A DNA stretch of 64,000 nucleotides, taken from Escherichia phage EC_OE_11. Positions 1 to 64,000 of the stretch are shown here, piece by piece (position 1 is the stretch's first letter; the number at the start of each line of letters is the position of its first letter). The stretch lies in the sequence record OQ108497.1. The stretch is one strand, 5' to 3'. Under the pieces are notes generated by a model. That model had not been told where the DNA came from, ran no database searches, and saw only the letters and a program-made list of their open reading frames with translations. The position numbers and the translations under genes were made by a program.

Positions 1-101
1 ACTGTTCTTAATTCAAAATCCCAAGTTTTTTACATGGGTAACGTACCTCTGAATGTCTTTTTACAAGATACAGTATATGTTTCTTCTTAAGGATCTCTAG
101 T

Positions 102-347
102 ATGAGAAAATTTTTAATAGGTATGTTTTGTACATATCCTGATAATAAAGTCAGTTCTACTAAAGTTTGGAATGCTATTGGTATGATTGTTATGTCCAGT
201 ATGTTTATTTATTTGGGAATTGATAAAGAAATTCCTGAATGGATGGGCTGGGCTTTTGTTTTTATGATCACACCATCCAGACTAATGAAGAATTTAATAG
301 ATTTACGTTGGGGCAGATCACCTGCCCCTGATAAGGAGGATAACTAA
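102..347 (+). CDS. hypothetical small membrane protein
   Basis: 81 aa ORF, AAGGA about 8 nt upstream of ATG, two hydrophobic segments; stop overlaps next start (ATGA-type coupling). Confidence 0.3.
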   Translation: MRKFLIGMFCTYPDNKVSSTKVWNAIGMIVMSSMFIYLGIDKEIPEWMGWAFVFMITPSRLMKNLIDLRWGRSPAPDKEDN

Positions 348-1834
348 TGGCAGATTATGGTTTAACAGATGCTGGTTTTGTCATTCCAACGTTTGATGAT
401 ATTTTAAATAATTATATGACAGCATTGAAAAACACTTTTGGTGCAGATACAGCTACATCTGAAGATACTGTCTTTGGTCAACTGTTCCGTATTATTGCAT
501 ATACAGATTACACCCTTTGGGAAGGTATGCAAGGTGTTTACAATACCCAAACCTTAGATGGTGCAGAAGGTATTTACCTTGATGAAATCTTCTCTAAAAG
601 AGGTTTTTATCGTAAAGCTGCTTCTGCTGGTAGTGGTTATGCTTATGTTAAATCTAACAATAAGGCAGCTTGGACTTATGAACTAAGCACAGATGTTTAT
701 TTTAATGCCGATAACGATTTGACATATTATGTCAGTGCACCAACAATGTTGAATGCTAAGATTGGAGCATATACCATTTCTAAAGCAAACGCAACAGCTT
801 CTGGTGAAACTTCTATTACTTTCTATATTCAAAGTGCTATTGATGGTGGTCTTAACAGTAAAACACTAAGTCCTAGCAATACAAACTTTATTGTAGATCT
901 CACGAATTTCATTAAAGCTAACGTATCAACAACAGATCGTGCTTTAGTATGGAATGATGCTAGTAATGTTTACATGGGTTATAATCCAGAAGATAATGTT
1001 AACCCAATAGGTCTAGTAACACCAGTGAAATTTTACGCATCTATTGCAATAGGTACAAAATGGAGTGAAATTCCAGTTACGTGTTCAGACGTTGGTTATA
1101 ATCCAGTAGGTACAGAAAGTATTACAGGTATTTCTTCAACGTTTACAGGCTTTTTAGATACAGGTAACTTCTACCCATTCTCTCCAGGTACAGATGTTGA
1201 AACAGATGCAGAATTCCGTTCTCGTTTCAATGATAATATGGATGAAGCTAATGCTGCTACTCGTGCTGCTATTGTTAAAGCTCTATTACTGACAGATGGT
1301 GTGACAAAGGTTAAGATTTATGATAACCCTACACTACACGATCAGGAACATGCTCCAGCTATGACATTCCAGACTATTGTGTATGGTGGTACAGCAGAAG
1401 AAGTTGCACAGGTTATTTATAATACTAAGCCTATTAACACCTTAACCTATGGTACAACAGCAATTACTATCATAACAGAAGATGGCGGTCAAGAAGTAAT
1501 TCGTTTTTCTCCTGGTGACAATGCTGAATATTCACTTAAACTGGTATATCAAACTGGCAATGGTAGTGTGTTAAGTACAACAGAAAGGGAAAATATTGTT
1601 TCTGCTCTTGCAAACTTACAGGCTTATTTTGAGTTAGGGTCAACAGTAACTAACGATCAGATAAAAGGTGTAATTTATTCTGCACTTGCGTTCGGACGCT
1701 TGACTTCTCTCCGTGTTTATGTTAAACTTAATACTGAGGATGACAGTAAATATAATGAGGGAGATATCACTCCAGCGTACAATGTTGTACCATCCTTTGA
1801 CCTTGATAATATTTCCTACGAGTACGGAGTCTAA
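347..1834 (+). CDS. baseplate J-like protein (baseplate wedge subunit)
   Basis: 495 aa; GGAGG RBS; N-terminal region resembles Baseplate_J/gp6-gp47 family by eye; followed by a small partner gene as in P2/Mu baseplate modules. Not HMM-verified. Confidence 0.55.
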   Translation: MADYGLTDAGFVIPTFDDILNNYMTALKNTFGADTATSEDTVFGQLFRIIAYTDYTLWEGMQGVYNTQTLDGAEGIYLDEIFSKRGFYRKAASAGSGYAYVKSNNKAAWTYELSTDVYFNADNDLTYYVSAPTMLNAKIGAYTISKANATASGETSITFYIQSAIDGGLNSKTLSPSNTNFIVDLTNFIKANVSTTDRALVWNDASNVYMGYNPEDNVNPIGLVTPVKFYASIAIGTKWSEIPVTCSDVGYNPVGTESITGISSTFTGFLDTGNFYPFSPGTDVETDAEFRSRFNDNMDEANAATRAAIVKALLLTDGVTKVKIYDNPTLHDQEHAPAMTFQTIVYGGTAEEVAQVIYNTKPINTLTYGTTAITIITEDGGQEVIRFSPGDNAEYSLKLVYQTGNGSVLSTTERENIVSALANLQAYFELGSTVTNDQIKGVIYSALAFGRLTSLRVYVKLNTEDDSKYNEGDITPAYNVVPSFDLDNISYEYGV

Positions 1835-1836
1835 AA

Positions 1837-2466
1837 ATGGCAGTGAGTGTTGACCATGTGACAACGTGGGATAGTATCAATGAAGATGTTAAAGACCTAC
1901 TGATTGAAGATTTTAAATCTTCTCCGAACATTGTCAAACTACTCTATATCATTTCTAGCGAAAAACAAAAGATAGATCAGGCAATGATCTATCTTGCCAA
2001 ACACCGCTTAATCTCTACTGCAACTGGTAAGTATTTAGATCTTATTGGTGAAGAAATGGGGATGGAAAGAAATGGTGCTACAGATGAAGAGTATCGTACA
2101 ATATTAAAAATCAGGGCTTATCGTGTTGCGTCTTCTGGTACGCGAGATGATATCATTGATATGTTCGCTCGTTTTACAGGAACAGAAAAAGAAACGATTA
2201 ATACATACGTTGGATTAAATAAAACATTCGACGTATTCTTTTATAATTTGTGTCTACAATCCGATCAGGCAGTAGCACAGTTACTTAACGTTTTCCCGAT
2301 CCTAAGTAGTTATCGCTTAGGTGCGAAAGCGGGTTCAGCCTTTGGTTTCACTTCCTATTATGCCACAAAGCCACCTCATGGTATAGGTGGTTTAGGTTCT
2401 CTTTACACAGAGGCTGAAGGAGATGATACAGGGCGAATGACTATGCTGATAGCTCAAATAGAATAA
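1837..2466 (+). CDS. putative baseplate/tail protein (gpI-like position)
   Basis: 209 aa, tightly coupled 3 nt after the baseplate J-like gene; call is by position only. Confidence 0.3.
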   Translation: MAVSVDHVTTWDSINEDVKDLLIEDFKSSPNIVKLLYIISSEKQKIDQAMIYLAKHRLISTATGKYLDLIGEEMGMERNGATDEEYRTILKIRAYRVASSGTRDDIIDMFARFTGTEKETINTYVGLNKTFDVFFYNLCLQSDQAVAQLLNVFPILSSYRLGAKAGSAFGFTSYYATKPPHGIGGLGSLYTEAEGDDTGRMTMLIAQIE

Positions 2467-2479
2467 GGAGTTACCCTTA

Positions 2480-3463
2480 ATGGCAAAGCCACAATACTAC
2501 CCTGACTGGGCGACACAAACAGTAACCCTCCCAGGAACGGGAAACACAAACAAGATTAGACCAAAAGAAACCATCCGTAATGTTGGTATGGACTTTGGTC
2601 AGATTATGACTTGTGAAGAAATGAACTGGATCTTAAACAATATTGGGTCTTGGATTCGCTATATGCAAGATGAATTCTTCCCAACATTGCCTATGACATA
2701 TCTTCCTATAGTCGGTACTAAAATTACAATGGCAGGTGATGCTACAGGTGAAGTTACATGGAATGGTAATGCTGCTGTAACATTGTCTATTCAAGTAGTA
2801 GATAACAGCCATAATCACTTATCAGCTAACATTACAGACGCAACATCAAACCAAGTTGTAGGGAATGTCCTTGTTAAGCGTGATAATGGTGGTGCTATCT
2901 ATGCAGGTGATATTTACACTTGTGGTACAAGTGCTACAGATCCTGCAACATTATTTTTTAGAAACTATAACGGACAAACAGTAGGCAATATGTCTTCTGA
3001 ACCAGGTGCAGGTGGTCAACTCTATATTTATAGAATAAATCCAGCTACTGGAAGAACATCTTGTGGAGTCCGTTTGTATGATGCAGGTTATGTTTTAATA
3101 GATAACCCTCGTTCTAATTCTGGTCAAGATACTGGTAATGGTAATGCTCTTGTAAGATTAGATTATCTTAACTCAAGACTAAACTCATTGCAAAGCACAC
3201 TGCAAAATAATATTAACAACGTTAATAGCAACTTGCAAGGCCAAATTAATAACATTAACAATAGAGTTTCTTCTGTTGTGTCTGCTATCCGTCTAGGAGC
3301 ACGTATCCAAGCTGGTGTATCTGAGTCTCGTTTCTATGCTGGTCACGTGATCACAGGTTGGGGCTTTGGTGATAAGAAAGAACTTCGTGGTGCTTGGTAT
3401 TGGTCAGCCCCGCTACAATATTATATTAATGGTAGCTGGATAACAGTAACCAACGTTTCATAA
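2480..3463 (+). CDS. putative tail fibre or baseplate-associated protein
   Basis: 327 aa; AGGAG RBS; Asn/Gln-rich coiled-coil segment (LNSRLNSLQSTLQNNINNVNSNLQGQINNINN) typical of fibre shafts. Confidence 0.3.
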   Translation: MAKPQYYPDWATQTVTLPGTGNTNKIRPKETIRNVGMDFGQIMTCEEMNWILNNIGSWIRYMQDEFFPTLPMTYLPIVGTKITMAGDATGEVTWNGNAAVTLSIQVVDNSHNHLSANITDATSNQVVGNVLVKRDNGGAIYAGDIYTCGTSATDPATLFFRNYNGQTVGNMSSEPGAGGQLYIYRINPATGRTSCGVRLYDAGYVLIDNPRSNSGQDTGNGNALVRLDYLNSRLNSLQSTLQNNINNVNSNLQGQINNINNRVSSVVSAIRLGARIQAGVSESRFYAGHVITGWGFGDKKELRGAWYWSAPLQYYINGSWITVTNVS

Positions 3464-3472
3464 GGAGAGTCT

Positions 3473-4024
3473 ATGAAAAAAGATGTTATTTTTACAGGTT
3501 TTGAATTGTACGAACCGGAATTAACAGAGGAAAACATTCTTTATCTTTCTGTTGGCGGTGGTTTTTTGCAAGACAAGGATGGTAATGATTGGTATCAACT
3601 TCAAAAAACTTTGATGGCTGAATATCCCGACGCTTATTTTATTACCTTAGATGATAATAATATTGTACGTGGTGCTACTAAAGATGTTACTACCTATTTC
3701 CCTGCCGGACAATCTATTTTAGTTACATATAATGCACCAGATAAAATAGAAGATGAAAGTAATATTGGCTCTTGGCAATATGTTGAAGGTAAATTTGTTC
3801 CTCACAATAGTCTTGCTATTGAAGATGCTACTCTTAAGTTAGAAAAGGAGTTAACTTGGGCTACGAATCAAGTGTCTGCGATTCAAGATTTAGAGGAATT
3901 ACAAGGTTTATCTGAAGAACAAAAAGATTGGTTAGGAAAAGTTAAACTCTATCGTGCAACATTAATTCAAATTAACGTTGAAGATGCACCTAATATAACT
4001 TGGCCTACAAGACCTAAGAAATAG
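3473..4024 (+). CDS. hypothetical protein (structural module)
   Basis: 183 aa ORF with AGGAG RBS in tail gene block. Confidence 0.25.
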   Translation: MKKDVIFTGFELYEPELTEENILYLSVGGGFLQDKDGNDWYQLQKTLMAEYPDAYFITLDDNNIVRGATKDVTTYFPAGQSILVTYNAPDKIEDESNIGSWQYVEGKFVPHNSLAIEDATLKLEKELTWATNQVSAIQDLEELQGLSEEQKDWLGKVKLYRATLIQINVEDAPNITWPTRPKK

Positions 4025-4033
4025 GGGTAATGT

Positions 4034-4375
4034 ATGGAGCTAACAGAAGTATGGGATATCGCTAAAGAGGCGATTATCCCTCTTATTGGCGTAATCTGGG
4101 TGGTCTTCAAACAGAAGATAGATGATATGGCAAGTGATTTGGACAAAATGGAAGAGAAATACCGTGAACTAGAAAAGAAGTTGGTGTTTGTTGAATCCAC
4201 TTATGCTACCAAAGCAGAACTTGCTCAAATGCTTAACCAGATCAACTCTACATTAATGGCAAATAATACTGCCTTAGAACAGAAGATTGAAAAAATAATG
4301 GATTTAAAAAATGCTCCTGTTCAATTAATGCTAGAGGAGATTACAAAGCGCACACAAAGTAAGGACAAAAATTAA
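4034..4375 (+). CDS. hypothetical coiled-coil protein with N-terminal hydrophobic segment
   Basis: 113 aa; hydrophobic IIPLIGVIWVVF then charged coiled coil; stop overlaps next start. Confidence 0.25.
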   Translation: MELTEVWDIAKEAIIPLIGVIWVVFKQKIDDMASDLDKMEEKYRELEKKLVFVESTYATKAELAQMLNQINSTLMANNTALEQKIEKIMDLKNAPVQLMLEEITKRTQSKDKN

Positions 4376-6789
4376 TGGCGAATTTTCCAACATATCCTGC
4401 TACGACACTAGAACAAGGTGTTGATCTGGTTATATTCTCGTCTAACCAGATGCATGATGTTATTAATGGGGATGCTACAGCAACTGTAGAAACCGAAACA
4501 GGTTTAATACCTACACTGCGTAAAGCACTTGTTGATAACTTCTTCTTTAAGAGTCCTGTTGCTTGGTCAGCAGGATCAACTGAAACTGTATTTAACCAGT
4601 TACGTTATTTTGAAAATGGTATCTTGAGTGGGTACTATTATGCTCCATCTGCCACTACTGCGAACCCTGTACCTATGCAGGGTACACCTGTAGGAGACAG
4701 TAACTGGACTCTGTACGCTCTTAAAACTGAACAGTTAGCTTCAGATGTGTATCCTTGGTATTTTAAAGGTGCTACAGGATATGAAACAGAAATCAGTCCT
4801 CCTTATATCTTTGATAATGCTATTGTCACCATTAACGGTGTAATTCAGATTCAAGGTGAAGCATTTACTATCAAAGATAGTAAAATTATTCTGGCAGAAC
4901 CATTAGGTTTAGATCCGTCTACTGGTCTACCTAACAAATTGTTTGCTTTTATTGGTAAAACAACAGCCTCTACTTCTTACGTAGAGAAAAACCTTTTGTC
5001 ATCTACTACTGGTGCAGCAATGGTTGGTCTTCCATCTGGAGGCAACCTGTTACAAGCTCAATACTTTGTAACGCCTGAGCAGTTTGGTGCAATTGGCGAT
5101 GGAGTTACCGATGATACTCAAGCAATTTTAAAAACCATTACTTTCGCTAACACGAATAACATTCAAGTACGTGCAGATAAGAATTATAGATTCACAAGCT
5201 CAATTGCTATGTCTGGTATTCGTTGGTATGGTGGTACATTCACTGGTAACGGTGGAACAATGATTTCTACTGTATCCTGCTGGATTGAAAACGTTCGCTT
5301 TGAAAAATGTTATGTTAAGATGTTAGGTGGGGATTGCCGATTCTATCGTAATATCTTCTCCAATGCAACATCTACAGCAGCATTCTTAATGCAAGCAATG
5401 ACTAGTGAAGGTACGTTGGACTTCAGTTACAACGAAATGTATGGTTGTAAATATGCGATCCTGCAACAAGGTACTGGAGAAGTAATGACCTATGGGCGTT
5501 ACTCTAACAACTATATTCACGATATCAAAGGTGATGCTATTGAACTTAATGTAGTTCAAAGACACTACACGGAAGGTTTGATTATCGAGAATAACCACAT
5601 TGCTAACGTAGATGCTTCTGGACAAGGTGCAAACTGGGGTATTGGTATTGGTGTAGCAGGTAGTGGCCCATATGGTGTTGATGCTCCTGATTCACAATAT
5701 GTACGTAATTTCAGTATCATTGGGAATAGGGTTTACAATTGCCGTCAATGTTTACACGTTGAAATGGGTAAAAACTTCACAATACGTGATAATGAAGTTT
5801 ATCCTAACACAGCAGTTTCAACAGGTACAGGTTTAACTACTTGTGGTGTTGCATTATACGGATGCCAAGACTTTGAAGTTGATGGTTTAACTGGTTATCT
5901 GCTTAATGATCCGTCTGTTTCAACACGCATGGTCTTTATTGACTGGGGTGTTAACGGTGGAAGATATGCGGGGCCACCAATTAACTTTACAATTAAGAAT
6001 TTGGATATTCCAGAATCTTCGATTGAGATTGCAACGGCTGGATCAGACGACTGGGAAAACTCTACAATTGTTAGTAACATCAATTGTAATGATTTTAAAT
6101 GGCGTGGGCTACCATCTAGCTCTACTTTTAATAATATTCGTTGCCGTAGTATTGACTTTATTGGTCAACACGGAAGCGGAGAAGGAAGTGGTGGCGGTTT
6201 CTATGCTCGCAGCCAATTCACGTATATGAAGTGGGTAGGATGTACAGCACTTAGCGGAGATGAAACAACAGTTTCTTTTGCTAAAATCTACACGGATCGT
6301 TGCGATCAGGTTGGAAATAACTTTGGTGTTCCAACTGCTGTTGATGGTACAGGTCATCGTGGGCCAGTCTTAACCACTATTTCTGAACAATATTTTACAA
6401 CTTATGATGAATTCCCAGGTGGGCGTGAATTCCCTACTGGAACAGTTATTCATTGTGCAAGCGGTAAAAAACATGTTGTTACAGTAGGTGGTGCTTTCTT
6501 TAGTGACAACGAGAAAATAAAAGCAACTGTTACAGGTCAAACCTATCTACAGTCTAATGCTTTAAACTGGGCTAGTAATAGCTACGCTAAAGCGGCAGGT
6601 ACTAAGATTGTTATTCCAGGTGCAGGAGCAAATGGTGGCGATCTTGTGACAACTATAGCACGTGCAACATATGTGACAAATAGTTTGTACACAATAGATA
6701 TTGCAGATCCAATTGTAACACCTACAGCAGAGAATACAAAAATTAAAGCTCTGAATCCTGTTACTTTTGTCACTGTCAATAATGCTTAA
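4375..6789 (+). CDS. tailspike/tail fibre with pectate-lyase-like beta-helix (putative polysaccharide depolymerase)
   Basis: 804 aa; motif FGAIGDGVTDDTQAIL matches the N-terminal signature of the Pectate_lyase_3 family; repeated NxxG/beta-helix-like rungs (NYIHDIKGDAIEL, IENNHIANVDASGQG). Confidence 0.65.
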   Translation: MANFPTYPATTLEQGVDLVIFSSNQMHDVINGDATATVETETGLIPTLRKALVDNFFFKSPVAWSAGSTETVFNQLRYFENGILSGYYYAPSATTANPVPMQGTPVGDSNWTLYALKTEQLASDVYPWYFKGATGYETEISPPYIFDNAIVTINGVIQIQGEAFTIKDSKIILAEPLGLDPSTGLPNKLFAFIGKTTASTSYVEKNLLSSTTGAAMVGLPSGGNLLQAQYFVTPEQFGAIGDGVTDDTQAILKTITFANTNNIQVRADKNYRFTSSIAMSGIRWYGGTFTGNGGTMISTVSCWIENVRFEKCYVKMLGGDCRFYRNIFSNATSTAAFLMQAMTSEGTLDFSYNEMYGCKYAILQQGTGEVMTYGRYSNNYIHDIKGDAIELNVVQRHYTEGLIIENNHIANVDASGQGANWGIGIGVAGSGPYGVDAPDSQYVRNFSIIGNRVYNCRQCLHVEMGKNFTIRDNEVYPNTAVSTGTGLTTCGVALYGCQDFEVDGLTGYLLNDPSVSTRMVFIDWGVNGGRYAGPPINFTIKNLDIPESSIEIATAGSDDWENSTIVSNINCNDFKWRGLPSSSTFNNIRCRSIDFIGQHGSGEGSGGGFYARSQFTYMKWVGCTALSGDETTVSFAKIYTDRCDQVGNNFGVPTAVDGTGHRGPVLTTISEQYFTTYDEFPGGREFPTGTVIHCASGKKHVVTVGGAFFSDNEKIKATVTGQTYLQSNALNWASNSYAKAAGTKIVIPGAGANGGDLVTTIARATYVTNSLYTIDIADPIVTPTAENTKIKALNPVTFVTVNNA

Positions 6790-6792
6790 TTA

Positions 6793-6814
6793 AAAAGGGG
6801 CGAAAGCCCCTTTA
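6793..6814 (+). terminator. rho-independent terminator-like hairpin
   Basis: GGGGC-GAAA-GCCCC stem-loop followed by TTTATAAAA, directly after tailspike stop. Confidence 0.5.
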
Positions 6815-6830
6815 TAAAAGGAGTAGTAAA

Positions 6831-8792
6831 GTGATTTTAACACGTCCAAATAGTGCCATTGCAGACATGGTAGAGTCTCGCTATAGAAAGCGTAGAAGTT
6901 TTGCAAGTGGTTTTACCTTAAGAGATGCTCGTGAAGCATTGCTCTTTGAAGCTGACGGTAACTACTATCAGTGGAAAGGTTCTCTACCTAAAGTTGTACC
7001 TGCTAACTCTACTCCTACATCGACTGGAGGGATTTCAGATACAGCTTGGAAAAATGTGGGTAATGCAGATGACATTGCTCAAATAGAATCAGAATTAGAT
7101 GCTATTGAAGCTGAAATTGAAGATCTTAGAGAATCCATCCCAGAAGCTGGTAAATCAGCTTACCAGATTGCCGTAGACAATGGTTTCCAAGGTACTGAGA
7201 CAGAGTGGTTGGCTTCTTTAAAAGGTGATCCAGGTGCTCCATTAAAGCTATTAGGAACGCTGTCTAATACCAACCAATTACCTACAACTGGAAACAATGC
7301 AGGGGATGCATGGATTGTAGGCGAGAATATGTATGCTTGGGATGGTACTGCTTGGAGAAAAGTAAACTCACAGGGGCCAGAAGGTAAATCTGCTTATGAA
7401 GTATGGCTTGCAGCAGGAAACGAAGGTACAGAACTAGATTATCTTGCCTCAATTAAAGGTGATAAAGGGGAGCCTGGCCCAGAGGGGCCACAGGGTGTGC
7501 CAGGTAACAATGCTAATGGTTTTGATTACCAAGGTGCAGCTAATTCCGTTTCAGATCTTCCTTCTGCATCTCCTGGAAACACATCTCAAGCATGGAGTGT
7601 TGGTACATATCTATACGTGTCAAACGGTGTAGAATGGATCAATATGGGTGCTATAGTGGGGCCAAAAGGAGATAAAGGCGACAAAGGAGATAAGGGTAAC
7701 ACTGGTGATTCCGCTTATCAAGTCTGGTTAAATGCTGGTAACGTTGGTACTATTGACGAATATATTGCCTCTCTGAAAGGAGAAAAAGGTGATAAGGGAG
7801 ACAAGGGTGATCAAGGTGAGCAGGGTATACAAGGCTTGACGGGGCCAACTGGCGCAGGGTTGACCATTATTGATATTCTGACTAACACTTCTGAACTACC
7901 ACAAACTGGAGAAGATGGTGATGGTTATCTGATCAATAATGAACTTTGGGTCTGGTTGCAAGGAGCCACAGAGTGGACAAATGTTGGTCGTTTAGCTGGT
8001 ACTCCAATCACTGCAAAAGGACACGTTGCGTCTGCAAGTGCACTTCCTCCTACAGCCAATTACGGTGATGCTTATCTGACGGAAGATACAGGTCATCTTT
8101 ACATTTACACCTATGATGAACAAACTCAAACTGCTGAATATGTAGATATGGGTAGTTTGAAAGGCGATAAGGGTGAAAAAGGTGACGCTGGTACTAATGG
8201 TACAGACGGTGCAACTTGGATTGTTAAAACAACAGATCCAATCTCTAGTGATGGTAAACAAGGTGATTATGCCTTTAATATCTCCACTGGCGAGGTGTTC
8301 TTAAAAACATCTGCAACTGTCTGGACTTCTCAAGGTACACTACCTAGCATTACAGATGCACCTAGTGACGGTAAAATTTATGCTCGTAAAGATGGAGCAT
8401 GGGAAGAACTCACTAGTTCTGTAGATGGTCAAGATATAGTTCCAACAAAAGTAACAACTAATTTTATAGAGGTTACAGCATATACCAACAATTCTGTTAC
8501 AGGTGACTGGACACCTCCAGGAACACATAACATGAATGTGTTGAATCTTACTGGTAACTCTACTATAAAAGCATGGCCTGGTGTCGAAGATAGCACAAAA
8601 CCTAAACCATTCTCTGCAATAGTTTATCTTATCCAAGATGCCACTGGAGGTCGTACTGTTACTTTAGATCCATCTTATAAAGTAATTGGTTCTAGTGATA
8701 TTAATACAGATCCTAACGGAGTAACAATACTACAACTAACATATTGTGGTGTTGGCGATTACGTGGATGCTATTGTTGCTAAACGCACATAA
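6831..8792 (+). CDS. tail fibre protein with collagen-like G-X-Y repeats and phage fibre repeats
   Basis: 653 aa, GTG start after AAAGGAG; GPKGDKGDKGDKGNTGD and GEKGDKGDKGDQGEQGIQGLTGPTG collagen-like runs; three copies of KSAYxxxxxxGxxGTExxxLASLKG, the known phage tail-fibre repeat. Confidence 0.65.
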   Translation: MILTRPNSAIADMVESRYRKRRSFASGFTLRDAREALLFEADGNYYQWKGSLPKVVPANSTPTSTGGISDTAWKNVGNADDIAQIESELDAIEAEIEDLRESIPEAGKSAYQIAVDNGFQGTETEWLASLKGDPGAPLKLLGTLSNTNQLPTTGNNAGDAWIVGENMYAWDGTAWRKVNSQGPEGKSAYEVWLAAGNEGTELDYLASIKGDKGEPGPEGPQGVPGNNANGFDYQGAANSVSDLPSASPGNTSQAWSVGTYLYVSNGVEWINMGAIVGPKGDKGDKGDKGNTGDSAYQVWLNAGNVGTIDEYIASLKGEKGDKGDKGDQGEQGIQGLTGPTGAGLTIIDILTNTSELPQTGEDGDGYLINNELWVWLQGATEWTNVGRLAGTPITAKGHVASASALPPTANYGDAYLTEDTGHLYIYTYDEQTQTAEYVDMGSLKGDKGEKGDAGTNGTDGATWIVKTTDPISSDGKQGDYAFNISTGEVFLKTSATVWTSQGTLPSITDAPSDGKIYARKDGAWEELTSSVDGQDIVPTKVTTNFIEVTAYTNNSVTGDWTPPGTHNMNVLNLTGNSTIKAWPGVEDSTKPKPFSAIVYLIQDATGGRTVTLDPSYKVIGSSDINTDPNGVTILQLTYCGVGDYVDAIVAKRT

Positions 8793-8794
8793 TC

Positions 8795-8820
8795 AAAGCC
8801 CCTTCGGGGGCTTATTATTT
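8795..8820 (+). terminator. rho-independent terminator-like hairpin
   Basis: AGCCCC-TTCG-GGGGCT followed by TATTATTT. Confidence 0.5.
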
Positions 8821-8831
8821 AAGGAGATTAA

Positions 8832-11660
8832 ATGTATCCTATTCCTTTATTTATGTCAACAACATCAGCTTCAGGAGTAACAGCTACATCTATAACCACT
8901 GCCTCTATTGGTATTGCAATAGTTGGTAGTAAAAAACAACTGACATACACAGTTTCACCGGAAGATGGTGCGTTATTTGATATAGCTTTTTCATCTTCAG
9001 ATAATACCAAAATGGTTATAGATAATAGTGGTATGATGGAGTTTGTTGCTGAAGGTGGTTTTGATGCAATAATGACAGCTAAAAATAATTTAGGTGCTGT
9101 CTTAACTGATCAATCTGGTGGTTATGCTTCAGAATTAAGTGTGTACACTGAAAGTCTATCTGCTATGGATGTAGGCACTACTCAACAGTTGGTTGCTACA
9201 ATCAATCCAGAAGGTGCTAAAGACCTTCCAGATATGGTAATTACGTACACCACAACAGATCCAGAAGTAGCTACTGTAAGCCCTACAGGATTAATAACTG
9301 CTCTTAAAGATGGTAATTGCCGTATAGGTTGTACTGCAACGTATCAAGGAACAGTTGTGGCCTCTGATAGTTCTTATTTAGGTGTTAATGCTATTCCTGT
9401 TATTTCTAATGTAACAGCCGTGGCAAACAGCTATGGAGACGTTCGTGTTGCTTGGGATGTAGCTGATCCGCTAGATGGTGATACTTATACTGTAGAAGTG
9501 TTAGATTTAAGTAATAACAGTGTTCAGTGGACTACAACAACCACGAATACTCATGCTTACTTTGATATCTCTGACTCTATTCCTCTTTATGGGTTTGCTC
9601 CAACATACCTTAAAATTAGCGTTAAGAGCACCAAAGCAGCACCTGTTATCTTTAATAACTCAATAGCTACAGATGATTCGTTCATTAAAGAAGTTATTGT
9701 CTTTGCTGGACAAGATAACGTAAATGCGCACTTTACAGAACTATCTGGTGCAAATAAAGCAGCAATGAGTAGCACAACAGCCCGTAATGCATATGCTACG
9801 CAACGTGGTTTAGCAAATGCTGAAGTTCTTCCGTTAAATACAGCTTCTGGATCATCAGCAGCAGATAAATATGCTGACGATAAAGCTGGAACAGGTACAC
9901 CAGACAACTACTGGTATGATCTGGATAACACAGCAGATGGGCCATGCTTAACTAATTTTATCACTAAAGTCACACCTTATGCAAGTAAGGTTAAAGCAAT
10001 TATTTGGGGACAAGGTGAAAATGATGCTGTATCAGCATCTTCAACTGTTGCAGGTAGATACAGTAACACTACACGTTACCATGATGCTACAATAGCTATC
10101 TTTGATAAGATGCGTACAATAGTTCCTGCTTCTCAAGCAAAAATTGTTTGGCAGATCCTAGGACGTTCTTATTTATATGGTGTAGAAGTTAATGGTGTGG
10201 ATTGGCAGAAATACAGAAATGTACAAAGAGCCATCTCTACGGCACGTGATGATGTTATCATTGGTTCTTGGGTAGATGGTGCTGAACGTTACAGTGGCTA
10301 TGTTTATGAAGAAGGTATTGATGGTCGTATCCATTATGTTTCTTCTGTATACCAGACAGCAGCTACAAAACTTGCTAAATCAGCAGCAGACGGTACAGAC
10401 CTAACATCAACGTCACCTGTTTGGGTTGATATGGCTGTTCCAACTGGAGCAACAGCTACTTCCCAACCTAATCAAGATACAATTTTAGCATGGGATGCTC
10501 AAGGCTATAGTAAACACTACTTCCGTAATATTAACGTCTTAACAGCATCTGTATTAACTGAACAAACACTTAATACGAACAGCTATACGTTTACCTATGC
10601 AGATCAAGTAGCACAATATGGTTTTGCAGCAGGAACTACTATATTTGATGTTGCATATTATGACGAAGCAAATGATGTGTTATCTCCTTTAGTACGTTTT
10701 AATGTTAACGTTACAGCAGGAACCGAAGAAGATAAACCTGTCGTGATGGACTATGATTTGACGCAAGAAACTCTTCCATCAGATGTGCGCGTAAACAGGA
10801 GCAACCATTATGCTAGGGCTTCTGGAGATATCCTTGTACCGACAGAGGTTTCTGCTCCTGTAGCACCTTTAGAATATATTGGTACAACGCCACAAGGTAG
10901 ACGTGTTGTAGCAGCCAACCGTACATATATCTTTGTCAACAATAACTTGACAACAGCTTCCCCGTGGTTGAAGACGAACTTGACAGTTACAGCATCAACA
11001 ATCAACTCTCCGGTTGGAACTACAGCTAACACTTACAAGTTAACACCTTCTACAACTTCAGGACAACATATTTTATCAGCAGTGAATACAGCTTCTGATA
11101 TTACAGCAGGTAGGCAATGGGCTGCATCTGTATTCTTGAAGCCAGACGGGATCACTAAAGTGAAGCTCAAATTGACTTCAGGAGATGAGGTTAACGAAGG
11201 GACTTATGATCTTGAAGCTGGAACATTTACAGGCACAGATGCAAATATGATCGACATGGGGAATGGTTGGTATCGTGTAATCTTACATAAAGTAACGGTT
11301 GCTAAACAAGCCTCTATGACTTATGAGATTATAGCTTTGAATGCCAGTGGATCAGACACTTTTGCAGGAGATGGCACTGGAGGTCTTATTGCTTGGGTTC
11401 CACAACTTGAAATGGGCGATATGACAAACCCAGTTTGGGCGGGGACACCATTTGTTTGTACTTATGCACGAGATACAGATAGTGCTGCCACCTTCACTAT
11501 TCCTAAGAACGGACACACTGGCGTGGATATTTACCACACAGATGGAACTGTGCAAAGAGAGATTTTCACGGGCACAGCTACTACCTGGATGTTATCATTC
11601 AACGCCGCAAGTGCAGATTGGGGATCGAAATTCATCTCTGGTTTGAAATATTACGACTAA
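8832..11660 (+). CDS. tail fibre/tailspike protein with Ig-like (Big_2-like) and SGNH/esterase-like domains
   Basis: 942 aa; AAGGAG RBS; Big_2-like segment (VITYTTTDPEVATVSPTGLITALKDGNCRIGCTATYQG); central region with esterase-like motifs (VIVFAGQDNVNAHF ... IWGQGENDA). Confidence 0.45.
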   Translation: MYPIPLFMSTTSASGVTATSITTASIGIAIVGSKKQLTYTVSPEDGALFDIAFSSSDNTKMVIDNSGMMEFVAEGGFDAIMTAKNNLGAVLTDQSGGYASELSVYTESLSAMDVGTTQQLVATINPEGAKDLPDMVITYTTTDPEVATVSPTGLITALKDGNCRIGCTATYQGTVVASDSSYLGVNAIPVISNVTAVANSYGDVRVAWDVADPLDGDTYTVEVLDLSNNSVQWTTTTTNTHAYFDISDSIPLYGFAPTYLKISVKSTKAAPVIFNNSIATDDSFIKEVIVFAGQDNVNAHFTELSGANKAAMSSTTARNAYATQRGLANAEVLPLNTASGSSAADKYADDKAGTGTPDNYWYDLDNTADGPCLTNFITKVTPYASKVKAIIWGQGENDAVSASSTVAGRYSNTTRYHDATIAIFDKMRTIVPASQAKIVWQILGRSYLYGVEVNGVDWQKYRNVQRAISTARDDVIIGSWVDGAERYSGYVYEEGIDGRIHYVSSVYQTAATKLAKSAADGTDLTSTSPVWVDMAVPTGATATSQPNQDTILAWDAQGYSKHYFRNINVLTASVLTEQTLNTNSYTFTYADQVAQYGFAAGTTIFDVAYYDEANDVLSPLVRFNVNVTAGTEEDKPVVMDYDLTQETLPSDVRVNRSNHYARASGDILVPTEVSAPVAPLEYIGTTPQGRRVVAANRTYIFVNNNLTTASPWLKTNLTVTASTINSPVGTTANTYKLTPSTTSGQHILSAVNTASDITAGRQWAASVFLKPDGITKVKLKLTSGDEVNEGTYDLEAGTFTGTDANMIDMGNGWYRVILHKVTVAKQASMTYEIIALNASGSDTFAGDGTGGLIAWVPQLEMGDMTNPVWAGTPFVCTYARDTDSAATFTIPKNGHTGVDIYHTDGTVQREIFTGTATTWMLSFNAASADWGSKFISGLKYYD

Positions 11661-11663
11661 TAA

Positions 11664-11690
11664 AAAAGGAGCCATTAGGCTCCTTTTCTT
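11664..11690. terminator. bidirectional terminator hairpin between convergent genes
   Basis: AAAAGGAGCC-ATTA-GGCTCCTTTT, A-run and T-run on both sides; between plus gene stop 11660 and minus gene stop 11696. Confidence 0.6.
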
Positions 11691-11695
11691 TTATC

Positions 11696-12127
11696 TTAAT
11701 CAGTGAAAATTACGCTTACATCTTCTTTAGAAAAGAGTTTATGATCTTCACCTTTTGTCTCAAGAGTTTCATACAGGTTAAGAAGTTCTGAAACATCTTT
11801 CTCTACCAGTTTCTTCAATGTTGCAATTTTCTGTTTGCGATTCTTAATACGTTCAGCTACAACCTTACGTTGGTATCCGGCAGTACGATAACCGGAGAAA
11901 GTTACACCAGTGAGACTTGCAGTTACAGGATCGTAATGACGTTCAATCTGAAATTTATTAAAAGGTACAGCGTCATCACGAATAATCTTACCGCCATTAC
12001 TTACTTGACGAAGACCAGTAACTTGTTCCAGTCGTGCCATAGAAATCTTTGGAGACAGACCAGAGTCCAAGTTCATACCGTTGTTAATCAGTGCCTTCAG
12101 GGTGATTTTGCTGTTCAGTGTACTCAT
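11696..12127 (-). CDS. hypothetical protein co-transcribed with DNA methyltransferase
   Basis: 143 aa; start overlaps upstream MTase gene (alternative ATG about 12076); no recognisable motif. Confidence 0.35.
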   Translation of the reverse strand: MSTLNSKITLKALINNGMNLDSGLSPKISMARLEQVTGLRQVSNGGKIIRDDAVPFNKFQIERHYDPVTASLTGVTFSGYRTAGYQRKVVAERIKNRKQKIATLKKLVEKDVSELLNLYETLETKGEDHKLFSKEDVSVIFTD

Positions 12128-12815
12128 TTAGTCGTTCCTCCGCTTGCTTAAAAATATTTACATCGGCTTCACAGCCTAAGTATTCTCTACCTGTTAAAAG
12201 TGCCGCAACTTGTGTTGTTGCACTTCCAGAGAAGAAGTCTAAGACTACATCTCCTTCGTTGGTGTGTATATTAATAAGGTCACAAAACAAAGTCAAGTGT
12301 TTTTGTGTTGGATGAAAACGATCTGCTCCTTGATAGATAGGATACTCAAACACACCCTTATGGTAGGAAGCATTGAAGGTTGGCTTCGAACCTTTAACAC
12401 AAACAATAGCCATCTCTTTAGCGTTACTAAGGTAGTTAACACCACTGTTGATGGGTACAGGGTTGGTTTTAATCCATTCAATAGTACGGAACATACGAAA
12501 ACCAAGCGGTTCAAGGATTTCACGTAGTTCCTGGATCTTCCAGATATCATACCAAACTATGCAAGTACCACCTTTTCTAAGCACCCTATAGGCTTCTTTG
12601 AATACTTCTTTAAAGTAAGGAATATCTACAACATCCCAGTCACCAAAGTTGTAAGATACACGGAATCTATCCGTATCTTTTCCAGTAGGCTCTCCAGATT
12701 GAAAATTTGTGTCACGAGAAATAGCATATGGTGGGTCAGTAAGAATCAAATCTACACTGTTGCTTTCGAGGGTTTGCAGGTAGTTTAATGCGGTGTTGTT
12801 TACAAATTCGCTCAT
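12084..12815 (-). CDS. DNA methyltransferase (beta-class, N6-adenine or N4-cytosine)
   Basis: 243 aa; GAAGGAG RBS; catalytic DPPY motif (ILTDPPYAI) precedes AdoMet-binding FFSGSATT, the circularly permuted beta-class order. Confidence 0.85.
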   Translation of the reverse strand: MSEFVNNTALNYLQTLESNSVDLILTDPPYAISRDTNFQSGEPTGKDTDRFRVSYNFGDWDVVDIPYFKEVFKEAYRVLRKGGTCIVWYDIWKIQELREILEPLGFRMFRTIEWIKTNPVPINSGVNYLSNAKEMAIVCVKGSKPTFNASYHKGVFEYPIYQGADRFHPTQKHLTLFCDLINIHTNEGDVVLDFFSGSATTQVAALLTGREYLGCEADVNIFKQAEERLNEYTEQQNHPEGTD

Positions 12816-12830
12816 TATATCTCCTTCAAA

Positions 12831-12853
12831 GAAAAGGAGCCGTTAGGCTCCTT
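12831..12853 (-). terminator. terminator-like hairpin (near-identical copy of hairpin at 11664)
   Basis: GGAGCC-GTTA-GGCTCC with flanking A/T runs; lies between SSB-like stop and MTase start. Confidence 0.5.
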
Positions 12854-12875
12854 ATATTCACACAATATTTAATTA

Positions 12876-13823
12876 TTAGAAACAGTGCAGGAAGTTTCGA
12901 CCATATTGCAAACCAATAGGAGCAAATGGGATATCATCATCGAAATCTTGAACAACAGGTTCTGGTTCTTTCGGTGCTGGCTCTTTCTTCTCTACTTTCT
13001 TAGTTTCTTTCTTAACTTCTTGTACTGGGGTAGACATTCCACGGATAGCAGCAGCTACTTTATCAGACAAAGCAAGAACTTCACGAGCAGCTTCAATAAT
13101 CTCTTCTGCCGTTACAGTTTTACCTGTATGATCACGACAAGCATTAAGAATTGCGTGTCCAACTGAAGCACCAAGATCATAATCAGTCACGTCAACGCCA
13201 CGATCTTTAGCAATTTCAGCTTTCAGAGTAACAGTTGCAGATTGTACCACACCAGCCAAATCGAAAGCATCACCTTTCACACCAGCACGTAGAAGCTCCA
13301 GAGCGCCGTTTACAGCGTGTCCTGTTTCAATCCCTACGGTATCACGTTTTTTGTAGTTAGGCTTGCTACCGTCATTATTAGATGGCTTATTTCCACCTTT
13401 TGAAGAAGATTGTGCTTGCTGAACACCTTCTGTTGAAAGAATAGTGATTTTACCTTTAGAGGAATTGTAGTATGTTTTGCCATTCCATTCGGAAGGTTTA
13501 ACATCCATAGTTAGTTCTACACCTTTTTCAATAGTAACCCACTTATCACCATCTTTAACTTGCAGGTTTTCATGTTCTGGGTGCAGTTTAACTTCACCTA
13601 GACTAACCCAAACGCCTTTATCCTCAGCACCAGCACCTTTCTCTTTAATAAGCAGAGATGCTTTGTGAGTTGATTCAATTTTCTTATCTGGCTGACCTGC
13701 AACCTTAATATAAGAGACTTTCATTTCATCAAACTTATCTAGTTTGACATATTCGACAATACCTTCAGCCCAGAATGCTTCTTTTTTAGTACGGCGGTCG
13801 ATTTCAGAATTAATTACTGGCAT
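12876..13823 (-). CDS. putative ssDNA-binding protein with E. coli SSB-like acidic tail motif
   Basis: 315 aa; contains DFDDDIPF (the E. coli SSB C-terminal tip) but followed by 17 more residues; Gly/Ser/Asn-rich linker; N-terminal beta-rich region. Confidence 0.4.
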   Translation of the reverse strand: MPVINSEIDRRTKKEAFWAEGIVEYVKLDKFDEMKVSYIKVAGQPDKKIESTHKASLLIKEKGAGAEDKGVWVSLGEVKLHPEHENLQVKDGDKWVTIEKGVELTMDVKPSEWNGKTYYNSSKGKITILSTEGVQQAQSSSKGGNKPSNNDGSKPNYKKRDTVGIETGHAVNGALELLRAGVKGDAFDLAGVVQSATVTLKAEIAKDRGVDVTDYDLGASVGHAILNACRDHTGKTVTAEEIIEAAREVLALSDKVAAAIRGMSTPVQEVKKETKKVEKKEPAPKEPEPVVQDFDDDIPFAPIGLQYGRNFLHCF

Positions 13824-13839
13824 AAATTCTCCTCTATAA

Positions 13840-14238
13840 TTACATTACTTTAACACAAAACTCTCGTAAAAGAGTAGCGTCAGTTTCTTCCAACAGGTAT
13901 TTACCAAGACCAATACCAAAGCCTATTTCACCACTTTCAAAATGGAGAATTTGTATCTTTTCTCCACCAAGATTAATTACTTTTGCTTTTCCAGGATTAT
14001 CCAAAACATCTCGTATTGTATCCTGTAGTAGCATAAGCTCACGTTTTGTGATAGTGGTTTCAGATATCTCTTTGTTTTCTACTCTCACTGTTAAACGATT
14101 GTATCCACCAAAGAGACATAGTATTTGAATAAAAAAGGTATTATCTTGAGGTTCAACATCTTTTTTGGTTAGCTCAAGACGATTAGTTTCTCTGCTGTAG
14201 AACGTCTCGACTAAGATTTTAGAACGATTATCTGTCAT
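13840..14238 (-). CDS. hypothetical protein
   Basis: 132 aa ORF in replication block. Confidence 0.3.
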   Translation of the reverse strand: MTDNRSKILVETFYSRETNRLELTKKDVEPQDNTFFIQILCLFGGYNRLTVRVENKEISETTITKRELMLLQDTIRDVLDNPGKAKVINLGGEKIQILHFESGEIGFGIGLGKYLLEETDATLLREFCVKVM

Positions 14239-14281
14239 TCAAGTCCTCATAATAACACATAATTATAATGTTTGTCAACAC

Positions 14282-14875
14282 TTAAATTTTAAATTCTTCG
14301 TTGTTAAATGAATCCAGTGTACGTACTTCCGGTTCTTTGGGAATGAATACGTCTTTTACAAAGCGGAACATAGGGAAACGTTCTGCCATTTTACGGACGT
14401 GTGCTTCTTTACCTGTGTATCGGTGATTAATAGTGCAAATATTAGTCTTCAATGCAAATTCAAAATCTGGATGATATACATAGTTTTGACCATCCCAGTA
14501 ACACAGGCAAATAGCTACATCAAAGTTCCATACGATTTCACTACGTACACCTTCTTCCATGATCATAAAGTTAAACTTAAGGTCTTTATAGTATGCTTCA
14601 AATACCCATTTCAAATGTGGTAGTTCGGCATAAGTGTGTTCTGTTTGCTTAGTAAGTTGTTTCACATTACGTGCACCAACACCCAACATTAAAAATTTCT
14701 CTACTAATACGAGTGTATTGTGGTTAGGCATACGCAAGTAAATGTCAATGTCTTGTGCAGGTTTCTCTAATCGCCAATCACGTACAGCGCCGCCAGCAAC
14801 AATTGCAAACGGATCTACCAGTTGGCACATACGTAATACTTCTAAAGCTCGTACTTTTTGATCTTCAATATTCAT
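14282..14875 (-). CDS. Pol-beta superfamily nucleotidyltransferase (CCA-adding/poly(A) polymerase head-domain-like)
   Basis: 197 aa; motif AIVAGGAVRDWRL ... DIDIYL resembles the GGxVRD ... DxD head-domain signature of tRNA nucleotidyltransferases. Confidence 0.45.
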   Translation of the reverse strand: MNIEDQKVRALEVLRMCQLVDPFAIVAGGAVRDWRLEKPAQDIDIYLRMPNHNTLVLVEKFLMLGVGARNVKQLTKQTEHTYAELPHLKWVFEAYYKDLKFNFMIMEEGVRSEIVWNFDVAICLCYWDGQNYVYHPDFEFALKTNICTINHRYTGKEAHVRKMAERFPMFRFVKDVFIPKEPEVRTLDSFNNEEFKI

Positions 14876-15012
14876 ATTTTCTCCTATCTCTTATGGTCTT
14901 TGCGTTATTCTAGATGTTCAAACATCTAATTATGAAATGGTTTAAAAGTGCGGAACAACCTTGGCAATCACAGATTGTTCCACATAAAAACTCCTTTAAA
15001 ATCAAATAGATA

Positions 15013-17592
15013 CTAGTGACAACTGGCCCATGAGTTACCAACATCGTAACCAGCAGTGAGAGGTACATTAAGATTGTAATACTCACCAGCTTTATTAACA
15101 GCGATAGATGCTAATTCTCCAGCACGACTGTAGGCTGTAAACCAACCACCTTTTGGAGACTCATGTACGTTAGCCCAAATCTTGCCAGTACGTTTCTCTT
15201 CCTCTTCTTTCCAGGCATTAACTTTATCCAAACATTCTTTATCAATTTTCTTTTGTTCATCTGGATCATCAACTTGAGTCCAACCTAAAGATTCTTTAGA
15301 GAACCATTTAAAATGCACCAGATCACGAGTTACTTCAAGCTGTGCTTCATCGTGATATGCAATCATTTGTTGAACGAACGACTTATTTTTCCAGTCATCA
15401 ACAAAAAAGTCAACAGCTAATCCTTCTTCTTCGATAAGATCGTCGTAGATAACCATTGCTCTTTTTGCACAAATAACACCACCACTCTGAAACAGAGAGT
15501 TAAGTATTGCGTGTGCAGATCGTGTAGGTACTTTCCTACCATCAATACCAAGAATGTATTTCTTACCTGTTTTAACCCAAAAATCATGCAGACGTTCTTT
15601 AAGAAGAGCAAGAGGTTTTGCAGCTTCCCAGAAAGCATCGTATACAAGCTGTCCTGTATACATATCACTACCAATGGTTTTTGCTACTTTTGCAGCTTGA
15701 GCACCATAAGTAATACCATACTTAACAGATTTAGCAGGGCTTCGTTCAAACTTACGACCAATAGTATCAGAAATACGTCGAGCCATCATTGTATGAACAT
15801 CGTTAGGTTTTTCCAACAACAGAGCATTACAATATTCGTGTGGTTCCTGCTCGTACCGCCAACAGTAGTGTGATTCTATTTTTGCCTCAAGAGAATCAAA
15901 GTCATAACCAATTTGGAAGTATTTTGGAACTTCTACACCAAATAAGTTACGCATTTCATATCCGTACAGAGATGTTACACGTGGGATATTTGCTACTAAC
16001 CTGTGTTTCATACGAGACGTAGCTGCATCACACGTTGCAGCAGGAGTTGGTATACGACCATCAGCCCTTACTGCCGCCAGATAACCTTTATCATAATCCT
16101 CTTCATCTTCTTCCCAATCAGCACCACCACCTAGAATAGAGTTTCTACGATGTTTATACGTAAGATACTGCACAATCTGCGTAGCATAAGGAAACTTTTC
16201 ACCTAGTGCTTCCAAGTTAGGACAAATATCCTTCTCTTGCCCTTTTGTAAAGGAAGGGTTAGTAAGCACTTTAACACCACGACCTTTAGCTTTAGCAATA
16301 CGATCTCTTAGTTTCCATTCCAAAGTTTCTGGGGTGCACTCCAGATGATCACATCTGTCCTGGCAGAAGTTAGATGCTAATGTTTGATCAACATAGTCAC
16401 GAATAGCTTTCTCCATTTGTGCTTCATCTTTCTTAATCTTAGTGCCAGATTTAAGAGTGATATCTTTATCTTTATATTCAGATGGACTCCAACCTAAACC
16501 AACTAACCAATTTTTAATATGTGTAGTGTCGTCTAAAGTAGCAGGTACTGTAGGATCACAAATAGGTTCTTCTGCTGGAATAGGGAGTTTAAACTCTTTA
16601 CCTAATGCAAATAACCACCAACCATCTTCTTTTTGTACAAGTTCACCAGAATGTTTCTCTGCAAACTTTATCATGTTACTTGAAGGTTCACCATTCTTTT
16701 TAAACTGTAGTTTAGGTGGAATGAATGATTTCAAATAACCTTTAGTAGCAGGTTTAGGAGGTAGTACAGGTTCTGCCTCTAAACGACATGCTTCCATTCG
16801 AGCATCCAGATCACGAATATTATCTTCTGCTTGTTTCATATTGAAAGCAAAGCCACGGTGCTCTTGACGTGTAATAATATCAGCTACACGTTGTTCTAAG
16901 TTAAATGGTTCAGACCACTTACTATAATCGCCCCACTCTTCCATCAAATAACGGAACACTGCGGTGTTAGCTTTGTTATCGTAAATACAGTAATACAGCA
17001 TATCTGCTGCAAATGTTCTAAATCTTTCAGTTTCAGGGATGTTTTTTCTGAAATCAATTTTAACATCCCCTCCAGCTTTCTTAGATAACTCTGCCAGACT
17101 ATGACCACCGAAGCGATCAGGGTTTAGTGTCTTACTTAAGATCATAGTATCACAAATTTCAATGTTACTATTACCCCAAGTATTGTACTTAACACTGTAG
17201 TTGAGTTTAAAAAATAATTTAATTGCCAGTAAGTCGAAGTTAATGATGTTGTGTCCAACTACTTTGGTAATTTTATAGTTTGAATTACCTTTAAATTTAC
17301 CTGTTCCATTTACAAAATCAGGAAAATCTTTAAGAGGGAAATGGGTATATTCTAAATGCTCATATTCCTCCAGTCGGTATTCATACTTTCCGTCAGTCTC
17401 AACATACGGACGACCATCGAAAAGATATTTATCACCATCATGGAAAGCAATAATCTCTCCAGTATCATGACTTTCGCACACAATACAGTGCATTGCAAAA
17501 CTATCTTTTAAACGATATGGACTTGCCAAGTAATCTACACTTTCGTCATTAAGCAAGTTGTTACTTTCAATGTCGAAAGTAAAAGCTCCCAT
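15013..17592 (-). CDS. DNA polymerase, family A, with 3-5 exonuclease domain
   Basis: 859 aa; Exo I-like FTFDIESNN at N-terminus; motif B-like KSVKYGITYG; motif C-like IAYHDEAQLEV. Confidence 0.85.
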   Translation of the reverse strand: MGAFTFDIESNNLLNDESVDYLASPYRLKDSFAMHCIVCESHDTGEIIAFHDGDKYLFDGRPYVETDGKYEYRLEEYEHLEYTHFPLKDFPDFVNGTGKFKGNSNYKITKVVGHNIINFDLLAIKLFFKLNYSVKYNTWGNSNIEICDTMILSKTLNPDRFGGHSLAELSKKAGGDVKIDFRKNIPETERFRTFAADMLYYCIYDNKANTAVFRYLMEEWGDYSKWSEPFNLEQRVADIITRQEHRGFAFNMKQAEDNIRDLDARMEACRLEAEPVLPPKPATKGYLKSFIPPKLQFKKNGEPSSNMIKFAEKHSGELVQKEDGWWLFALGKEFKLPIPAEEPICDPTVPATLDDTTHIKNWLVGLGWSPSEYKDKDITLKSGTKIKKDEAQMEKAIRDYVDQTLASNFCQDRCDHLECTPETLEWKLRDRIAKAKGRGVKVLTNPSFTKGQEKDICPNLEALGEKFPYATQIVQYLTYKHRRNSILGGGADWEEDEEDYDKGYLAAVRADGRIPTPAATCDAATSRMKHRLVANIPRVTSLYGYEMRNLFGVEVPKYFQIGYDFDSLEAKIESHYCWRYEQEPHEYCNALLLEKPNDVHTMMARRISDTIGRKFERSPAKSVKYGITYGAQAAKVAKTIGSDMYTGQLVYDAFWEAAKPLALLKERLHDFWVKTGKKYILGIDGRKVPTRSAHAILNSLFQSGGVICAKRAMVIYDDLIEEEGLAVDFFVDDWKNKSFVQQMIAYHDEAQLEVTRDLVHFKWFSKESLGWTQVDDPDEQKKIDKECLDKVNAWKEEEEKRTGKIWANVHESPKGGWFTAYSRAGELASIAVNKAGEYYNLNVPLTAGYDVGNSWASCH

Positions 17593-17659
17593 TCTCCCTC
17601 CTTAAAATATTTCTAAAGTCTTAATTTGTTAATACTGTACCATAAATTAATTGTTTTGT

Positions 17660-17678
17660 AAAGGGGCTTTCGCCCCTT
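17660..17678. terminator. GC hairpin between DNA polymerase and upstream gene
   Basis: GGGGC-TTTC-GCCCC palindromic stem-loop with T-rich plus-strand tail. Confidence 0.4.
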
Positions 17679-17682
17679 CTTG

Positions 17683-18078
17683 TTATTTATTGTCAGCACT
17701 TAATTGTACTTTAATAAGGCAATTAGGGACACCATTGGTATTTCTCAAGCCTACACGGTCAATTTTAACTGTTCCTGTTAAGCCACTAAAAGTGGAAACA
17801 ATGTTATTAATGTTTTCATCCTTACTAGCGATATCAAGAACAACTTTATCACTAACATTTTTCAGCATACGATCTACAAGCTCTCCCACAAAACCACTGG
17901 TAGTTTGAATGAGAAGGTATAGGCAACCATCCTCAAACCACAAATGTTCACCATAAGCATAACCATATGGTTCTAACTCCGATCCATCTTGAAATTTAAA
18001 CTTAGCAACAGTTTTCGTATAATCATACCCTAACGCAGAAGGGGATACCCCATAGAGGATGTTTTCGTTGTCTTTCAT
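17683..18078 (-). CDS. hypothetical protein
   Basis: 131 aa ORF between primase-helicase and polymerase. Confidence 0.3.
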   Translation of the reverse strand: MKDNENILYGVSPSALGYDYTKTVAKFKFQDGSELEPYGYAYGEHLWFEDGCLYLLIQTTSGFVGELVDRMLKNVSDKVVLDIASKDENINNIVSTFSGLTGTVKIDRVGLRNTNGVPNCLIKVQLSADNK

Positions 18079-18087
18079 ATTTTCTCC

Positions 18088-19860
18088 TTAATAAGAACCA
18101 GCAGGAATATTCTCTGGGTTACTTGTGTATTGATCGTAATCGTGAAGTGTAGCTGTTTTAATCTCATAGAAGAAACTACCTGCTGCACCAGTCTCTGAGA
18201 ACTCACGATTCTTTAGAATGTAGCAATATGTGCGGTTACGTTCCATAGGATCTTCAGCTTGTTTATCACGCTCCAGCGCAATTGTGATACCAGCACCTTT
18301 AGCAAGGAAGCTACTACCCATTGCATCATCTTCTACAATATGTTCATTGCTATTGTTAGAAGACTTTTTAACGTGTGAAATTACAACAATGGTGATTGCG
18401 TACTCTTTCATAATGCGTTTGAGCCACGTCGCAAGTTCCTCTTGTTGTGACACGTCCATACCAGAAAGCAAGTCAGAATAAGGGTCGATAACAAGAATGG
18501 TTACTCCGAAATAAATAATCATTTCCAGAACCTTCTCTTTAATCACATCTACGTTAGCTCCACGATCATCACAAACATAGAAACGTGGTGTTCCATCTTC
18601 TCGTTCGTAAAAATCACGAATCTTTTCTTCATTATCTTTTAAAATCTTTTCCTTCTCTTCTTTCGTTTTACGGTGAAGAGGGATATGCAAGAATGAAGAC
18701 AGTAAGTTACGAGAATACTTCTTATACGTTGCCTCCAAAGATAAAATACCAAGAGTATGTTCTGGGTGTGCAAGAATAATGTGCTTCGTAATCTCGTTAA
18801 CCAACAGTGTCTTACCGATACTTGTTTTTGCAAGTATAACAGTAATTTCTTCTTCTACCAAGCCTCCACCTAACATATTAGAAGCAACACGCATGAATGG
18901 AGGAAGGGTGATCATTTTAGCTTCCAGGCATTCCAGGGCTGCTTCGTACAGTACGTTAGAAGCATAAACACCAGCAGGTGTGTACAGTTTAGCTTTGAAA
19001 AAGCGATCAATAAAGTGATCAATTTTTCCTTCTACTAACGCTTGGTTAGGATCTTTAACATCCGTTAGTTCCATCACGTAAACTTTATTACGTGGTAAGA
19101 TTTTAACACATTTCTCAACTGCTGCACGTCCAGCTTCATCATTGTCCATACATAGAACAATCTTTTTAAATTGATCTAAGAATTTATAACGATGTTGAAG
19201 CTGCTTATGCAGAGATGTTTCGCCACAAGTACCAGATACTACAGCAGGAACAGGATATTTACCACCCTTGTTATAATCTTTTAGCATCTGTGTTGCAGCC
19301 AGCATATCGTGTTCACCACCAACGATTAGAATAGTACCGCTGTGGTTACGATATTTAAACTCCCCAAAAAGATCACAATCCTTTCCTGTTTCACCGATAG
19401 GATGCGAAAAATCTTTTGGATCGATACGTTGTTTATACCCAGCAATATTGTAATCTTTAGTTGTAGGGTATAGTGTTGAAATTACTTCGCCAGTAGCTTC
19501 ATCGTACATATAGCGTACACCGAAAGGCTTAGAGATATCTTCACGAATACCACGATAACCTTTTGGATTAGTTCCAGTGCTGGCTTTTAGCTTATCATGC
19601 ACTTCTGGATTAAACTCACTACCCAAGATATCCTCCTCTTCAATTTCTTCGCCGTGTGCATTTAACCATTTTTGATCAGGGATAGTAAAGCCACAAGAAA
19701 AACAATGTGCGCCTCGATGGTCTTCATCGGCATCTAAGCCATATACCATTAAATTGTTTTGTGATCGATCACGTCCTCCTTTCATACAACGAGGACACCC
19801 AGTATGTCCTTCTTGACTTAGATCAATGTTATACCCATATTTATTTACAACATAAGACAC
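18088..19860 (-). CDS. bifunctional DNA primase/helicase (T7 gp4-like)
   Basis: 590 aa; N-terminal zinc ribbon (CPRC ... CFSCG), TOPRIM acidic motif (CMDNDEAGR), C-terminal DnaB-like helicase with Walker A (AKTSIGKT) and Walker B (LVIDPYSDL). Confidence 0.85.
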   Translation of the reverse strand: MSYVVNKYGYNIDLSQEGHTGCPRCMKGGRDRSQNNLMVYGLDADEDHRGAHCFSCGFTIPDQKWLNAHGEEIEEEDILGSEFNPEVHDKLKASTGTNPKGYRGIREDISKPFGVRYMYDEATGEVISTLYPTTKDYNIAGYKQRIDPKDFSHPIGETGKDCDLFGEFKYRNHSGTILIVGGEHDMLAATQMLKDYNKGGKYPVPAVVSGTCGETSLHKQLQHRYKFLDQFKKIVLCMDNDEAGRAAVEKCVKILPRNKVYVMELTDVKDPNQALVEGKIDHFIDRFFKAKLYTPAGVYASNVLYEAALECLEAKMITLPPFMRVASNMLGGGLVEEEITVILAKTSIGKTLLVNEITKHIILAHPEHTLGILSLEATYKKYSRNLLSSFLHIPLHRKTKEEKEKILKDNEEKIRDFYEREDGTPRFYVCDDRGANVDVIKEKVLEMIIYFGVTILVIDPYSDLLSGMDVSQQEELATWLKRIMKEYAITIVVISHVKKSSNNSNEHIVEDDAMGSSFLAKGAGITIALERDKQAEDPMERNRTYCYILKNREFSETGAAGSFFYEIKTATLHDYDQYTSNPENIPAGSY

Positions 19861-19872
19861 ATGATTCTCCTA

Positions 19873-20142
19873 CTAAAATGATTCGTTTGTCTCCATAATA
19901 TATTGCATTTCCAAATCTTCCATATGTTTCTTAAATTGGTAAACAATTTCCGATGGGGAAATATCTATATCAAAAAGTTCTTTTGTACCAGAATAAAACC
20001 TAATACCATCAACAATAAGACCACCATAATAATCCCAATCACTTTCTCGTGAGAAAGGATTAGGTTCTTCATAATAGTAATCTACTTCAACAATAATAGG
20101 TTCTTTATTATCTTGTTTATACTCAAAATCAAAAGTGTTCAT
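19873..20142 (-). CDS. hypothetical acidic protein
   Basis: 89 aa ORF. Confidence 0.3.
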   Translation of the reverse strand: MNTFDFEYKQDNKEPIIVEVDYYYEEPNPFSRESDWDYYGGLIVDGIRFYSGTKELFDIDISPSEIVYQFKKHMEDLEMQYIMETNESF

Positions 20143-21086
20143 TATAAATCCTCGATAAGCAGTCTGCGGGTTTCATTTAAATCATCAATATTGTAGTTAT
20201 CTCTTACATACTTAGCAAGAGCCAATCCTTTCTCAATACAAACATCAGGAGATTCGATTAAGTATTCTACAATATCTTTCCACTCTTTAACTGAATCAGC
20301 AAAGAAGATTAGATCTTTAAACTCTTCAGTATAATAGTTCTCTCGTGGTGAACAAACGAGTGGCAAACCTTTAGCACCAGCTTCAAGAATTTTTAAATTA
20401 CTTTTGGCATTATTAAAATGATTATTTACTAATGGAGCTATGGAGATTTGATGACCATCGTATGCTTCCATATAGCACTCATAAGGACGAATACCTTCGT
20501 AAACACAATCTGGTTGAATATCTTCTTTAATTTGCAACCATTGAGCACTACTTAACTCTTCATGATCTCTACGAAATCCACATAAAGTTAAATCTTTACC
20601 AAAACTAGGAAGAATAGCTAAATCATGTTTATGTGTTTCACTTCCCGCCCAAACCAGTGGACTTTTAGAATAACGATCTTTCGTAAGAACAAACTGTCCT
20701 TCATCAAAAGGTAGTCCATTAGGCACAATATGTACATTATCATTGTATTGGCTTAATTCAACCTTTAATGCTGGAGTTGTTGTAGTTACAAGATCGCTTC
20801 TTTCAAGGAACCATTTTAGATCATCTCGGATTTGATTTTCAAATAATCCTTCAAGCATATGTCCTTCAGGAATAATTAAAGAATCATCCAAATCCATTAC
20901 CAATTTAAACCCAAGTTGTTTAAGAGCCAGGAAACCTGGCTTTCCACGGGTTGGTACTCCATTGAACACAAAAATATTATGCTTAGGATTAATGGTCAGT
21001 TTGCGTTTATATGGCAAAATGATTCTATGAAAATCACATACACTATACTTTTCATTTCCGCGTGTGTCAAGAATAATATTAGGCAT
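20142..21086 (-). CDS. glycosyltransferase-like protein (GT-B-like), paralog A
   Basis: 314 aa; C-terminal KILEAGAKGLPLVCSP resembles the GT1 donor-binding motif; paralogous to adjacent gene. Confidence 0.4.
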   Translation of the reverse strand: MPNIILDTRGNEKYSVCDFHRIILPYKRKLTINPKHNIFVFNGVPTRGKPGFLALKQLGFKLVMDLDDSLIIPEGHMLEGLFENQIRDDLKWFLERSDLVTTTTPALKVELSQYNDNVHIVPNGLPFDEGQFVLTKDRYSKSPLVWAGSETHKHDLAILPSFGKDLTLCGFRRDHEELSSAQWLQIKEDIQPDCVYEGIRPYECYMEAYDGHQISIAPLVNNHFNNAKSNLKILEAGAKGLPLVCSPRENYYTEEFKDLIFFADSVKEWKDIVEYLIESPDVCIEKGLALAKYVRDNYNIDDLNETRRLLIEDL

Positions 21087-21097
21087 ATCGCTCCTTA

Positions 21098-22072
21098 TTA
21101 AAGACTTTCAATAACTTGACGACGCAGTTCATTGGCATCTGCAAGATTATAATTAAGACGAACGTGTTCTGCAAGCATCATACCACGATCTTCTGTGTAT
21201 CTAGGGTTTCTCATTAGCTTAACAACTTCATAATGCCAAGATGCTTTAGAGTCTGCATAGATAACAGCCTTTGCATCTACCGGATTGAAGTACGGCAGCA
21301 CAGGAGAACAGATAATAGGAAGACCCTTTGCACCTGCTTCCAAAATCTTCAAATTGCTTTTACAATTGTTGAAGTCGTTATCTACCAGAGGAGCAATTGC
21401 AATACTGTGACCGTCATACACAGACATATACTCACCTAAATTTTTAATAGCTGGTTTATACTGTGCATTTGGAATTTTACGTTTTACTTTAACCCACTCC
21501 GCAGTAGTTAGATACTGACTATTATTTCCAACAGGTGCAGAAGGATACACTTCATACCCTGCAATTGTCAATAGTGTATCATCAAATGTATTAGCTACAA
21601 GAGATAAATCAGGCTCATGGCTTGCTCCTCCAGCCCAAATAATAGGTGTGTCAGAATAACGGTCTTTTGTCAAAGTAAATTGACCTTCGTCGTAAGGTAG
21701 TGCGTTTCTAATAACGACAACATTACGATTTAAATGACGAATTTTGTAAGCTAGGTATTCTGTTGTTACTGTAACAACATCTGCTAACTTAACCATCTCT
21801 ACAATAGTCTTTGAATGATTAGTAAATACGCCAGCCATATAATGTTCAGGATTAAGTGAATAAAAGTCATCTAAATCAACAATAATCTTAACACCTTGTG
21901 CCTTCAGGCGTTTAACTTCGTCTGCCCCATGAGAATACACTCTATTAAAAACTAAAACGTCTTTCTTAGGTTTAAACGTATTTCCAGCAAATGGCATTAC
22001 AATACGATGGTAATCACAACCACTGCCTAACTTATTATCACACTTAAGTACAGGAGTATTAGGATTTACCAT
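21098..22072 (-). CDS. glycosyltransferase-like protein (GT-B-like), paralog B
   Basis: Start moved to ATG at 22072 (MVNPNT) behind GAGGAGG RBS (ORF track extends to 22111); aligns with paralog A including KILEAGAKGLPIICSP. Confidence 0.4.
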   Translation of the reverse strand: MVNPNTPVLKCDNKLGSGCDYHRIVMPFAGNTFKPKKDVLVFNRVYSHGADEVKRLKAQGVKIIVDLDDFYSLNPEHYMAGVFTNHSKTIVEMVKLADVVTVTTEYLAYKIRHLNRNVVVIRNALPYDEGQFTLTKDRYSDTPIIWAGGASHEPDLSLVANTFDDTLLTIAGYEVYPSAPVGNNSQYLTTAEWVKVKRKIPNAQYKPAIKNLGEYMSVYDGHSIAIAPLVDNDFNNCKSNLKILEAGAKGLPIICSPVLPYFNPVDAKAVIYADSKASWHYEVVKLMRNPRYTEDRGMMLAEHVRLNYNLADANELRRQVIESL

Positions 22073-22745
22073 ATTTTTGAGCCTCCTCATAAGAGATAAA
22101 AGTTTTACCATTGCGAAGATCCTCCAGTGATTGTTTATATTGTTCCCAGTTTACACCAATCCCCTGTTCTTTCTCTTCTTTTGACAGATTCGCAAAAGGT
22201 AAAGGATTGTCTCCAAACACATCGTCAGGATGGATAAACGCCATAATTCGAATAGGACATGGTACGCCTGGAATACCTCGGTTCAAACCTGCCAGCGGAA
22301 CGCGCTGAATCCACTCTGCATCTTCATACCCATAACCGTGGGTGTATGAGCGGAAATAGCCAGCTTTCTCAATAACTGCACGGGAATACATACCAAACTG
22401 GCACATCCCTAGTTCCCAAATAACCACTTCTCCTTCAATACCTTTTACTTTATCTTTAAAGTATTCAGGCATACCAAAGAAATCCCAACCATTTTCTTTT
22501 GCCTGTTTTACAAAATATGTTTCCCAACCTGGAACAACAGGATAACAATCATCATCAAAAATAAACCAGTAGTCATACCCTTCATCATAAAACTTTTTCA
22601 TCAGTTCATTACGGGCATATGCAACACCTTTTCGTTCCCGATCATACTGCACAACAAAAGTAGCATTAGGATCAGTCACAAGATAATCTTTAAGAGGACG
22701 CTTACCTACAGTAATAACACCAACACCGATTTTTGTATTTTCCAA
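22059..22745 (-). CDS. putative GT-A-like glycosyltransferase (DxD motif)
   Basis: 228 aa; WFIFDDDCYP resembles the GT-A DxD motif; low certainty. Confidence 0.3.
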   Translation of the reverse strand: MENTKIGVGVITVGKRPLKDYLVTDPNATFVVQYDRERKGVAYARNELMKKFYDEGYDYWFIFDDDCYPVVPGWETYFVKQAKENGWDFFGMPEYFKDKVKGIEGEVVIWELGMCQFGMYSRAVIEKAGYFRSYTHGYGYEDAEWIQRVPLAGLNRGIPGVPCPIRIMAFIHPDDVFGDNPLPFANLSKEEKEQGIGVNWEQYKQSLEDLRNGKTFISYEEAQKYGKS

Positions 22746-22754
22746 AATAACTCC

Positions 22755-23318
22755 TTAAATAATTTTATTCATGTCTTGACAATGTAAAAGGTGTGAAACA
22801 GCTTTCCTAGGATCATCACTACCTAAACGGTATGTGTGAAATAAATATAACCCACGTAATAAACCTAGCCTTTTGTTGTTAGCATGTAATGCTTTAGAGA
22901 AAATTATATCAAATTGTATTGACCTTTCCTCAAAAGGGATTTCATTCCACAGGCTCTTACGAAAGAGAAGAAAGAATCCTGCTAAGATAGCATCTGTAGG
23001 TACTTCCTCTATTGAGTTTCCCCATTCTAGATGTGCTCTTTTTGCAATTTCAATGTGGTGTAATATATTTGGATCTTCACTTCTTTCATTATTAAATAAT
23101 TGATATGTTGATCCCAGTCTATTACAAGATGCACCAAGAACATCAAAATCAGGATTTGAACGGACTATTGATTCCAACCAAGCAGGTTGTTCTGGAAGAA
23201 GAAACATTGTATCAATGTCTCTTAGGCAAATCCAACTATCTTCTGGTAAGACACTTATTGTGTCATTGATACCTTTTCCAATATCTCCAGAAAGATAGGG
23301 AGTTATGTGAAATATCAT
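22755..23318 (-). CDS. hypothetical protein (possible glycosyltransferase-associated)
   Basis: 187 aa; ICLRDIDTMF motif; same operon as GT-like genes. Confidence 0.25.
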   Translation of the reverse strand: MIFHITPYLSGDIGKGINDTISVLPEDSWICLRDIDTMFLLPEQPAWLESIVRSNPDFDVLGASCNRLGSTYQLFNNERSEDPNILHHIEIAKRAHLEWGNSIEEVPTDAILAGFFLLFRKSLWNEIPFEERSIQFDIIFSKALHANNKRLGLLRGLYLFHTYRLGSDDPRKAVSHLLHCQDMNKII

Positions 23319-23375
23319 ACTCCCTCCGTATTATTACTTTAGCATTTTTAGACTAAAAAGTCCAAATGGTTTTAC

Positions 23376-23570
23376 CTATTGATTACGTTTTGCGAGTTCC
23401 ATTTGGATAGCTAAACTGTGATCTCGTGCTTCCATATACTCTTTATATGTTTCATTAAGATGATCACGACAAACATCACGCAGTTTAATCAGTTTATCTG
23501 TAGGGATACCACTAAGATCATCCCAAGACTTTACAACTTCACCAGTATCATTGATCCCAATGGTTTTCAT
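23376..23570 (-). CDS. hypothetical protein
   Basis: 64 aa ORF. Confidence 0.25.
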   Translation of the reverse strand: MKTIGINDTGEVVKSWDDLSGIPTDKLIKLRDVCRDHLNETYKEYMEARDHSLAIQMELAKRNQ

Positions 23571-23826
23571 CTACAACCTCCTTAATTGCTACAGCACAGT
23601 TTTTGCAGATACACTGCCCTTTACCTTTAGAAATCTGGATGTAAGGTTCATTTTCATTTTCGCCCTTACGTGAGTCATATATTACAGAATTGAAGCACAC
23701 AACGCAAATATTTTTTAAGATTGTATACTTATCAACTTTCTTTTTTGTTTTAAAGTTAACTTCAATAACATCAGCCATCAGTGTAACACTCCCAGTATGT
23801 TGTTTTGTGACATAACCATAGAACAT
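23548..23826 (-). CDS. hypothetical Cys-rich (zinc-ribbon-like) protein
   Basis: 92 aa; CVVC ... CICKNC cysteine pairs. Confidence 0.3.
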   Translation of the reverse strand: MFYGYVTKQHTGSVTLMADVIEVNFKTKKKVDKYTILKNICVVCFNSVIYDSRKGENENEPYIQISKGKGQCICKNCAVAIKEVVDENHWDQ

Positions 23827-24056
23827 TCAACATTATCGTGACTACGTGAAAAACGTTCCCAAACATCTTCATCGACTCGTAAAGCTATACAAGGATAGAC
23901 GTTATCATTGATCATTTCAATTGAATAAACATCCACATTGTCTTCGTCTTCGATGAACATCATTGCAAACTGTTCTAAATGTTTCCTAATGTAATGTACA
24001 TCCTCTTCTGTAAGACCAATAACAAGATAACTTGCAACGATAACGCCATCTTTCAT
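23778..24056 (-). CDS. hypothetical protein
   Basis: 92 aa ORF. Confidence 0.25.
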   Translation of the reverse strand: MKDGVIVASYLVIGLTEEDVHYIRKHLEQFAMMFIEDEDNVDVYSIEMINDNVYPCIALRVDEDVWERFSRSHDNVECSMVMSQNNILGVLH

Positions 24057-24066
24057 CTATATCTCC

Positions 24067-24576
24067 TTAGCGATAGAATTGATGTTCTTTGTAGCGGTAC
24101 ACTAGAACCATATCTTTTTCCCAGTGTGCTTTTATTGTAGATTTTTTAAAGTATAATGCGCCTTTTGTAATATCTAATGCAATTCGTAATTCTGGAAAAT
24201 GGTTATCGAGATAAAGTAGACGTTCTGCTATAGCCTTAGCTTCCTTCCACTTATCGTGTTCCATAACATTGAATGTCTTCGTGTAAGAGAATTGTCCTTT
24301 TTGAAACAAAACTTCTTTTATAGTATCAGGGAAATATGAATCTCTCGCCCTATTCAATACTACATTACCAACAGCAGACATACCGCGCTTTCCTTGATTA
24401 CGACTTTCTGCATAGATTGCACAAGCTAATAGATTTTCTTTACTATCACGCTTTGTACACTTGTGAACTACTTTAGCAGTTTTTACGTTTGCAGCTTCGG
24501 CTTGCGCCACAACAGGTGTAAATGTAAAAGCAGTTAAGGATAGTAACGCAATTGCGACAAAGGTTTTTATTGACAA
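24067..24576 (-). CDS. SleB/CwlJ-like cell wall hydrolase with signal peptide
   Basis: 169 aa; N-terminal signal peptide (AIALLSLTAFTFTPVVAQA); LACAIYAESRNQGKRGMSAVGNVVLNRA resembles the Hydrolase_2 (SleB) core. Confidence 0.5.
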   Translation of the reverse strand: MSIKTFVAIALLSLTAFTFTPVVAQAEAANVKTAKVVHKCTKRDSKENLLACAIYAESRNQGKRGMSAVGNVVLNRARDSYFPDTIKEVLFQKGQFSYTKTFNVMEHDKWKEAKAIAERLLYLDNHFPELRIALDITKGALYFKKSTIKAHWEKDMVLVYRYKEHQFYR

Positions 24577-24639
24577 ACTTGCCTCCTATTTTGTTAAACG
24601 AACTTTTATTGTAACACAGAAGAGGCTGTTTTGCAAGTG

Positions 24640-24661
24640 GAGGGGGATAATCCCCCTCTTA
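24640..24661. terminator. GC hairpin
   Basis: GAGGGGG-ATAA-TCCCCCTC stem-loop in intergenic gap. Confidence 0.35.
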
Positions 24662-24668
24662 GACTCTG

Positions 24669-25283
24669 TTAGATATTGTAAACCTTTGTATGAGTTACTA
24701 CACCATCTTCTACAAAATCAATACGTTCTTGATCCGTAACTAGTGCAGACAACACTTTAAATTTAATTTTTACACGTTCAAAAGCTGGTTGACCATCTTT
24801 AAGATAATTATGTTCAGTTGTCACTGTCTTGTTTACAAAATCAACTTTTGCTTTACCGTTTTCGCGCAAATGGAATGTTTTCCCTGCTTTATACACAATT
24901 TCAACATTACCTTCAAGAGTAATTCCTTCAAAAAGTTCACCCTCGTCTTCATTTTCTTCTTCATTTTCTTCACTTTTGAACAGACGACGAAACTCTTCCA
25001 TATCAAGATAAACAACATCTTCAGAATGACTATCAGTAAGGTATGTCCTACCATCCATTAACCCGAAATATTGCCAGATTGCAGAATAAACATCACAAGT
25101 TGATCCTGCGGTTTCCTTTAGTTTAGTTCCACGGATTACTTCATAAACTTCAAAATTGAAACCAGATTGCAAAGCATTAAACAGTACATCACTAACCTCA
25201 AAAGCATAATCTTTATTGCTGTTAATATCTACAAGAAAATTGCCACTGCGAATAAGTTTTTTACCTTCTAAAGTAATACCCAT
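24669..25283 (-). CDS. hypothetical protein with acidic low-complexity stretch
   Basis: 204 aa; EENEEENEDEGE run. Confidence 0.3.
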   Translation of the reverse strand: MGITLEGKKLIRSGNFLVDINSNKDYAFEVSDVLFNALQSGFNFEVYEVIRGTKLKETAGSTCDVYSAIWQYFGLMDGRTYLTDSHSEDVVYLDMEEFRRLFKSEENEEENEDEGELFEGITLEGNVEIVYKAGKTFHLRENGKAKVDFVNKTVTTEHNYLKDGQPAFERVKIKFKVLSALVTDQERIDFVEDGVVTHTKVYNI

Positions 25284-25310
25284 TGTTTTCTCCTCTTTTA
25301 TTTCGAATAT

Positions 25311-25326
25311 GCGCCCCGAAGGGCGC
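25311..25326. terminator. GC hairpin downstream of TerD-like gene
   Basis: GCGCCC-CGAA-GGGCGC stem-loop. Confidence 0.35.
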
Positions 25327-25335
25327 TATGATTTA

Positions 25336-25932
25336 TTACTCGAACCAATCGTCGCCAGCGCCAAACGCTTTAACTACATCGTAAATGTCAAGCCCAGCTT
25401 TACCTACACCATATGCTTTCAGTTTCCATTCGCTATCTTCTCGCACCAGGGAGGCAACGTGGCAAATGGTGTTACCTGCAAGTTCTGGAGCCAAGAAGTC
25501 AAAGTCCAGCAGTTCAACATTACGTTCATCATCGAAGATTTTAAGGAAACCTTCGGTAGCGTGACCAAGGCGTTTCTTACCCGTTTCGTCATCAATAGTA
25601 ATTACGAATGCAATTTCCTGTGCTTCAGCAGAGATATTATCCAGTGTAACATCAATCTGCTCCATTTGTCCTACACCGTCACGAACATCTTCACCTGCAA
25701 AAGTAGAACGTTCAGGATCAAATTTCTGCGCGTAGCATACCAGGTGGCGAGGAGACAACAGTTCCGGCAGACCAGATGCGTTGTGTCGGCAAATCAGAGC
25801 ACTAACATCCAGATCCAGTTTTTCGTTAGATTTCCAAGAGAATTCCAGACGAATGCGTTTCAGTGCTGGTGCGATCTTTTTCAGAGAAACTTTTTCGCTA
25901 GAACCTTTTTTCAGGGAAATTTTCTGAGTCAT
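25336..25932 (-). CDS. TerD-domain protein (tellurium resistance TerD family)
   Basis: 198 aa, typical TerD size; N-terminal KISLKKG ... VSLKK; acidic Ca-binding-like segment FAGEDVRDGVGQMEQIDV; next to vWA, TelA-like and TerC-like genes. Confidence 0.6.
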   Translation of the reverse strand: MTQKISLKKGSSEKVSLKKIAPALKRIRLEFSWKSNEKLDLDVSALICRHNASGLPELLSPRHLVCYAQKFDPERSTFAGEDVRDGVGQMEQIDVTLDNISAEAQEIAFVITIDDETGKKRLGHATEGFLKIFDDERNVELLDFDFLAPELAGNTICHVASLVREDSEWKLKAYGVGKAGLDIYDVVKAFGAGDDWFE

Positions 25933-26004
25933 AATTTATTATCTCCTTTGTTGTTAATTTACGTTGTCTATTTTACTAATCTTTTCTACAAAGTCAAGCG
26001 TTTT

Positions 26005-26799
26005 TTACGCTTTTGCTCCAAATTTTTTAACCCACTCGCCAAACTCTTCGGATAACAGTTTATCGTAAAGTTCTTCATCAGACAAGGACAAATCTGCAAT
26101 ACCGATAAAATCAACATTATCGTACTCTTTTGCCAAGTCTTTCAGGAATTTAAAGTTTGCATTACCTACACCAACCATAAACCAGTAAACAGGTGTATTG
26201 CGGTGTTTGTTCAGCAAGCTACGTACTGCTGAAGTATCCATGTTCTCCCCGTCAGTTTGGAAGAAAATCATTGCAGGAGTACGATCAACTTGTGCATTAG
26301 TATCTACAACCTGTTCTACAACAGTACGTGTAACTTGTACAAGTTCTTTTTTACCAGTTAGTTTAGCAAGGAAACCTTTAGCCGGAACTTCTTCATACTC
26401 AACGACTTCGCGTGTAATATTTTTCATAGGTACACTGCCGAAGTATGTATCATAAATCTCTTGCATTACTGGAGCATAAGCTGTACCACCGTTGATGCAA
26501 ACATTAGACATGCAAGAGCCGACATAATCATCATACACATCAGCCGTTGCAGGAGGCAGTTCAAAAGAAGAACTATTGAAAGCCCACATGTCAATCTGTG
26601 CATTATCATCAAACTTCATACCAAACGGCAGCAGTTTACCTACAAAATCACTAACAGTGCCATCACGATACAGTTCACACATACTGCCCGAAATATCTAA
26701 GGCGCTACCGACACGAAGAACAACATCGTTAATCTTTTTCTTACGCAGAGATACAGTAAGAGTTTCTTGACGTTTTTTAAGACTGATTTTATTGGACAT
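26005..26799 (-). CDS. von Willebrand factor A (vWA) domain protein, TerY-like
   Basis: 264 aa; MIDAS motif LDISGSM; vWA-size domain; adjacent to TerD-like gene. Confidence 0.6.
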   Translation of the reverse strand: MSNKISLKKRQETLTVSLRKKKINDVVLRVGSALDISGSMCELYRDGTVSDFVGKLLPFGMKFDDNAQIDMWAFNSSSFELPPATADVYDDYVGSCMSNVCINGGTAYAPVMQEIYDTYFGSVPMKNITREVVEYEEVPAKGFLAKLTGKKELVQVTRTVVEQVVDTNAQVDRTPAMIFFQTDGENMDTSAVRSLLNKHRNTPVYWFMVGVGNANFKFLKDLAKEYDNVDFIGIADLSLSDEELYDKLLSEEFGEWVKKFGAKA

Positions 26800-26800
26800 A

Positions 26801-27070
26801 TTATTTCTCCTTTCTGAGTGTAATGTTAGTAACTTCTAAATCCACTTCTACTACTTCTGTATCATATAAAATACAGTTAAGTTGACCTCTTTGTGAACCA
26901 TTCAGACACATTGCTTGGTTTGTATTAACCTTAATAAACACTAAGTTTCTGAACGTATCTAAACCAGCATCTTGATAGGCAACATAATATACGAATGTAT
27001 CACCTGCGTCAAGTTCTCCAAAAGATTTAGGTTCATCTGATTTGTCGTCTTTGATATTAAATTTAAGCAC
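26801..27070 (-). CDS. hypothetical protein
   Basis: 89 aa ORF, 1 nt after vWA gene start. Confidence 0.3.
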   Translation of the reverse strand: MLKFNIKDDKSDEPKSFGELDAGDTFVYYVAYQDAGLDTFRNLVFIKVNTNQAMCLNGSQRGQLNCILYDTEVVEVDLEVTNITLRKEK

Positions 27071-27626
27071 TGTCTTCTCCTTTACCTGCTCTCAAGCCTA
27101 AATAGAAAGCCTCTCTGGTGATCTTTTGCAACTCGTTTAAAGAGATAGTTACAACTAAATCATCTTCAATTTCTAGCCTTGAGTCTTCTTCTGTCTCAAT
27201 GCAAGTATTATGCACTTTGTGGTAAGGATTGTCAACACGTTTAAATTTATTATTTTCAGTGCTGAAGAAGCAATCTGGATCTTCTTCTCCATCACCCCAG
27301 CCCTGGTTAGGGTCTTCTTCAGATCTTTCTGTTGGGATCTCACCTGTAAAGTGCTCTTCTAATACCAGAGCAATACCATCCCCAAGATCGGAAGAGAACA
27401 TCAAATTACAAACTTCTTCCCAAGGCATAGACCACTTGAATCTTTTACGATTGCCATGTTTATCTTCTTCGTTAGAGAAAACACCACCATAGCTATCATA
27501 ATTGCCATACATCTCTTCAACAACTTTACCACCTTTCAAAAGAAATAGGTAGCAAGGAGAGCCATCGAAAGAGGTAGAAAGAGCAGCATTACCAGACTCT
27601 TTGCACAAGAAACTAAAGCACCCCAT
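27063..27626 (-). CDS. hypothetical acidic protein
   Basis: 187 aa ORF. Confidence 0.3.
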   Translation of the reverse strand: MGCFSFLCKESGNAALSTSFDGSPCYLFLLKGGKVVEEMYGNYDSYGGVFSNEEDKHGNRKRFKWSMPWEEVCNLMFSSDLGDGIALVLEEHFTGEIPTERSEEDPNQGWGDGEEDPDCFFSTENNKFKRVDNPYHKVHNTCIETEEDSRLEIEDDLVVTISLNELQKITREAFYLGLRAGKGEDSA

Positions 27627-27826
27627 TATACACCAGCCTTAAGATCAATTAAAGCCAAAGTTGTTTCAGAATGTGTTTGCTCGTCTACAGGTGCAGTCAT
27701 ATGATAATACAAAAAGTCTTCGGCATCATACCAATCTGACTCTTGACCTTGTTTCCAACCATCAATGAAAGCATCTTCCATGATGGTTTGTAACTCTTCA
27801 CGAGTTAAGTGAATATCTTTACTCAT
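27626..27826 (-). CDS. hypothetical protein
   Basis: 66 aa ORF, translationally coupled. Confidence 0.25.
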   Translation of the reverse strand: MSKDIHLTREELQTIMEDAFIDGWKQGQESDWYDAEDFLYYHMTAPVDEQTHSETTLALIDLKAGV

Positions 27827-28059
27827 TACACATTCTCCTCTTTTACCAATTCCATCGTTGAACTATCAAAACCATCTTTAGAAGAATAGGTATAGACAGG
27901 ACGTAGTTCTCGCAGGACAGTGAATACATTAGGATCATCTAACCAAGCATCCTGGAGGAGAACATAACGATCTTCATTGTCGTACTGGACAGCAATCATA
28001 GAACCAGACAGTTTGTAAATTTTAATATTCATAATATATTTCTCCTTAAAGTAGACCAC
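27826..28059 (-). CDS. hypothetical protein
   Basis: 77 aa ORF, translationally coupled. Confidence 0.25.
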   Translation of the reverse strand: MVYFKEKYIMNIKIYKLSGSMIAVQYDNEDRYVLLQDAWLDDPNVFTVLRELRPVYTYSSKDGFDSSTMELVKEENV

Positions 28060-29149
28060 GTTTAACAGTTTGAATCATACCATCTTCAAGAGATTGTACT
28101 TCTTGGATGTAATCAATACGAGCAGCACGGGCTTCAGTGTTGATTCGGTTAGTTTCTTCCAACATTTTAACTAAGTTTTCTTGATCGCGACGTAGTGTTT
28201 CAATATCCAATACTTGACGATTAGCAAGTTGTGTAGCTTCAATTTGGTTTTGTGCAGCCAGATCACTACCCATTGCAATAGCAGCATTAAATTCATTCAG
28301 TACATTGTTCTGTGTATCGGCTGCTTTCTTCTGGCGTAGACTTTCAATATACATAGAAAAGTTTGCAGAGTAAGCAGGGATAACATTATTCACAATGTTA
28401 CGTGCTGATCGCATCAAACTTGCAGATACTTTCTGCATACTTTGTACACGTGGCCCCATCTGAACACACAGTAAACGCAAGGCTTTCAGGTCTGCAATAC
28501 GAATTTCAAGCAGATCCATAGTATCACGAGTACGTTGACGCTCTTCTACTTCATTTTCAGGTAGAGTATTAAGGCGAACTTCTTCTTTTTCATAAGTAGC
28601 TGTTAGAAGCTCTATATCCCTGTTTAAGCTAAGAGCATATTTTGCAATAGCCTCTTCTAAACGTTGCAGATATCGTAAAGAATCTTCTTCTTTTTTCAAG
28701 TCTGTTTGGAGTGTCTTTACCAAACCTTCAATACGATTATTGATGGTGTCAAACTCTCCAAACAAATCTTCTTTCATACCTAACACTTTCTTAACTAGCT
28801 TACCTAAACCTTTAGATTGTTTAATAGAATTAGGATCAAGTTGCTTTGCTTGCTTAATAAGTGCAGTTAAACGTTCACTCATTTCATCTCCCTGGGATGA
28901 ACGCTGGTGTTTAAGCACTTCAGCATTAAGGTTACGAAGAGTAAGTCCTGCATCAGCACCAACTTGTTCAATCTCTTCACGAGACATTGGAGGCAGCATT
29001 TGTACAGGTCGTGCAACAGCAGGTGCATATACAGGGCTTGCATCCATAGCACTTGGAGCAAACAAAGACTTACTCTTTTCTGTTGTTGCCGTGAATACAC
29101 TCATTTCAGACGGTTTGCTTTTTACGGCACTGATAAAAGGACTGGACAT
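28046..29149 (-). CDS. TelA-like (toxic anion resistance/KlaB-like) protein
   Basis: 367 aa, mostly helical/coiled-coil, size and composition like the TelA family; within TerD/TerC neighbourhood. Assigned by context and composition, not alignment. Confidence 0.4.
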   Translation of the reverse strand: MSSPFISAVKSKPSEMSVFTATTEKSKSLFAPSAMDASPVYAPAVARPVQMLPPMSREEIEQVGADAGLTLRNLNAEVLKHQRSSQGDEMSERLTALIKQAKQLDPNSIKQSKGLGKLVKKVLGMKEDLFGEFDTINNRIEGLVKTLQTDLKKEEDSLRYLQRLEEAIAKYALSLNRDIELLTATYEKEEVRLNTLPENEVEERQRTRDTMDLLEIRIADLKALRLLCVQMGPRVQSMQKVSASLMRSARNIVNNVIPAYSANFSMYIESLRQKKAADTQNNVLNEFNAAIAMGSDLAAQNQIEATQLANRQVLDIETLRRDQENLVKMLEETNRINTEARAARIDYIQEVQSLEDGMIQTVKRGLL

Positions 29150-29217
29150 TCAATTTCCTCCATATTCTTTAGTAGATGGTGATACCTCTGTACCACCATC
29201 ATAACACAAATTAAGTA

Positions 29218-30069
29218 TTAAACAAACATATCTAAATAATTTGTAGTAATAAATGCTCCATCTGCTTCCAGATTAACATAACCAGTAGCATTAGTGGTTA
29301 AGAAATCCAGATCGAAGGACTCTTTAACACCCCGTACCTCAACACGAGAGATATCGAATACAGGTAGTGTAACAGCCTCTTCGTGCAATACCGTACCTTT
29401 GTAGGTTGCCTTAATGATAAACTTGATATTACCCGTTCCAGCATCATACAAAACACTTTCAAACCCTTTGAGAGTATATTTATCACCAGAAGTGAAGTGC
29501 AAAGTTGCTTTGTTTACAGTACGTTTTTTACGAGGAGTTCCTTTCACACGTTTATGATCACTACGTTTTTTGTATTTAGGAATGAATACAAACGATACAC
29601 TCTCAAGAAAGGTATCAACATCAAGGATTTTAATATCCTCTGTTGCAGCAAATTTTGAAGTCGTTGCATCAAAATGCTTTCCCCTGCGATCATACATAAA
29701 GATATCAAACCGATCTTCTAAATCAAACAAATTATGTATCTTAATTTCAGAATGCTTGCACATTGCAGCAACCTTAAACTCTTCAAAACGTGGGTGTTCT
29801 ACCAGTTCTTCAAGTTTTACACCAAAGACAGTATATGGTTTCGAAGTTTTTTCTGGTGTTGGCATTACAGAAGCATAATCACCGATTGCGCTCTTAAAGC
29901 AAAATTGTTCTTGACCTGTATTTTTACCAACGAATTTACAGTATTCGTCATCGTGCATGCTTTCCTTGGTAGTACCAACAAACTCAAAACCATCTTTATT
30001 CTTCTCAAGAATTTCTTGATTAAAGATCCAACCTTCCAGGCGATACACTTTACCAACTTCTAGTTTCAT
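29218..30069 (-). CDS. hypothetical protein
   Basis: 283 aa ORF between TelA-like and lipoprotein genes. Confidence 0.3.
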   Translation of the reverse strand: MKLEVGKVYRLEGWIFNQEILEKNKDGFEFVGTTKESMHDDEYCKFVGKNTGQEQFCFKSAIGDYASVMPTPEKTSKPYTVFGVKLEELVEHPRFEEFKVAAMCKHSEIKIHNLFDLEDRFDIFMYDRRGKHFDATTSKFAATEDIKILDVDTFLESVSFVFIPKYKKRSDHKRVKGTPRKKRTVNKATLHFTSGDKYTLKGFESVLYDAGTGNIKFIIKATYKGTVLHEEAVTLPVFDISRVEVRGVKESFDLDFLTTNATGYVNLEADGAFITTNYLDMFV

Positions 30070-30104
30070 CTGTTTCTCCTTCTTGTTTAATCTGTATTAA
30101 ATTA

Positions 30105-30695
30105 TTAACGACGACGTGAGCTACTAAAACTACGTTTCGACGAAGAATAACTTTTCGAAGACTTACTATAAGAGCTAATAGGACTTGAGTAAGACTTACG
30201 AGCAGAGTAATCACTATTCACTTTTGTTGTTGATGGGCGTGAATACGTTTGTACACTTTGCTGCTTAATTGTGTTTTGTTTAGTGGTTGTATATGTATTT
30301 ACAGGTTTATCATAAAAACTACGCTTTTGTGTTGTATATGATTTACTGTTAGTTGTAGGAGCAGCATTGTTATTAATAATGGTTGTATTGCTACCACCAT
30401 CTCTATAACCACCACCGCCACTATTACCACTCAACATATGACCAAGAAGCATACCTGTAGCAAATTCACCTACACCAGAAGAACTACTACCGCCTCCTTG
30501 CACAACAACTGTTGAAGGTTGTGCAGGTGCTGCTTGAACAACTTGAGGTGCAGGTTGATTTACATATTGTTCATCTACCATCTGATTTGGTGTTTGTTGG
30601 TAACGTTGATTTTGTACATTTTCAGAATCATCACAACCTACCAGCAATACACTACCTAATACAACTGCAACAATAAAAGATTTAATGTTTTTCAT
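30105..30695 (-). CDS. lipoprotein with Ser/Gln/Tyr-rich low-complexity region
   Basis: Start set at ATG 30695 behind GAGAGGG RBS; signal peptide plus lipobox (SVLLVGC); long Q/S/Y/T-rich tail. Confidence 0.45.
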   Translation of the reverse strand: MKNIKSFIVAVVLGSVLLVGCDDSENVQNQRYQQTPNQMVDEQYVNQPAPQVVQAAPAQPSTVVVQGGGSSSSGVGEFATGMLLGHMLSGNSGGGGYRDGGSNTTIINNNAAPTTNSKSYTTQKRSFYDKPVNTYTTTKQNTIKQQSVQTYSRPSTTKVNSDYSARKSYSSPISSYSKSSKSYSSSKRSFSSSRRR

Positions 30696-30888
30696 TTGTA
30701 ACCCTCTCATTTAAAGTCTCAACACAATTTTTAAAATCCCTAGAGAAACAATACATCTGTTCTCCGTTCCTGTTGATAGTAATTGTATGATTATCAATGT
30801 ATGTTGTCAAGATAAAAATCAAACAAAATAACCCTAAAGCAAAACAAATATTTTCAAACAGAATCCAAAGAACACGTAAAACCACCAT
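30682..30888 (-). CDS. small membrane protein
   Basis: 68 aa with hydrophobic FALGLFCLIFILTTYI segment. Confidence 0.3.
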   Translation of the reverse strand: MVVLRVLWILFENICFALGLFCLIFILTTYIDNHTITINRNGEQMYCFSRDFKNCVETLNERVTNEKH

Positions 30889-30904
30889 CAGATCACCTCA
30901 ACAA

Positions 30905-30922
30905 AGCCCCCGAAGGGGCTTA
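30905..30922 (-). terminator. GC hairpin downstream of TerC-like gene
   Basis: AGCCCC-CGAA-GGGGCT stem-loop. Confidence 0.4.
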
Positions 30923-30927
30923 ATGAA

Positions 30928-31905
30928 TTAAGCAACAGCCTGGTCTTCTTTTTCAGGGAAGATTAAACTTGCAATGACACCCAGCCCCAGAGTACCTAAC
31001 ACAATATACATACTGATCGTCGGATCAATGTGTGCTGGCAGGAAACTCACTTTTGCGTGCAGAGTTTCTGCAAACGGGTGATACATCAGTTTTACACCCA
31101 CAAATACCAGGACTACGATAACTGCTTTCTCCAGATGAACCAAATATTTCAGTGCAACACTAAGGACAAAGAACAGAGCACGTAGACCTAAAATTGCACA
31201 CAGCATTGAAGAAAATACAAGCAGAGGTTCTTGTGTCACTGCAATTACTGCTGGAACAGAGTCTACTGCAAAGATTACGTCAACCATTTCCATTACAAAC
31301 ACACAAACCAGAGCCGGAGTTGCTACACGAACACCATTTTTGATTGTGAAGAACTTCTCACCATCCATCTGATCAGATACAGGGAACAGCTTACGAACAA
31401 TGCGAGTAGCCCAGTGTTTAGAGTAATCAACTTCTGCGTCATTATCTCCAGCGAATACCATTTTAGCTGCACAGAAAAGGATGACCGCACCGAAGAAGAT
31501 ATTAACATACCAGCCCAAACTCAACAAATAAGTGCCTACTGCTACAAACACACCTCGGAAGACAATCGCACCTGCAATACCCCAAAGTAGAATCTTGTGT
31601 TGCAAGTGTGTGCTTTTAATACCAAAACTTGCGAATACTGCCACAAATACTACTAAGTTATCTACAGAAAGAGATTTCTCCAACACATATCCACTCAAGA
31701 ACAAGCTCGCAAAATCAGCACCGTGCTGGAAGTATACAAAACCATAGTAGGCTAATGATACCCCAATCCAGAAAATTGACCAACCAATTGCAGATTTAAA
31801 TGAAATTTCTTTGTTTTCTCTGTGTCCAAAGAAATCAATACAAATCGACAACACTAAAATACCCACTAAAACAACCACATCAATAATTGGGAAACCCAGT
31901 TGCAT
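30928..31905 (-). CDS. TerC-family integral membrane protein
   Basis: 325 aa, multiple TM helices; duplicated TerC signature (LEKSLSVDNLVVF and EMVDVIFAVDSVPAVIAVT). Confidence 0.7.
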   Translation of the reverse strand: MQLGFPIIDVVVLVGILVLSICIDFFGHRENKEISFKSAIGWSIFWIGVSLAYYGFVYFQHGADFASLFLSGYVLEKSLSVDNLVVFVAVFASFGIKSTHLQHKILLWGIAGAIVFRGVFVAVGTYLLSLGWYVNIFFGAVILFCAAKMVFAGDNDAEVDYSKHWATRIVRKLFPVSDQMDGEKFFTIKNGVRVATPALVCVFVMEMVDVIFAVDSVPAVIAVTQEPLLVFSSMLCAILGLRALFFVLSVALKYLVHLEKAVIVVLVFVGVKLMYHPFAETLHAKVSFLPAHIDPTISMYIVLGTLGLGVIASLIFPEKEDQAVA

Positions 31906-31982
31906 TCTTATCTCCTCTTTAATGCGGAGGACAATCCTCCGCTCTATGTCTTATACTATAAACTGTTTTTAAAGAAAGTCAA

Positions 31983-32231
31983 CTAGTTCAGTTCTGTAAT
32001 TTTAAGTTTATCTTCTTTGTTAATGATAGGGAAAGCTACAGCATCACCTACGTCATCAATAAAGCAAATAGCAAGACCACCTTCCACTTTACTAATCTGA
32101 CCCTTAAAGGCGCGATACGGGGCAGGAACTTTATCTCCATCTTCAAGGATAATAGCCTCGTAAACCTTGCCGATAGTACAATCACGAGTGTTTCTAAATT
32201 TTTCAAGCACTTCAACATTTACTTTACGCAT
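31983..32231 (-). CDS. hypothetical protein
   Basis: 82 aa ORF. Confidence 0.3.
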   Translation of the reverse strand: MRKVNVEVLEKFRNTRDCTIGKVYEAIILEDGDKVPAPYRAFKGQISKVEGGLAICFIDDVGDAVAFPIINKEDKLKITELN

Positions 32232-32246
32232 ATAAAAAATCCTCTC

Positions 32247-32453
32247 TTATTTGTTAGATTGAAAGATACCACGAAGTACCGCAAGAATGAACGTCACACA
32301 GACTACACTCCAAAACGTTACAGGAACATGATGCCAGTCTAAACCGATAATGTCAATCATATAGTTGTATGCTAAAAGCAGCAGCCAACTAGGGATTAAC
32401 ACAATCAAAAACACAACAATAAAACAACCTAATACTGCTAAAACACCTGCCAT
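32247..32453 (-). CDS. small membrane protein
   Basis: 68 aa, two hydrophobic helices. Confidence 0.3.
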   Translation of the reverse strand: MAGVLAVLGCFIVVFLIVLIPSWLLLLAYNYMIDIIGLDWHHVPVTFWSVVCVTFILAVLRGIFQSNK

Positions 32454-32462
32454 ACTTTCTCC

Positions 32463-33179
32463 TTATTTCAGTTTGTAAACAATTACATTTAAACCTTTGT
32501 TTACTAGAGTTTCTTCGATCATAAGTTTTACAATATTCCAAGAACCTCCAGCCAAACCACAACCAAGCATTGGTAAACCTACAATTTTACCGCCTGAAGA
32601 TACAACATCGTCTCCCATACTATCTAGCGCATTGTAGATAGCTTCATAATTCAGATCACGCTTACCTTCCTCACGACTACTATAACCATATTGTCCATAT
32701 AAATTATAAATTGTCAAATTGTTTTCTGTATATTTGGTAAACGTACCTAATTTTTTATAATCACCACGTTTAGTGGCACAATCTGCTTTAAACGCACCAG
32801 GCCACTTGCTTTTAATTTTTGGTGCAATACCACTACCCATAGTGCAAAAACAGTTACAGCAGTGTGCTATAGCGTCTATATCGCCTCTCTCGGCTGCTGC
32901 TAAAAGATCACCGTATACCTCAACGATACCTGCTGGATAACTTGTTACAATTTCATCTTCCCAGTACATTTTCTCTACACCACCGATCAGTGCAAAGTTT
33001 TGTGTAATGCGATCATCAATATAGTTAAGACCTGAAACATACACAGCGTATTCATCCTGTGCTGTAATACCTTGCACACGAATTCTTAAGACACCATCTT
33101 TATCTGTTGCTACACGCCCAAAATCTTTTTCTGTAATATTGGTGATAGGATCTCCGAAAGTCATTACTTTATTAGACAT
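32463..33179 (-). CDS. macro-domain-like protein (ADP-ribose binding/processing)
   Basis: Start set at ATG 33179 (MSNKVM), 2 nt after PRTase stop; motif GDLLAAAERGDIDAIAHCCNCFCTMGSGIA resembles the macro-domain N-terminal core (DAIVNAAN ... GGGV). Confidence 0.45.
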   Translation of the reverse strand: MSNKVMTFGDPITNITEKDFGRVATDKDGVLRIRVQGITAQDEYAVYVSGLNYIDDRITQNFALIGGVEKMYWEDEIVTSYPAGIVEVYGDLLAAAERGDIDAIAHCCNCFCTMGSGIAPKIKSKWPGAFKADCATKRGDYKKLGTFTKYTENNLTIYNLYGQYGYSSREEGKRDLNYEAIYNALDSMGDDVVSSGGKIVGLPMLGCGLAGGSWNIVKLMIEETLVNKGLNVIVYKLK

Positions 33180-34029
33180 AATAATCCCCTTTAACATTAG
33201 ATTTGTTGATAATGTTGCTTTCAAAAAATTGACGTAGGAAATCAAAGTTCTCTTTGTATTTTTCAATGTTATTGTAGCCTTCTGCAAGGCAACCAAAGAA
33301 CAGTTGTTCTACATAATACAAAGGAAGCTGTGAAAGTGCAATTTTAAAATCAACTTCGCTTTGACTCATTAGATACTTAATAGGACGAACCAAACATTTA
33401 GCATCAGTTTCTTGCTTAATCATTTTAATAAAAGCTGCCAGGTTATTGATATAGTTGAAGTTAAGTGCAGCTTCGGTGTTGGCTTCTGTACCTTCATACT
33501 TTGCAAAGTACAGGAAAAACGTATCGTTTTCAACACCTTCTTTGTCTAAAATTTCAATAAGTTTTTCTTCGTGTGTTCCTGTAATATTAACATCATCAAT
33601 GAAAATCAGAGTTTTATTACCCCAGAAATCACGATTGATAGAGAAAGTGTCACCATCGATCAAAGCCTTACGATCTTCTTTGCTAAGAAATCCATAATCA
33701 TTGATATAGCTCACTTTACGATGAACGATATCCCACTCCACTGGTTTACCACCTTTGATAGAGATTAGGTAGTTGAGGTGATCTACAAAATGTTCAGATA
33801 ACACTGTAGCTGCATTTTTCACATAGTTATATGGAGATGGAATAACAACAAAACTTTCATTTACCAGTCGTTCTTCATACTTAGAAAAGAAACTTTCAGC
33901 CAGAATGCGCCCCATTCTTTTTGCTGCCTGGTTACTACCAAACTTTAGTTTGGAATAATCTGCAATGTTAAATTTTGCTTCCTTCAGGTTAGTAAAAGTA
34001 TTAGCAAAATGTTGAATTTGATTACGCAT
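33172..34029 (-). CDS. type I phosphoribosyltransferase-like protein
   Basis: 285 aa; PRPP-binding-like motif LIFIDDVNITGTHEE (hydrophobic run, DD, then T-G-T). Confidence 0.5.
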   Translation of the reverse strand: MRNQIQHFANTFTNLKEAKFNIADYSKLKFGSNQAAKRMGRILAESFFSKYEERLVNESFVVIPSPYNYVKNAATVLSEHFVDHLNYLISIKGGKPVEWDIVHRKVSYINDYGFLSKEDRKALIDGDTFSINRDFWGNKTLIFIDDVNITGTHEEKLIEILDKEGVENDTFFLYFAKYEGTEANTEAALNFNYINNLAAFIKMIKQETDAKCLVRPIKYLMSQSEVDFKIALSQLPLYYVEQLFFGCLAEGYNNIEKYKENFDFLRQFFESNIINKSNVKGDYYV

Positions 34030-34696
34030 TAATAAGTTCCTCTTTTTTAAGTTTAGCCAACAAGTTTTCTGGATTAATAATATGACAGAACTTCATCCCT
34101 ATGTCAACAGCTTTTCCATCATAGATCAAACTATCTCCAACGTGTAAGATCTCCTCTGGTGCGAGATCAAACGTTACCATTTCATCAAAAGAGAGTTTAA
34201 AAAACCTAGGATCTGGTTTACACAAGCAAAACTCATCAGAAAAATGCATAAAGTCGAATGGTAATTTTGTCAAGCCAGAATATACAGCTAAGAAACTACC
34301 AGGTACAAAATTGGTATTGCTCTTAATACTCAAAGAATAGGTTGAACTTAGCTCTTCCAACTTCTTGCAAAGTTCAGGGTTTAATGTTGGAGGATGTTTT
34401 ATAAACATTGCTAAACAGTCTCTTTTTAACCCATCCACCTTATCAAGATCAATGTTCAAATGAGCAGAAAGTGTTTCCCAAGCATTTCTAGATGTTCCAC
34501 AAATGCCTTTTTCTGCTTTTAAATCCAAGAGAGTTTTTACCTCTTTATATACGGTAGCTGCTTCTACCTCAGAACAAGAGGCATACTCGGCAATAACCTT
34601 GTTGCGTTCTTCTGCATACAAAGGATTAGCAGTAATAAGAGTATTCCATACATCAAAAGAAATATGCTTAACAGTCATTTTTAATCCTCCGTCCAA
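34022..34696 (-). CDS. HAD-superfamily hydrolase-like protein
   Basis: 224 aa in ORF track (true start probably the internal ATG at MTVKH); motif ISFDVWNTL resembles HAD motif I (DxDxT); C-terminal HVGDSLIYDGK resembles motif IV. Confidence 0.45.
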   Translation of the reverse strand: MDGGLKMTVKHISFDVWNTLITANPLYAEERNKVIAEYASCSEVEAATVYKEVKTLLDLKAEKGICGTSRNAWETLSAHLNIDLDKVDGLKRDCLAMFIKHPPTLNPELCKKLEELSSTYSLSIKSNTNFVPGSFLAVYSGLTKLPFDFMHFSDEFCLCKPDPRFFKLSFDEMVTFDLAPEEILHVGDSLIYDGKAVDIGMKFCHIINPENLLAKLKKEELINA

Positions 34697-34836
34697 AAGA
34701 ATATCATCTGCTTAATTTTATTGATCTCTTGATGTAGTAACTTTCCAGCATGTAATTGATCTTTAATATTGACAGCAAGAATTTCAAGCTCCGTCAGTTT
34801 TTCTTGGATAGCTTTATATTCATCATCTGTAAGCAT
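34681..34836 (-). CDS. hypothetical small protein
   Basis: 51 aa ORF (below ORF-track cutoff), AAGGGGAAGAAA upstream of ATG. Confidence 0.25.
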   Translation of the reverse strand: MLTDDEYKAIQEKLTELEILAVNIKDQLHAGKLLHQEINKIKQMIFFWTED

Positions 34837-34847
34837 TTTCTTCCCCT

Positions 34848-35051
34848 TTAGAATGGTAATCTTTGTATGTCACTTGTCCCCACACCAAGAAGTCTAGCAA
34901 TATCCTTATCTAAAAGCAACTCTTTTTGTTCTAAAATGTTAATCAGATCTCCTAATACTTCTTTAATGTCACGATCATTTTTAGCAACGTGACCACCTGC
35001 GGTATCAACTTTATCTTTAAAAATAAAATAATGATCCATAATACCCTCCAT
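34848..35051 (-). CDS. hypothetical protein
   Basis: 67 aa ORF. Confidence 0.25.
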   Translation of the reverse strand: MEGIMDHYFIFKDKVDTAGGHVAKNDRDIKEVLGDLINILEQKELLLDKDIARLLGVGTSDIQRLPF

Positions 35052-35058
35052 ATAAATA

Positions 35059-35080
35059 AAGGAGGCTTTCGCCTCCTTTT
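35059..35080 (-). terminator. rho-independent terminator-like hairpin after AAA ATPase gene
   Basis: AGGAGGC-TTTC-GCCTCCT, followed on minus strand by TTTATTTAT. Confidence 0.5.
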
Positions 35081-35085
35081 ATCAC

Positions 35086-36246
35086 TTAGTAAGAACGACC
35101 ACCAAACACATACTCTGTGTAGTTTTTACGTTCTTTGTTTTTAATAACAACTTCAATGTTGTTACCTTTATCATCGGTGAACATAAAGTGATAACCGTCA
35201 CCACCCATTGTACGGATGTGTTTTTCATCATACGTTAGCAAGATACGGTCTACACCCCAGTAGTAGTCACCTTCTTCATCTTTATCTTCTACGGTAACGA
35301 TCCCTTCCATTTCAGGAAGATGCTCTTCACCTAGTTTATGGTCTACAGCTACAACATAACGATTACCACTAAACAAACCTTGTGCTGTCATACCGTCAAT
35401 ATCGGTATCTGCCGAAACATCTCCTGTACGATCTACACCGTTAACTTTCAGAAGTTTAACCTCTTTTGCAGCATAGCGGTGTTCAGTAATACTGATACCC
35501 ATTAGTGCAAGTGCATCAGAGAATTTGTCATTAGGGTAACGGTTAAGTTCTTCTACTAATGACTGAACAATATCAAAGTTCAAATCCACGGAGAGATTAT
35601 AAAGCGTTTCAAAGTCTGGTAAGAAGGCTTTGTTCTCCAGATTTTTAGCCAGATAATCATCCATAGTAGCTTTAGGTAGTTTCTTATAGCTAAAACTGTA
35701 GAAAATACGGCTAGGACGATTACGCAAAAATTCTGATACATAACCATCATTTTTAGTCAATACAAACAGTTTGTCGTAGCCACCAACACCATCCAGCAGG
35801 GTAAGCAAACCATCTTGTGCATCTTTTTCAGCATACAGTTTATCAAATTCATCGATCATAATCATTACAGGTTGTGTGATTTTAGACATAAAATTGATAA
35901 AGCCTTCACCATTAAAAGCACTGCCGATAGAAATAGTAGGAATACCCATTTCACGAAGAGCAGAAGACAGCATTTTAGCTTGCAAAGTTTTACCGCTACC
36001 TTTCGTACCTTCAAGGAGAACACCTGTGTTTTTACCTTTGCGGCTAAGGAACGTTTTGATAATACGTTCTGATTTATCATCAGTATCACCGTATGTTACT
36101 GAAGGGACTTCCATATCGTTTTTAGGATACAGGAAGAACTCACCACTTTGAGTAACACCTACACCAAAAGTTCCTGCTGGAATTTCTTCAATATCTGTAC
36201 CAGATTTCTGACGCAGGAAGATTTGATTGCCGAATACTGTAAACAT
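35086..36246 (-). CDS. AAA-type ATPase (paralog 1)
   Basis: 386 aa; Walker A GTKGSGKT; Walker B-like IMIDEFDK; paralogous to 49973..51100 along most of the length. Confidence 0.5.
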   Translation of the reverse strand: MFTVFGNQIFLRQKSGTDIEEIPAGTFGVGVTQSGEFFLYPKNDMEVPSVTYGDTDDKSERIIKTFLSRKGKNTGVLLEGTKGSGKTLQAKMLSSALREMGIPTISIGSAFNGEGFINFMSKITQPVMIMIDEFDKLYAEKDAQDGLLTLLDGVGGYDKLFVLTKNDGYVSEFLRNRPSRIFYSFSYKKLPKATMDDYLAKNLENKAFLPDFETLYNLSVDLNFDIVQSLVEELNRYPNDKFSDALALMGISITEHRYAAKEVKLLKVNGVDRTGDVSADTDIDGMTAQGLFSGNRYVVAVDHKLGEEHLPEMEGIVTVEDKDEEGDYYWGVDRILLTYDEKHIRTMGGDGYHFMFTDDKGNNIEVVIKNKERKNYTEYVFGGRSY

Positions 36247-36266
36247 AGTTTTCTCCTCTATTTAAT

Positions 36267-36737
36267 TTAGTCAGATTCCCAAATGTTGTCTTTCTTAACC
36301 CACATTCGTTGATTATCTGAACCTCTATAACGTTTCGTTGTTGGTTGATTCATATCATACTTACCATCTATCACTATGTCAACCAGTTTTTTAATTTTTT
36401 CTGGAATTTCTTCAAAAAGATATCCTGTATATAAAACAATATCTTTTTTGTTTCCAAAACAATCTCTTACCTTCTCAAGAACATACTCTACAGTGTCAAT
36501 GTTCTCTTTGTCAAGAGGTTCACCACCTAAAACTGTTAATCCTTTAATGAAAGGTCGAGATAAATCTTCCAAGATAAGATCTAATGTTTCAGCAGTGAAC
36601 TCTTGTCCGTAGTTATACGACCAGGCTTTCTGGTTAAAGCAGCCACGGCAACCGTGGCTGCAACCGCTCACCCACAAAGAGCATCTTACACCGTCACCGT
36701 TGAGCATGTCAACAGGTTCATATCCGGCGTAATTCAA
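36267..36737 (-). CDS. nrdG: anaerobic ribonucleoside-triphosphate reductase activating protein
   Basis: 156 aa; radical-SAM cluster motif CSHGCRGCFN; directly downstream of nrdD with 4 nt overlap. Confidence 0.8.
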   Translation of the reverse strand: MNYAGYEPVDMLNGDGVRCSLWVSGCSHGCRGCFNQKAWSYNYGQEFTAETLDLILEDLSRPFIKGLTVLGGEPLDKENIDTVEYVLEKVRDCFGNKKDIVLYTGYLFEEIPEKIKKLVDIVIDGKYDMNQPTTKRYRGSDNQRMWVKKDNIWESD

Positions 36738-38533
36738 AAGTGTTTCTCCCTTTCTAGTACCTCTTGCATTTTACCTTTATTATAAGGGCGAGAGTTAGGG
36801 GCAGAAAGGTATCCTGACACTCTTCTGATCACAGATATGGATTCTTCTTCATGATTACCGCAACTTGGACACTCGAAGCCTTTAGCCGTTGCTTTAAATT
36901 CACCATGAAAACCACATTTGAAACACTGATCTACAGGTTGGTTCACGCCAAAATAAGGAATTTTGTTGTAGGCATAATCTACAAGAGTTTCCAGTGCTTG
37001 CAAGTTATTTTTAAGGTTTGGTGTTTCTACATAACCTATGTTCCCACCATTACTAATTTGTGCAAAACCTTCCTCATAATCCCATTTTTGGAACGGGGTA
37101 GTGTGCATCCATACAGGTTGATGGAAAGAGTTTGTCAAGTAGTCACGATCAATAGAACCAGGATAGCGATCATTTAACGCTTTGGCAAATTTATAGCACA
37201 AGGATTCTGCTGGTGTTCCATACAAACTAAAAGCTAAACCAGAACGTTCTTTAAATGTGCAACAGATATCCTTCATATATTGAAGGATGTTTTTACCCAT
37301 TGCTTTTGGATTGGTGTTATTTGGGTATAAAATTTCCATAGCTTCTGCTAAACCTACATAACCGATACTAATAGAGGCATAACCACCCTCAAATAGTTTA
37401 CCAATCTCTTCATTAGCTTCTAGTCGAGCTAAAGCCCCTTCCATAAACAATGTAGGGTTTTGAGATGCTTTGGTATGTCTAATACGGTTAACACGTAGCA
37501 TATGTGCCTTATACGCCATCTCCATATGTTGTTCCAACAGTTCAGTAAATAAGATGCCCTTTTCACGGGACTCTGCTGCAATGATAGGTAAGTTTAAAGA
37601 AACCACGCCTAAGTTGAAACGACCATCATATTTTTCACCTTGCTCTGTTGCATAATATGACAAGAAACTACGGCAACCCATGCTTGTGACGCGACCATCT
37701 GAAGATCCTGTAACTTCTTTGTTTAAAGGTACAGAGATAAAATCAGGATAAATGCGTTCAGCACAACACTCCATTGCCAGTTGCTTCAAATCATAGTTTG
37801 GATCGCCAGCTTTCATGTTAACACCATCTTCCAAGAAGAAGATAACTTTAGGAAACACAGGAGTTACCCTATCTTTTCCTAATCCTTGTTTGTGCACCAT
37901 TAGGTAGTTTTTAGTGATCATTCTACCAAAAGCAGAGGTATCCAAGCCTAAACTAATTGTTATAAAAGGTGACTGACCATTTACACTCATCAAGGTGTTC
38001 ACCTGGTAGATTAAAGTTTGCATTGCATCGTAAACCTGTTTATCTACCATACGCATAGCAATATCATAATCGCCAACATCGGCATAGATTTTATTAAAAC
38101 TTGCTTTAACGTATTGACTAAGCCCAGTATCAATATGTGCACAAGTTTGTCCACCATATTGGCTAGAAGCTACTGCTTGAATAATTTGAGTTAGGACAGT
38201 AGTTGCTACACCGATAGATTTTGGTTTTTCAATATGTGCATTACCAATACGGAAACCGTTCTCAAGCATATCTTGGTAATTTACCAGGCAACAATTAGTT
38301 AGAGGTGAGAGTAAATAATCTAAATCGTGAATATGACCATACCCACTTTTATGCCATTCTGCCAGATCTTCCGGTAAAATATGGGTCATTGCCATGTGCT
38401 TGCTTAGGATACCTGCTAGTAAGTCTCGGTGAGTATTAACAATCATTGCAGGTTTGTTTGCATTTTCACGAGTAAATTCTTCGGATGTTTGTTCGAGGAA
38501 TCCGATTACATCCTCATATAGTTTTTGGGTCAT
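36734..38533 (-). CDS. nrdD: anaerobic ribonucleoside-triphosphate reductase (class III)
   Basis: Start set at ATG 38533 (MTQKLYEDV) behind GGAGG RBS; C-terminal Zn-ribbon (CFKCGFHGEF ... CPSCGNHEE) and glycyl-radical motif RRVSGYL. Confidence 0.85.
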   Translation of the reverse strand: MTQKLYEDVIGFLEQTSEEFTRENANKPAMIVNTHRDLLAGILSKHMAMTHILPEDLAEWHKSGYGHIHDLDYLLSPLTNCCLVNYQDMLENGFRIGNAHIEKPKSIGVATTVLTQIIQAVASSQYGGQTCAHIDTGLSQYVKASFNKIYADVGDYDIAMRMVDKQVYDAMQTLIYQVNTLMSVNGQSPFITISLGLDTSAFGRMITKNYLMVHKQGLGKDRVTPVFPKVIFFLEDGVNMKAGDPNYDLKQLAMECCAERIYPDFISVPLNKEVTGSSDGRVTSMGCRSFLSYYATEQGEKYDGRFNLGVVSLNLPIIAAESREKGILFTELLEQHMEMAYKAHMLRVNRIRHTKASQNPTLFMEGALARLEANEEIGKLFEGGYASISIGYVGLAEAMEILYPNNTNPKAMGKNILQYMKDICCTFKERSGLAFSLYGTPAESLCYKFAKALNDRYPGSIDRDYLTNSFHQPVWMHTTPFQKWDYEEGFAQISNGGNIGYVETPNLKNNLQALETLVDYAYNKIPYFGVNQPVDQCFKCGFHGEFKATAKGFECPSCGNHEEESISVIRRVSGYLSAPNSRPYNKGKMQEVLEREKHF

Positions 38534-38553
38534 TAATCCTCCGTGGAAAATAA

Positions 38554-38576
38554 AAGCCAGCATTAAGCTGGCTTTA
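38554..38576 (-). terminator. rho-independent terminator-like hairpin
   Basis: AAGCCAGC-ATTA-AGCTGGCTTT; on minus strand followed by TTTTATTTTCC; between 38623 stop and nrdD RBS. Confidence 0.5.
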
Positions 38577-38622
38577 GGGTGGATCTTTATTTTAAATCTT
38601 TTTCGTAAGATTGTCCTTGATC

Positions 38623-39573
38623 TTAGTCAAGGTTTTTGGTAATACGTGTACAACCGTCAGAAGTCAAACCGTCAACTTGAGTTTCCCAAGTACCATGAAT
38701 ATTTCGGAACAATGTTGTTACACCTTTTGGTTCATTAATAATGATTGCCATAACAAGTTTAGGATCGATAACAGACATAATCTTTTCCTCAATACCCTCT
38801 GTAATAACGTTATTGCGCACAATATTAATTGCATCTTCTTGTACAGTAAGAACACTTACGTTCTTAAGAGTATATACCTGCTGTGTAGTGTAAATGATAC
38901 GAACATAACTTACAGAACGAGTAGGCACAGGTTTACGCGGTCGGCGAAAACGTGGTTTTGGTGAAGATTCAGTTTTACTTTCATCTTTTGAATAATACTC
39001 CTCAAACAGTTTAGTAAATGTTTTTACATCAACTACAAACCGATCTTTCCGATATGGAGAATTCTTATGTGCACCATTAATACCACTGTTTTCATCGAAG
39101 AAAGTAATGTTTTCTTCAGTTGAATACATTAGATAATGATCTGCATTGTTCCAATGTGGTTGTGGACAACGAGAATTACAAACGGAAAGCAGATAATTAA
39201 TATTTTCTTTCGTGGCCTCAGTATCCAGGAAACACGTATTATGCACAGTCAGTTGTACTTTTTCAGCCATATCCTTTTCTTTATCCCCATTGGTAAGATA
39301 TTCAGTACGAAGAATTTCCAGAAAATTTTCAGGTGTTACTTCCATAAATGTATATTCAGGATGAAGTTCCATATATTCAAATCCACAACCATCTAATTGC
39401 TGTAGAAAGTTAGGGTAGAAGAACAAATCATTAACACTGTGAATCAGATCATTGATTTCTGCTTCAGTTGTGTAACCAAAACTTTTGTGAATTGCCTCGT
39501 TAAGAGTATGCAGGATACCCATCTCTTCTGCTGCTTTTTTAACTTCCAGTTTATTAGCGTAAAATGCAATCAT
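38623..39573 (-). CDS. hypothetical protein
   Basis: 316 aa ORF; no recognisable motif. Confidence 0.35.
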   Translation of the reverse strand: MIAFYANKLEVKKAAEEMGILHTLNEAIHKSFGYTTEAEINDLIHSVNDLFFYPNFLQQLDGCGFEYMELHPEYTFMEVTPENFLEILRTEYLTNGDKEKDMAEKVQLTVHNTCFLDTEATKENINYLLSVCNSRCPQPHWNNADHYLMYSTEENITFFDENSGINGAHKNSPYRKDRFVVDVKTFTKLFEEYYSKDESKTESSPKPRFRRPRKPVPTRSVSYVRIIYTTQQVYTLKNVSVLTVQEDAINIVRNNVITEGIEEKIMSVIDPKLVMAIIINEPKGVTTLFRNIHGTWETQVDGLTSDGCTRITKNLD

Positions 39574-39590
39574 TATGTTCTCCTTCTAAA

Positions 39591-40025
39591 TTAGTTTAAA
39601 ATTTCTTTTGCAATGGTAGAAGCAAGTTTTCCATCATATTGATTCGGATACTCTGCTTTAAGGTGTTTCATCATATCTGGCATTTTCTTGCCTGTCAAGG
39701 CAAATTCTTCAGCAATAGCTCGAAGATCATCTTCAGATAGCATTTCTGGCAAATATTTTTCCAGAGCGGTGATATCACGCATAGCTCGCTCACATTTGCT
39801 AATGGAGGCATTAACTTTCTTAAGTGAGTCTAGTTCCTCTTTAGCGTGTGCAATACCAATCTTAACAATGTTAATCATAATATCGTCTTCTGATTTGTTT
39901 AGATTTGCCTTTTGAGTACGAGCAAGGTCAAACTCACCAATAATATTAGTTAACAAAGCAAAAGCACCCTTATCGGTTGTACGTGCTAAGATACGATCTG
40001 CTTTCATTTGTGTCACAATAGACAT
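39591..40025 (-). CDS. GatB/YqeY-domain protein
   Basis: 144 aa; pattern LEKYLPEMLSEDDLRAIAEEFALTGKKMPDMMKHLKAEYPNQYDGKLASTIAKEILN matches the YqeY family consensus. Confidence 0.55.
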   Translation of the reverse strand: MSIVTQMKADRILARTTDKGAFALLTNIIGEFDLARTQKANLNKSEDDIMINIVKIGIAHAKEELDSLKKVNASISKCERAMRDITALEKYLPEMLSEDDLRAIAEEFALTGKKMPDMMKHLKAEYPNQYDGKLASTIAKEILN

Positions 40026-40037
40026 TCTATTCTCCTC

Positions 40038-40610
40038 TTATTTGCTAATGCTTTGAGTTTTGTTTACAACACGGTTTATTGCCAGTGAAGCCCTAGGCTC
40101 TGCAATACCTGTTGCATAGATATAAGGATGACCTTTTGGAGACTCCCTCATACCGAATGAACCTAATTCTAAACCATATTCATCCTCTACGTCAACCCCA
40201 ATATTAGTGGGTACTAAATATGTTTTAACTCCATAATAAGTAGAGAAGAAACAGCGCATAGCGTTAGCATACTCTTCAATTGTAGCATCAGGGTAGAACT
40301 CAATCAACTCCAATTTCAAGAAAATATTAAAATGGGTATCATCTAAATTTTCTTCTGTACGGTAACATGGTGTTAGTGCCATATACGGATTACCTGCTGC
40401 AAATTCAAAACCATCCTTCTCCATTTGCAGGAAAGATTGTTCTGCACTAGCTACATAGTATTTACCGTTAGGATGCCCTAATGGGCGATCCTCTTTATTT
40501 TCTGGTAGTGTGTACGCCAGTATATCAGTATCCACGAGATATGGAACTTCTAACATTTGTGCAAATCGACCATAGTAATCAATAGCTTGAGCTATTACTG
40601 CAACATTCAT
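40038..40610 (-). CDS. hypothetical protein (possible class II aaRS-like core motifs)
   Basis: 190 aa; LTPCYRTEE (fRxE-like) and ATGIAEPR (GxGxxxR-like) are weakly reminiscent of class II aminoacyl-tRNA synthetase motifs 2 and 3; tentative. Confidence 0.25.
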   Translation of the reverse strand: MNVAVIAQAIDYYGRFAQMLEVPYLVDTDILAYTLPENKEDRPLGHPNGKYYVASAEQSFLQMEKDGFEFAAGNPYMALTPCYRTEENLDDTHFNIFLKLELIEFYPDATIEEYANAMRCFFSTYYGVKTYLVPTNIGVDVEDEYGLELGSFGMRESPKGHPYIYATGIAEPRASLAINRVVNKTQSISK

Positions 40611-40858
40611 GATCGACCTCCGTTGCGGAATGCACGTTTAGTAATGTTTGACATAGTGATCAAATCTTGAAGCGTCATATCAGGAAAATGCTGTTCAAGA
40701 ACACCCTCAACAGCGCCTACAATATCTGATAACTCAATAAGTTGCATCAGCTTGCAATCTTGATCAATAGCATCTTGAAGTTCATAAAGCTCTTCTTGAA
40801 TCTTAGCAACAGAACCATATTCCTCTTTGCTAATCTCCTTCAAATGATACCCTGCCAC
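40607..40858 (-). CDS. hypothetical protein
   Basis: 83 aa ORF overlapping next start by 4 nt. Confidence 0.3.
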   Translation of the reverse strand: MAGYHLKEISKEEYGSVAKIQEELYELQDAIDQDCKLMQLIELSDIVGAVEGVLEQHFPDMTLQDLITMSNITKRAFRNGGRS

Positions 40859-40868
40859 TTTAACCCCC

Positions 40869-42605
40869 TTAGTTTACCAGTTTATTTATGTCTGGTAAAA
40901 GATTTATTTCACCTAAAAAATCACCTTCACCTTCCTCTAGCCAACTCTCATATGCTTGTGCATGATTATAGTTACCATCAAAAGACTCTGCAACAAATTT
41001 TTCTACAGTTTTTCGAGATGTGCCAGCGCCAAATACACCAAGTTTAATACCATTGATCGGTAAAGTGGTGCTTGTAGGTACTTTCTCTGTTGCAACACGG
41101 TTGATATCTATAATCTCCTGTACGGTTGTGTTCCATTGTAAGCATTTAACACAACGGGTATGCGCTACATACAGTAGGTTTCGCTCTGCCTCTTCTAGTC
41201 CTACCCACTCACCAGTCTTTTTATCATAGTTGGAAGGAAAATCATTAGCAACAATAACCTGATCCCACTCCAAACCTTTAGACTTATGTGCTGTAGTCAA
41301 TGTGACTTTTGCTGTAGGAGAATTTCTATGCGTTCTAAGTGTATGTGCTATAGTGTTTGCCTTACCAGAAACTACAATGTTTAACAAGCGTTTAGCATCT
41401 GGATCAGCCTCTGCACACTCGACAAATTCATTCCAGTCTGCGTAAGGTAATACAGTTTCATGTTTTACTTTCTCAATATCTCCTCTCCGAAGAGCATTAA
41501 CACTATCTACCATAGAGATAAAATCCCTGGTATCTACGTTAATAATAATTTCTTCCCCATCTGCAATACGATCCATTGCCTCCATAAGCAAGGTTAAATT
41601 CTTGCGAAAGATGATGGTGTAAGGTTTTGTATAGTCTACAACATCTGATTTGTAGCTACCTACTACAGTATCAAAGCCTTTACCAACCAAAGGATGACGC
41701 AAAGGTTCTTTATCACTTAAAATCATATTCGCAATGTTTGCCACTTTGGGGCCAAAACGGAAGCAAGCAGTTAATGGAAGCTCTGCCCCATATGTAGAGG
41801 TTTCCTTCATCATATTTTGGCTTCCACGGAACTGGTAGATGCTCTGATATTCATCCCCCACCACCACTACTTGTTTTGCAGATTTAGCATTTCGCAGAAT
41901 AGACAAGAATGCAGGGTTAACATCCTGGAATTCATCCCCAAAAATAATGTCATAACCAAGATCAGCACCTGATAACTCAAACAATTTTACATAGGTGTCA
42001 TGAGTCATCAAAGTATCTGTGTTAGGATCAATGCGCTCTCGCCACAATTGTTTTGCATACTTAACTACTTCTGTAATTAGTTTGTGTTCGTTAATACCTT
42101 TTCTTTTAATATCTGCAAGATGTACACTAGGAAAATGTTTACGGCTGATAAAAGGATCATCCGAAAATTCAAACTTACCTACGGTTTGCTTGATCATTAA
42201 ACCAATCATAGCACGAGTTAAAAGTGTTTTCCCTCGTTTATCAATAAGATTATTAATCTTGAATTTCTTTGCTATCTCGCTACCTGTACCTGCAACGTTA
42301 ACATACTGTCCTTCTGGTCGTGACAGTTTTGCACGTAAACGATGATCCAGGAATTGATAGCAAATGGAATGCAATGTACGGCATTCTACATTTGGTGGCA
42401 TCTTACGCCGTGCTTCTTCTGCCATGCTTTTATTGAAAGCTAAGTAAAGAATGCGATCTTCTGTACTGTTAGCCAGCAAATAAAGTGTTGACGTTTTGCC
42501 TGACCCAGATTTAGCTTGGATAGTTAAAAAGCGATGATCTGGAAAAGCCTCCTTAATAGCTGTTTGCTCTTCTGTTGGAGTAAAACTCAACTCTTTCTTA
42601 GCCAT
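40869..42605 (-). CDS. UvrD/Rep-family (SF1) DNA helicase
   Basis: Start set at ATG 42605 (MAKKELSF) behind AGAGAGG RBS; Walker A AKSGSGKTST; motif II IFGDEFQDVNP; UvrD-like arrangement. Confidence 0.7.
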   Translation of the reverse strand: MAKKELSFTPTEEQTAIKEAFPDHRFLTIQAKSGSGKTSTLYLLANSTEDRILYLAFNKSMAEEARRKMPPNVECRTLHSICYQFLDHRLRAKLSRPEGQYVNVAGTGSEIAKKFKINNLIDKRGKTLLTRAMIGLMIKQTVGKFEFSDDPFISRKHFPSVHLADIKRKGINEHKLITEVVKYAKQLWRERIDPNTDTLMTHDTYVKLFELSGADLGYDIIFGDEFQDVNPAFLSILRNAKSAKQVVVVGDEYQSIYQFRGSQNMMKETSTYGAELPLTACFRFGPKVANIANMILSDKEPLRHPLVGKGFDTVVGSYKSDVVDYTKPYTIIFRKNLTLLMEAMDRIADGEEIIINVDTRDFISMVDSVNALRRGDIEKVKHETVLPYADWNEFVECAEADPDAKRLLNIVVSGKANTIAHTLRTHRNSPTAKVTLTTAHKSKGLEWDQVIVANDFPSNYDKKTGEWVGLEEAERNLLYVAHTRCVKCLQWNTTVQEIIDINRVATEKVPTSTTLPINGIKLGVFGAGTSRKTVEKFVAESFDGNYNHAQAYESWLEEGEGDFLGEINLLPDINKLVN

Positions 42606-42606
42606 T

Positions 42607-43083
42607 TCAACCTCTCTTAATTTGTTTAACAAGCATAGGAACAAAATCTCGTTTTAAAATTTGTTCAATAATGTGATCAGGTAGCTGTTGGAAATTATAA
42701 TTAAAAGCTACTGTTTCACCTTTAGGTGTTTCTACTCGCACATATAACATGTTGCGAAGTTTATCCACTTGTGCTGTATATTCTAAACCACGTAATTGAT
42801 GCATTGCAAACATCAAATCATCAGTTTCAGTTTGGAATCTATCCCTTGTCTGCATCAAGGATAAGGCAAAAGGTAGATTTTCCCTAAGAGCCACCTTCTT
42901 AGGCACTAGTGAAGGGAAATACTCCCCAATAACTTCCTGTGTAAGCTGAATACACTCTTTTTCAAGCTGGTTTTGTTCCTTGAGTTCACAAACACTTTTT
43001 TGTAAAGTGTTAACCTCTTTTTGCAAAGCTGCTAGTTGAGCACTTAACTTTCTTTTTTGATTACGACCAAAACGTTTAGACAT
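42607..43083 (-). CDS. hypothetical coiled-coil protein
   Basis: 158 aa. Confidence 0.3.
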   Translation of the reverse strand: MSKRFGRNQKRKLSAQLAALQKEVNTLQKSVCELKEQNQLEKECIQLTQEVIGEYFPSLVPKKVALRENLPFALSLMQTRDRFQTETDDLMFAMHQLRGLEYTAQVDKLRNMLYVRVETPKGETVAFNYNFQQLPDHIIEQILKRDFVPMLVKQIKRG

Positions 43084-43091
43084 ATTTCCCC

Positions 43092-43607
43092 CTAGTAAAA
43101 CCCCTTAACAATTTGTATTAACTCGGCACAACGGTTGACCAACTTTTCCTCGTACAATACACGTTGTGGCATATGTTGTATAATATACTCCATTTGCTCA
43201 TGCCATGTCCACTTTTCTTTTTTGTCTGGGATAACATCACTAGCACGAGAATTATCTTTTAATGTTTGTATAATCCAATTGCTTGGAAAGTGCTCTCCAC
43301 CTTTCTTAAATGGTTTATAGTGGCCTAGAGTGAATTGAGAATCCCCTGTTAGAGCACCCAATTTATTTAGATGGATAATCAAACTACGAAACACGTAGTA
43401 TTCATAGATGTTATCCACCGTATAGCAAGCATAATATTTCAAGATGCCCTTATCTCGCGGATACTTACCAACATCCAGATTACACCAGTTGACATTTTCT
43501 GGATCATAGTGGTGTTCCTTAAGCCATATTTCTCTTTCATCAAAGTCTGGATATATTACCGCCCTGCTTACAGAGTCAACAAGTGGAGATTGAGCATCAA
43601 AAAACAT
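43092..43607 (-). CDS. hypothetical protein
   Basis: 171 aa. Confidence 0.3.
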   Translation of the reverse strand: MFFDAQSPLVDSVSRAVIYPDFDEREIWLKEHHYDPENVNWCNLDVGKYPRDKGILKYYACYTVDNIYEYYVFRSLIIHLNKLGALTGDSQFTLGHYKPFKKGGEHFPSNWIIQTLKDNSRASDVIPDKKEKWTWHEQMEYIIQHMPQRVLYEEKLVNRCAELIQIVKGFY

Positions 43608-43628
43608 TATATTTTCCTTATTGGTTTG

Positions 43629-43994
43629 TTAAACGTTTTCTAAATCTTTTAAGGCATTACCCAACGTTAGAACAATAACATCGTTTGCTGCCTCTTCCCC
43701 ATTGATATTGGTGAAATTTGGTGTGACAAAAGTAACCATATAAAACTCGTCCACCTGGAAGATAGCAATAACACCATCCATCTTAACATCTTGACGAAAG
43801 GAAAAACCAATCATCTTCTCTTGCAAAGGCATATCCCCTTCCTTCATTACCGCCAGGGAGTTTTCAGGAATGTTATATTTATCTGCTCCGATGTAGATGT
43901 ACGTAATGTTATCTTTATCGTGATGATACAGGGTTGCTTTTTCCATGTCTAAACCTGACAGATCAAATACGTTAATTTCTTGTGTAGTCTTCAT
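43629..43994 (-). CDS. hypothetical protein
   Basis: Start set at ATG 43994 behind GGGAGGA RBS (ORF track extends to 44069). Confidence 0.3.
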   Translation of the reverse strand: MKTTQEINVFDLSGLDMEKATLYHHDKDNITYIYIGADKYNIPENSLAVMKEGDMPLQEKMIGFSFRQDVKMDGVIAIFQVDEFYMVTFVTPNFTNINGEEAANDVIVLTLGNALKDLENV

Positions 43995-44358
43995 AAATAT
44001 CCTCCCAAATCCAATAATCATCTGTGTAAGTAGGATGCCTTTTATCCCACTCTGTTCTAGCCCAAGCAACCGCTGCTACCAACACATCACCATGACAAGG
44101 TTGAGGTGAGCAGAAGCAAACTAAGTCTTTCCCTTCTAATTCTAACAAATCTTCAAGAGTGATTTTACCACAACGAATTTGCTCCCACAACCACTCTTTA
44201 TATCTTTGTATAGTTGATCCTCGTGGTTCATCATCCTTTAACTTGAAAGGATTTGCAAACTTTGAGGCTTTTAACCCCATATGAGGCATAGCTCTACCAA
44301 TGTACACTGCACCTTCAGGTATTACTTTACCTAAGTGGTAAAAATTTAATACTTTCAT
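43972..44358 (-). CDS. hypothetical protein (DUF4326-like Cys/His motif)
   Basis: 128 aa; motif CFCSPQPCHGDVL resembles the DUF4326 signature; tentative. Confidence 0.3.
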   Translation of the reverse strand: MKVLNFYHLGKVIPEGAVYIGRAMPHMGLKASKFANPFKLKDDEPRGSTIQRYKEWLWEQIRCGKITLEDLLELEGKDLVCFCSPQPCHGDVLVAAVAWARTEWDKRHPTYTDDYWIWEDIYEDYTRN

Positions 44359-44359
44359 A

Positions 44360-44710
44360 TTAACCCAAACACATCCGCGCGATCAAGCCTTGTATAAATT
44401 TATTAGCTTCTTTACTGTCGTAGTCAGTCTCTTCTGGATATCCATCTTCATCGTACACAACTGTACCTTCAATATACCCTGCCTCAATTAAGGCGCGGAT
44501 CATATCAAATTGCCAGCATGAGTTACCAAATGGACGTTTACCATTAAAACACTCTTCTTCTCTCCATAACGTAGAGAGTAGTTGTCGGAAATATTCCCGT
44601 ACAGTGACAGTACCAAGATCTGAATCCTCAAACATAACATCCAGAGCATCAGGATTGCTTTTCTCTACGTAAGGAATATATTTAACACCATTAATAGTTA
44701 CATCAAGCAT
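44360..44710 (-). CDS. hypothetical protein
   Basis: 116 aa. Confidence 0.3.
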   Translation of the reverse strand: MLDVTINGVKYIPYVEKSNPDALDVMFEDSDLGTVTVREYFRQLLSTLWREEECFNGKRPFGNSCWQFDMIRALIEAGYIEGTVVYDEDGYPEETDYDSKEANKFIQGLIARMCLG

Positions 44711-45073
44711 TTATTTCTCCTTATCATCATATTCTAGGAACATATCTGCACGATATGCTTTACGCTCTTCAAACTTAGCAGGATTTACAACAATAAGCAA
44801 TACAAGGTTAACATCTAAATACTTCTTAACAAATAGAAATAAATCTTTTCCACAGTTAAAACCTACACCAGTATAGGCATCCCCATATTGATCTACTGAT
44901 TTAATCTTCTTACTAACCGTACACTCTATGCTATTCTTTTCTTCTTGGTATAAGGCTTTCCCACCCCAATATGTAAAGAATTTAGTACCGTCAGCACCAA
45001 GTTTAAAACCTTCTGTTGCATGTCCAGCAAATGAAAGTAAACATAACCAAGTAATCATCAGGTACTTTAGCAT
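44711..45073 (-). CDS. hypothetical secreted protein
   Basis: Start set at ATG 45073 (MLKYLMITWLCLLSFAGHA signal peptide). Confidence 0.3.
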   Translation of the reverse strand: MLKYLMITWLCLLSFAGHATEGFKLGADGTKFFTYWGGKALYQEEKNSIECTVSKKIKSVDQYGDAYTGVGFNCGKDLFLFVKKYLDVNLVLLIVVNPAKFEERKAYRADMFLEYDDKEK

Positions 45074-45074
45074 T

Positions 45075-45557
45075 TTAACCACCCAATTGCAAATGTTTAG
45101 AAAGAACAATATCCCATTGATCACCACAACCGTTATCTATGCGGAACATAATGTACGTATCATCTTCTTCTACAACATACCGTACCTCATAGGAGTTACA
45201 ACAGCCTTCCCAATTTTTAACGGCTTCTGGTGTATGATGTGTAAGAATTTCATTACCATCATATGACCAAAACAAAGGGGTAAGGTTTTCGAAGGTCAGT
45301 GAAGTAGGGTTTACTTCATCTTTAACTGCTTCCTCATATTCCTTATGCGTTTGTACTGCTTTAGTTAGTGTACTCATGTCTATCTCCTTTTCTCCTTCTT
45401 GACTATGGAGGATAGCGAACTCTCTAAACTCCACCTCACGCCATGTTTTCAGGTAGTGCTTTATAATTTGATCAACATCTGCCTGTTCAACGTTACTTTT
45501 CAAGCAATAGTAGTCATGGTCTTCACCCATTCTACCCCATATGCTATACATTGTCAT
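45075..45557 (-). CDS. hypothetical protein
   Basis: 160 aa. Confidence 0.3.
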   Translation of the reverse strand: MTMYSIWGRMGEDHDYYCLKSNVEQADVDQIIKHYLKTWREVEFREFAILHSQEGEKEIDMSTLTKAVQTHKEYEEAVKDEVNPTSLTFENLTPLFWSYDGNEILTHHTPEAVKNWEGCCNSYEVRYVVEEDDTYIMFRIDNGCGDQWDIVLSKHLQLGG

Positions 45558-45825
45558 CTGATTGATCCTTCACATTGTTCTTGGCATACACAGGAATAAC
45601 ATCATGGTGATCTTTATTACTTTCGTCTGTTAAAGCCCAAAACAACTTACCTGCCGGATGTTTAAAGATGTAAGCAATAGGTTCCTCTTCCTGTGCTTCT
45701 TTGCTACGGATGCCATCCCGCCAGGCAAGCCAAGTGTAGATCATCATCTCTTGACGTTCTTCTTCATTAGGCCACAGATGGGGTAGAAAGTTTTTATCAA
45801 ACCATTGCTTAAACTCTTCAGTCAT
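45544..45825 (-). CDS. hypothetical protein
   Basis: 93 aa; AAGGAG RBS. Confidence 0.3.
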   Translation of the reverse strand: MTEEFKQWFDKNFLPHLWPNEEERQEMMIYTWLAWRDGIRSKEAQEEEPIAYIFKHPAGKLFWALTDESNKDHHDVIPVYAKNNVKDQSDDNV

Positions 45826-45835
45826 AGTCTACTCC

Positions 45836-46000
45836 TTAGCGTACAAAGTTAACTTCTGCTTCTTTCAGCTTTGACACTTCTACATAACCACCATGATCAT
45901 CTTTAATCCATTCTTTTCCTTTACGGATGATAACAGGATATGTAGAGTGAGTAAGTTTAGGTACAGATCTTTTTGTTTTAGTGATAGAAATGTTTTGCAT
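45836..46000 (-). CDS. hypothetical small protein
   Basis: 54 aa ORF (below track cutoff) with AAGGAG RBS. Confidence 0.25.
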   Translation of the reverse strand: MQNISITKTKRSVPKLTHSTYPVIIRKGKEWIKDDHGGYVEVSKLKEAEVNFVR

Positions 46001-46060
46001 AGTAATCTCCTTAGTAAATTTTACATAGAGTCTAGATTATTTAGTAGGTAGAGTCAATAA

Positions 46061-46327
46061 CTAATTACTGTTAGATCTGTACTCTGTCTTCCATTCACAA
46101 TGGTAAACTTCAACAGGTTCTAACTTCCAGTGTTCAGGAACTAGTTCAGGACAATATCTACAAAAGAGAAATAGATAGATAACTAAGACAGGTATTAAAT
46201 AGTAAAATGGTATACGATCATAACCATACTTACGAGATAACATGTAGACATATAGATAGGGTATAACAATTAATCCTATAACTATAAGTAAGAAGAGAAG
46301 TATAAACCTTAGTGTAGTAACATCCAT
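46061..46327 (-). CDS. small membrane protein
   Basis: 88 aa, two TM helices. Confidence 0.3.
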   Translation of the reverse strand: MDVTTLRFILLFLLIVIGLIVIPYLYVYMLSRKYGYDRIPFYYLIPVLVIYLFLFCRYCPELVPEHWKLEPVEVYHCEWKTEYRSNSN

Positions 46328-46491
46328 AGTATTCTCCTATACAGTAATATACTCTGTTCCTGCCCCTCCATGAGTGACAGGAACAATATCTATAGAGAAT
46401 ACTAACTCGCTTCGCTCGTCACCTTTCAGGTTTAGGGTAGCATGTTTTTCTGAAAAAGTCAATACTCTCCACAAAACTTTACAAAATACTT

Positions 46492-46764
46492 TTACATAGG
46501 TACAACAGAGTCTGTTTTGAAGTCGTACATATGATTTACACCTGTGATTTTTGACATAGAGATTGCACGTTTAACACCTGCAATTACCTGGTCTGTCTTC
46601 TTAATCTCTTCACGGAACTTACGCACAGTTAGAGAGAAGAAACGATGATCCATCCATTGACGATTCACACGATCACGCTTGAAGTGACGGAAATCTTCAA
46701 TCTGTTTATTGCGCAATCGGCGCAGTACATGCAATAATTTATAGTAAGGGTGTTTATTTTTCAT
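46492..46764 (-). CDS. hypothetical basic protein
   Basis: 90 aa. Confidence 0.3.
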   Translation of the reverse strand: MKNKHPYYKLLHVLRRLRNKQIEDFRHFKRDRVNRQWMDHRFFSLTVRKFREEIKKTDQVIAGVKRAISMSKITGVNHMYDFKTDSVVPM

Positions 46765-46767
46765 AAT

Positions 46768-47196
46768 TTATTCTCCAAATCGAAAATCGTCAATATCATC
46801 AAACCATACACAATGGTGAGTCCTTTCTTTTTCTGTTGCAGACATTGTTTCAACAGCTTTAGGACTAAGCACAACAGGAATGTAACGAATAGGTCGTTCA
46901 TAATAGTAGCCATACTTTTCTGTATTAGCTGCCTCAAAGACTTTACGGCGTTCTTCAAGATCTTCTATGGTGAATCCTACCATATAACCATCATATTTGC
47001 TACCCCATCCTTCCTCACTTTCAACAATCGGGATATAAAAGCCGTTACGCGTCCCTGACGCTGGTTCTTCTTGAGCCTGAAGGCAAGCCTCCCATCCTGC
47101 TTTAAAGACGTTATAGAGCGATTTACGCACGTTATGAGTGCCGCTTTCGCTTGCTGGATAGAGTTCATTAAATTTATCTTGGATTTGTTGTGTCAT
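46768..47196 (-). CDS. hypothetical protein
   Basis: 142 aa. Confidence 0.3.
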   Translation of the reverse strand: MTQQIQDKFNELYPASESGTHNVRKSLYNVFKAGWEACLQAQEEPASGTRNGFYIPIVESEEGWGSKYDGYMVGFTIEDLEERRKVFEAANTEKYGYYYERPIRYIPVVLSPKAVETMSATEKERTHHCVWFDDIDDFRFGE

Positions 47197-47339
47197 ACTC
47201 GCCCCTTAGTGATTATTTGACCAGCTAAACAAATAGCTTGTAGTACAATAAAGAAGTAGCCTAATTTTACACTACCCAATACCCAGAATGCAATGTTTGC
47301 AAACAAACAAAAAGCAATATTAAGTCTAAAGAATAACAT

Positions 47340-47606
47340 TTAATCCCCTTCATATTTAGGTAAAGGCATATATGCCACAATAGGAGGGTAATCAAAGTGA
47401 AAATGATGGTTCACCACAATAATCTTACCAGACATACTTTTATGCACTTCACAATACCCTTTTTCACCATCTTCCATTACCACCACATACTCACCTAGTG
47501 GGATATCGTATGGATCTTCTACTTTTACCCATTCTGTCATTTTGTAAACTCCTCGTAGTAAGGTAAAGCCTTGACCAGTTGTTCTGAAGTGCCATTTTGC
47601 ACCCAC
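47340..47606 (-). CDS. hypothetical protein
   Basis: 88 aa. Confidence 0.3.
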   Translation of the reverse strand: MGAKWHFRTTGQGFTLLRGVYKMTEWVKVEDPYDIPLGEYVVVMEDGEKGYCEVHKSMSGKIIVVNHHFHFDYPPIVAYMPLPKYEGD

Positions 47607-47685
47607 GTAACACCATTGTCAACAGAAACATACCCTTTTTTGTCAATAAATTTACGCAGACAGCCAGTGAACTTATTTTTGTAGA

Positions 47686-47853
47686 TCATTTCTTCTTTCC
47701 TTTTTGATTACAGCCCCCATCACTCTCTTGCCAAACTTCCGATCTGAATTCCATCTCAAACCACTCACCACCGCAAAAACGGTTATGTTCAACACGTCTA
47801 TCTTCCTTCATTGCTTCTTTAGCTTCGATAGAAGTTAGTTCGATGTTTTGCAT
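47686..47853 (-). CDS. hypothetical small Cys-containing protein (first gene of leftward block)
   Basis: Start set at ATG 47853 behind AAAGGAG (ORF track version runs into the divergent region). Confidence 0.3.
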   Translation of the reverse strand: MQNIELTSIEAKEAMKEDRRVEHNRFCGGEWFEMEFRSEVWQESDGGCNQKGKKK

Positions 47854-47905
47854 TTGTTTTTCTCCTTTCATTTGGTATGCGCTAATCTTAACAAAATAAA
47901 AATGT

Positions 47906-47927
47906 ATGTCAATACTTGATTTGACAT
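47906..47927. promoter_or_regulatory. palindromic element in divergent promoter region
   Basis: ATGTCAA-N8-TTGACAT inverted repeat containing a TTGACA -35 hexamer, between leftward and rightward gene blocks. Confidence 0.35.
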
Positions 47928-47971
47928 TAGTTTCTGGTACTCTGTGGGTATCGTAACAAAAGAGGTTAGAT

Positions 47972-48262
47972 ATGAACATCACACTAGCAACTAAGAATAT
48001 TACAGAAACTTTTGATGGTTTTGGCATTATTATTGCTGTTCATGGGCATAACGAAAAATGGTTAGCCTCTTTTGAAGAGGACAAAGAACGTAATGTACGT
48101 TTGAATGCACCAATCAAAGTTTTACACCAGGTAAGTGAGAATAAGAAACAATGGAGATCATACAAAGAGTGGAACATTACGAACGAGTTAATACACAAAC
48201 TTGACAAAGTGATAAACATGTTCGACAATGCACCAAGCAGTGCAAAACGTGTTTTACTATAA
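47972..48262 (+). CDS. hypothetical protein
   Basis: 96 aa; AGAGG RBS. Confidence 0.3.
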   Translation: MNITLATKNITETFDGFGIIIAVHGHNEKWLASFEEDKERNVRLNAPIKVLHQVSENKKQWRSYKEWNITNELIHKLDKVINMFDNAPSSAKRVLL

Positions 48263-48273
48263 AGGAGAGTGAT

Positions 48274-48627
48274 ATGAAAATTGTACACGATGAAATTCAA
48301 TTTGAAGAGAGTGATCTTCTTGATCTGGATGTGACACTAAGTAAACTGATCTACAACGCACTTTCTGCATATCGTGCAAAAGTGATAGCCACAAACAATG
48401 TTAAAATTCCTAGTGGGTTACTTCGTCGGATGTACCCACACGCTAAAGGTGACTATCTACCTTATATGGAAGAACGAGCAGCAGAACACTGGTTAGAAAT
48501 TCTTGAAAAAATGGAGTCCTCTTTTAAAGATTCAACTCCACCTGAAGAAGTTAATGAAAAACAACGGCAAGAGCGTTTAGAAGGTCGTATTTTGTTTGCT
48601 AAGTATTTCCATAATTTGTGGAGCTAA
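48274..48627 (+). CDS. hypothetical protein
   Basis: 117 aa; AAGGAG RBS. Confidence 0.3.
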   Translation: MKIVHDEIQFEESDLLDLDVTLSKLIYNALSAYRAKVIATNNVKIPSGLLRRMYPHAKGDYLPYMEERAAEHWLEILEKMESSFKDSTPPEEVNEKQRQERLEGRILFAKYFHNLWS

Positions 48628-48725
48628 ACATATCTGGTAAAATCACTTATATGTTCTTAGTATACTTGTGTAAAGAAGTTATCTAATAGGTGTTGAGTGG
48701 ACTATTAAATTAGGAGGGCTTTAAT

Positions 48726-49064
48726 ATGTTTAGTAAAGAAATGAGAGAAGTAATTGCCACTTTGGTAGTTGATCATGGTGTTGAAGTTGAGCGTCACGTT
48801 TGGAACGATGAACCTCCTTTCTTCGATTTGGCATCACGAGCTAAAAGTCATATGCACCTGCTGGAAGACGGTAATGAGTTTGTTCTCCGTATGCGTTATG
48901 ATCGAGAGTTTCGAATTCCGCTTGACACTGAACCAGATGGTGTAGTAATGTGGTTGGCAGAACATTTCGCATACGATGCACTACATGGAAGAAGTTTTGG
49001 TAATGAGCGTTGGGATGCCATTTGTCGTAAGCATAATATTGAACCAGAGTACGGAGTTTTATAA
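48726..49064 (+). CDS. hypothetical protein
   Basis: 112 aa; AGGAGGG RBS. Confidence 0.3.
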   Translation: MFSKEMREVIATLVVDHGVEVERHVWNDEPPFFDLASRAKSHMHLLEDGNEFVLRMRYDREFRIPLDTEPDGVVMWLAEHFAYDALHGRSFGNERWDAICRKHNIEPEYGVL

Positions 49065-49315
49065 TGTTAAGTATCAAACCTAAAATGATAACAGCAGATG
49101 AAGCAGACTTTATTTTCAAATGTGGACGTGTATGGAGAGAATTCACAAAAGGGAATGAAGTGGTTGTTGTTGTCGAACACAAGATATCTATCCAGGATCT
49201 GTTTGGACAATATGTTGATGTTATTAAATTAGGTATTGACAAGGGTTTAGTTGAGGTGTTAACATTAGATCAAGTTGAAGCAGAGCACCTCGATAAAGTG
49301 GTGGTTGAATTTTAA
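49064..49315 (+). CDS. hypothetical protein
   Basis: 83 aa, overlapping start/stop. Confidence 0.3.
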   Translation: MLSIKPKMITADEADFIFKCGRVWREFTKGNEVVVVVEHKISIQDLFGQYVDVIKLGIDKGLVEVLTLDQVEAEHLDKVVVEF

Positions 49316-49335
49316 AATACAGACGGGAGAAAGGT

Positions 49336-49509
49336 ATGAGTTTCTTTGTTACAGTATTTATGGCTATCTGGATTGTAGTCTCACTCGTTCTTTTCCTGGT
49401 GGGTTGTCTGGAAGAGATTAAGAAAGCAGTTATTTGCGGTTTCTTTGGCTTTATTATCTCTCCTGCCTGGATGTGGTTCTTCATTATGATTGGTTTCCTT
49501 AAAAGGTAA
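49336..49509 (+). CDS. small membrane protein
   Basis: 57 aa (below track cutoff), GGGAGAAAGG RBS, two hydrophobic helices. Confidence 0.3.
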   Translation: MSFFVTVFMAIWIVVSLVLFLVGCLEEIKKAVICGFFGFIISPAWMWFFIMIGFLKR

Positions 49510-49523
49510 GTGAGGAATAAAGA

Positions 49524-49961
49524 ATGAGTAAAACAAACGCAATCGCAGATAAAGCAACGGATGTACTTCTGAACATGGTTAACGTCACTATTCAAACAAT
49601 GAGTGATGTTGTGGAGTTTGGAAAACAACAAATTCCAGAAGTAATCCATCAATTACTAGTGTGGAAAGCAGTATCCGCAGGTTTATGGCAACTTTTTAGT
49701 ATTTGCTTTATGTTTATTACTTTTATTGCTGTGCGGAACCTCGTAAAAGCAATTAAAGATAAAGAATGCCTGTGGTCACGAGATCGCTATGGTGAAGTAT
49801 CTGCTTTACCTATTGTTGGTCTTGTTGTCTGTGCTTTCTTTTTCTTTTTAGGATTTGTTATTTTCTTTTCGAATTTTGATTGGCTAAAAATCATTATTGC
49901 ACCAAAAGTGTATCTGATTGAATTTGCTGCTGATTTAATTCGTTCATCTCAACAAAAATAA
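49524..49961 (+). CDS. membrane protein
   Basis: 145 aa with two long hydrophobic helices; function unknown. Confidence 0.3.
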   Translation: MSKTNAIADKATDVLLNMVNVTIQTMSDVVEFGKQQIPEVIHQLLVWKAVSAGLWQLFSICFMFITFIAVRNLVKAIKDKECLWSRDRYGEVSALPIVGLVVCAFFFFLGFVIFFSNFDWLKIIIAPKVYLIEFAADLIRSSQQK

Positions 49962-49972
49962 AAGGGGTTAAA

Positions 49973-51100
49973 ATGAAATACACGATTTATGGTGATATTG
50001 TAAGTGTAAATAAAGATATGGGTGTGGAATCTAATTATCTTCCACCTGGATTCTATACTGTTAGTCGTGATCCCCTTGGCAATTATTTTTTAAGCCGTGG
50101 TAATCTAACAGGTGTACCGGATGTTCTGTATGGTGAAACAGAAAAACGAGCAAATCACGTTATCCGTACATTCCATCGCCGGAGTGCACAAGGTAAAAAT
50201 ACAGGTTTGCTTCTGACAGGAACTAAGGGCAGTGGTAAAACTATGTTAGCCAAGCTCATTAGTCGTGACCTTGTAGAAGAAGGTATTCCAACTATTATGG
50301 TTACTCAAGCCTACAGTGATGCTAATTTCATTGAACTTATTAGCAAGATCACCGACAAAGCAGTGATTATTTTTGACGAGTTTGATAAAGTATATGAGAA
50401 GAAACAAGATCAAGAAGCACTTCTCACTTTGTTAGATGGTACTGGCAGTGGTAATAAACTGTTTATTCTAACTAAAAACAGTGGCTTTATCTCTGAATTC
50501 TTTCTAAATCGTCCTAGTCGTGTGTTTTATAATTTTAATTATGATAAAATCTCACTAGAAACTATGATTGACTATTTAGATAAAAACCTGGATAACAAAG
50601 CACACTTTGATAATTTCCAAAGACTTTGGGATGTAAGTTTAGAGTTGTCCTTTGATGTGATCCAAGGTATAGTAGAAGAACTTAATTTCTACCCTGATTT
50701 ATCCTTTAAAGAATGCATCTCTATGATGGGCGTTTCTTTGGGTGGTGGTAATAAATGGGATATCAGTAGCGTTATTATTAATGGAAAACTTCAGAAAGTT
50801 AGCTGGGTATCTAGTTGGCATAACTTTACACCTGCAATCTTTTTAGGTGGCTCGTGCACACTAGACGTGTACTTGTCATCTCCAAGTGATGCAGATTCTA
50901 AAGAAGCCCTTGCTAATAGCTCTTACGTGGTTTTTGATGATGAAGGCGATGCTCGAATTCCGTTGAATGCGACAAAAATGAAAGCAGACCTTATCACAGG
51001 CGGTAAAATCGTTGTGTTTAGTGATGATCCAGAAGATTCTTTCCGTATTGTTCTGGAACCAACTATCACCAATGGTGCAACTTTGGCAAGTGTGTTTTAA
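49973..51100 (+). CDS. AAA-type ATPase (paralog 2)
   Basis: 375 aa; Walker A GTKGSGKT; Walker B-like IIFDEFDK; colinear similarity to 35086..36246. Confidence 0.5.
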   Translation: MKYTIYGDIVSVNKDMGVESNYLPPGFYTVSRDPLGNYFLSRGNLTGVPDVLYGETEKRANHVIRTFHRRSAQGKNTGLLLTGTKGSGKTMLAKLISRDLVEEGIPTIMVTQAYSDANFIELISKITDKAVIIFDEFDKVYEKKQDQEALLTLLDGTGSGNKLFILTKNSGFISEFFLNRPSRVFYNFNYDKISLETMIDYLDKNLDNKAHFDNFQRLWDVSLELSFDVIQGIVEELNFYPDLSFKECISMMGVSLGGGNKWDISSVIINGKLQKVSWVSSWHNFTPAIFLGGSCTLDVYLSSPSDADSKEALANSSYVVFDDEGDARIPLNATKMKADLITGGKIVVFSDDPEDSFRIVLEPTITNGATLASVF

Positions 51101-51115
51101 GTAAGCCAGCAAATA

Positions 51116-51140
51116 AAAACCCGCTTCGGCGGGTTTTCTT
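51116..51140 (+). terminator. rho-independent terminator
   Basis: AAAACCCGC-TTCG-GCGGGTTTTCTT. Confidence 0.6.
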
Positions 51141-51174
51141 GTATTGATGCCAGATTTAATAAAAGGAGTAGTAG

Positions 51175-52347
51175 ATGGTAGCACTAAAATCATGGGAACA
51201 ATATAAAGAAGAATTAATACCCCTTGCTAAAAATCACAATATTCAAATCTTGGGTTATGTTGGTGAATGGAAAGGGAACAAGACTAAACTTAAGCTATCT
51301 TGCCCTAAACATGGAGAGTGGAACACCACGAACATTAATGATTTTAAGAAGGGACGTGGTTGTCCTATCTGTTCTGGTAAGAAGCCGTTAACATGGGAAA
51401 CAGAATTGCCGATCTTGGAAGAGATAGCACAGAAGAGGGGGTATCAGGTGTTAGGGTACGTGGGAGAATGGAAAGGGAATAAAACAAAACTTGATTTGTT
51501 GTGTCATTGTGGTAATAAATGGGATACTACAAGTATTAACAATTTTAAACGTGGTAGCGGTTGTCCACAATGTAAGAGGGAGAGACAAACAATGTCCGAC
51601 GATCAACATATTGCAGATTTCTTTTCTACAGGGGAATTTAAGGAAGGCACTATCTTCACCAATACAGGGAAACGTAACAAGCGTGATGCAGTATGGATGG
51701 TTGAGTGTCCTGTTTGCTCCCATGATGAATATGTTCAAGCAGGTGTTTGTGATGGTAAATTTTACTCTGCAGGACATAACCTTAAACAAGGGTATATTCC
51801 GTGTCGTTGTGGGAACTATCAGTATACAGAAGACCAGATCACCTATAGGGTAAAAAAGGAAGTAGAAGGGAAAGGGTATGTCTGGGTAGATTGGATTACC
51901 AAACCCTCTTCTATAGGTAAGTTTAAATATCTTTGTCTTGTGCATGGTGAGCAGATAGGGAGTGCTCGTAATTTATTAAGCCTCGGTCAAGGTTGTCCAC
52001 AGTGTGCTGGTCATAATCAACAGCAATTATATATTAATATTGTTAAAGATAATGATATTATAGTTGCTCTTAAGTTTGGCATAGCTAAAGATAGTGACAG
52101 GCGATTAAACAATCAAAATAGGCGTAATATGTTTTTTATGGAGCGTATTTGTTTATATGATTTTAGTACAGTGAAACAGTGTAAGGCTGCTGAAAGAGCT
52201 ATAAAGAAAAAACTAAAAACTGGTATTTTAACAGCAAGAGAGTTGAAAGATGGTTATACAGAAACAGTAAGTGTTTCTGATTTGGAAAATCTTCAAAAAA
52301 TTATTACACAATATGGTGGCAAGTTAGTATACAGTAAGGAGGTGTAA
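51175..52347 (+). CDS. zinc-ribbon repeat protein with C-terminal T5orf172/GIY-YIG-like domain
   Basis: 390 aa; two near-identical modules (GYVGEWKGNKTKLxLxC ... GxGCPxC) plus more CxxC pairs; C-terminal LKFGIAKDSDRRL resembles the T5orf172 family. Confidence 0.35.
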   Translation: MVALKSWEQYKEELIPLAKNHNIQILGYVGEWKGNKTKLKLSCPKHGEWNTTNINDFKKGRGCPICSGKKPLTWETELPILEEIAQKRGYQVLGYVGEWKGNKTKLDLLCHCGNKWDTTSINNFKRGSGCPQCKRERQTMSDDQHIADFFSTGEFKEGTIFTNTGKRNKRDAVWMVECPVCSHDEYVQAGVCDGKFYSAGHNLKQGYIPCRCGNYQYTEDQITYRVKKEVEGKGYVWVDWITKPSSIGKFKYLCLVHGEQIGSARNLLSLGQGCPQCAGHNQQQLYINIVKDNDIIVALKFGIAKDSDRRLNNQNRRNMFFMERICLYDFSTVKQCKAAERAIKKKLKTGILTARELKDGYTETVSVSDLENLQKIITQYGGKLVYSKEV

Positions 52348-52899
52348 ATGCGGATTACTGATAAGTATGTGTTCTTCTTCTCGGCAAAAGATGAATTTAG
52401 CAACTGGTATCTATCATCTTTTATTGAACCTTTAGCTCCCAAGTATAATAATTCTATTACAAGTTCTGTTGAATTTACTTGTGTGGAACAATATATGATG
52501 TGGAGAAAAGCATGTTTGTTTTATGATTACAACATTGCATCTTCTATTTTAACCGGAGATCTAAGATATACAGGAGAAAAAGAACAGGCATATTATAAGC
52601 GACTAGGTAGATTAGTTAAAGATTACGATGAAGCTACTTGGACTTCTTTACGGGAGAAGATTGTCAAGCGTGGTTTGTATCTTAAATACACACAAAATGA
52701 AGATCTCAAAAATAAACTTATAGCTTACGCAGATAAGGAGTTTGTAGAGGCAAGTCCTTATGATTCTATTTATGGTATCAAAATGGGGATGTGGGATCGG
52801 GACGTGGAAAATAAGGATTGTTGGAAAGGACAAAATCTTTTAGGAAAATGGCATACAGACCTTGCTGTTTATCTAAAATCACAATCTGATATTTCCTGA
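52348..52899 (+). CDS. NADAR-domain protein (YbiA-like, DUF1768)
   Basis: 183 aa; motifs FFFSAKDEFSNWY, EQYMMWRKA, LGR and YDSIYGI match conserved NADAR blocks (compare E. coli YbiA FYS ... FSNF, EHYFQAQKF). Confidence 0.65.
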   Translation: MRITDKYVFFFSAKDEFSNWYLSSFIEPLAPKYNNSITSSVEFTCVEQYMMWRKACLFYDYNIASSILTGDLRYTGEKEQAYYKRLGRLVKDYDEATWTSLREKIVKRGLYLKYTQNEDLKNKLIAYADKEFVEASPYDSIYGIKMGMWDRDVENKDCWKGQNLLGKWHTDLAVYLKSQSDIS

Positions 52900-53110
52900 T
52901 ATTTTGAAAATTTTTACTTTTATAAAAAGGGGTGTGGGTTTCATGTACGGAAATCCACCCTCTGAATAATATATCCAGAGTAAATATTATTCTGTACTCT
53001 GTTAATAAAGTATTTAATTTGTTTGTTGGACTATGGTATCTGATCTTTAAAAGGCATACTATCTCTTAACTACTATTTATAACAGAACAGTAAAATCATT
53101 TTTATAAAAA

Positions 53111-53320
53111 GGACAAAATTATTTAAAGTTTTTACAGATTTTTGGATACAAATTTTGAAAATGAAAAGTTCAAGTTTGGTCAAAATTATTTAAAGTTTTT
53201 GTACGTATTTCTATCCAGATTTTGAAAATGAAAACTTCAATTTTTTAAAAATTCCCCAGTTTATTTAAAGTTTTTTTGCCTTTTTCCGTAGAAAAATCAA
53301 AAATGAAAAGTTCAATTTCG
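53111..53320. repeat. three tandem ~70 bp AT-rich direct repeats (iteron-like)
   Basis: Each unit has ATTATTTAAAGTTTTT (at about 53118, 53184, 53260) and TTTGAAAATGAAAAGTTCAA (at about 53152, 53220, 53296); no ORF across 52900-53340. Confidence 0.6.
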
Positions 53321-53335
53321 TGTTTTTATAGGTGT

Positions 53336-53460
53336 GCGTATGATAATCATTCTCATTTGTAAATGAGAATCATTATCATTTAATTATGTAAGTGATAATC
53401 ATTCTCAGTAAGAGAATGAGAATCATTAGCAAATGAGAATTTTTCTCATTTAGAGAATAA
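53336..53460. promoter_or_regulatory. cluster of Fur-box-like palindromic operator sites
   Basis: TGATAATCATTCTCATT, AATGAGAATCATTATCATT, GTGATAATCATTCTCA, GAATGAGAATCATTAGC and the perfect palindrome AAATGAGAATTTTTCTCATTT; close to the enterobacterial Fur consensus GATAATGATAATCATTATC. Confidence 0.45.
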
Positions 53461-53684
53461 CGCGCAGGGGTGGTGTTTGTCTCGCGCTCCCGTGTCCCTC
53501 GCCATACAATAAGAATAGCATAACCAACAACAAAAGCAAGCGATTATTTTTATCTTTACATTTCTTTACAAATTTATTTTAGACGAGCTACCGGCGATCA
53601 ACCTTCCAACCAGTGCCCCTGGTATGTTAGCCCCGCCTTTACGCCGTGGGGGTGGCGCTTCCTCTTCTGTATGTAAAACAGTAT

Positions 53685-53724
53685 AAGCCCGATCCCTGGG
53701 CTTGTCAAGATTATTTTTTGTTTT
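53685..53724 (+). terminator. candidate rho-independent terminator in GC-rich island
   Basis: AAGCCCGATCCCTGGGCTT hairpin followed by TTATTTTTTGTTTT. Confidence 0.35.
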
Positions 53725-54087
53725 CTTGCCAGGAAAGGACACCTAACCAAAAATACATATCGCCCCGCGCCCCTGGCGGGATCTTGCTTTCCCCGCCGCC
53801 ACTGCAAGCCCATAAATAACCATCAGCGAACGGATCAAAATGTTCTATCTCTTCCACCTTATGATCGCCCAGGTTGAGAACGGTTTCAACCTTTAAGCCC
53901 GTTGCGCTTGCTACCTGGTGCACCGTGCCGCCTTGCCAGCCCAATGAGTGCATGAGATGTAAAGGAGTATTTGTCATGGTATCGCCCTTTCTTTGATGTG
54001 CGCCCTGGTTGGCGCGGTAGAAAGATAATAGCCGTTTCCTTTATAGATAGCAAGCAAAAAGAAATGAAAAAAAGATTAAAAAATGGT

Positions 54088-54116
54088 TGACGTTCCTCAC
54101 CTGGTAGCGTAGTATT
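54088..54116 (+). promoter_or_regulatory. sigma70-like promoter
   Basis: TTGACG - 17 nt - TAGTAT. Confidence 0.4.
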
Positions 54117-54242
54117 CATCTTGTCGAGGGGGGCAAGGCACAACGACAATAAACAATAGGCGGGTGCAATGCAGGACGGGCAAAGGTGAGGATCTCCACA
54201 ATCCACCGTCACAATAACATTACTTATAAAAGGTTGATAACG

Positions 54243-54338
54243 ATGATCAAGAAAGAAAACAGCTTGACGGTTGGAACGATTAACGCTATCATTCTAGCCG
54301 TTCCATTTTGGATTGTAGTAGCGGTTGTTATTTTCTAA
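54243..54338 (+). CDS. small hydrophobic peptide (31 aa)
   Basis: MIKKENSLTVGTINAIILAVPFWIVVAVVIF; AAAAGG upstream; about 120 nt structured leader from promoter at 54088. Confidence 0.3.
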   Translation: MIKKENSLTVGTINAIILAVPFWIVVAVVIF

Positions 54339-54347
54339 AAAATATTC

Positions 54348-54405
54348 TTGACAACGTTTTTTAATCTGATAAGATGTATCACATAGGGCGGCAATAGTGC
54401 CGCTC
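54348..54405 (+). promoter_or_regulatory. early promoter with leader hairpin
   Basis: TTGACA (54348) - 16/17 nt - TAAGAT, then CATAGGGCGGCAATAGTGCCGC hairpin about 25 nt before ATG. Confidence 0.5.
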
Positions 54406-54427
54406 ATAACAGAAGAGAGAAATAATC

Positions 54428-54700
54428 ATGGCATCATATAGCGCATCAATGATCGTAACGGGCATGACTGGTAAACCTATGCGCGGTGGCGGATCTTTCG
54501 CTAACATCAATATTGATGGGCGTTTATCCCTGGATGCAGCGATCACCGTGGCACGGGAAACATTTAAAAAAGAATGTAATTTCAATAAACAAGATTATCT
54601 CGGCTTCGTTATTGAAAAAACCGCGCGCTTTGTTGATTATAAAAGCCCGAAAATGATCGACACTACACTAAAAGCGCAAGATGTAGCATTTTTGCTTTAA
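54428..54700 (+). CDS. hypothetical early protein
   Basis: 90 aa ORF behind promoter-hairpin and AGAAGAGAGA RBS. Confidence 0.4.
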   Translation: MASYSASMIVTGMTGKPMRGGGSFANINIDGRLSLDAAITVARETFKKECNFNKQDYLGFVIEKTARFVDYKSPKMIDTTLKAQDVAFLL

Positions 54701-54703
54701 GGC

Positions 54704-54763
54704 TTGACACTGAAAAATAATTTAGTAATATATACCACATAGGGCGGGAAATGGTTTCCCGCC
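54704..54763 (+). promoter_or_regulatory. early promoter with leader hairpin
   Basis: TTGACA - 16 nt - TAATAT, then GGCGGGAAATGGTTTCCCGCC hairpin. Confidence 0.5.
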
Positions 54764-54785
54764 AAATCAAAGAAAGGGTAACACA

Positions 54786-55148
54786 ATGAGCAAGCAAATC
54801 AATACTATCATGTTAAACCTGGTATCTTTCCGCGATGACGTGAAAAATCTTTCGCGTGATGCAGTGGATGCACGGATCGAAAGCTATCGCACACAGATCG
54901 CGACATTACCGTTAAAACGTGATCAACATGCCGCTAATATGATGCTTGATGCTATGATTAAAAAGATGATTCAATGTGATCTTACCCTGGCTTATGAATA
55001 TGCTGGCGATCTTTTTGTAACGTATAATAAACCCGTTCCAGGTATGAGCACCACGGAAGAATTGCATGCCTTAAATCTGCGACAAGATGCATGGGATAAC
55101 ATGCGCCGTGTTATGGTATGGGTAGAAAGCGGTAAAATTTACGAATAA
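54786..55148 (+). CDS. hypothetical early protein
   Basis: 120 aa ORF behind promoter-hairpin. Confidence 0.4.
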   Translation: MSKQINTIMLNLVSFRDDVKNLSRDAVDARIESYRTQIATLPLKRDQHAANMMLDAMIKKMIQCDLTLAYEYAGDLFVTYNKPVPGMSTTEELHALNLRQDAWDNMRRVMVWVESGKIYE

Positions 55149-55154
55149 AAACGG

Positions 55155-55208
55155 TTGACATTGCACGAAAACCTGATAAGCTATCTTAAAGCGGGAATTG
55201 TTCCCGCT
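55155..55208 (+). promoter_or_regulatory. early promoter with leader hairpin
   Basis: TTGACA - 16 nt - TAAGCT, then AGCGGGAATTGTTCCCGCT hairpin. Confidence 0.5.
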
Positions 55209-55226
55209 TACATAGGATAAAACTTT

Positions 55227-55373
55227 ATGAAACAATATGTAATGAGTATCCACACCAAAAACGGCGCTACTGTTACGACTCCGGCACGGTTTGCACTTGT
55301 AAACCGTTGCAAGAGACTAAAACGAGAGTTAAAAAATAACCGTGCAACGGGCTTTAAACGCTGGGGAGGATAA
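55227..55373 (+). CDS. hypothetical small basic early protein
   Basis: 48 aa ORF (below track cutoff) directly behind promoter-hairpin. Confidence 0.3.
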   Translation: MKQYVMSIHTKNGATVTTPARFALVNRCKRLKRELKNNRATGFKRWGG

Positions 55374-55375
55374 TC

Positions 55376-55636
55376 TTGTTTTTTCTAAAAGTTTGTGATA
55401 ATGTGATCGCTTTTGAACATGCTACAACGTTCGACCTGGCGAGATACGCTATCAGGTTTAAAGATAATGTTTATCCCCGTGCTGGCGGCGGTTACACTAT
55501 TTTTAATCACCGTAACGCTCAATTAACGGATATAACTAATCCAGATCCTGGAGTGTATCGCATAGGCTGGCTACCGTCAAAAGACGCTGCAAGCATGTTT
55601 AAGGTGTGCAAACTACTAACAGAAGAGGCGAACTAA
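55376..55636 (+). CDS. hypothetical early protein
   Basis: 86 aa; TTG start in ORF track, GGAGG 6 nt upstream; an in-frame GTG downstream is an alternative start. Confidence 0.3.
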   Translation: MFFLKVCDNVIAFEHATTFDLARYAIRFKDNVYPRAGGGYTIFNHRNAQLTDITNPDPGVYRIGWLPSKDAASMFKVCKLLTEEAN

Positions 55637-55637
55637 C

Positions 55638-56192
55638 ATGGGGCGTGAATATGTGATCCAGTCCTGGGTAAAGCATGATGCTAATGATCCGCGCATAATA
55701 CCAGATGACATGATCGATCACATGGTAGGGTATAGCGGGGAGCAGATAGGAAATCGAGCGGCAAAGAGCAACGGCAACACCAGGACGCGATCCGTTCGCC
55801 CTGGATGGCTGGCGAATGGTAACGCTGACATTGCAAGCGCCGCAGATCCAAGCGATGACGCTAAAAATAATCCCTTATACAGCATTGATCCGGCTTTTAA
55901 GGTGTTAGAAGAGTATCCCGCTAAATTAGCCGCACTAGATAAGGCATACGAAGAAAAGCGCATGGCATGGACTGTATACAACACCGCTAAAATGGTGCTA
56001 GATGCAAAATTGATTAAAGCCCAGGAGAAGATCAATAAACTTGTTACCATAGCGCAAGAGGAAGACCAGGACTACCAGGAGGAAGCGGAAGAAATCATGC
56101 CTACTCTGGAAGAGGAAGAGATCCAGCCATACATGCCGACGGAAGAGGAAAAAAGACAAGCCCTAAAAAATTATGAAAATTGCATTGTGTAA
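55638..56192 (+). CDS. hypothetical early protein with acidic C-terminal region
   Basis: 184 aa; start overlaps upstream stop; Glu-rich tail. Confidence 0.4.
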   Translation: MGREYVIQSWVKHDANDPRIIPDDMIDHMVGYSGEQIGNRAAKSNGNTRTRSVRPGWLANGNADIASAADPSDDAKNNPLYSIDPAFKVLEEYPAKLAALDKAYEEKRMAWTVYNTAKMVLDAKLIKAQEKINKLVTIAQEEDQDYQEEAEEIMPTLEEEEIQPYMPTEEEKRQALKNYENCIV

Positions 56193-56195
56193 GGC

Positions 56196-56251
56196 TTGAC
56201 ATAGGCAAACAAGCCCCGTAATATGTACCACATAAAGCGGGGCAACGCCCC
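56196..56251 (+). promoter_or_regulatory. early promoter with leader hairpin
   Basis: TTGACA - 17 nt - TAATAT, then GCGGGGC-AAC-GCCCC hairpin. Confidence 0.45.
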
Positions 56252-56273
56252 ATAAGGTGAAATAAAAAATCAC

Positions 56274-56301
56274 TTGACACCTGAAATCAGTAAGCTATAA
56301 T
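56274..56301 (+). promoter_or_regulatory. early promoter (no hairpin)
   Basis: TTGACA - 16 nt - TATAAT consensus. Confidence 0.5.
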
Positions 56302-56338
56302 GCTTATATAGATTGAAACATTACTAAGGAATAAAAGC

Positions 56339-56518
56339 ATGGCTATTATTGCAAAGACTGAGATCGTAGGTTTAGATTCTATCATCCTGGCATATGAGGA
56401 AGCTATAGAAATGTATGTGGTTTCCTATGGTGATTATATCCGTGAATATAAATCTATTGATCTAGCTTTTGAATGCTATATTCGCCAGGTCAATAAAGCA
56501 TATGATGATTATCGTTAA
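56339..56518 (+). CDS. hypothetical small early protein
   Basis: 59 aa ORF (below track cutoff) behind tandem promoters. Confidence 0.3.
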   Translation: MAIIAKTEIVGLDSIILAYEEAIEMYVVSYGDYIREYKSIDLAFECYIRQVNKAYDDYR

Positions 56519-56537
56519 AAGTTTTAGTCTTGTGCTA

Positions 56538-56566
56538 TTGACAACGAACGATAGTACAAGCATAAT
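56538..56566 (+). promoter_or_regulatory. early promoter
   Basis: TTGACA - 17 nt - CATAAT. Confidence 0.45.
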
Positions 56567-56613
56567 AACTTTTATCGGGAATACTCCTAACTAATCAAAA
56601 GAGATTAAAGACT

Positions 56614-56979
56614 ATGGCTAAAAATATCAATGTTTCTGCTTATGCTACCCTGGCTAACACTGCTAAAATTGAACTATCCAGCATTGAAGCGGTACATATT
56701 AGCGCCCGTCGCTGGTTTCAAAAGTCTTATGGTAATACTTATTTCTCTTTGATGGTTGACGTTGAGATCGGCGGTAAACTGATCGAAGTAGTTAACGTTC
56801 CGTTTCAATATGGTTATGGGGATCATTTTGATACCGTTGCCCTAGAAGAGTTTAGCAAGGTTATCAACCTGGAAGGTAAAGACTTTTCAAATTATGCTTA
56901 CCTTTCCCGCTTTTGCCGTGATAATGGGATCGCTGTATACAGTCATGCAAGCGATGTAAAACGTAAAAAAGATTTATAA
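56614..56979 (+). CDS. hypothetical early protein
   Basis: 121 aa. Confidence 0.4.
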   Translation: MAKNINVSAYATLANTAKIELSSIEAVHISARRWFQKSYGNTYFSLMVDVEIGGKLIEVVNVPFQYGYGDHFDTVALEEFSKVINLEGKDFSNYAYLSRFCRDNGIAVYSHASDVKRKKDL

Positions 56980-56985
56980 AAAGCA

Positions 56986-57044
56986 TTGACAGCACGAATA
57001 AAAAGCATATAATACTTATATCGAGAGCGGGAATAGTTCCCGCC
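56986..57044 (+). promoter_or_regulatory. early promoter with leader hairpin
   Basis: TTGACA - 16 nt - TATAAT, then AGCGGGAATAGTTCCCGCC hairpin. Confidence 0.55.
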
Positions 57045-57067
57045 TCACTGAAAAAGAGATTAACATC

Positions 57068-57307
57068 ATGGCTAAATCTAAAATGTACAACGGTCACAAA
57101 AATAAAACTCATTGGAATGTAAGCCTTTGGATTAATAATGATGAATCGTTATACTTATACGCTGTAGGTTTAATAAATGAGTGCGGCAATAAAGATAAAG
57201 CGGCGGATCTGATGTGCTACAGATTAAAACAGGATGGAATCACTCATACACCTGATGGTTTCAAGTATAGTAAAACTGCAATCCGTGCCGCTATGGTAGG
57301 AATGTAA
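57068..57307 (+). CDS. hypothetical early protein
   Basis: 79 aa. Confidence 0.4.
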   Translation: MAKSKMYNGHKNKTHWNVSLWINNDESLYLYAVGLINECGNKDKAADLMCYRLKQDGITHTPDGFKYSKTAIRAAMVGM

Positions 57308-57316
57308 TAAAAGCAG

Positions 57317-57376
57317 TTGACAACGTTTTTTAATCTGGTATAGTTTATCGCATAGGGCGGGAAATGGTTTCCCGCC
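57317..57376 (+). promoter_or_regulatory. early promoter with leader hairpin
   Basis: TTGACA - 16 nt - TATAGT, then GGCGGGAAATGGTTTCCCGCC hairpin. Confidence 0.55.
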
Positions 57377-57398
57377 AAATCAAAGAAAGGTTATCATT

Positions 57399-57626
57399 AT
57401 GGCTATCGTTATTGTTCGCGTATCCGGCACGGTTGGAATCTCCCAGGTAGTAGCAGTTATCACCGAGAAGAAAGGGGATGATCTTCACTCCTCATTGAAT
57501 AGCTGGGCGGTCGCTAACTTTGGGCAATGGTCGAGCGTTGAGTACATCGAATCCTACCAGGTGCCAACGATTAGCCTGACCGATCTCAACGTTGATCGTC
57601 TGTTATGCCTGGATCAATTAAACTAA
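57399..57626 (+). CDS. hypothetical early protein
   Basis: 75 aa. Confidence 0.4.
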   Translation: MAIVIVRVSGTVGISQVVAVITEKKGDDLHSSLNSWAVANFGQWSSVEYIESYQVPTISLTDLNVDRLLCLDQLN

Positions 57627-57635
57627 AAATAATAT

Positions 57636-57692
57636 TGACAAGACAACTAAAATTAGTAAAATGTAATTCATAGGGCGGCAATAGTGCCGCCC
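57636..57692 (+). promoter_or_regulatory. early promoter with leader hairpin
   Basis: TTGACA - 16 nt - TAAAAT, then GGCGGCAATAGTGCCGCC hairpin. Confidence 0.55.
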
Positions 57693-57713
57693 CTAGTAAG
57701 AGAGATTATCAAA

Positions 57714-57929
57714 ATGGCTAATATCCGCACCTTGTTAAAAAATGCAAAGCAAGTTTTATTTTCAGATGACGAGTATTTCAACAAAGACATTACAGGCGTG
57801 AAAAATTTAAAAGACGTGAAGGATGTTATCGGTATCCGTGGATCTTTACGTAAAGGTGACATATACGGTAACAAGGTGCAATATAAACTGTCAAAAGATT
57901 ATGATTTTACTTTGACAATTATTTCATAA
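57714..57929 (+). CDS. hypothetical early protein
   Basis: Start set at ATG 57714 (MANIRTLL); ORF-track start 57684 lies inside the leader hairpin. Confidence 0.4.
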   Translation: MANIRTLLKNAKQVLFSDDEYFNKDITGVKNLKDVKDVIGIRGSLRKGDIYGNKVQYKLSKDYDFTLTIIS

Positions 57930-57974
57930 AACTACTTGTAAACCTGGTAAAATAAAGTAAACTATATTCATCAA

Positions 57975-57996
57975 GGCGGTGGAATAGCCCACCGCC
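57975..57996 (+). promoter_or_regulatory. leader hairpin (promoter unclear, possible extended -10)
   Basis: GGCGGTGG-AATAG-CCCACCGCC; upstream TGGTAAAAT may be an extended -10; no clean -35. Confidence 0.35.
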
Positions 57997-58020
57997 TAAC
58001 AAAGAGAAGAGGAAAATATC

Positions 58021-58191
58021 ATGATCACTTTCGCTACCCGTGAAGCCGCTCGCAACGTTGCACGTAAAGTTAACGCCGCAAACCTGGGCGCTACGCTTAA
58101 AGCCCCGGTGAAAGATGAATCAGGAAAATGGATCTTTCCTGGTCTGCGTCACGCTGATAAGCTGGGAACATTAACGTTAAAAAATAAATAA
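58021..58191 (+). CDS. hypothetical small early protein
   Basis: 56 aa ORF (below track cutoff). Confidence 0.3.
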   Translation: MITFATREAARNVARKVNAANLGATLKAPVKDESGKWIFPGLRHADKLGTLTLKNK

Positions 58192-58198
58192 TATCCGC

Positions 58199-58257
58199 TT
58201 GACAGTAGCATCATTTATAAGTAAAGTAACAACAACGGCGGGAAATGGTTTCCCGCC
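58199..58257 (+). promoter_or_regulatory. early promoter with leader hairpin
   Basis: TTGACA - 17 nt - TAAAGT, then GGCGGGAAATGGTTTCCCGCC hairpin. Confidence 0.55.
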
Positions 58258-58277
58258 ATCAATAAAGAGATAAGATT

Positions 58278-58637
58278 ATGAAATCAGTAAAAGCAATTAA
58301 AACTTACATTGTGTCGGCTATTTCTTTTGATGGTACTACAACCGAAAAAGAAAAAATCACCGAACTGATGCGCCGTTTTAACTCTGAATACTGGTATCAA
58401 TCTAATCGTGATCGTTATAATAACAATATGGTACAAGCTGTTAAAAGCTGGTTGCAAGGTTTACCGTCAGATATCAATATCGCTTTTAATTATAACGAGA
58501 TCGATCAATTATTAATTGAATGGAAGTACATAAAAGAAACAAGCAAAGAAACAACCGTTACCCGTGAGCGGGAAAATTATTGGTTATATATTGCAAGCAT
58601 GATCGTAACTTTGGCAAAATATCATAACGTAGCGTAA
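58278..58637 (+). CDS. hypothetical early protein
   Basis: 119 aa. Confidence 0.4.
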   Translation: MKSVKAIKTYIVSAISFDGTTTEKEKITELMRRFNSEYWYQSNRDRYNNNMVQAVKSWLQGLPSDINIAFNYNEIDQLLIEWKYIKETSKETTVTRERENYWLYIASMIVTLAKYHNVA

Positions 58638-58651
58638 TCGAGAGGAAAAAC

Positions 58652-58789
58652 ATGAACGCATCACAGCAGATCGAAAAATTCAACCGCAACAAAGCGCGTA
58701 AAGATTGGAACGAAGAGATCACCAAGAAAGGCGACAAGCGGAACAAAACAAAGAGAGATCGCAGCAGCAAAAGATACTGGAACGAATAA
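58652..58789 (+). CDS. hypothetical small basic protein
   Basis: 45 aa Lys/Arg-rich ORF, GAGAGG RBS, followed by terminator. Confidence 0.3.
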   Translation: MNASQQIEKFNRNKARKDWNEEITKKGDKRNKTKRDRSSKRYWNE

Positions 58790-58791
58790 CA

Positions 58792-58817
58792 AAAAAGGGC
58801 GCAATAAGCGCCCTTTT
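58792..58817 (+). terminator. rho-independent terminator
   Basis: GGGCGC-AATAA-GCGCCC then TTTT. Confidence 0.6.
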
Positions 58818-58907
58818 AGCTTATATAGGGGCTTGTTAGTTATAGGCAATGGTAACGCCAGGATAAGCCTATAAACCACGTTAGACAGCTTTACAGGAGC
58901 TTTAAAA

Positions 58908-59090
58908 ATGAAATTAGACGAAATAAGCAAGGCACTAGCCCAGGGGCAAAGGTTATGCGCCCGATATCGTGATCAATATGGCTTTATAACTAGCGGCGTG
59001 ATCCTGGGGATTGAAGACAATAAAATTTTTATTGACACGTGGAAAAACGTTGTATATAGTGACAATATAATCTCAATAAAACATATATGA
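58908..59090 (+). CDS. hypothetical early protein
   Basis: 60 aa; AGGAG RBS. Confidence 0.3.
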   Translation: MKLDEISKALAQGQRLCARYRDQYGFITSGVILGIEDNKIFIDTWKNVVYSDNIISIKHI

Positions 59091-59098
59091 GGCAAGAA

Positions 59099-59500
59099 AT
59101 GAAAAAATTATTGATCGCTGGTTTACTCTCTTTTGGTATGGTTGGAACATCTAGCGCGGCGATATCCTCCACAGTAGCAGAATTAAGCGCCGTTGATGCA
59201 ATGGAAAACGTCATGATCATTAATAATGCGATCCCCGATGAAATCATGGAGGATTCACACATGATCGCTTATGGTGCTATTACACAACTGACGGCAAAAA
59301 TAGATAAATCTATTGTTAATGGCTTAAATGAAGATGTACCATGCGAAATTATTACCAGTGTGCTCACTACTCAAAATTTTACGCCGTGGTTAAAAAGTAT
59401 TCAAAAAGTACACAGTACAGCCGCAGATCGTAGCAATGAAAAACTAGTGTCAGCACTTGCAACGTATACCCTAGCAAAATGTACTGAAATAAAAGATTGA
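59099..59500 (+). CDS. hypothetical secreted protein
   Basis: Start set at ATG 59099 (MKKLLIAGLLSFGMVGTSSAA signal peptide). Confidence 0.4.
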   Translation: MKKLLIAGLLSFGMVGTSSAAISSTVAELSAVDAMENVMIINNAIPDEIMEDSHMIAYGAITQLTAKIDKSIVNGLNEDVPCEIITSVLTTQNFTPWLKSIQKVHSTAADRSNEKLVSALATYTLAKCTEIKD

Positions 59501-59525
59501 CAACATAGAAAGCACGTTATAAGAT
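59497..59525 (+). promoter_or_regulatory. early promoter
   Basis: TTGACA - 17 nt - TAAGAT. Confidence 0.45.
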
Positions 59526-59547
59526 ACACACAACAAAGGAGAACTAC

Positions 59548-59850
59548 ATGAACGGCATAGCTAAAACGTTTTTTCTTTTTTCTGGTGTAAATGATCCATC
59601 AATAAAAGTCGATAGCGTAAAAGAAAACAATACTATCACCGCTAAATTATTTCAAGATGAAACAAATAACGTGCTAATCATTAATCTTAAAGAAATAACA
59701 AAAGGTTATTATACTATTGCTTACCATGCGATCTATAATGCTGATACTAGTGAGGAAGTGCAAACAAGCAACAACGAAAGCGCGGCGCTACCTGGTGATC
59801 TGGTGCTGGGCGTTATCAGTTTAATTGTCAATGATTTTTTTAAGGAGTAA
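59548..59850 (+). CDS. hypothetical early protein
   Basis: 100 aa; AAAGGAG RBS. Confidence 0.4.
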   Translation: MNGIAKTFFLFSGVNDPSIKVDSVKENNTITAKLFQDETNNVLIINLKEITKGYYTIAYHAIYNADTSEEVQTSNNESAALPGDLVLGVISLIVNDFFKE

Positions 59851-59854
59851 AACC

Positions 59855-59950
59855 ATGCCCTATTTACATTTATTTTTCGGTATCTTATTGACAGGATCTT
59901 TTTTCTTCTGTATGCTTGTTTCTATTGTAAACCACGTTTTAAGACATTAA
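59855..59950 (+). CDS. small hydrophobic peptide (31 aa)
   Basis: MPYLHLFFGILLTGSFFFCMLVSIVNHVLRH with GGAG RBS; below track cutoff. Confidence 0.3.
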   Translation: MPYLHLFFGILLTGSFFFCMLVSIVNHVLRH

Positions 59951-59959
59951 GGAAACAGC

Positions 59960-60079
59960 ATGAAAATTATTCCCGTACAGTATAGCGTAATAAATCCAGC
60001 ATATGAGGAAGGAAGGAAAACAAGCATGGCTTTATGTTGTATTGCTACTATAACCATGTTGTTATACATTGTGTTTTAA
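59960..60079 (+). CDS. small peptide with hydrophobic C-terminus (39 aa)
   Basis: MKIIPVQYSVINPAYEEGRKTSMALCCIATITMLLYIVF; AAGGAAAC upstream. Confidence 0.25.
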   Translation: MKIIPVQYSVINPAYEEGRKTSMALCCIATITMLLYIVF

Positions 60080-60108
60080 TAGGTTTTATAGTTGTACGCT
60101 TTAAAGGC

Positions 60109-60136
60109 TTGACAATTTTTTGTTATGCTTTAAAAT
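60109..60136 (+). promoter_or_regulatory. early promoter
   Basis: TTGACA - 16 nt - TAAAAT. Confidence 0.5.
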
Positions 60137-60179
60137 ATATCTTGAAAACGGCAAAGGCCGCAAACAAAAGGGTAAAATT

Positions 60180-60503
60180 ATGAAATCTGTGATCGGTGTT
60201 TATTTGGATAACTCTGATTTTTTCTATCATCGCGCTCGTTTCCTTGATGCGATTGAAATGATAGAATCAGGCTTTAAAGAGTATCGCCTTGCACATGATG
60301 ACCTGGAAGCATTACAGGACAATAGTGTTTTTACATTGCAAGCTAAAGCACTATGCAAAAGCCGGATCGACATTGCAAGCAAAAAGATAGAACGCGGCAT
60401 GTCCTGGTTGCGCACCGCAGAAATCAACATGGGGCAATGGTACGGCGAAAACTTAGAAAATAAACACACTTTTGTAAATGTAGAAAATATTAAAGATTAT
60501 TGA
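60180..60503 (+). CDS. hypothetical early protein
   Basis: Start set at ATG 60180 (MKSVIGVYL). Confidence 0.4.
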   Translation: MKSVIGVYLDNSDFFYHRARFLDAIEMIESGFKEYRLAHDDLEALQDNSVFTLQAKALCKSRIDIASKKIERGMSWLRTAEINMGQWYGENLENKHTFVNVENIKDY

Positions 60504-60566
60504 TTGACAGCACACCTGATAAGTAATATATTGTATCTCATAGAGCGGGGAAATGGTTTCCCCGCC
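60504..60566 (+). promoter_or_regulatory. early promoter with leader hairpin
   Basis: TTGACA - 17 nt - TATATT, then GCGGGGAAATGGTTTCCCCGC hairpin. Confidence 0.55.
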
Positions 60567-60585
60567 TTAACAGAAGAGATAAGAT

Positions 60586-60870
60586 ATGAAGATCACAAAA
60601 GCACTTTCCAACTATGCAGCACGTCGCGGCTTATGTTTAACCGTTGAAAACCTGGGGAAAGAAGATTTTTTGTGCTTTTGGGAGCTTGAGAATGATAATG
60701 AGTGGATCTTCTCTTATTCTATCTGCGAAGATCAAAACGGTTGTTTATTAACCTGGCGCGGTAATATCTATTTACCGCAAGAAATCAAAGAGGAACTACC
60801 AGGCACGATCATGACTGAGAAACAGCTTAAGGAAGTGATCAATTTTGTAGGGCAAAACATTAAAAAATAA
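60586..60870 (+). CDS. hypothetical early protein
   Basis: 94 aa. Confidence 0.4.
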   Translation: MKITKALSNYAARRGLCLTVENLGKEDFLCFWELENDNEWIFSYSICEDQNGCLLTWRGNIYLPQEIKEELPGTIMTEKQLKEVINFVGQNIKK

Positions 60871-60871
60871 T

Positions 60872-60931
60872 TTGACACTAGGCAAACAACGTAGTAAAGT
60901 TTATCACATAGGGCGGGAAATGGTTTCCCGC
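60872..60931 (+). promoter_or_regulatory. early promoter with leader hairpin
   Basis: TTGACA - 17 nt - TAAAGT, then GGGCGGGAAATGGTTTCCCGCTC hairpin. Confidence 0.55.
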
Positions 60932-60954
60932 TCACAGTAGAAGAGAAACAAATC

Positions 60955-61125
60955 ATGATCCCAACTATGTTTTATGTATCGCGCAAAGGTCACAATATTT
61001 TTTGGTCTGAAGATTTAAATGAAGCCATGACGTTTGCCCGTGATCGTGTTGCTATTGGTGGCGTTAATATCACTGTAACCGATGAAAATGGCATTGAATA
61101 CTATAACGGCGACGATGAAGAGTAA
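60955..61125 (+). CDS. hypothetical small early protein
   Basis: 56 aa ORF (below track cutoff). Confidence 0.3.
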   Translation: MIPTMFYVSRKGHNIFWSEDLNEAMTFARDRVAIGGVNITVTDENGIEYYNGDDEE

Positions 61126-61132
61126 TTAATGA

Positions 61133-61154
61133 GGCGGGGGGAGTATTCCCCGCC
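61133..61154 (+). promoter_or_regulatory. leader hairpin without recognisable promoter
   Basis: GGCGGGGGGAGTATTCCCCGCC directly upstream of RBS of ORF 61174; no TTGACA/TATAAT pair. Confidence 0.4.
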
Positions 61155-61173
61155 GTCAATAAAGAGATAAATC

Positions 61174-61443
61174 ATGAAAATATCATTAGACGTTGCAATC
61201 AAGGCCATCGAATCCGGTTACATCCTGGTAAAAGATGATAAGGCTAAAACCGTGCACCACGTTAACAAGGAAACAGGCGAAAGCATGATCACATATAAAG
61301 CCGCCTACTTTCTCCAATCAGTAGCAGATCCGCGCGTACAACGCCAGGTTACAGCGGCTATTGCTAAAAAATTATGTGCTTTACAGGGCACAAGTTTTAA
61401 CGAGATCGCCCCGTGTTTTGACTGGTCGAGCTTGAAAAAATAG
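61174..61443 (+). CDS. hypothetical early protein
   Basis: 89 aa. Confidence 0.4.
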   Translation: MKISLDVAIKAIESGYILVKDDKAKTVHHVNKETGESMITYKAAYFLQSVADPRVQRQVTAAIAKKLCALQGTSFNEIAPCFDWSSLKK

Positions 61444-61444
61444 T

Positions 61445-61500
61445 TTGACAACAATTATAAATCGGGTAGAATGTATTTCGTAGGGCGGCAATAGTGCCGC
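61445..61500 (+). promoter_or_regulatory. early promoter with leader hairpin
   Basis: TTGACA - 16 nt - TAGAAT, then GGCGGCAATAGTGCCGC hairpin. Confidence 0.55.
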
Positions 61501-61523
61501 TCACAACTAAAAGAGAAATCATC

Positions 61524-61718
61524 ATGGCGCTTAAAAAATTAACAAGCAATACTCGTTGGGATGAAATCGACGGGGAAGTATACATTTTCGCCCGTAAACC
61601 AGGTGATCAAAAATGGTCAAAGGCTTTTACTTGCCACCCTGCAACAATAGATCTAATAAAAAGTAAAGGTTTACGTGAAGCAGTAGCAAGGAGCTTACTG
61701 ATCCCTTATAAAAAATAG
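61524..61718 (+). CDS. hypothetical early protein
   Basis: Start set at ATG 61524 (MALKKLTSN). Confidence 0.4.
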   Translation: MALKKLTSNTRWDEIDGEVYIFARKPGDQKWSKAFTCHPATIDLIKSKGLREAVARSLLIPYKK

Positions 61719-61719
61719 T

Positions 61720-61781
61720 TTGACAATACGCGGTTATCTGGTAAAGTGTACGACATAGGGCGGGGCAATAAGGCAACGCCC
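61720..61781 (+). promoter_or_regulatory. early promoter with leader hairpin
   Basis: TTGACA - 16 nt - TAAAGT, then GGGCG-GGGCAATAAGGCAA-CGCCC hairpin. Confidence 0.5.
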
Positions 61782-61799
61782 ACTAATGAGGGTAAAATC

Positions 61800-61904
61800 A
61801 TGTTAGAGAAAATTTTCACGGTTGTAGTAGTGGGCCTGGCGTTATCGGTTGGAGTGATTGCAACTATGGCTAACATGATCCTATCTTCCCACGGTATTGG
61901 ATAA
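61800..61904 (+). CDS. small hydrophobic peptide (34 aa)
   Basis: MLEKIFTVVVVGLALSVGVIATMANMILSSHGIG, single predicted TM helix. Confidence 0.3.
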   Translation: MLEKIFTVVVVGLALSVGVIATMANMILSSHGIG

Positions 61905-61914
61905 GGTGAATCAA

Positions 61915-62130
61915 ATGATCACGAATAAGACAGGTAAAACAGAATTTTTACGCGGCTTGCAAATAGGTAAACCTGAAATCTGGCATTGCACTAAAACACC
62001 ACGTGACGAAATGAAAGATTTCACCGCTACTTTACAACGTGTTAAAATATCTATCACACAGAAAAAAGCCTTGTTAGTAGTAGAAAACGAGATCCCGCAA
62101 ACCATTATTATTGTTGAGCGTACAGCATGA
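61915..62130 (+). CDS. hypothetical early protein
   Basis: Start set at ATG 61915 (MITNKTGK) behind AAGGTGA. Confidence 0.35.
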   Translation: MITNKTGKTEFLRGLQIGKPEIWHCTKTPRDEMKDFTATLQRVKISITQKKALLVVENEIPQTIIIVERTA

Positions 62131-62513
62131 AAACAGAAATCATTATTGAAATCATCAACGGTTATAAAGAAGCCTTTATTTTTGCTGAATCCGCCAGGGA
62201 TCATGAAGGTAATTTTATTGATAACTTAGACGATTATGATTTTTCAGATCAAGCCCATCAGCGGATTATACGTGACGTGGCGGCGTTTTGTGATGCCAAT
62301 GATGCCGCTATCTCTGAGGCAATGAGCGACGGCGCAACAGCCAACCAGATCGGGAATGATTTACATTTTACCCGTAATAGTCACGGCGTAGGCTTTTGGG
62401 ATCGCCCTGAAATATACACTACTAACACCGCCAACCGCTTAACTAATGCAGCTAAATTGATGCCATCGGTGCATGCTTACATTGGTGAAGATAATTTGAT
62501 TTATATTGAATAA
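62127..62513 (+). CDS. hypothetical early protein (acidic)
   Basis: 128 aa; ATGA overlap with upstream gene. Confidence 0.4.
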   Translation: MKTEIIIEIINGYKEAFIFAESARDHEGNFIDNLDDYDFSDQAHQRIIRDVAAFCDANDAAISEAMSDGATANQIGNDLHFTRNSHGVGFWDRPEIYTTNTANRLTNAAKLMPSVHAYIGEDNLIYIE

Positions 62514-62519
62514 AAAGTA

Positions 62520-62578
62520 TTGACACCGATCCCCAATATGGTATGATTTACCACGTAGGCGGGAAATGGTTTCCCGCC
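62520..62578 (+). promoter_or_regulatory. early promoter with leader hairpin
   Basis: TTGACA - 16 nt - TATGAT, then GGCGGGAAATGGTTTCCCGCC hairpin. Confidence 0.55.
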
Positions 62579-62601
62579 AGGTAATCAAAAAGGTAAATAC
62601 T

Positions 62602-62991
62602 ATGCGCAACCTGGTTTCTGTTTCTAACGTTGAAAAATTTCAATCCTTGCAGGGTATCGTTAACAACGTAGCGCCTTTTTTAGTCAATGGCTTGATTGCA
62701 AAGATGAAGAATAAACATCATGCGGCATGGTCTGCTTACTGCTTTGATAATGATGAAAAAGCGGCTGAAATGATGTTAAATATGCTGTTAGATAGTGTAG
62801 AATCATCTTTACCGGAAAACATCGCAGAAGAGATCACCTATCGTTATAATATGGCGATCACTTACCAGGAAGTGGCGCAATTTAATATGATGGATGATGA
62901 CGAACAACAGGATCAGGAAATTTTCTGGGAGTATGCAGATCGTCAATCAGCTTTTGATGAAAAATTAGCGATGTATTATAACGAATATTAA
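62602..62991 (+). CDS. hypothetical early protein
   Basis: Start set at ATG 62602 (MRNLVSVS); ORF-track start 62566 lies inside the hairpin. Confidence 0.4.
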   Translation: MRNLVSVSNVEKFQSLQGIVNNVAPFLVNGLIAKMKNKHHAAWSAYCFDNDEKAAEMMLNMLLDSVESSLPENIAEEITYRYNMAITYQEVAQFNMMDDDEQQDQEIFWEYADRQSAFDEKLAMYYNEY

Positions 62992-63005
62992 TACACGGTA
63001 AAAGA

Positions 63006-63031
63006 AAGGGGCGCACTAAGCGCCCTTTTTT
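63006..63031 (+). terminator. rho-independent terminator
   Basis: GGGCGC-ACTAA-GCGCCC then TTTTTT. Confidence 0.65.
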
Positions 63032-63377
63032 GTATTCTTTTTTTCACGATGGAAACAACACGTAAAGAATAGGCGTAAAGGTGGCGTAAAACCATCTAAA
63101 ACCGACTGTAACCGCTTAAACAAGGTAGGAATGATTAATCACCTTACCAGGATGAAAAAGCTGTTAGAGAGCTATTCAGAGCGTTTAAAGCACATAGGAA
63201 ATAATTTGCTTTTTATCTTGCCTTTTATCCTGCTTTTGATTATTATTATGGAACGGGCGGCACCTGGGGACAGGGGAAGATAATCACCGGAAGATCCCGC
63301 TATATATTAATAGCTAATACCTATTAAACAACAAAACATCAAAGGTATAAACTATCAAATCTTTACAATTCTACCTA

Positions 63378-63406
63378 TTGACACCGGATCACGCTTACAC
63401 TATTAT
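63378..63406 (+). promoter_or_regulatory. early promoter (degenerate hairpin)
   Basis: TTGACA - 17 nt - TATTAT, then CACGTAGGGC remnant of the leader motif. Confidence 0.45.
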
Positions 63407-63452
63407 TTATCACGTAGGGCAAATCATTTTAAACGGTAAACGAGGAATCACC

Positions 63453-63836
63453 ATGAGCAATATCATCAACCTGGCAGCGACTGTAAACGGTAAAGACTTT
63501 AACGGCGCTGTAGACCGTGATCCTATGTGGTGCTTGTCAGTGTTTAAAGGCGATCTGGTTGAAGTTAGAACAACCGAAGGTTATAGCGACGATTATAAAT
63601 GCGAGATCCATTTACATAACTGGTACACGGGGAAAACTTATGCGCTGAATCACGCGTTTATCGGGAAAATTGAATATCGCGAGATGATCGACGAAGAAAC
63701 GGGGCAAGATTTTAGCGATTATGTTTATATCCGTTCAGAAACATTAGCCGAACGTTTGATCGAGAAAATGAAAGCAAAAAATAAAATTAATTTATCTCAT
63801 TGGATTGATATAACAAACGATCCTGCTTATCAGTAA
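63453..63836 (+). CDS. hypothetical early protein
   Basis: Start set at ATG 63453 (MSNIINLAA); ORF-track start 63378 is the TTGACA hexamer itself. Confidence 0.4.
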   Translation: MSNIINLAATVNGKDFNGAVDRDPMWCLSVFKGDLVEVRTTEGYSDDYKCEIHLHNWYTGKTYALNHAFIGKIEYREMIDEETGQDFSDYVYIRSETLAERLIEKMKAKNKINLSHWIDITNDPAYQ

Positions 63837-63851
63837 ATAACATTTCATACC

Positions 63852-63879
63852 AGGGCGCACAAAGCGCCCTTTCTTTTTA
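63852..63879 (+). terminator. rho-independent terminator
   Basis: GGGCGC-ACAAA-GCGCCC then TTTCTTTTT. Confidence 0.6.
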
Positions 63880-64000
63880 CCTAAATAAAGATGATAGCTT
63901 TTACCTATCAAAAACGTTCACCGAAAAAAGTGAATAGATCGCGGTATCGAGCTAATCAAGGAGCAGATGAACAACCATACCATGAAGATCATAAGGCGCT

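Follow-up and report, generated by a model that had tools for sequence, protein, structure and literature searches.

A conserved array of Fur-box-like palindromes in non-coding DNA of phi92- and rV5-like phages

We identified five discrete 19-bp palindromic boxes at positions 53339–53450 of a 64-kb window (the whole stretch of Escherichia phage EC_OE_11 DNA that was analysed, 64,000 nucleotides). It is somewhat probable, in our judgement, that this array represents five high-affinity sites for the host Fur protein which selection has kept in a promoter-dense, non-coding early region of phi92- and rV5-like phages. The narrower claim that host Fur binds the boxes is, on the strength of their sequence, likely. 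Fur boxes belong to the textbook repertoire of bacterial iron control and are known on phages as single sites before prophage cargo genes; the array presents a site of a familiar kind in a setting and an arrangement that are new.

The boxes share one geometry, TGAGAA-NNN-TTCTCA (6-3-6), which is equivalent to the 7-1-7 Fur motif, with a consensus of AATGAGAATCATTCTCATT and a spacing of 17–29 bp. Box 1 (TATGATAATCATTCTCATT, 53339–53357, with the core TGATAATCATTCTCA from 53341) scored 21.6–22.0 bits with the E. coli Fur position weight matrix (PWM) described below, differed from TGATAATNATTATCA by one mismatch and was overlapped by a weaker site 6 bp leftward (53333, 9.4 bits). Box 2 (AATGAGAATCATTATCATT, 53362–53380, core TGAGAATCATTATCA from 53364) scored 23.5–23.9 bits, the highest value of any position in the whole window, and forms a 38-bp near-palindrome together with box 1. 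Box 3 (AGTGATAATCATTCTCAGT, 53391–53409, core TGATAATCATTCTCA from 53393, 14.8–15.0 bits) and box 4 (AATGAGAATCATTAGCAAA, 53415–53433, core TGAGAATCATTAGCA from 53417, 17.6–17.9 bits) were also accompanied by weaker sites offset by 6 bp, at 53385 (10.9 bits) and 53409 (10.8 bits), respectively. Box 5, the proximal one, scored 17.0–17.5 bits (AATGAGAATTTTTCTCATT, 53432–53450, core TGAGAATTTTTCTCA from 53434). An initial reading of the letters alone (the sequence-only reading) had described this last copy as a perfect palindrome; it does contain a perfect 9-nt inverted repeat but is no strict palindrome, having a 3-nt centre (AAATGAGAA-TTT-TTCTCATTT) and the same geometry as the other four boxes.

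The array that the sequence-only reading had described as Fur-box-like palindromes was present as described, and chance was excluded by shuffle and Markov controls. With up to two mismatches allowed, TGATAATNATTATCA matched five times in the 64 kb, four of these matches falling within the array, while the shuffled sequence gave a mean of 0.94 matches and none of 100 shuffles reached five; three of the five array boxes differed from it by a single mismatch. The classical 19-mer GATAATGATAATCATTATC matched twice in 64 kb at up to three mismatches, both times in the array, where 0.03 matches were expected. Within 53339–53450, seven positions scored at least 10 bits with the E. coli PWM, compared with 0.03 positions per 125 bp (maximum 2) in Markov sequences of the same local AT-rich composition.

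The PWM was derived from ten Fur-regulated intergenic regions of E. coli K-12 (fepA-fes, fepD-entS, fepB-entC, fhuA, tonB, cirA, ryhB, fecI, fecA and exbB) by a palindromic 19-mer sampler to which the consensus was not supplied, and was built on ten sites only. The sampler converged on AATGATAATnATTATCATT, and in 70 kb of K-12 DNA all positions of at least 12 bits fell inside the ten Fur-regulated regions, including secondary sites outside the training set. Boxes 1–5 scored 22.0, 23.9, 15.0, 17.9 and 17.5 bits, and the native sites 2.5–20.4 bits by leave-one-out; the array boxes took ranks 1–4 and 6 among all positions of the window. The sequence-only reading would have been refuted by a PWM score no higher than that of the AT-rich background; the array stood above this background, and its scores equalled or exceeded those of native sites. 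The best native site was ryhB (AATAATAATCATTCTCATT, 20–21 bits), which has the half-site ATTCTCATT in common with the phage boxes. Sites offset by 6 bp, such as those beside boxes 1, 3 and 4, are also found in real Fur clusters (PMC2189734), where overlapping sites of this offset are bound by two dimers on opposite faces of the DNA (PMC2189734; PMC4506495); the classical Fur box is itself bound by two dimers (PMC4506495).

Over 1.2 kb around the array, the window was 97–98% identical to phi92-like myophages (Justusliebigvirus, Stephanstirmvirinae) such as BME3, PHB05 and PaulScherrer. Homologous loci, which were collected by BLAST and a DNA pattern scan (a search via the neighbouring protein gave only five), were found in Phapecoctavirus, in unclassified Klebsiella Stephanstirmvirinae and in Vequintavirinae, including PVP-SE1, 4MG, Mydo, CB7, P7_Pc, ChuuTotoro and others. 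Phages with the locus infect at least seven Enterobacterales genera, the hosts at 22 loci being E. coli, Klebsiella, Salmonella, Proteus, Serratia, Pectobacterium and Erwinia. In nearly all loci, between one and five boxes reached 12 bits and nothing comparable lay within 700 nt on either side; only one or two boxes were present in PVP-SE1, Mydo, L026 and L028, a single weak box was found in phage A5-4, and Raoultella phage Ro1 had no strong box at the equivalent place. The linkers between boxes varied in sequence among relatives, and the box-to-box period was often exactly 29 bp, that is, a 19-bp box and a 10-bp linker of free sequence. The proximal box was fixed at −185 to −198 from the anchor GTTAGCCCCGCC in relatives, the exceptions being L026 (−235) and P7_Pc, which has an insertion.

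The 22 loci from two subfamilies yielded 39 distinct box sequences with the logo AATGA(G/T)AAT(c)ATT(C/a)TCATT, in which T at −7 and A at +7 were invariant (39/39 each), as was T at +3 (39/39), while G at −6 was found in 38/39 and C at +6 in 35/39 boxes. Fur contacts the half-site guanine through Arg57 and thymines through Tyr56, and G at −6 of the phage boxes is the guanine that Arg57 binds (PMC4506495). The motif showed no drift among phages whose adjacent proteins share only 35–57% identity.

At −4/+4, the phage boxes preferred G/C where E. coli sites favour T/A: G was found at −4 in 23 of the 39 boxes and C at +4 in 31, compared with a G/C frequency of 0.20 in the PWM from its ten training sites. 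This systematic difference could be explained if the boxes were operators of a phage-encoded DNA-binding protein with a specificity resembling or overlapping that of Fur. The exact 29-bp period in many relatives suggests protein–protein contacts undescribed for Fur, boxes occur at several non-coding early loci in the manner of a phage regulator's operators, and many small early proteins without assigned function are encoded nearby. We nevertheless consider such a protein quite unlikely, given that the half-site spacing agrees with Fur, as do the remaining 17 informative positions without exception, that the G/C variant is present, as a minority, in the strong native sites ryhB, fhuA, exbB and fecI, and that the motif remained undrifted while the neighbouring proteins diverged. 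No Fur homolog was detected in the 64-kb window, in positions 1–50 kb of phi92, in the whole genome of Justusliebigvirus alia or in the clade members of the phage collection, so that the searched phi92-clade sequences offered no Fur-family gene as the binder.

A sensitive BLAST search with the 136-nt array, run with low-complexity filtering so that the phage families found are no census, matched about 200 T5-like phages inside their long terminal repeats. These phages are unrelated to the phi92 clade and share no detectable pre-early protein with it: the T5 pre-early proteins A1 and A2 had no homologs here, and the best match to a T5 pre-early protein was one of 42 aa to T5.017 (E = 0.023). 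Since T5-like phages carry the same motif and no convincing T5 pre-early homolog exists here, a shared host factor is indicated; the simplest candidate for the common binder would be a conserved host protein. The sequence-only reading had offered iron-controlled expression, titration of Fur or a phage repressor as functions, and among these a binder encoded by the phage has lost probability. The array itself does not appear to be a captured host promoter, a candidate that we rejected because a blastn search with the array as query gave only short, chance-level matches (E of at least 1) among 5,426 complete E. coli genomes.

Each box is also an inverted repeat inside an inferred transcript (see below), and boxes 1 and 2 make up the 38-bp near-palindrome, which raises the question of whether the selected entity is a nucleic-acid structure, such as an RNA hairpin acting as terminator or processing site or a DNA cruciform, or whether the palindromes arose by chance from AT-rich repeats. 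Among the 39 distinct boxes, the −4,+4 combinations were G,C in 18, T,C in 13, G,A in 5 and T,A in 2, so that the two positions varied independently (Fisher p = 0.68) and were complementary in no more than 20 of the 39; in the commonest box, T stands opposite C at ±4. The independent variation of the arms rules out a hairpin as the selected feature and agrees with a protein that accepts either base. None of the boxes is followed by a U-tract, and an RNA hairpin or intrinsic terminator was rejected in view of the missing covariation at ±4 and the lack of a T-run behind any box. Chance was excluded by the mismatch-pattern, 19-mer, PWM and whole-genome counts. We therefore regard structure or chance as highly improbable and return to protein-binding sites, with host Fur as the preferred binder.

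The array lies within a gap of ~1.5 kb that is mostly non-coding, bordered on the left by a NADAR-domain gene (52348–52899, plus strand) and on the right by a run of small plus-strand genes from near 54428. Its neighbours encode the NADAR-domain protein, an HNH-type endonuclease and proteins without assigned function, among them many small early ones. The sole annotated ORF in the gap, which heads a leftward unit, encodes an 88-aa homolog of phi92 gp224 on the minus strand (53711–53977); it is annotated in phi92 and alia and matched PHROG 19316 (function unassigned) and no Pfam entry. No convincing ORF was found in 52900–53520, no intrinsic terminator at the array and no tRNA. In the alia record, the depositors annotated two 'repeat_region' features at the array region.

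Behind this ORF, the minus strand carries a succession of conserved elements that read towards the array. A predicted sigma-70-type promoter, P1 (TTGACA-17-TATACT, 53680–53708, minus strand), matches the consensus at 11 of 12 positions and reads into a GC-rich element of ~100 nt (53575–53672, minus strand), which retains ~80–85% identity across the two subfamilies between diverged flanks. Equivalents of P1 (TTGCAA-17-TATATT or TATAGT) were found independently in Mydo and PVP-SE1, and an equivalent is also present in Mt1B1_P17. Within the ~100-nt element, a single pair covaried (AU/GC, 11:11) and the hairpin tip was variable. The strand of the element was assigned mainly from the promoter, not from covariation; its only bacterial homolog was on one 4-kb metagenome contig. 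Two direct TGTAAAG repeats 10 bp apart (53554–53570, minus strand), at which TCTTTACnnnTCTTTAC was present in nearly all homologs, lie just upstream of the −35 hexamer of a second predicted sigma-70-type promoter and may be an activator or UP-type element.

This second promoter, P2 (TTGCTT-16-TATTCT, 53512–53539, minus strand), has a conserved position and a start predicted at ~53505. It is weak by consensus in the window and was missed by the promoter listing that gave P1; in Vequintavirinae its equivalents are TTGCAA-17-TATATT or TTGATC-16-TATTAT, with a spacer free in sequence and fixed in length. The inferred P2 transcript would begin with a structured 5' leader of ~55 nt (53452–53505, minus strand), whose stem begins at the predicted start. 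The outer stem AUGGCG/CGUUAU (or AUAGCGGG with CCCGCUAU) encloses a hairpin with the conserved loop GAGACAAACACC and was kept through AU/GU/GC changes in an alignment of 17 distinct homologs. Its pairs are often G·U on the minus strand and A×C on the plus strand, with 92% of cells paired versus ~80%. As a separate observation, leaders of the PVP-SE1 type share a 12-nt identity with the ryhB promoter/+1 region, which is the sole link to RyhB at this locus.

The boxes begin 6–7 nt past the leader stem and span +45 to +165 of P2. On the far side of the array follow three AT-rich direct repeats of ~67–75 bp each with 18–25% GC (53098–53318), and in relatives the distal box is adjoined by related repeat units (ATTTAAAGTTTTT ... 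AAAATGAAAAGTTCAA). A third predicted promoter on the minus strand lies 17–40 bp beyond the boxes in Vequintavirinae, and weak promoter-like hexamers (TTCTCA-18-TATCAT) are embedded in the boxes on both strands. Farther left, a hairpin at 52928–52962, a candidate terminator of the leftward unit, was predicted at −19.2 kcal/mol on the plus strand versus −11.8 kcal/mol on the minus strand, with a U-run on the minus strand only. A search of the window and five relatives against Rfam gave no credible match, including to RyhB, the two matches returned being at chance level (E = 0.4–1) and scoring far below the gathering threshold. From these elements, the locus probably carries two conserved, unannotated non-coding transcripts from host-type promoters. 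The sequence-only reading had put the array upstream of a possible structured transcript, a plus-strand placement that is contradicted here: because the conserved minus-strand promoters and the leader precede the array and point in its direction, the array is located inside the conserved unit, downstream of a promoter and its leader.

We propose that, under iron sufficiency, Fe2+-Fur dimers would occupy the boxes at two dimers per 19-bp box and form a protein block of ~110 bp. The block would begin 45 bp downstream of the P2 start, directly past the conserved 5' stem-loop, and would stop or thin leftward non-coding transcription into the AT-rich repeats while covering the promoter-like hexamers in the boxes. 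Leftward non-coding transcription would thereby become iron-responsive. As an inseparable second effect, with ~12 boxes in each genome and many genome copies after replication, a considerable fraction of the Fur in the cell would be tied up. That Fur binds, in which direction and with which sign transcription would respond, and that Fur would be titrated are all inferred from sequence comparison. We favour a local effect because the proximal box keeps a fixed register with the P2 leader in nearly all loci.

Several observations count against reading the array as an operator of this kind. The boxes lie at +45 to +165 of P2, off the −35 and −10 hexamers of the best-conserved promoters, so that repression would need a roadblock, which is not the classical Fur mechanism, the usual Fur site overlapping −35/−10. 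The downstream region on the minus strand has no ORF, P2 is weak by consensus in the window, Ro1 and A5-4 lack strong boxes at the equivalent place, and the G/C preference at −4/+4 could reflect a different protein of related specificity. Two arrangements closer to the classical one were also considered and rejected. A plus-strand Fur-repressed promoter over the proximal box (TTGAAT-18-nnGAAT), rejected as the main reading, lacks its −35 hexamer in Stephanstirmvirinae and has an unconserved base at −11; the GAAT at the proximal box is conserved because it is part of the outer stem of the minus-strand leader. A RyhB-type Fur-repressed sRNA gene had no Rfam match, no terminator and no conserved plus-strand −10 hexamer after the proximal box.

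The array is one of several box clusters in the genome. In Justusliebigvirus alia (148,442 bp, 97% identical to the window), 12 positions scored at least 14 bits where 0.75 were expected, and these fell into three AT-rich clusters within 12.4 kb, all but one position being non-coding. The first cluster is the equivalent of the array; the second is a pair at 91355–91431, which would sit ~500 bp past the right end of the window; and the third is a group at 92353–92572, which corresponds to the annotated 343-bp direct terminal repeat of phi92. The phi92 terminal repeat contains a perfect TGATAATCATTATCA and a 22.8-bit box inside TTGAAT-18-TATTCT, with sites offset by 6 bp as in the array, and after the 22.8-bit box a GC-rich stretch of ~75 nt and a terminator-like hairpin. 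This box region is conserved in Klebsiella and Phapecoctavirus phages.

Such an abundance of boxes would also suit a Fur sponge, in which nothing is regulated locally and Fur is sequestered as genome copies accumulate, derepressing the iron-uptake and iron-sparing regulon of the host and, for example, feeding iron-dependent phage enzymes. No ORF is associated with the array, the boxes score as high as the best native sites, all but one of the 12 strong positions in the complete relative are non-coding, and further boxes lie in the phi92 terminal repeat, of which each virion genome has two copies. The phage encodes an anaerobic ribonucleotide reductase, the activase of which requires an Fe-S cluster. 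Multicopy Fur boxes derepress the Fur regulon, which is the principle of the Fur titration assay (FURTA), and an E. coli cell contains a few thousand Fur dimers; about 12 boxes with two dimers each in 100–200 genome copies come to the same order. A sponge could work from any position, yet the spacing between the proximal box and the P2 leader is maintained across subfamilies. In several relatives the boxes number just one or two, and T5 degrades host DNA early according to the annotation of its gene A1, leaving little to gain there from derepression of the host. Sequestration as the main function is in our view doubtful, but titration may be the selected function in phages with many boxes. No description of a natural phage-borne Fur sponge was found in the searchable literature.

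The location of the clusters bears on another reading, in which a bound host protein acts at the DNA level, be it during entry, in protecting the ends, at the start of replication or in packaging. It might do so as an injection pause like that at the T5 injection stop signal (iss) or as part of a transcription-activated origin composed of promoter, G-rich leader and AT-rich repeats. All box clusters of alia lie within 12.4 kb beside the terminal repeat, and two boxes are inside the annotated 343-bp terminal repeat of phi92. In T5, seven positions within 9552–9715 scored at least 12 bits with the PWM and represent four distinct boxes, three of which have a partner offset by 6 bp, and the iss region contains a 19-mer identical to box 2. 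These boxes lie inside the annotated iss, just right of a DnaA-box inverted repeat, and fall in the 66-bp DRE repeats when an 80-bp coordinate offset between records is allowed for. At least eight boxes were found in Yersinia phage phiR2-01. Repeat region 3/iss of T5 has been described as containing DRE and DRC repeats and the palindromes palE, palG and palH, and the DRE repeats, which lie close to where the shear point is estimated to be, are listed with the likely candidates for the iss; the text on T5 repeats treats repeats and palindromes only, with Fur and iron unmentioned (Davison preprint, 10.1101/866236).

The order of promoter, G-rich leader, palindromes and AT-rich repeats in our locus further resembles transcription-activated and lambda-type iteron origins. 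A DNA-level role is nevertheless rather unlikely: some relatives are down to a single box, fewer than iterons would require, a search for DnaA boxes near the array in the window found none, the replication genes (polymerase, primase-helicase) are at least 30 kb distant and no initiator gene is adjacent. A replication-origin iteron array was rejected as a candidate in spite of the adjoining AT-rich tract, with one to five boxes among relatives, no DnaA boxes and no initiator gene. To our knowledge, Fur has no known role in DNA entry or replication, and we know of no two-step injection in phi92-like phages.

Taken across phage groups, it is possible, although we hold this only tentatively, that Fur-box arrays are a shared and unrecognised feature of early or terminal non-coding DNA in phi92-, rV5- and T5-like virulent phages, which would use Fur as a host factor. 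Fur could then be an iron sensor that paces early events, a physical block or anchor, or a target of sequestration. If this is true, the arrays would constitute a new phage–host interface and provide a concrete protein candidate for the stop of first-step transfer in T5; the array in the T5 iss turns an old question about the injection stop into one that can be simply tested. If Fur binds, a lytic virus itself would read or interfere with the iron signal of its host. The gut and infected tissue, the habitat and the therapeutic setting of these broad-host-range phages, offer little iron, so that an iron dependence would carry practical weight. In the literature searched, we found no account of arrays of Fur boxes in virulent phages, these or others, of Fur titration by phages or of transcript maps for this clade.

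Among known systems, one parallel in arrangement is provided by the T5 iss, which, like the array, is a group of boxes in non-coding, AT-rich DNA without an ORF, in the case of T5 in the terminal repeat; it belongs to a different phage family and has DnaA boxes, GTGCAAATCCGACA repeats and a nick site in its neighbourhood. The comparison gives a parallel and not a mechanism. Lambda-type iterons and transcription-activated origins likewise have four or five palindromes of ~19 bp with a spacing of ~23–29 bp, an adjoining AT-rich tract and a promoter firing towards the palindromes. Unlike those, the array has the sequence of a host repressor site, falls to one copy in some relatives, has no adjacent initiator gene and has counterparts elsewhere in the genome. 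The FURTA resembles the array in its multicopy strong Fur boxes, and a replicating genome with ~12 boxes would be such a carrier, but the assay is a laboratory artefact of plasmids.

The chromosomal Fur operators of Enterobacterales (ryhB, fhuA, fecI, fepA-fes, entC-fepB, cirA and exbB, and iucA of aerobactin) share with the array the 19-bp palindrome, the half-site spacing, the TGA/TCA core and the clustering of several sites with weaker ones offset by 6 bp. They overlap the −35 and −10 hexamers of a gene promoter and their clustered sites overlap each other, whereas the array consists of discrete boxes in a virulent phage, with no downstream ORF and a G/C bias at ±4. Host Fur boxes on phage DNA have precedents in prophage cargo. 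The Shiga toxin 1 promoter has a Fur box, and a Fur box is present on the sitABCD operon carried by lambdoid coliphages (PMC6969025). As single promoter sites, these tie the expression of an accessory protein-coding gene to the iron status of the host, whereas the array described here comprises multiple boxes in non-coding DNA of a lytic phage and is conserved in two subfamilies.

Between the predicted minus-strand promoter P1, a well-conserved sigma-70-type promoter at 53680-53708, and the array of five Fur-type boxes lies a GC-rich element roughly 100 nt long (53575-53672), with P1 preceding it on the minus strand. The element is conserved between two subfamilies, with 80-85% identity between Stephanstirmvirinae and Vequintavirinae despite diverged flanks, and in Pectobacterium phage P7_Pc a second, diverged copy is inserted beside the first. 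No Rfam family matched it in the six phages searched, the only bacterial homolog found was in one 4-kb MAG contig, and clear covariation was seen at one base pair only. We consider it probably an unannotated phage non-coding RNA.

Directly upstream of the -35 hexamer of P2, the second predicted minus-strand promoter, two direct TGTAAAG repeats stand exactly 10 bp apart (53554-53570) and are kept in nearly all relatives. This layout is reminiscent of the tandem half-sites used by response regulators of the winged-helix type, for example OmpR. On the other side of the array, 53098-53318 holds three direct repeats, each 67-75 bp long and AT-rich (18-25% GC), that have the motifs ATTTAAAGTTTTT and AAAATGAAAAGTTCAA in common; neither a consistent promoter nor an ORF was found in them. 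Single units related to these repeats adjoin the distal box, at the array end facing them, in Vequintavirinae. A gene for a NADAR-domain protein lies directly left of the non-coding region and is itself preceded by a gene for an HNH/CapR-type endonuclease; elsewhere in the window (28046-31905 and 36734-38563), TelA-like and TerC-family proteins and an anaerobic ribonucleotide reductase (NrdD) are encoded.

Two weak Fur-like matches, TGATAACGATGATCA and AACGATTAACGCTATCATT, were also found at 54235-54293. The second, whose score of 12.0 bits with the de novo E. coli Fur matrix is borderline and near that of the native tonB site, overlaps the -10 hexamer of TTGACG-17-TATCAT (54264-54292), a good promoter on the plus strand that lies upstream of the small early genes. 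Beginning about 500 bp past the right end of the window, two additional Fur-box clusters were detected in phi92 (FR775895.2, 71-95 and 260-290) and in alia, a complete Justusliebigvirus genome (91355-91431 and 92353-92572). One cluster is at the left border of some 900 bp of non-coding AT-rich DNA that precede the terminal repeat. The other lies within the 343-bp direct terminal repeat itself; here TTGAAT-18-TATTCT encloses one box, and after this box come about 75 nt of GC-rich sequence and a hairpin that has a T-run. This arrangement looks like a small Fur-controlled transcript.

Three records labelled as phages of Campylobacter jejuni, 'Campylobacter phage A150, B15, C3' (MG065639, MG065650 and MG065656), are 85-98% identical to genomes of phi92-like E. 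coli phages or of Phapecoctavirus, with identities of 96.4% (A150) and 85.0% (B15) over the locus and 97.9% (A150 and C3) over the phi92 terminal-repeat query; these are probably mislabelled or contaminant isolates.

The leader, the structured 5' part of the inferred P2 transcript, shares a 12-nt identity, TTGTCTCGCGAT, with the -10/+1 region of E. coli ryhB in PVP-SE1-type phages, the window counterpart being TTGTCTCGCGCT (53472-53487). The RyhB model of Rfam gave no match, and the identity may be due to chance.

Fur-type boxes also occur in T5-like phages, with at least eight in Yersinia phage phiR2-01 (1390-1620). A comparative preprint on the T5 region describes the sites there solely as "repeats" and "palindromes" (10.1101/866236). 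In T5 (NC_005859), an array including boxes of 18.9, 23.5, 19.3 and 16.7 bits, among others, is located inside the annotated injection stop signal (9552-9715), within the 66-bp DRE repeats, adjoining a DnaA-box inverted repeat and close to the estimated first-step-transfer shear point.

Follow-up and report, generated by a model that had tools for sequence, protein, structure and literature searches.

A GC-rich segment in a syntenic phage locus

What kind of locus occupies the GC-rich segment at positions 53460-54340 of Escherichia phage EC_OE_11 (OQ108497.1)? We addressed this question by analyzing the 64,000-nucleotide stretch that contains it, hereafter called the window, together with its relatives among phages. 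On our best explanation, a conserved early transcription unit of a phi92-like phage runs leftward from here, and the segment forms its GC-rich head. The anatomy of the locus, i.e., its promoters, the fold and covariation of its RNA, the coding status of both of its ORFs, and its synteny, is well supported by sequence comparison.

The window belongs to a phi92-like phage (Justusliebigvirus, Stephanstirmvirinae), and the segment is 96 to 98% identical across its full length to phages of this type; JohannJBalmer and PaulScherrer, two Justusliebigvirus phages of the BASEL collection, are 98% identical here. A sliding-window analysis confirmed that the segment is richer in GC than the rest of the window, as first noted by eye, with 46.2% for 53460-54340 versus 37.9% for the window as a whole. 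The standard deviation of GC across 500-nt windows is 3.0%, and the highest-GC 500-nt window in the 64 kb starts at position 53601 (48.8%, z ~3.6). Another patch of ~47.5% GC is found at 55300-56000, showing that a raised GC content is not unique to the segment. The segment itself is a mosaic in which the P2 hairpin (58%), the RNA element (60%) and the gp224 gene (50%), all described below, have a 27% stretch between them. Codon GC is atypical in gp224 only, with a GC3 of 52% as against 27-40% in the neighboring genes.

The original prediction took the compositional shift as a sign of horizontally acquired DNA. A recent acquisition is contradicted by synteny: two phage subfamilies, the Stephanstirmvirinae and the Vequintavirinae, share the entire arrangement. 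The idea of a recently acquired genomic island was thus rejected in spite of the shifted composition; the GC shift is a composite of conserved features. In the phi92 record, the sole annotated feature inside the segment is Phi92_gp224, on the minus strand. Other phage records carry from 1 to 7 "hypothetical proteins" over it, which are mutually inconsistent, and the anatomy of the locus explains why annotation pipelines have placed them here.

A conserved gene and two promoters on the minus strand

The segment had been described as having no convincing long ORF. It does contain one, an 88-aa gene on the minus strand (53977-53711) of the Phi92_gp224 family (phrog_19316), which codes for a five-helix protein with the motif LGWQGGTVHQVA. 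An AAGGG ribosome-binding site precedes the gene. When homologues from phAPEC8, Av-05, Kashira and a Klebsiella phage were compared, pN/pS values ranged from 0.10 to 0.57 over all pairs and from 0.10 to 0.52 relative to the window copy. By these low ratios, the gp224-family ORF is a real gene under purifying selection. A candidate promoter for it, TTGCTA-17-TATTAT, matches 9 of 12 consensus positions at ~54053-54025 on the minus strand and is followed by a GCGCC..GGCGC 5' hairpin and then by the ribosome-binding site. It is arranged back to back with a rightward promoter (54025-54115), to which we return below.

Beyond the end of gp224 lies a second leftward sigma70 promoter, P1 (TTGACA-17-TATACT, 53708-53680, minus strand), which matches 11 of 12 consensus positions. 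Analysis of the upstream regions in relatives identified a promoter with at least 9 of 12 matches at the position of P1 in all 34 of 34 distinct contexts. The spacer of P1 is occupied by a GC hairpin (53685-53703), which is retained in relatives though their sequences differ. This hairpin had been taken for part of a terminator at 53685-53724. The hairpin is indeed present, but an immediate T-run is absent on the plus strand, where the T-run begins ~12 nt past the stem, and a terminator scan flags the site on the minus strand only. The spacer hairpin probably has a second function, to terminate or attenuate transcripts coming from gp224.

A conserved structured RNA element behind P1

A covariance model and covariation analyses delineated a conserved structured RNA element of 92 nt behind P1 (53672-53581, minus strand). 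It comprises a hairpin, S1, in which CGCC (53657-53654) pairs with GGCG (53645-53642); a possible pseudoknot between CCCC of the S1 loop (53652-53648) and GGGG (53634-53631); a covarying stem-loop, P3 (53626-53607); and an invariant 18-nt tail, AAGGUUGAUCGCCGGUAG (RNA: AAGGUGRAUCGCCGGUAG; 53605-53588), all on the minus strand. The structured non-coding transcript proposed for this segment thus has a counterpart in a conserved RNA, but its coordinates, 53581-53672 on the minus strand, place it after P1 and not in a plus-strand leader.

A sensitive nucleotide search showed that positions 53553-53677 are 80-85% identical in phages of Klebsiella, Cronobacter, Pectobacterium, Salmonella and Enterobacter, which have little other nucleotide similarity here and in which the matched DNA is mostly unannotated. 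The covariance model (R1) detected a single copy in the window (100.7 bits, E = 4e-29) and 51 copies altogether, 45 of them distinct, in phage genomes, viral contigs and metagenomes. There is one copy per source, except in a rearranged contig, L027, which has an interrupted copy and a variant copy. The carriers are the Stephanstirmvirinae and most Vequintavirinae, and the family is found in phages of Escherichia, Klebsiella, Salmonella, Cronobacter, Pectobacterium, Erwinia and Serratia. A scan of bacterial genome contigs yielded chance matches and no true member, with the exception of one short phage contig binned in a MAG, and the E. coli genomes searched contained zero copies. The covariance-model scans that had been proposed as a check, both wide and narrow, brought no Rfam 15 family to its gathering threshold; the best matches (E = 0.6-5.5) fell well short of it. 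A limited literature search gave nothing relevant on transcriptomes or sRNAs of rV5- or phi92-like phages, nor did it bring up the RNA element.

The alignments of the element contain 1-nt indels and loops of variable length, indicating that it is non-coding. In P3, 6 of the 7 pairs show compensatory changes. Covariation over the whole structure amounts to 0.191 in an alignment fitted to the covariance model (A5), relative to 0.066 for shuffled alignments, none of 500 of which reached 0.191, and to at most 0.066 for slid controls. An independent MAFFT alignment (A4) gives the same picture, with 0.163 versus 0.065. As for the pseudoknot, CCCC:GGGG is replaced by CCAA:UUGG in an Erwinia-type subfamily, which is consistent with pairing. 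In this second stem, one C-G pair becomes A-U in 6 sequences, a second pair also gains an A-U, and there is one G-U change, so that the pseudoknot covariation amounts to essentially one switch in evolution and one wobble change. Neither S1 nor the tail varies, and both are hence uninformative on pairing. The strand can be read from wobble pairs: a C-to-U change in phage 4MG preserves a G-U pair on the minus strand only, and the G-U pairs of 4MG and L008 are compatible with the minus strand alone. Single-sequence folding energy of the element (z = -0.20) is no better than that of shuffled sequences, and this holds for both strands. A long-range helix proposed by RNAalifold, GGCGG/UCGCC, was discarded, since its 5' arm is missing from the Erwinia-type subfamily.

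The terminator scan revealed no terminator-like site on the minus strand between P1 and 52927..52965, and no Hfq-type 3' end follows the tail. Taken on the comparative evidence, the element is a conserved, promoter-driven and putatively pseudoknotted RNA, with predicted 5' and 3' ends, that matches no Rfam family.

A CpxR-type box, a third leftward promoter and Fur-box-like palindromes

Approximately 20 nt downstream of the tail, and just upstream of a further promoter, P2, stands a perfect GTAAA-N5-GTAAA box, GTAAAGAAATGTAAA (53569-53555, minus strand). The consensus for phosphorylated CpxR is GTAAA(N)4-8GTAAA (PMC9603713), and the box, as an exact match, is a putative CpxR-P site. The match alone is statistically weak, with 2 occurrences in the window for a chance mean of 0.38. 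The box is perfect, at an identical offset from the tail, in 32 of 43 distinct contexts; the other lineages keep one GTAAA half-site, and the second is degenerate in some of them. The window (10 nt), phAPEC8 and Av-05 have an insertion of 9-10 nt between the box and the P2 -35 hexamer. This corresponds to about one helical turn.

P2 (53539-53512, minus strand) consists of a -35 hexamer TTGCTT (53539-53534) and a -10 hexamer TATTCT (53517-53512). Its hexamers are retained in all genera, as TTGATC, TTGCAA or TTGACC and as TATTAT or TATATT, respectively. P2 transcripts would start with a long 5'-terminal hairpin, which we call Domain 2 (53465..53512, minus strand), with GAGACAAACACC (53483-53472) in its apical region or loop. 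The sequence block is kept in 34 distinct relatives, including rV5, Bas48 and Bas52, and per-sequence folds gave the same outer stem, inner stem and loop in nearly all of 24 relatives. Domain 2 is described from these individual folds alone, because RNAalifold returned no consensus on a MAFFT alignment of it, in which the variable arms misalign.

The Domain 2 hairpin abuts Fur-box-like palindromes, of which the window has 14 versus 1.5 expected, 10 of them at 53336-53450. Three AT-rich direct repeats of ~70 nt each are located beyond the palindromes, and both P1 and P2 point at DNA of 21-24% GC. These AT-rich repeats are not universal, given that the non-coding gap of phage PVP-SE1 is only ~335 nt. 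On the minus strand at 52927..52965, a hairpin followed by CCUUUUUAU (fold z = -2.44) forms a candidate terminator of leftward non-coding transcripts; we infer that their 3' ends may lie at this hairpin and U-run, near 52930-52965.

Rearrangements and essentiality data in relatives

The rV5-type phages (Vequintavirus) are devoid of the pseudoknot element. Where it would stand, they have a second module made of a promoter, a GAGACAA hairpin and Fur boxes. The tail of the element in contig L027 is split, exactly at GGATCGC|CGG, by an inserted cassette that contains a 197-aa ORF, and this cassette carries its own promoter and a variant element, set directly against the remaining tail. The variant element is also present in phage NDO71, where the 197-aa ORF is absent. 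A homing-type insertion into the most invariant sequence, after which the arrangement was rebuilt, suggests that the contiguity of promoter, element and downstream region is under selection.

A transposon essentiality map is available for Bas54 (bioRxiv 10.1101/2025.11.20.689424). In that map, bas54_0101 was hit at 0 of 11 sites and is listed as "Essential", bas54_0102 was hit at 5 of 15 sites and is listed with a "Strong fitness defect", and the genes flanking these two tolerate insertions and are non-essential. Bas54 is phage MaxBurger, an rV5-like Vequintavirus. We confirmed the mapping of the locus by exact TA-site counts of 3, 11, 15, 14 and 13. bas54_0102 overlies both promoter, hairpin and Fur-box modules, its ATG being inside a Fur-like box, and bas54_0101 is the AT-rich DNA just downstream of the two modules. 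These positions suggest that the "essential gene" and the strong-fitness-defect gene of the published map are non-coding DNA. The insertion data for the two show that the homologous hub matters for growth of Bas54, a relative without the pseudoknot element. The fully insertion-free part matches the AT-rich DNA to the left of the segment, not the GC-rich part. An insertion-free intergenic region of ~2 kb reported for Bas54 in the preprint is a different locus, at 92.8-95.3 kb.

Possible roles of the RNA element

Our favored explanation, which we put forward tentatively, is that the RNA domain may act in cis at the head of a non-coding early transcript running into the AT-rich element. The leftward member of the back-to-back early promoters at 54025-54115 would express the 88-aa gp224-family protein. 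P1, with its embedded hairpin, would start the 92-nt domain, in which the hairpin S1 and the pseudoknot are followed by the covarying P3 and by the invariant tail, taken to be single-stranded. As no terminator follows the domain, transcription would continue past the CpxR-type box and P2 into the Fur-box-like palindromes and the AT-rich repeats. Transcripts from P2 would begin with the conserved hairpin, and leftward transcription would probably end near 52930. With predicted 5' ends near 53673 and 53505, the transcripts would measure 0.6-0.75 kb. The RNA domain, presumably in cis, would give a non-coding transcript its structured 5' part. This transcript might activate, prime or regulate an essential AT-rich element to the left, resembling an origin or a control region, and host CpxR and Fur possibly gate the activity of that element.

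The missing terminator, the tail-to-GTAAA-box offset fixed in 32 of 43 contexts, the restoration of promoter and variant element against the remaining tail by the L027 cassette, and the replacement of the element by a second promoter, hairpin and Fur-box module in rV5-type phages all argue for such a role in cis. Against it, the invariant tail resembles an sRNA seed, which favors a role in trans, and Bas54, from which the growth evidence comes, lacks the pseudoknot element.

A trans-acting RNA that uses the invariant tail is nearly as plausible. An early RNA from P1 that works as a base-pairing sRNA, as a ligand of a protein or as a decoy is possible, if somewhat doubtful. Its pseudoknot and stem-loop would provide a stable scaffold, and the tail or the GAGACAAACACC loop would contact a host target common to Enterobacterales. 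The strength and conservation of P1 as a sigma70 promoter would imply early synthesis of the RNA by host polymerase. The 18-nt tail has remained invariant while the adjoining stems drift and covary, and the family extends over phages of all the host genera named above, from Escherichia to Serratia, as would suit a shared target. However, neither a terminator nor an Hfq-type 3' end is found past the tail, the tail and the GAGACAAACACC loop have no complementary site elsewhere within the 64-kb window, and Vequintavirus phages manage without the element.

Alternatively, conservation might act mainly at the DNA level, on an array of protein-binding sites and a promoter architecture, with the RNA fold being incidental. 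The region upstream of P2, a homing-endonuclease target and boxes for host factors would be candidate sites. In its favor, the most invariant parts (S1, the tail and the GTAAA box) show no variation from which pairing could be judged, a mobile cassette has inserted precisely in the tail, and the distance of the tail from the box upstream of P2 is fixed. A purely DNA-level explanation is nevertheless weakened by the compensatory changes, which a double-stranded binding site would not need: 6 of 7 P3 pairs change on both sides with pairing kept. In addition, G-U pairs are tolerated on the minus strand alone, and the lengths of the hairpin loops vary freely. We therefore consider this explanation unlikely.

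We also entertained the idea that the pseudoknot RNA and the tandem promoters form a host-signal-gated control region of an essential non-coding element, maybe an RNA-primed or RNA-licensed origin. Its firing would be tuned by envelope stress through the CpxR box and by iron status through the Fur boxes, and the structured RNA would be a required cis component. We regard this as an improbable elaboration at present. Known transcription-primed or transcription-activated origins include the primary origin of T7, with tandem promoters and an AT-rich region, oriF and oriG of T4, which use R-loops, and that of ColE1, with RNA II. As in those systems, tandem strong promoters here point into AT-rich repeats, and a structured non-coding RNA would head the transcript. 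Transposon data from Bas54, a relative without the pseudoknot element, suggest that its homologous region matters for growth. In contrast, the RNA element has no sequence or structure similarity to RNA II of ColE1, the AT-rich repeats are not universal in these phages, and CpxR-type and Fur-type boxes are not known from those origins.

Promoter-proximal RNA structures are known in other phages, such as the put antiterminator RNAs of HK022, the leader pseudoknot of T4 gene 32 and the pRNA of phi29. The element shares with them a compact conserved fold with a predicted H-type pseudoknot right after an early promoter, and, as in those RNAs, the fold after P1 is maintained by covariation. On the other hand, no coding gene follows for it to regulate or antiterminate into, and there is no evident link to an SSB gene or to packaging. 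The DNA motifs likewise have enterobacterial parallels. The exact GTAAA-N5-GTAAA sequence adjoins the P2 -35 hexamer as a putative site in the manner of CpxR-P operators, and the enrichment of near-Fur-box palindromes (14 versus 1.5 expected) is reminiscent of Fur operators. Unlike the enterobacterial operators, these boxes are in a virulent phage and flank a promoter without a coding gene, and the Fur-like sites lie downstream of P2, not over it.

What is noteworthy here is a conserved RNA element of phages whose surroundings, a regulatory hub, are marked as important by the transposon data of a relative, and rV5-like and phi92-like phages are candidates for broad-host-range therapy. The locus offers targets for mutation in P1, the stems, the tail, and the CpxR-type and Fur-type boxes. 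If CpxR and Fur do act here, a virulent phage would be reading the stress and iron signals of its host; if the RNA primes or licenses an origin or serves as a control RNA, it would be one with no match to any Rfam 15 family.

An ordinary early-gene cassette on the plus strand

To the right, the predicted sigma70 promoter was recovered at 54087-54115 on the plus strand (TTGACG-17-TAGTAT), one base off its earlier coordinates. Eight Stephanstirmvirinae retain both hexamers of this early promoter, among them 92CQ, in which another spacer has taken the place of the original. The gene that the promoter drives directly in phAPEC8 is a different one.

The 31-codon hydrophobic ORF announced at 54243-54338 (plus strand) is likewise present, and it encodes MIKKENSLTVGT plus a predicted hydrophobic helix. 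Its frame is kept in diverged copies (35 aa in alia, 34 aa in phi92 and PD06), with pS of 0.30-0.37, pN of 0.04-0.11 and pN/pS of ~0.1-0.36, and tblastn located it in 113 phage records. Searches of Pfam and PHROG with the peptide gave no match and no toxin family (E <= 0.1 or 0.01). These features are those of a conserved gene for a small, single-helix membrane protein.

The 31-aa ORF had been seen as a type I toxin with a long structured leader. The leader, 54117-54242, folds no better than shuffled sequences (z = -0.22). Phage ESCO13 has the ORF at a distance of ~2 kb, where a standard early promoter, a 5' hairpin and a ribosome-binding site precede it and the leader measures ~55 nt. Klebsiella phage 05F01 has no leader at all: the ORF overlaps the upstream gene's stop codon and is translationally coupled to that gene. 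Thus, the long leader does not belong to the gene cassette. The check for an antisense RNA over the leader yielded a single promoter-like site with 9 of 12 matches at 54339-54312, no better than chance given that ~7 such sites are expected in a 2.2-kb stretch, and its hexamers, including the -10, are altered in alia and phi92. The sole antitoxin-family match in Rfam, ohsC, is located elsewhere and scored 16 bits for a cutoff of 50 bits (E = 5.5).

The locus does share with Hok/Sok, TisB/IstR, Ldr/Rdl and Zor/Orz a tiny ORF with a single hydrophobic helix downstream of a sigma70 promoter. In contrast to those loci, it has neither toxin homology nor a conserved antisense RNA, its leader is not conserved with the ORF, and the gene belongs to a series of early cassettes. 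Of the defining features of type I toxin-antitoxin systems, only size and hydrophobicity are found, leaving the type I toxin reading unsupported by the comparative data. A type I toxin-antitoxin module that combines the promoter at 54087 with a long structured leader and the 31-aa peptide, all on DNA acquired recently, is thus largely refuted on architecture and very improbable: the small peptide with its one predicted helix, the antisense site and the raised GC speak for it, and the lack of a toxin-family match, the unremarkable leader fold, the ESCO13 and 05F01 arrangements, the chance-level and altered antisense promoter, and the synteny of the locus across subfamilies speak against it. The rightward promoter and the 31-aa gene are an ordinary early-gene cassette, not a toxin-antitoxin pair.

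Further early promoter cassettes form an array to the right of the segment, where an initial transcribed motif, CACATAGGGCGG, occurs in 8 copies on the plus strand between 54380 and 61763, with 1.5 expected.

Repeats and insertions around the conserved RNA element

Fur-box-like palindromes of the GAGAATGATTATCATT type number 14 in the window, against 1.5 expected, and 10 of these 14 matches form an array at 53336-53450. In 37 of the 43 distinct contexts of the conserved pseudoknotted RNA element, the 300 nt downstream of it contain at least two such palindromes. A different repeat, of the ACTATCAC type, takes their place in three environmental contigs (L035, L037 and L038). Three AT-rich direct repeats of approximately 70 nt each (21% GC), which contain TGAAAATGAAAAGTTCAA, are located at 53098-53318, and repeats whose core (GAAAAYGAAAA) is similar occupy the equivalent position in rV5, PVP-SE1 and 4MG.

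The RNA element itself is interrupted in one IMG/VR contig, L027 (6295-7128, minus strand), by a cassette encoding a 197-aa ORF inserted exactly within its invariant 3′ tail. The ORF has its own ribosome-binding site, and after it come a second promoter and a further, divergent version of the RNA element. The divergent version also occurs, without the 197-aa ORF, in Klebsiella phage NDO71. The insertion in L027 looks like a homing-endonuclease cassette; a Pfam search gave no HNH match for the ORF.

A promoter-like site within the 31-aa ORF

The conserved NSLTVG codons of the 31-aa ORF, a small membrane-protein gene (54243-54338, plus strand), overlap a promoter-like site (TTGACG-17-TATCAT, 10/12) at 54264-54292, and the Klebsiella homologue retains TTGACA-17-TTTAAT. 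Taken together, these sequence features suggest that the conserved N terminus of the peptide may be under dual constraint.

Annotation of the locus and its surroundings

ORFs have been annotated over this leftward non-coding hub in Bas54 (MZ501093.1: 81627-82064), rV5 (ORF198) and phAPEC8 (phAPEC8_00257; L007:1518-1859). They are probably spurious: they lie on the strand opposite to the promoters and differ from record to record, and the start of one of them falls within a Fur-like box. Two of these probably spurious ORFs were scored in the published Bas54 transposon map, bas54_0101 as "Essential" and bas54_0102 as "Strong fitness defect."

The MG0656xx records ("Campylobacter phage A110a, D1, C9 ..."), labeled as Campylobacter jejuni phages, share 91-97% identity at this locus with phi92-like and rV5-like phages of E. 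coli, and the hosts given for them seem doubtful. A 4-kb contig binned as bacterial (JAEZZU010000352.1, "MAG: Proteobacteria bacterium") harbors a complete phAPEC8-type RNA element (93.7 bits) and is most likely phage DNA.

Elsewhere in the window, a second GC-rich patch (approximately 47.5%) spans 55300-56000, and the ORF at 55638-56192 has a GC3 of 49%, close to that of the 88-aa gene gp224 (53711-53977, minus strand). Upstream, the plus strand of 51175-52899 encodes a 390-aa protein with CapR and endonuclease-type T5orf172 domains and a 183-aa NADAR-domain protein.

Follow-up and report, generated by a model that had tools for sequence, protein, structure and literature searches.

The phage of record OQ108497.1 is a Justusliebigvirus (phi92-like E. 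coli myophage) that is 99.1% identical to JohannJBalmer. In the window, i.e., the whole 64,000-nucleotide stretch analysed here, a block of small genes carries about 16 copies (12 clear and about four degenerate, at 54.3-62.6 kb) of a cassette of about 85 bases, each placed before a small gene and built in the same order: an A/T-rich stretch, TTGACA, 16-17 nt, a -10 hexamer, CATAG, a GC hairpin of 7-10 bp, about 20 unstructured purine-rich nt, and the ATG (Table 1). Copies with promoter, hairpin, ribosome-binding site (RBS) and ATG were counted as clear; beyond them lie two copies with atypical hairpins (60109, 61720), one geneless promoter with hairpin (56196), one degenerate remnant (56538) and one promoterless copy (61133), and the block scan found no hairpin at the promoters at 56274, 59032, 59497 and 63378. 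The repeated arrangement reported in the first-pass annotation is borne out by motif counts against shuffles and by leader folds, as are its promoterless hairpin at 61133-61154 and its terminators at 58792, 63006 and 63852, which coincide with three terminator-like sites; its figure of at least 14 small genes with the same arrangement compares with the present count of 12 clear and about four degenerate copies.

Table 1. Cassettes, related promoters and terminator-like sites of the block (window coordinates)
Feature	Coordinates	Strand	Hairpin	ATG	Remarks
Clear cassette	54348..54430	+	54386-54405 (GGGCGGCAATAGTGCCGCTC)	54428	-35 at 54348; -10 TAAGAT; AAGAGAGA
Clear cassette	54704..54788	+	54743-54763 (GGCGGGAAATGGTTTCCCGCC)	54786	
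Clear cassette	55155..55229	+	55189-55209 (AAGCGGGAATTGTTCCCGCTT)	55227	weak RBS
Promoter and short hairpin without own gene	56196..56341	+	56239-56251 (GGGGCAACGCCCC)	56339	followed by hairpin-less consensus promoter 56274
Promoter and degenerate hairpin remnant	56538..56616	+	remnant (GGGAATACTCC)	56614	AAAGAGA
Clear cassette	56986..57070	+	57027-57043 (GCGGGAATAGTTCCCGC)	57068	consensus promoter
Clear cassette	57317..57401	+	57356-57376	57399	chimeric
Clear cassette	57635..57716	+	57673-57692 (GGGCGGCAATAGTGCCGCCC)	57714	
Clear cassette	57935..58023	+	57974-57997 (AGGCGGTGGAATAGCCCACCGCCT)	58021	weak -35 (TTGTAA)
Clear cassette	58199..58280	+	58237-58257	58278	
Terminator-like hairpin	58793..58817	.	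AAAAGGGCGC...GCGCCCTTTT		A and T runs on both sides; other sequence family
Promoter and short atypical hairpin	60109..60182	+	60149-60160 (CGGCAAAGGCCG)	60180	4-bp stem
Clear cassette	60504..60588	+	60545-60565 (GCGGGGAAATGGTTTCCCCGC)	60586	
Clear cassette	60872..60957	+	60911-60933	60955	
Promoterless hairpin and RBS module	61133..61176	+	61133-61154	61174	hairpin directly 3' of upstream stop codon
Clear cassette	61445..61526	+	61483-61502	61524	
Cassette, irregular hairpin	61720..61802	+	61758-61781 (GGGCG...CGCCC)	61800	large internal loop
Clear cassette	62520..62604	+	62558-62578	62602	ATG 62566 inside hairpin loop
Intrinsic-terminator-like site at block end	63003..63031	+			terminator scan
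Promoter without hairpin	63378..63455	+		63453	CGTAGGGC leader start
Intrinsic-terminator-like site past next gene	63852..63870	+			terminator scan

Architecture of the repeated cassette

Exact TTGACA occurs 21 times on the plus strand between 54.3 and 63.5 kb against 37 in the entire 64-kb window, and most of the block copies are followed after 16-17 nt by a TAnnnT hexamer; the predicted promoters match 10-12 of the 12 hexamer positions in most copies and are, at the sequence level, strong and sigma-70-like. The pattern GGCGG-N6-14-CCGCY has 21 matches at 13 loci, all within 53.8-62.6 kb, where shuffles predict 0.13, and YRTAGGGCGG has seven matches against 0.08 expected. The repeated cassette is real and lies far above chance. 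Leaders fold at -14 kcal/mol or below in 14 of 21 cases, compared with only 4.5% of the non-cassette 48-nt windows of the block that reach -12 kcal/mol, and the z-scores of individual leaders range from -3.3 to -5.7.

The GC stem-loop belongs to the same repeat as the promoter, with stems of 7-10 bp at -14 to -19 kcal/mol and the consensus GGCGG...CCGCC; over all copies, stem length varies between 4 and 10 bp and loop length between 3 and 8 nt, and the loop sequence is also variable. Hairpins in the window begin 9-14 nt past the -10 hexamer and end 18-23 nt 5' of the ATG. Upstream, the 25 nt 5' of the -35 hexamer are 76% A+T (61% block-wide), this A/T-rich 5' part holding the stop codon of the upstream gene; at the 3' end, the ATG follows a purine-rich RBS at a distance of 5-12 nt. 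Every leader fold shows the same succession of tail, hairpin and open RBS, with the RBS unpaired throughout; an RNA thermometer or other RBS sequestration was rejected on this ground. The downstream genes are obscure: all 10 tested ORFs fall in PHROG families of unknown function, a Pfam DUF being present in only one.

Distribution and exchange of cassettes among phages

The hairpin family is confined to the block: a covariance model (R2, built on 33 diverse hairpins in place of R1, which held a single hairpin class and was too specific, missing the other classes) found no match outside 54.38-62.58 kb in 175 kb of sequence covering the entire genome of about 145 kb. Rfam 15 gave no match at gathering scores over the whole window, and only four chance-level matches at E-values up to 1. 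Among relatives, the family occurs in at least 130 phage records, in all of which it is unannotated, yet one orthologous hairpin is listed as an ARNold terminator in phage Schickermooser; calls of this kind, like false GTG or ATG start codons supplied by the hairpins, are annotation errors that the family helps to flag. The literature on phi92, phAPEC8 and rV5-like phages gives promoters and terminators, and the cassette is undescribed there. An rV5-like phage and an Asteriusvirus jumbo phage have cassettes of the same type, and about 18 promoterless hairpin and RBS modules are present in relatives.

The gene content of the block differs among relatives, as expected of a hyperplastic ORFan region, and Justusliebigvirus and Phapecoctavirus carry the genes in permuted order. 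BLAST segments overlap within cassettes, and their ends fall inside cassettes in 66 of 101 cases (27 of 42 unique breakpoints) although cassettes make up 19% of the region (p about 1e-10), an enrichment to be read with the caveat that any gene-wise exchange favours intergenic DNA, which is what the cassettes are here. Specifically, cassette 57317 is a chimera whose promoter half is 93% identical to 54348 and whose leader half is 87% identical to 54704, while at 60872 the hairpin alone has been swapped in JohannJBalmer for that of 54348. Comparison of these genomes shows exchange at cassettes both within the Justusliebigvirus group and between phage groups, with the repeats of about 85 bp probably serving as homology patches through which recombination and short-patch conversion add, remove or reorder small genes of unknown function and give them new promoters. 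Such shuffling would explain the strong divergence of the plastic "early" block in phages with about 95% identity elsewhere, and it is the comparative signal, missed by the first-pass annotation, that seems best to account for the repeated architecture.

The exchange of whole hairpins also changes the reading of their pairing. With gapless, loop-centred stem alignments (MAFFT on whole leaders had misaligned the 3' arms), 87% of stem cells are paired in 63 distinct hairpins versus 64-71% in shuffles, a figure obtained on rows picked by a hairpin finder and on related, non-independent copies. The earlier statement that both arms always change together holds in that pairing is kept across many stem sequences, but "always" is too strong, given G-U pairs, the bulged or irregular stem at 61720 and C-A mismatches in relatives. 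As evidence for stepwise compensatory selection, the co-variation carries less weight than had been assumed: cassettes are chimeric and whole hairpins are replaced by short-patch conversion between paralogous cassettes, so that the "compensatory" arm changes stem, at least partly, from whole-hairpin replacement. More generally, co-variation in repeated palindromes can arise by copy-and-paste rather than by compensatory mutation, and calls for caution.

These observations raise the question of whether the hairpin acts at the DNA level only. The palindromes, carried along with the promoters, would then be hot spots of recombination or conversion, or else self-propagating quasi-palindromes whose perfection is maintained through template switching and gene conversion; the RNA hairpin would be a functionless by-product. 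Whole-hairpin replacement between near-identical phages, chimeric cassettes, exact loop and hairpin inversions in PD114 and SF1-1, the 9 of 42 unique breakpoints that lie inside hairpins, and the speculation that the GGGG...CCCC stem of a related element is a recombination-protein target (Arbiol et al. 2010, PMC2839356) all agree with this reading. We nevertheless consider it rather unlikely, since the hairpin keeps a constant position relative to the -10 hexamer and the ATG over 85 copies from four phage groups, its orientation is fixed with sense-strand G-U favoured, the RBS always stays unpaired, many unrelated stem sequences all remain paired, and recombination requires homology and not a palindrome.

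The hairpin in the predicted mRNA leader

The stem starts 8-14 nt past the -10 hexamer in all 85 promoter-linked hairpins (10 loci), and 10-11 nt past it in 58 of them. Host sigma-70 RNA polymerase would start about 7-8 nt past the -10 hexamer, with the A of CATAG as the likeliest position; the initial 25 nt or so of the RNA would then fold into the GC hairpin of 7-10 bp behind a 5' tail of 2-5 nt, and the roughly 20 unstructured purine-rich nt 3' of it would carry the RBS up to the AUG. The hairpin had been placed at the extreme 5' end of each transcript; it does lie inside the predicted 5' leader and not in the promoter, but near the end rather than at it, because the likeliest start leaves a tail of about 3-4 nt.

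An RNA role for the hairpin, as stabiliser or RBS insulator, is plausible. It would most likely be a stability and insulation element with little sequence dependence, limiting 5'-end-dependent decay of its own transcript, capping upstream read-through transcripts at their 3' end once these are processed, and keeping the RBS free irrespective of the gene that follows. Beside the high share of paired stem cells and the fixed orientation of the loops, two further hints come from the RNA level. Sense-strand G-U cells number 38 against 16 A-C cells, and the strand test (G-U versus A-C, and plus versus minus folding energy) leans to the sense strand, a result that is not decisive because C-A mismatches, which are wobbles on the other strand, also occur and the copies are non-independent. 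The predicted +2 nucleotide is U, RppH preferring a purine at this position. RppH and RNase E need at least two unpaired 5' nt and favour at least three, and the predicted tail of 3-4 nt would still admit both. Scanning RNase E passes simple stem-loops with ease (PMC9943677), and protection by the hairpin would therefore rest wholly on the exact start site; blocking of RNase E scanning was itself rejected, as simple orthogonal stem-loops are bypassed (PMC9943677). Moreover, the existence of promoterless hairpin and RBS modules means that the hairpin need not occupy the primary 5' end. An RNase III site was also rejected: such sites need longer stems than the 7-10 bp found here.

The 5'-terminal stabiliser hairpins of E. 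coli mRNAs (ompA, papA type), reportedly described by Emory, Bouvet and Belasco in 1992, resemble the present leaders in having a stable stem-loop near the 5' end whose sequence matters little and an accessible RBS after it. If this class requires that no more than about 0-2 (at most 2-4) unpaired nt precede the stem, the predicted tail of 2-5 nt, which depends on the predicted start, would lie at or beyond the protection limit, and the hairpin differs further in that promoterless copies lie within polycistronic RNA as well.

The loops of different stem classes have an AAT(A/G)GT-like core in common, in fixed orientation (16 normal and no flipped loops in IMG/VR). This core would suit a nascent-RNA site for a phage or host protein, acting in boxB/N-like antitermination or in the coordinated shut-off or stabilisation of early mRNAs, and so would the location, lambda nut sites also lying just downstream of early promoters, and the several small 'putative transcription factor' proteins that JohannJBalmer encodes downstream of the block. 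Common descent and conversion can explain the shared core, however, and a protein site is quite improbable in view of the variable stem length, loop length and loop sequence, the survival of flipped loops, the lack of a boxA-like partner motif and of terminators between most cassettes, and the absence of any Rfam match even at an E-value of 1. Intercistronic stem-loops, REP-type 3' stabilisers and lambda nut boxB likewise place a short GC hairpin between cistrons or just 3' of an early promoter, but they have no sequence similarity to the family, which has no boxA and whose copy number and linkage to promoter and RBS are unlike either. A further reading, speculative and in our judgement unlikely, makes hairpin and RBS a dedicated signal: either an early-mRNA tag, which would let the phage tell its own early mRNAs from those of the host and act against phage-stimulated decay or through a timed shut-off factor, or a structure-specific DNA target for recombination. 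The latter version, if true, would mean that large, mutually unrelated E. coli myophages (Stephanstirmvirinae, rV5-like, Asteriusvirus) exchange gene cassettes in an integron-like manner.

Relation to the PeSL cassettes of T4-like phages

The closest known kind is the promoter-early stem-loop (PeSL) cassette described in the T4-like phages RB49/phi1, T4/PST and KVP40/nt-1 (Arbiol et al. 2010, PMC2839356; Comeau et al. 2014, PMC4122927). Shared features are a repeat of about 85-100 bp with an A/T-rich stretch and upstream stop codon, a strong sigma-70 promoter, a GC stem-loop, and SD and ATG; clustering in a plastic region whose small genes have no known function; indel or replacement junctions between close relatives that fall in cassettes; and the occurrence of chimeric cassettes. 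We read the repeats, with moderate confidence, as modular cassettes for early-gene expression, a variant of the PeSL type whose stem-loop is transcribed.

Several features set the two apart. The hosts of the element are Stephanstirmvirinae here (with analogues in rV5-like phages and Asteriusvirus) and Straboviridae for PeSLs, and the stem consensus is GGCGG...CCGCC instead of GGGG...CCCC. The stem-loop always lies 8-14 nt 3' of the -10 hexamer, whereas the same code places 12 of 15 RB49 stem-loops between or over the -35 and -10 hexamers; the common RB49/phi1 placement (between or over these hexamers, or 5' of the -35) is absent from the 85 promoter-linked hairpins, and a rare PeSL class 'downstream of the -10' is given in Arbiol et al. 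(2010, PMC2839356). Recombination between flanking PeSL cassettes is reported to yield encapsidated mini-circles (PMC2839356).

Terminator activity has been assigned to the canonical PeSL stem-loop, and the hairpin could in the same way isolate each gene from upstream transcription as a terminator or attenuator, the more so as an RB49 PeSL stem-loop reduced downstream lacZ expression to the same degree as rrnB T1 (Arbiol et al. 2010, PMC2839356) and ARNold calls the Schickermooser orthologue. This function is highly improbable here. T tracts are absent downstream of all family hairpins, the tails being A-rich with at most two T in 8 nt, and an intrinsic terminator was rejected on this basis; the only true terminator-like sites of the block (58793, 63003 and 63852) are of a different sequence family, and, because the hairpin lies about 4-25 nt 3' of its own predicted start, within its own transcript, an efficient terminator would silence its own gene.

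The PeSL type of element is already known, and what is new is its layout and the phage group. Besides T4-like phages, modular shuffling of the PeSL type now takes in a large group of E. coli phages used in therapy, with a second architecture in which the stem-loop belongs to the predicted mRNA leader, and the cassettes could serve phage engineering as compact, naturally occurring parts made of promoter, 5' hairpin and RBS. Lastly, a hairpin scan of IMG/VR returned mostly the same phage group, together with three related GC-rich contigs (L014, L015 and L021) where the same 20-nt hairpin stands in unrelated surroundings.

Composition and counts of the cassettes

The cassettes (about 85 bases: an A/T-rich stretch, TTGACA, a -10 hexamer, CATAG, a GC hairpin, a purine-rich RBS, and ATG) are a genuine, unannotated, and highly non-random element. 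The first-pass annotation had described them as a repeated arrangement ahead of the small genes of 54.3-63.5 kb, and the observation is real. Of the 37 exact TTGACA sites in the whole window, 21 are in this block on the + strand, with a TAnnnT hexamer 16-17 nt downstream of most of them; GGCGG-N6-14-CCGCY has 21 matches at 13 loci, all in 53.8-62.6 kb, against 0.13 expected, and YRTAGGGCGG has 7 against 0.08. Folded between the likely start and the AUG, the leaders give every time a 2-4 nt tail, a single hairpin, and a wholly open purine-rich stretch (z-scores -3.3 to -5.7); 14 of 21 leaders reach -14 kcal/mol or better, whereas a level of -12 is attained by 4.5% of 48-nt windows outside the cassettes. 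The hairpins of the window start 9-14 nt past the -10 hexamer and end 18-23 nt ahead of the ATG. Twelve cassettes of the block are clear, and departures from the layout are listed in the table. The three terminator-like sites proposed to delimit the units are likewise present, and their hairpin family differs from that of the cassettes.

Atypical and partial cassettes (window coordinate of the -35 hexamer, or of the hairpin start for 61133)
Coordinate	Feature
60109	Cassette with atypical hairpin
61720	Cassette with atypical hairpin
56196	Promoter and hairpin, without own gene
56538	Degenerate cassette remnant
61133	Promoterless hairpin and RBS
56274	Promoter without hairpin
59032	Promoter without hairpin
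59497	Promoter without hairpin
63378	Promoter without hairpin

Some features of the block deserve separate mention. The region 56196-56341 holds tandem promoters, of which the first, followed only by GTG-AAA-TAA, may be a cassette remaining after gene loss, and the second is a perfect consensus. Upstream, 52900-54300 is about 1.4 kb of almost non-coding DNA with GC hairpins at 53642-53797, a GGCGG...CCGCC hairpin (53775-53797; loop of 11 nt), and promoter-like sites on both strands; it carries repeat_region features in phage muut. Moreover, gene callers are misled by hairpin loops with ATGG or GTGC: the annotated start codons of bas62_0132 (GTG) and bas62_0136 (ATG) in phage JohannJBalmer fall within hairpins (window 61494 and 62566), and translation more probably begins at the RBS-preceded ATGs of window 61524 and 62602.

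Recombination and hairpin replacement

Modular shuffling driven by recombination is the strongest functional signal of the block, overlooked by the first-pass annotation. Across nine relatives, 66 of 101 BLAST segment ends lie inside cassettes, as do 27 of the 42 unique breakpoints, against a cassette share of 19% of the region (p ~1e-10). Of the other breakpoints, several are found no more than 10 nt 5' of a -35 hexamer. Adjoining segments overlap within cassettes, and the genes stand in a permuted order in Phapecoctavirus relative to Justusliebigvirus. The sequence and these comparisons show the cassettes to be repeated, position-locked composite elements and sites of gene shuffling and hairpin conversion. 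Around cassette 60872, the window equals JohannJBalmer except for GGGCGGGAAATGGTTTCCCGCTCACAGT in the window versus GGGCGGCAATAGTGCCGCTCATAAC in JohannJBalmer, the latter being the exact leader of cassette 54348; the difference (window 60911-60933, JohannJBalmer 26609-26636) is limited to the hairpin and the ~6 nt after it and amounts to short-patch conversion of one cassette by a paralogous one. Cassette 57317 is a chimera whose promoter half is 93% identical to 54348 and whose leader half is 87% identical to 54704.

The replacement of whole hairpins bears on the earlier argument that compensatory changes in the two arms reveal selection on structure. Distinct hairpins with odd loops (33) and with even loops (30) were aligned without gaps, centred on the loop; the rows were selected by a hairpin finder, and the copies are related. 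In these two alignments, standard pairs occupy 87% of stem cells versus 71% and 64% in shuffles, and both sides change at 8/10 and 8/9 stem pairs, respectively; the observed values are reached by 0 of 500 shuffles, and the signal collapses when the partner column is slid. Pairing is kept across the alignments, but the compensatory argument is weakened because the arms can change together when whole hairpins are replaced. Orthologues also show single-step states (G-U pairs, A-C or C-A mismatches, and G-run slippage).

Relative to orthologous hairpins in other phages, exact hairpin inversions occur three times in phage PD114 (~2467, 4675, and 7914) and once in SF1-1 (~8855), and are rare, with 16 normal and 0 flipped hairpins among the IMG/VR matches. 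Arm-arm recombination, template switching, or a sequencing artefact are possible causes.

The hairpin in the predicted leader

The hairpin had been read as a 5' RNA element; the observation behind this reading stands, and we infer that an RNA role is possible. An excess of G-U over A-C cells on the sense strand (38 vs 16), together with a fixed loop orientation, leans towards a strand-specific, RNA-level role; a palindrome serving recombination purely at the DNA level is unlikely, and an RNA site bound by a regulator, such as a boxB analogue, is a still more improbable reading.

The predicted transcription start is the A of CATAG, at a pyrimidine-purine step 8 nt past the -10 hexamer; the leader RNA would then begin AUAGGGCGG, with 3-4 nt ahead of the hairpin. 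The minimum for RppH and RNase E is 2 unpaired nt at the 5' end, with a preference for 3 or more, and RppH also favours a purine in position 2 (PMC8833179), where the predicted leaders have U. Protection of the 5' end by the hairpin would accordingly be a plausible yet borderline effect that hinges on the true start site. Blocking of RNase E scanning was dropped as a role because simple stem-loops are bypassed by the scanning enzyme (PMC9943677).

In 85 promoter-linked leader hairpins (10 loci), the stem begins 8-14 nt past the -10 hexamer, most often (58 hairpins) at 10-11 nt, and about 18 additional copies are promoterless hairpin and RBS modules immediately 3' of a stop codon. The promoterless copies and the constant hairpin-AUG distance point to a hairpin and RBS sub-module, which could cap processed read-through RNA and could hold the RBS free of pairing with any following gene.

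Relatives of the block and likeness to PeSLs

The closest known kind are the promoter-early stem-loop cassettes (PeSLs) of the T4-like phages RB49 and phi1, in which strong sigma-70 promoters with stem-loops lie beside ORFans in hyperplastic regions and mediate indels and replacements via recombination (PMC2839356; PMC4122927); the present cassettes behave likewise. The geometry differs: with the same code, 12 of 15 promoter-linked hairpins of the RB49 plastic region are placed over the -35 and -10 hexamers or between them and only 2 downstream, whereas all those of the present phage group are downstream of the -10 hexamer. Transcription termination is reported for the RB49 stem-loop (PMC2839356), and one orthologous hairpin in phage Schickermooser carries an ARNold terminator annotation; no copy here has a T tract, and efficient termination ~25 nt from the start of a cassette's own transcript would shut off the gene that follows, making a PeSL-style terminator very doubtful. 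The elements are best filed as PeSL-like cassettes of a new phage group, with the hairpin in the predicted transcribed leader. Among their leader-hairpin cassettes, Schickermooser (~6890-6930) and SF1-1 (~8855) do have one of RB49 style, in which the palindrome TATAGCGCC-TTATAAT-GGGCGCTATAG surrounds the -10 hexamer.

The hairpin matches no Rfam family, and no description of these cassettes was found in the literature searched on phages like phi92, phAPEC8, and rV5; in the rV5 paper, 33 promoters are listed with no mention of the hairpins. A covariance model from 33 diverse hairpins, searched over 175 kb (the window and the rest of the JohannJBalmer genome), confines the family to this block, the one outside match being an unrelated intergenic hairpin at 24.6 kb. 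An 82-nt cassette is matched in 130 phage records, with RBS marks as the sole annotation at the match. Three related GC-rich IMG/VR contigs (36-61 kb) also contain one copy each of the 20-nt hairpin TAGGGCGGCAATGGTGCCGC, in an unrelated context without promoter or A-rich leader, by either chance or independent origin.

Window 54300-62600 is matched by 285 phage records in progressively smaller pieces: JohannJBalmer (Bas62, MZ501084; Justusliebigvirus, Stephanstirmvirinae) at 99.1% identity, other phi92-like phages at ~95%, Phapecoctavirus at ~86% in 7-8 pieces that cover half the length, and rV5-like and 350-kb Asteriusvirus phages over short stretches only. The same cassette layout with different stem sequences is present in Phapecoctavirus, one rV5-like phage, and one jumbo Asteriusvirus. 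A DUF7249 gene is common to the 355-kb Asteriusvirus JNE01 (5001-5156) and the ~145-kb phages (window 56986-57154; phage nieznany, 8596-8700), with nearly identical 5' coding sequence and a different hairpin in its cassette, which implies that genes and cassettes have been exchanged between phage families.

In an annotated relative, the block is a + strand series of "hypothetical protein" genes followed by a tightly packed operon-like series, and all 10 block genes tested fall in PHROG families of unknown function. Orthologues of the ORF at 57714-57929 are annotated 'phosphoribosylpyrophosphate synthetase', probably a propagated error since the 71-aa protein is far too small. Lastly, the host labels of 19 records titled 'Campylobacter phage' (MG0656xx) look doubtful, as these match the present E. 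coli phage block at ~95% identity.
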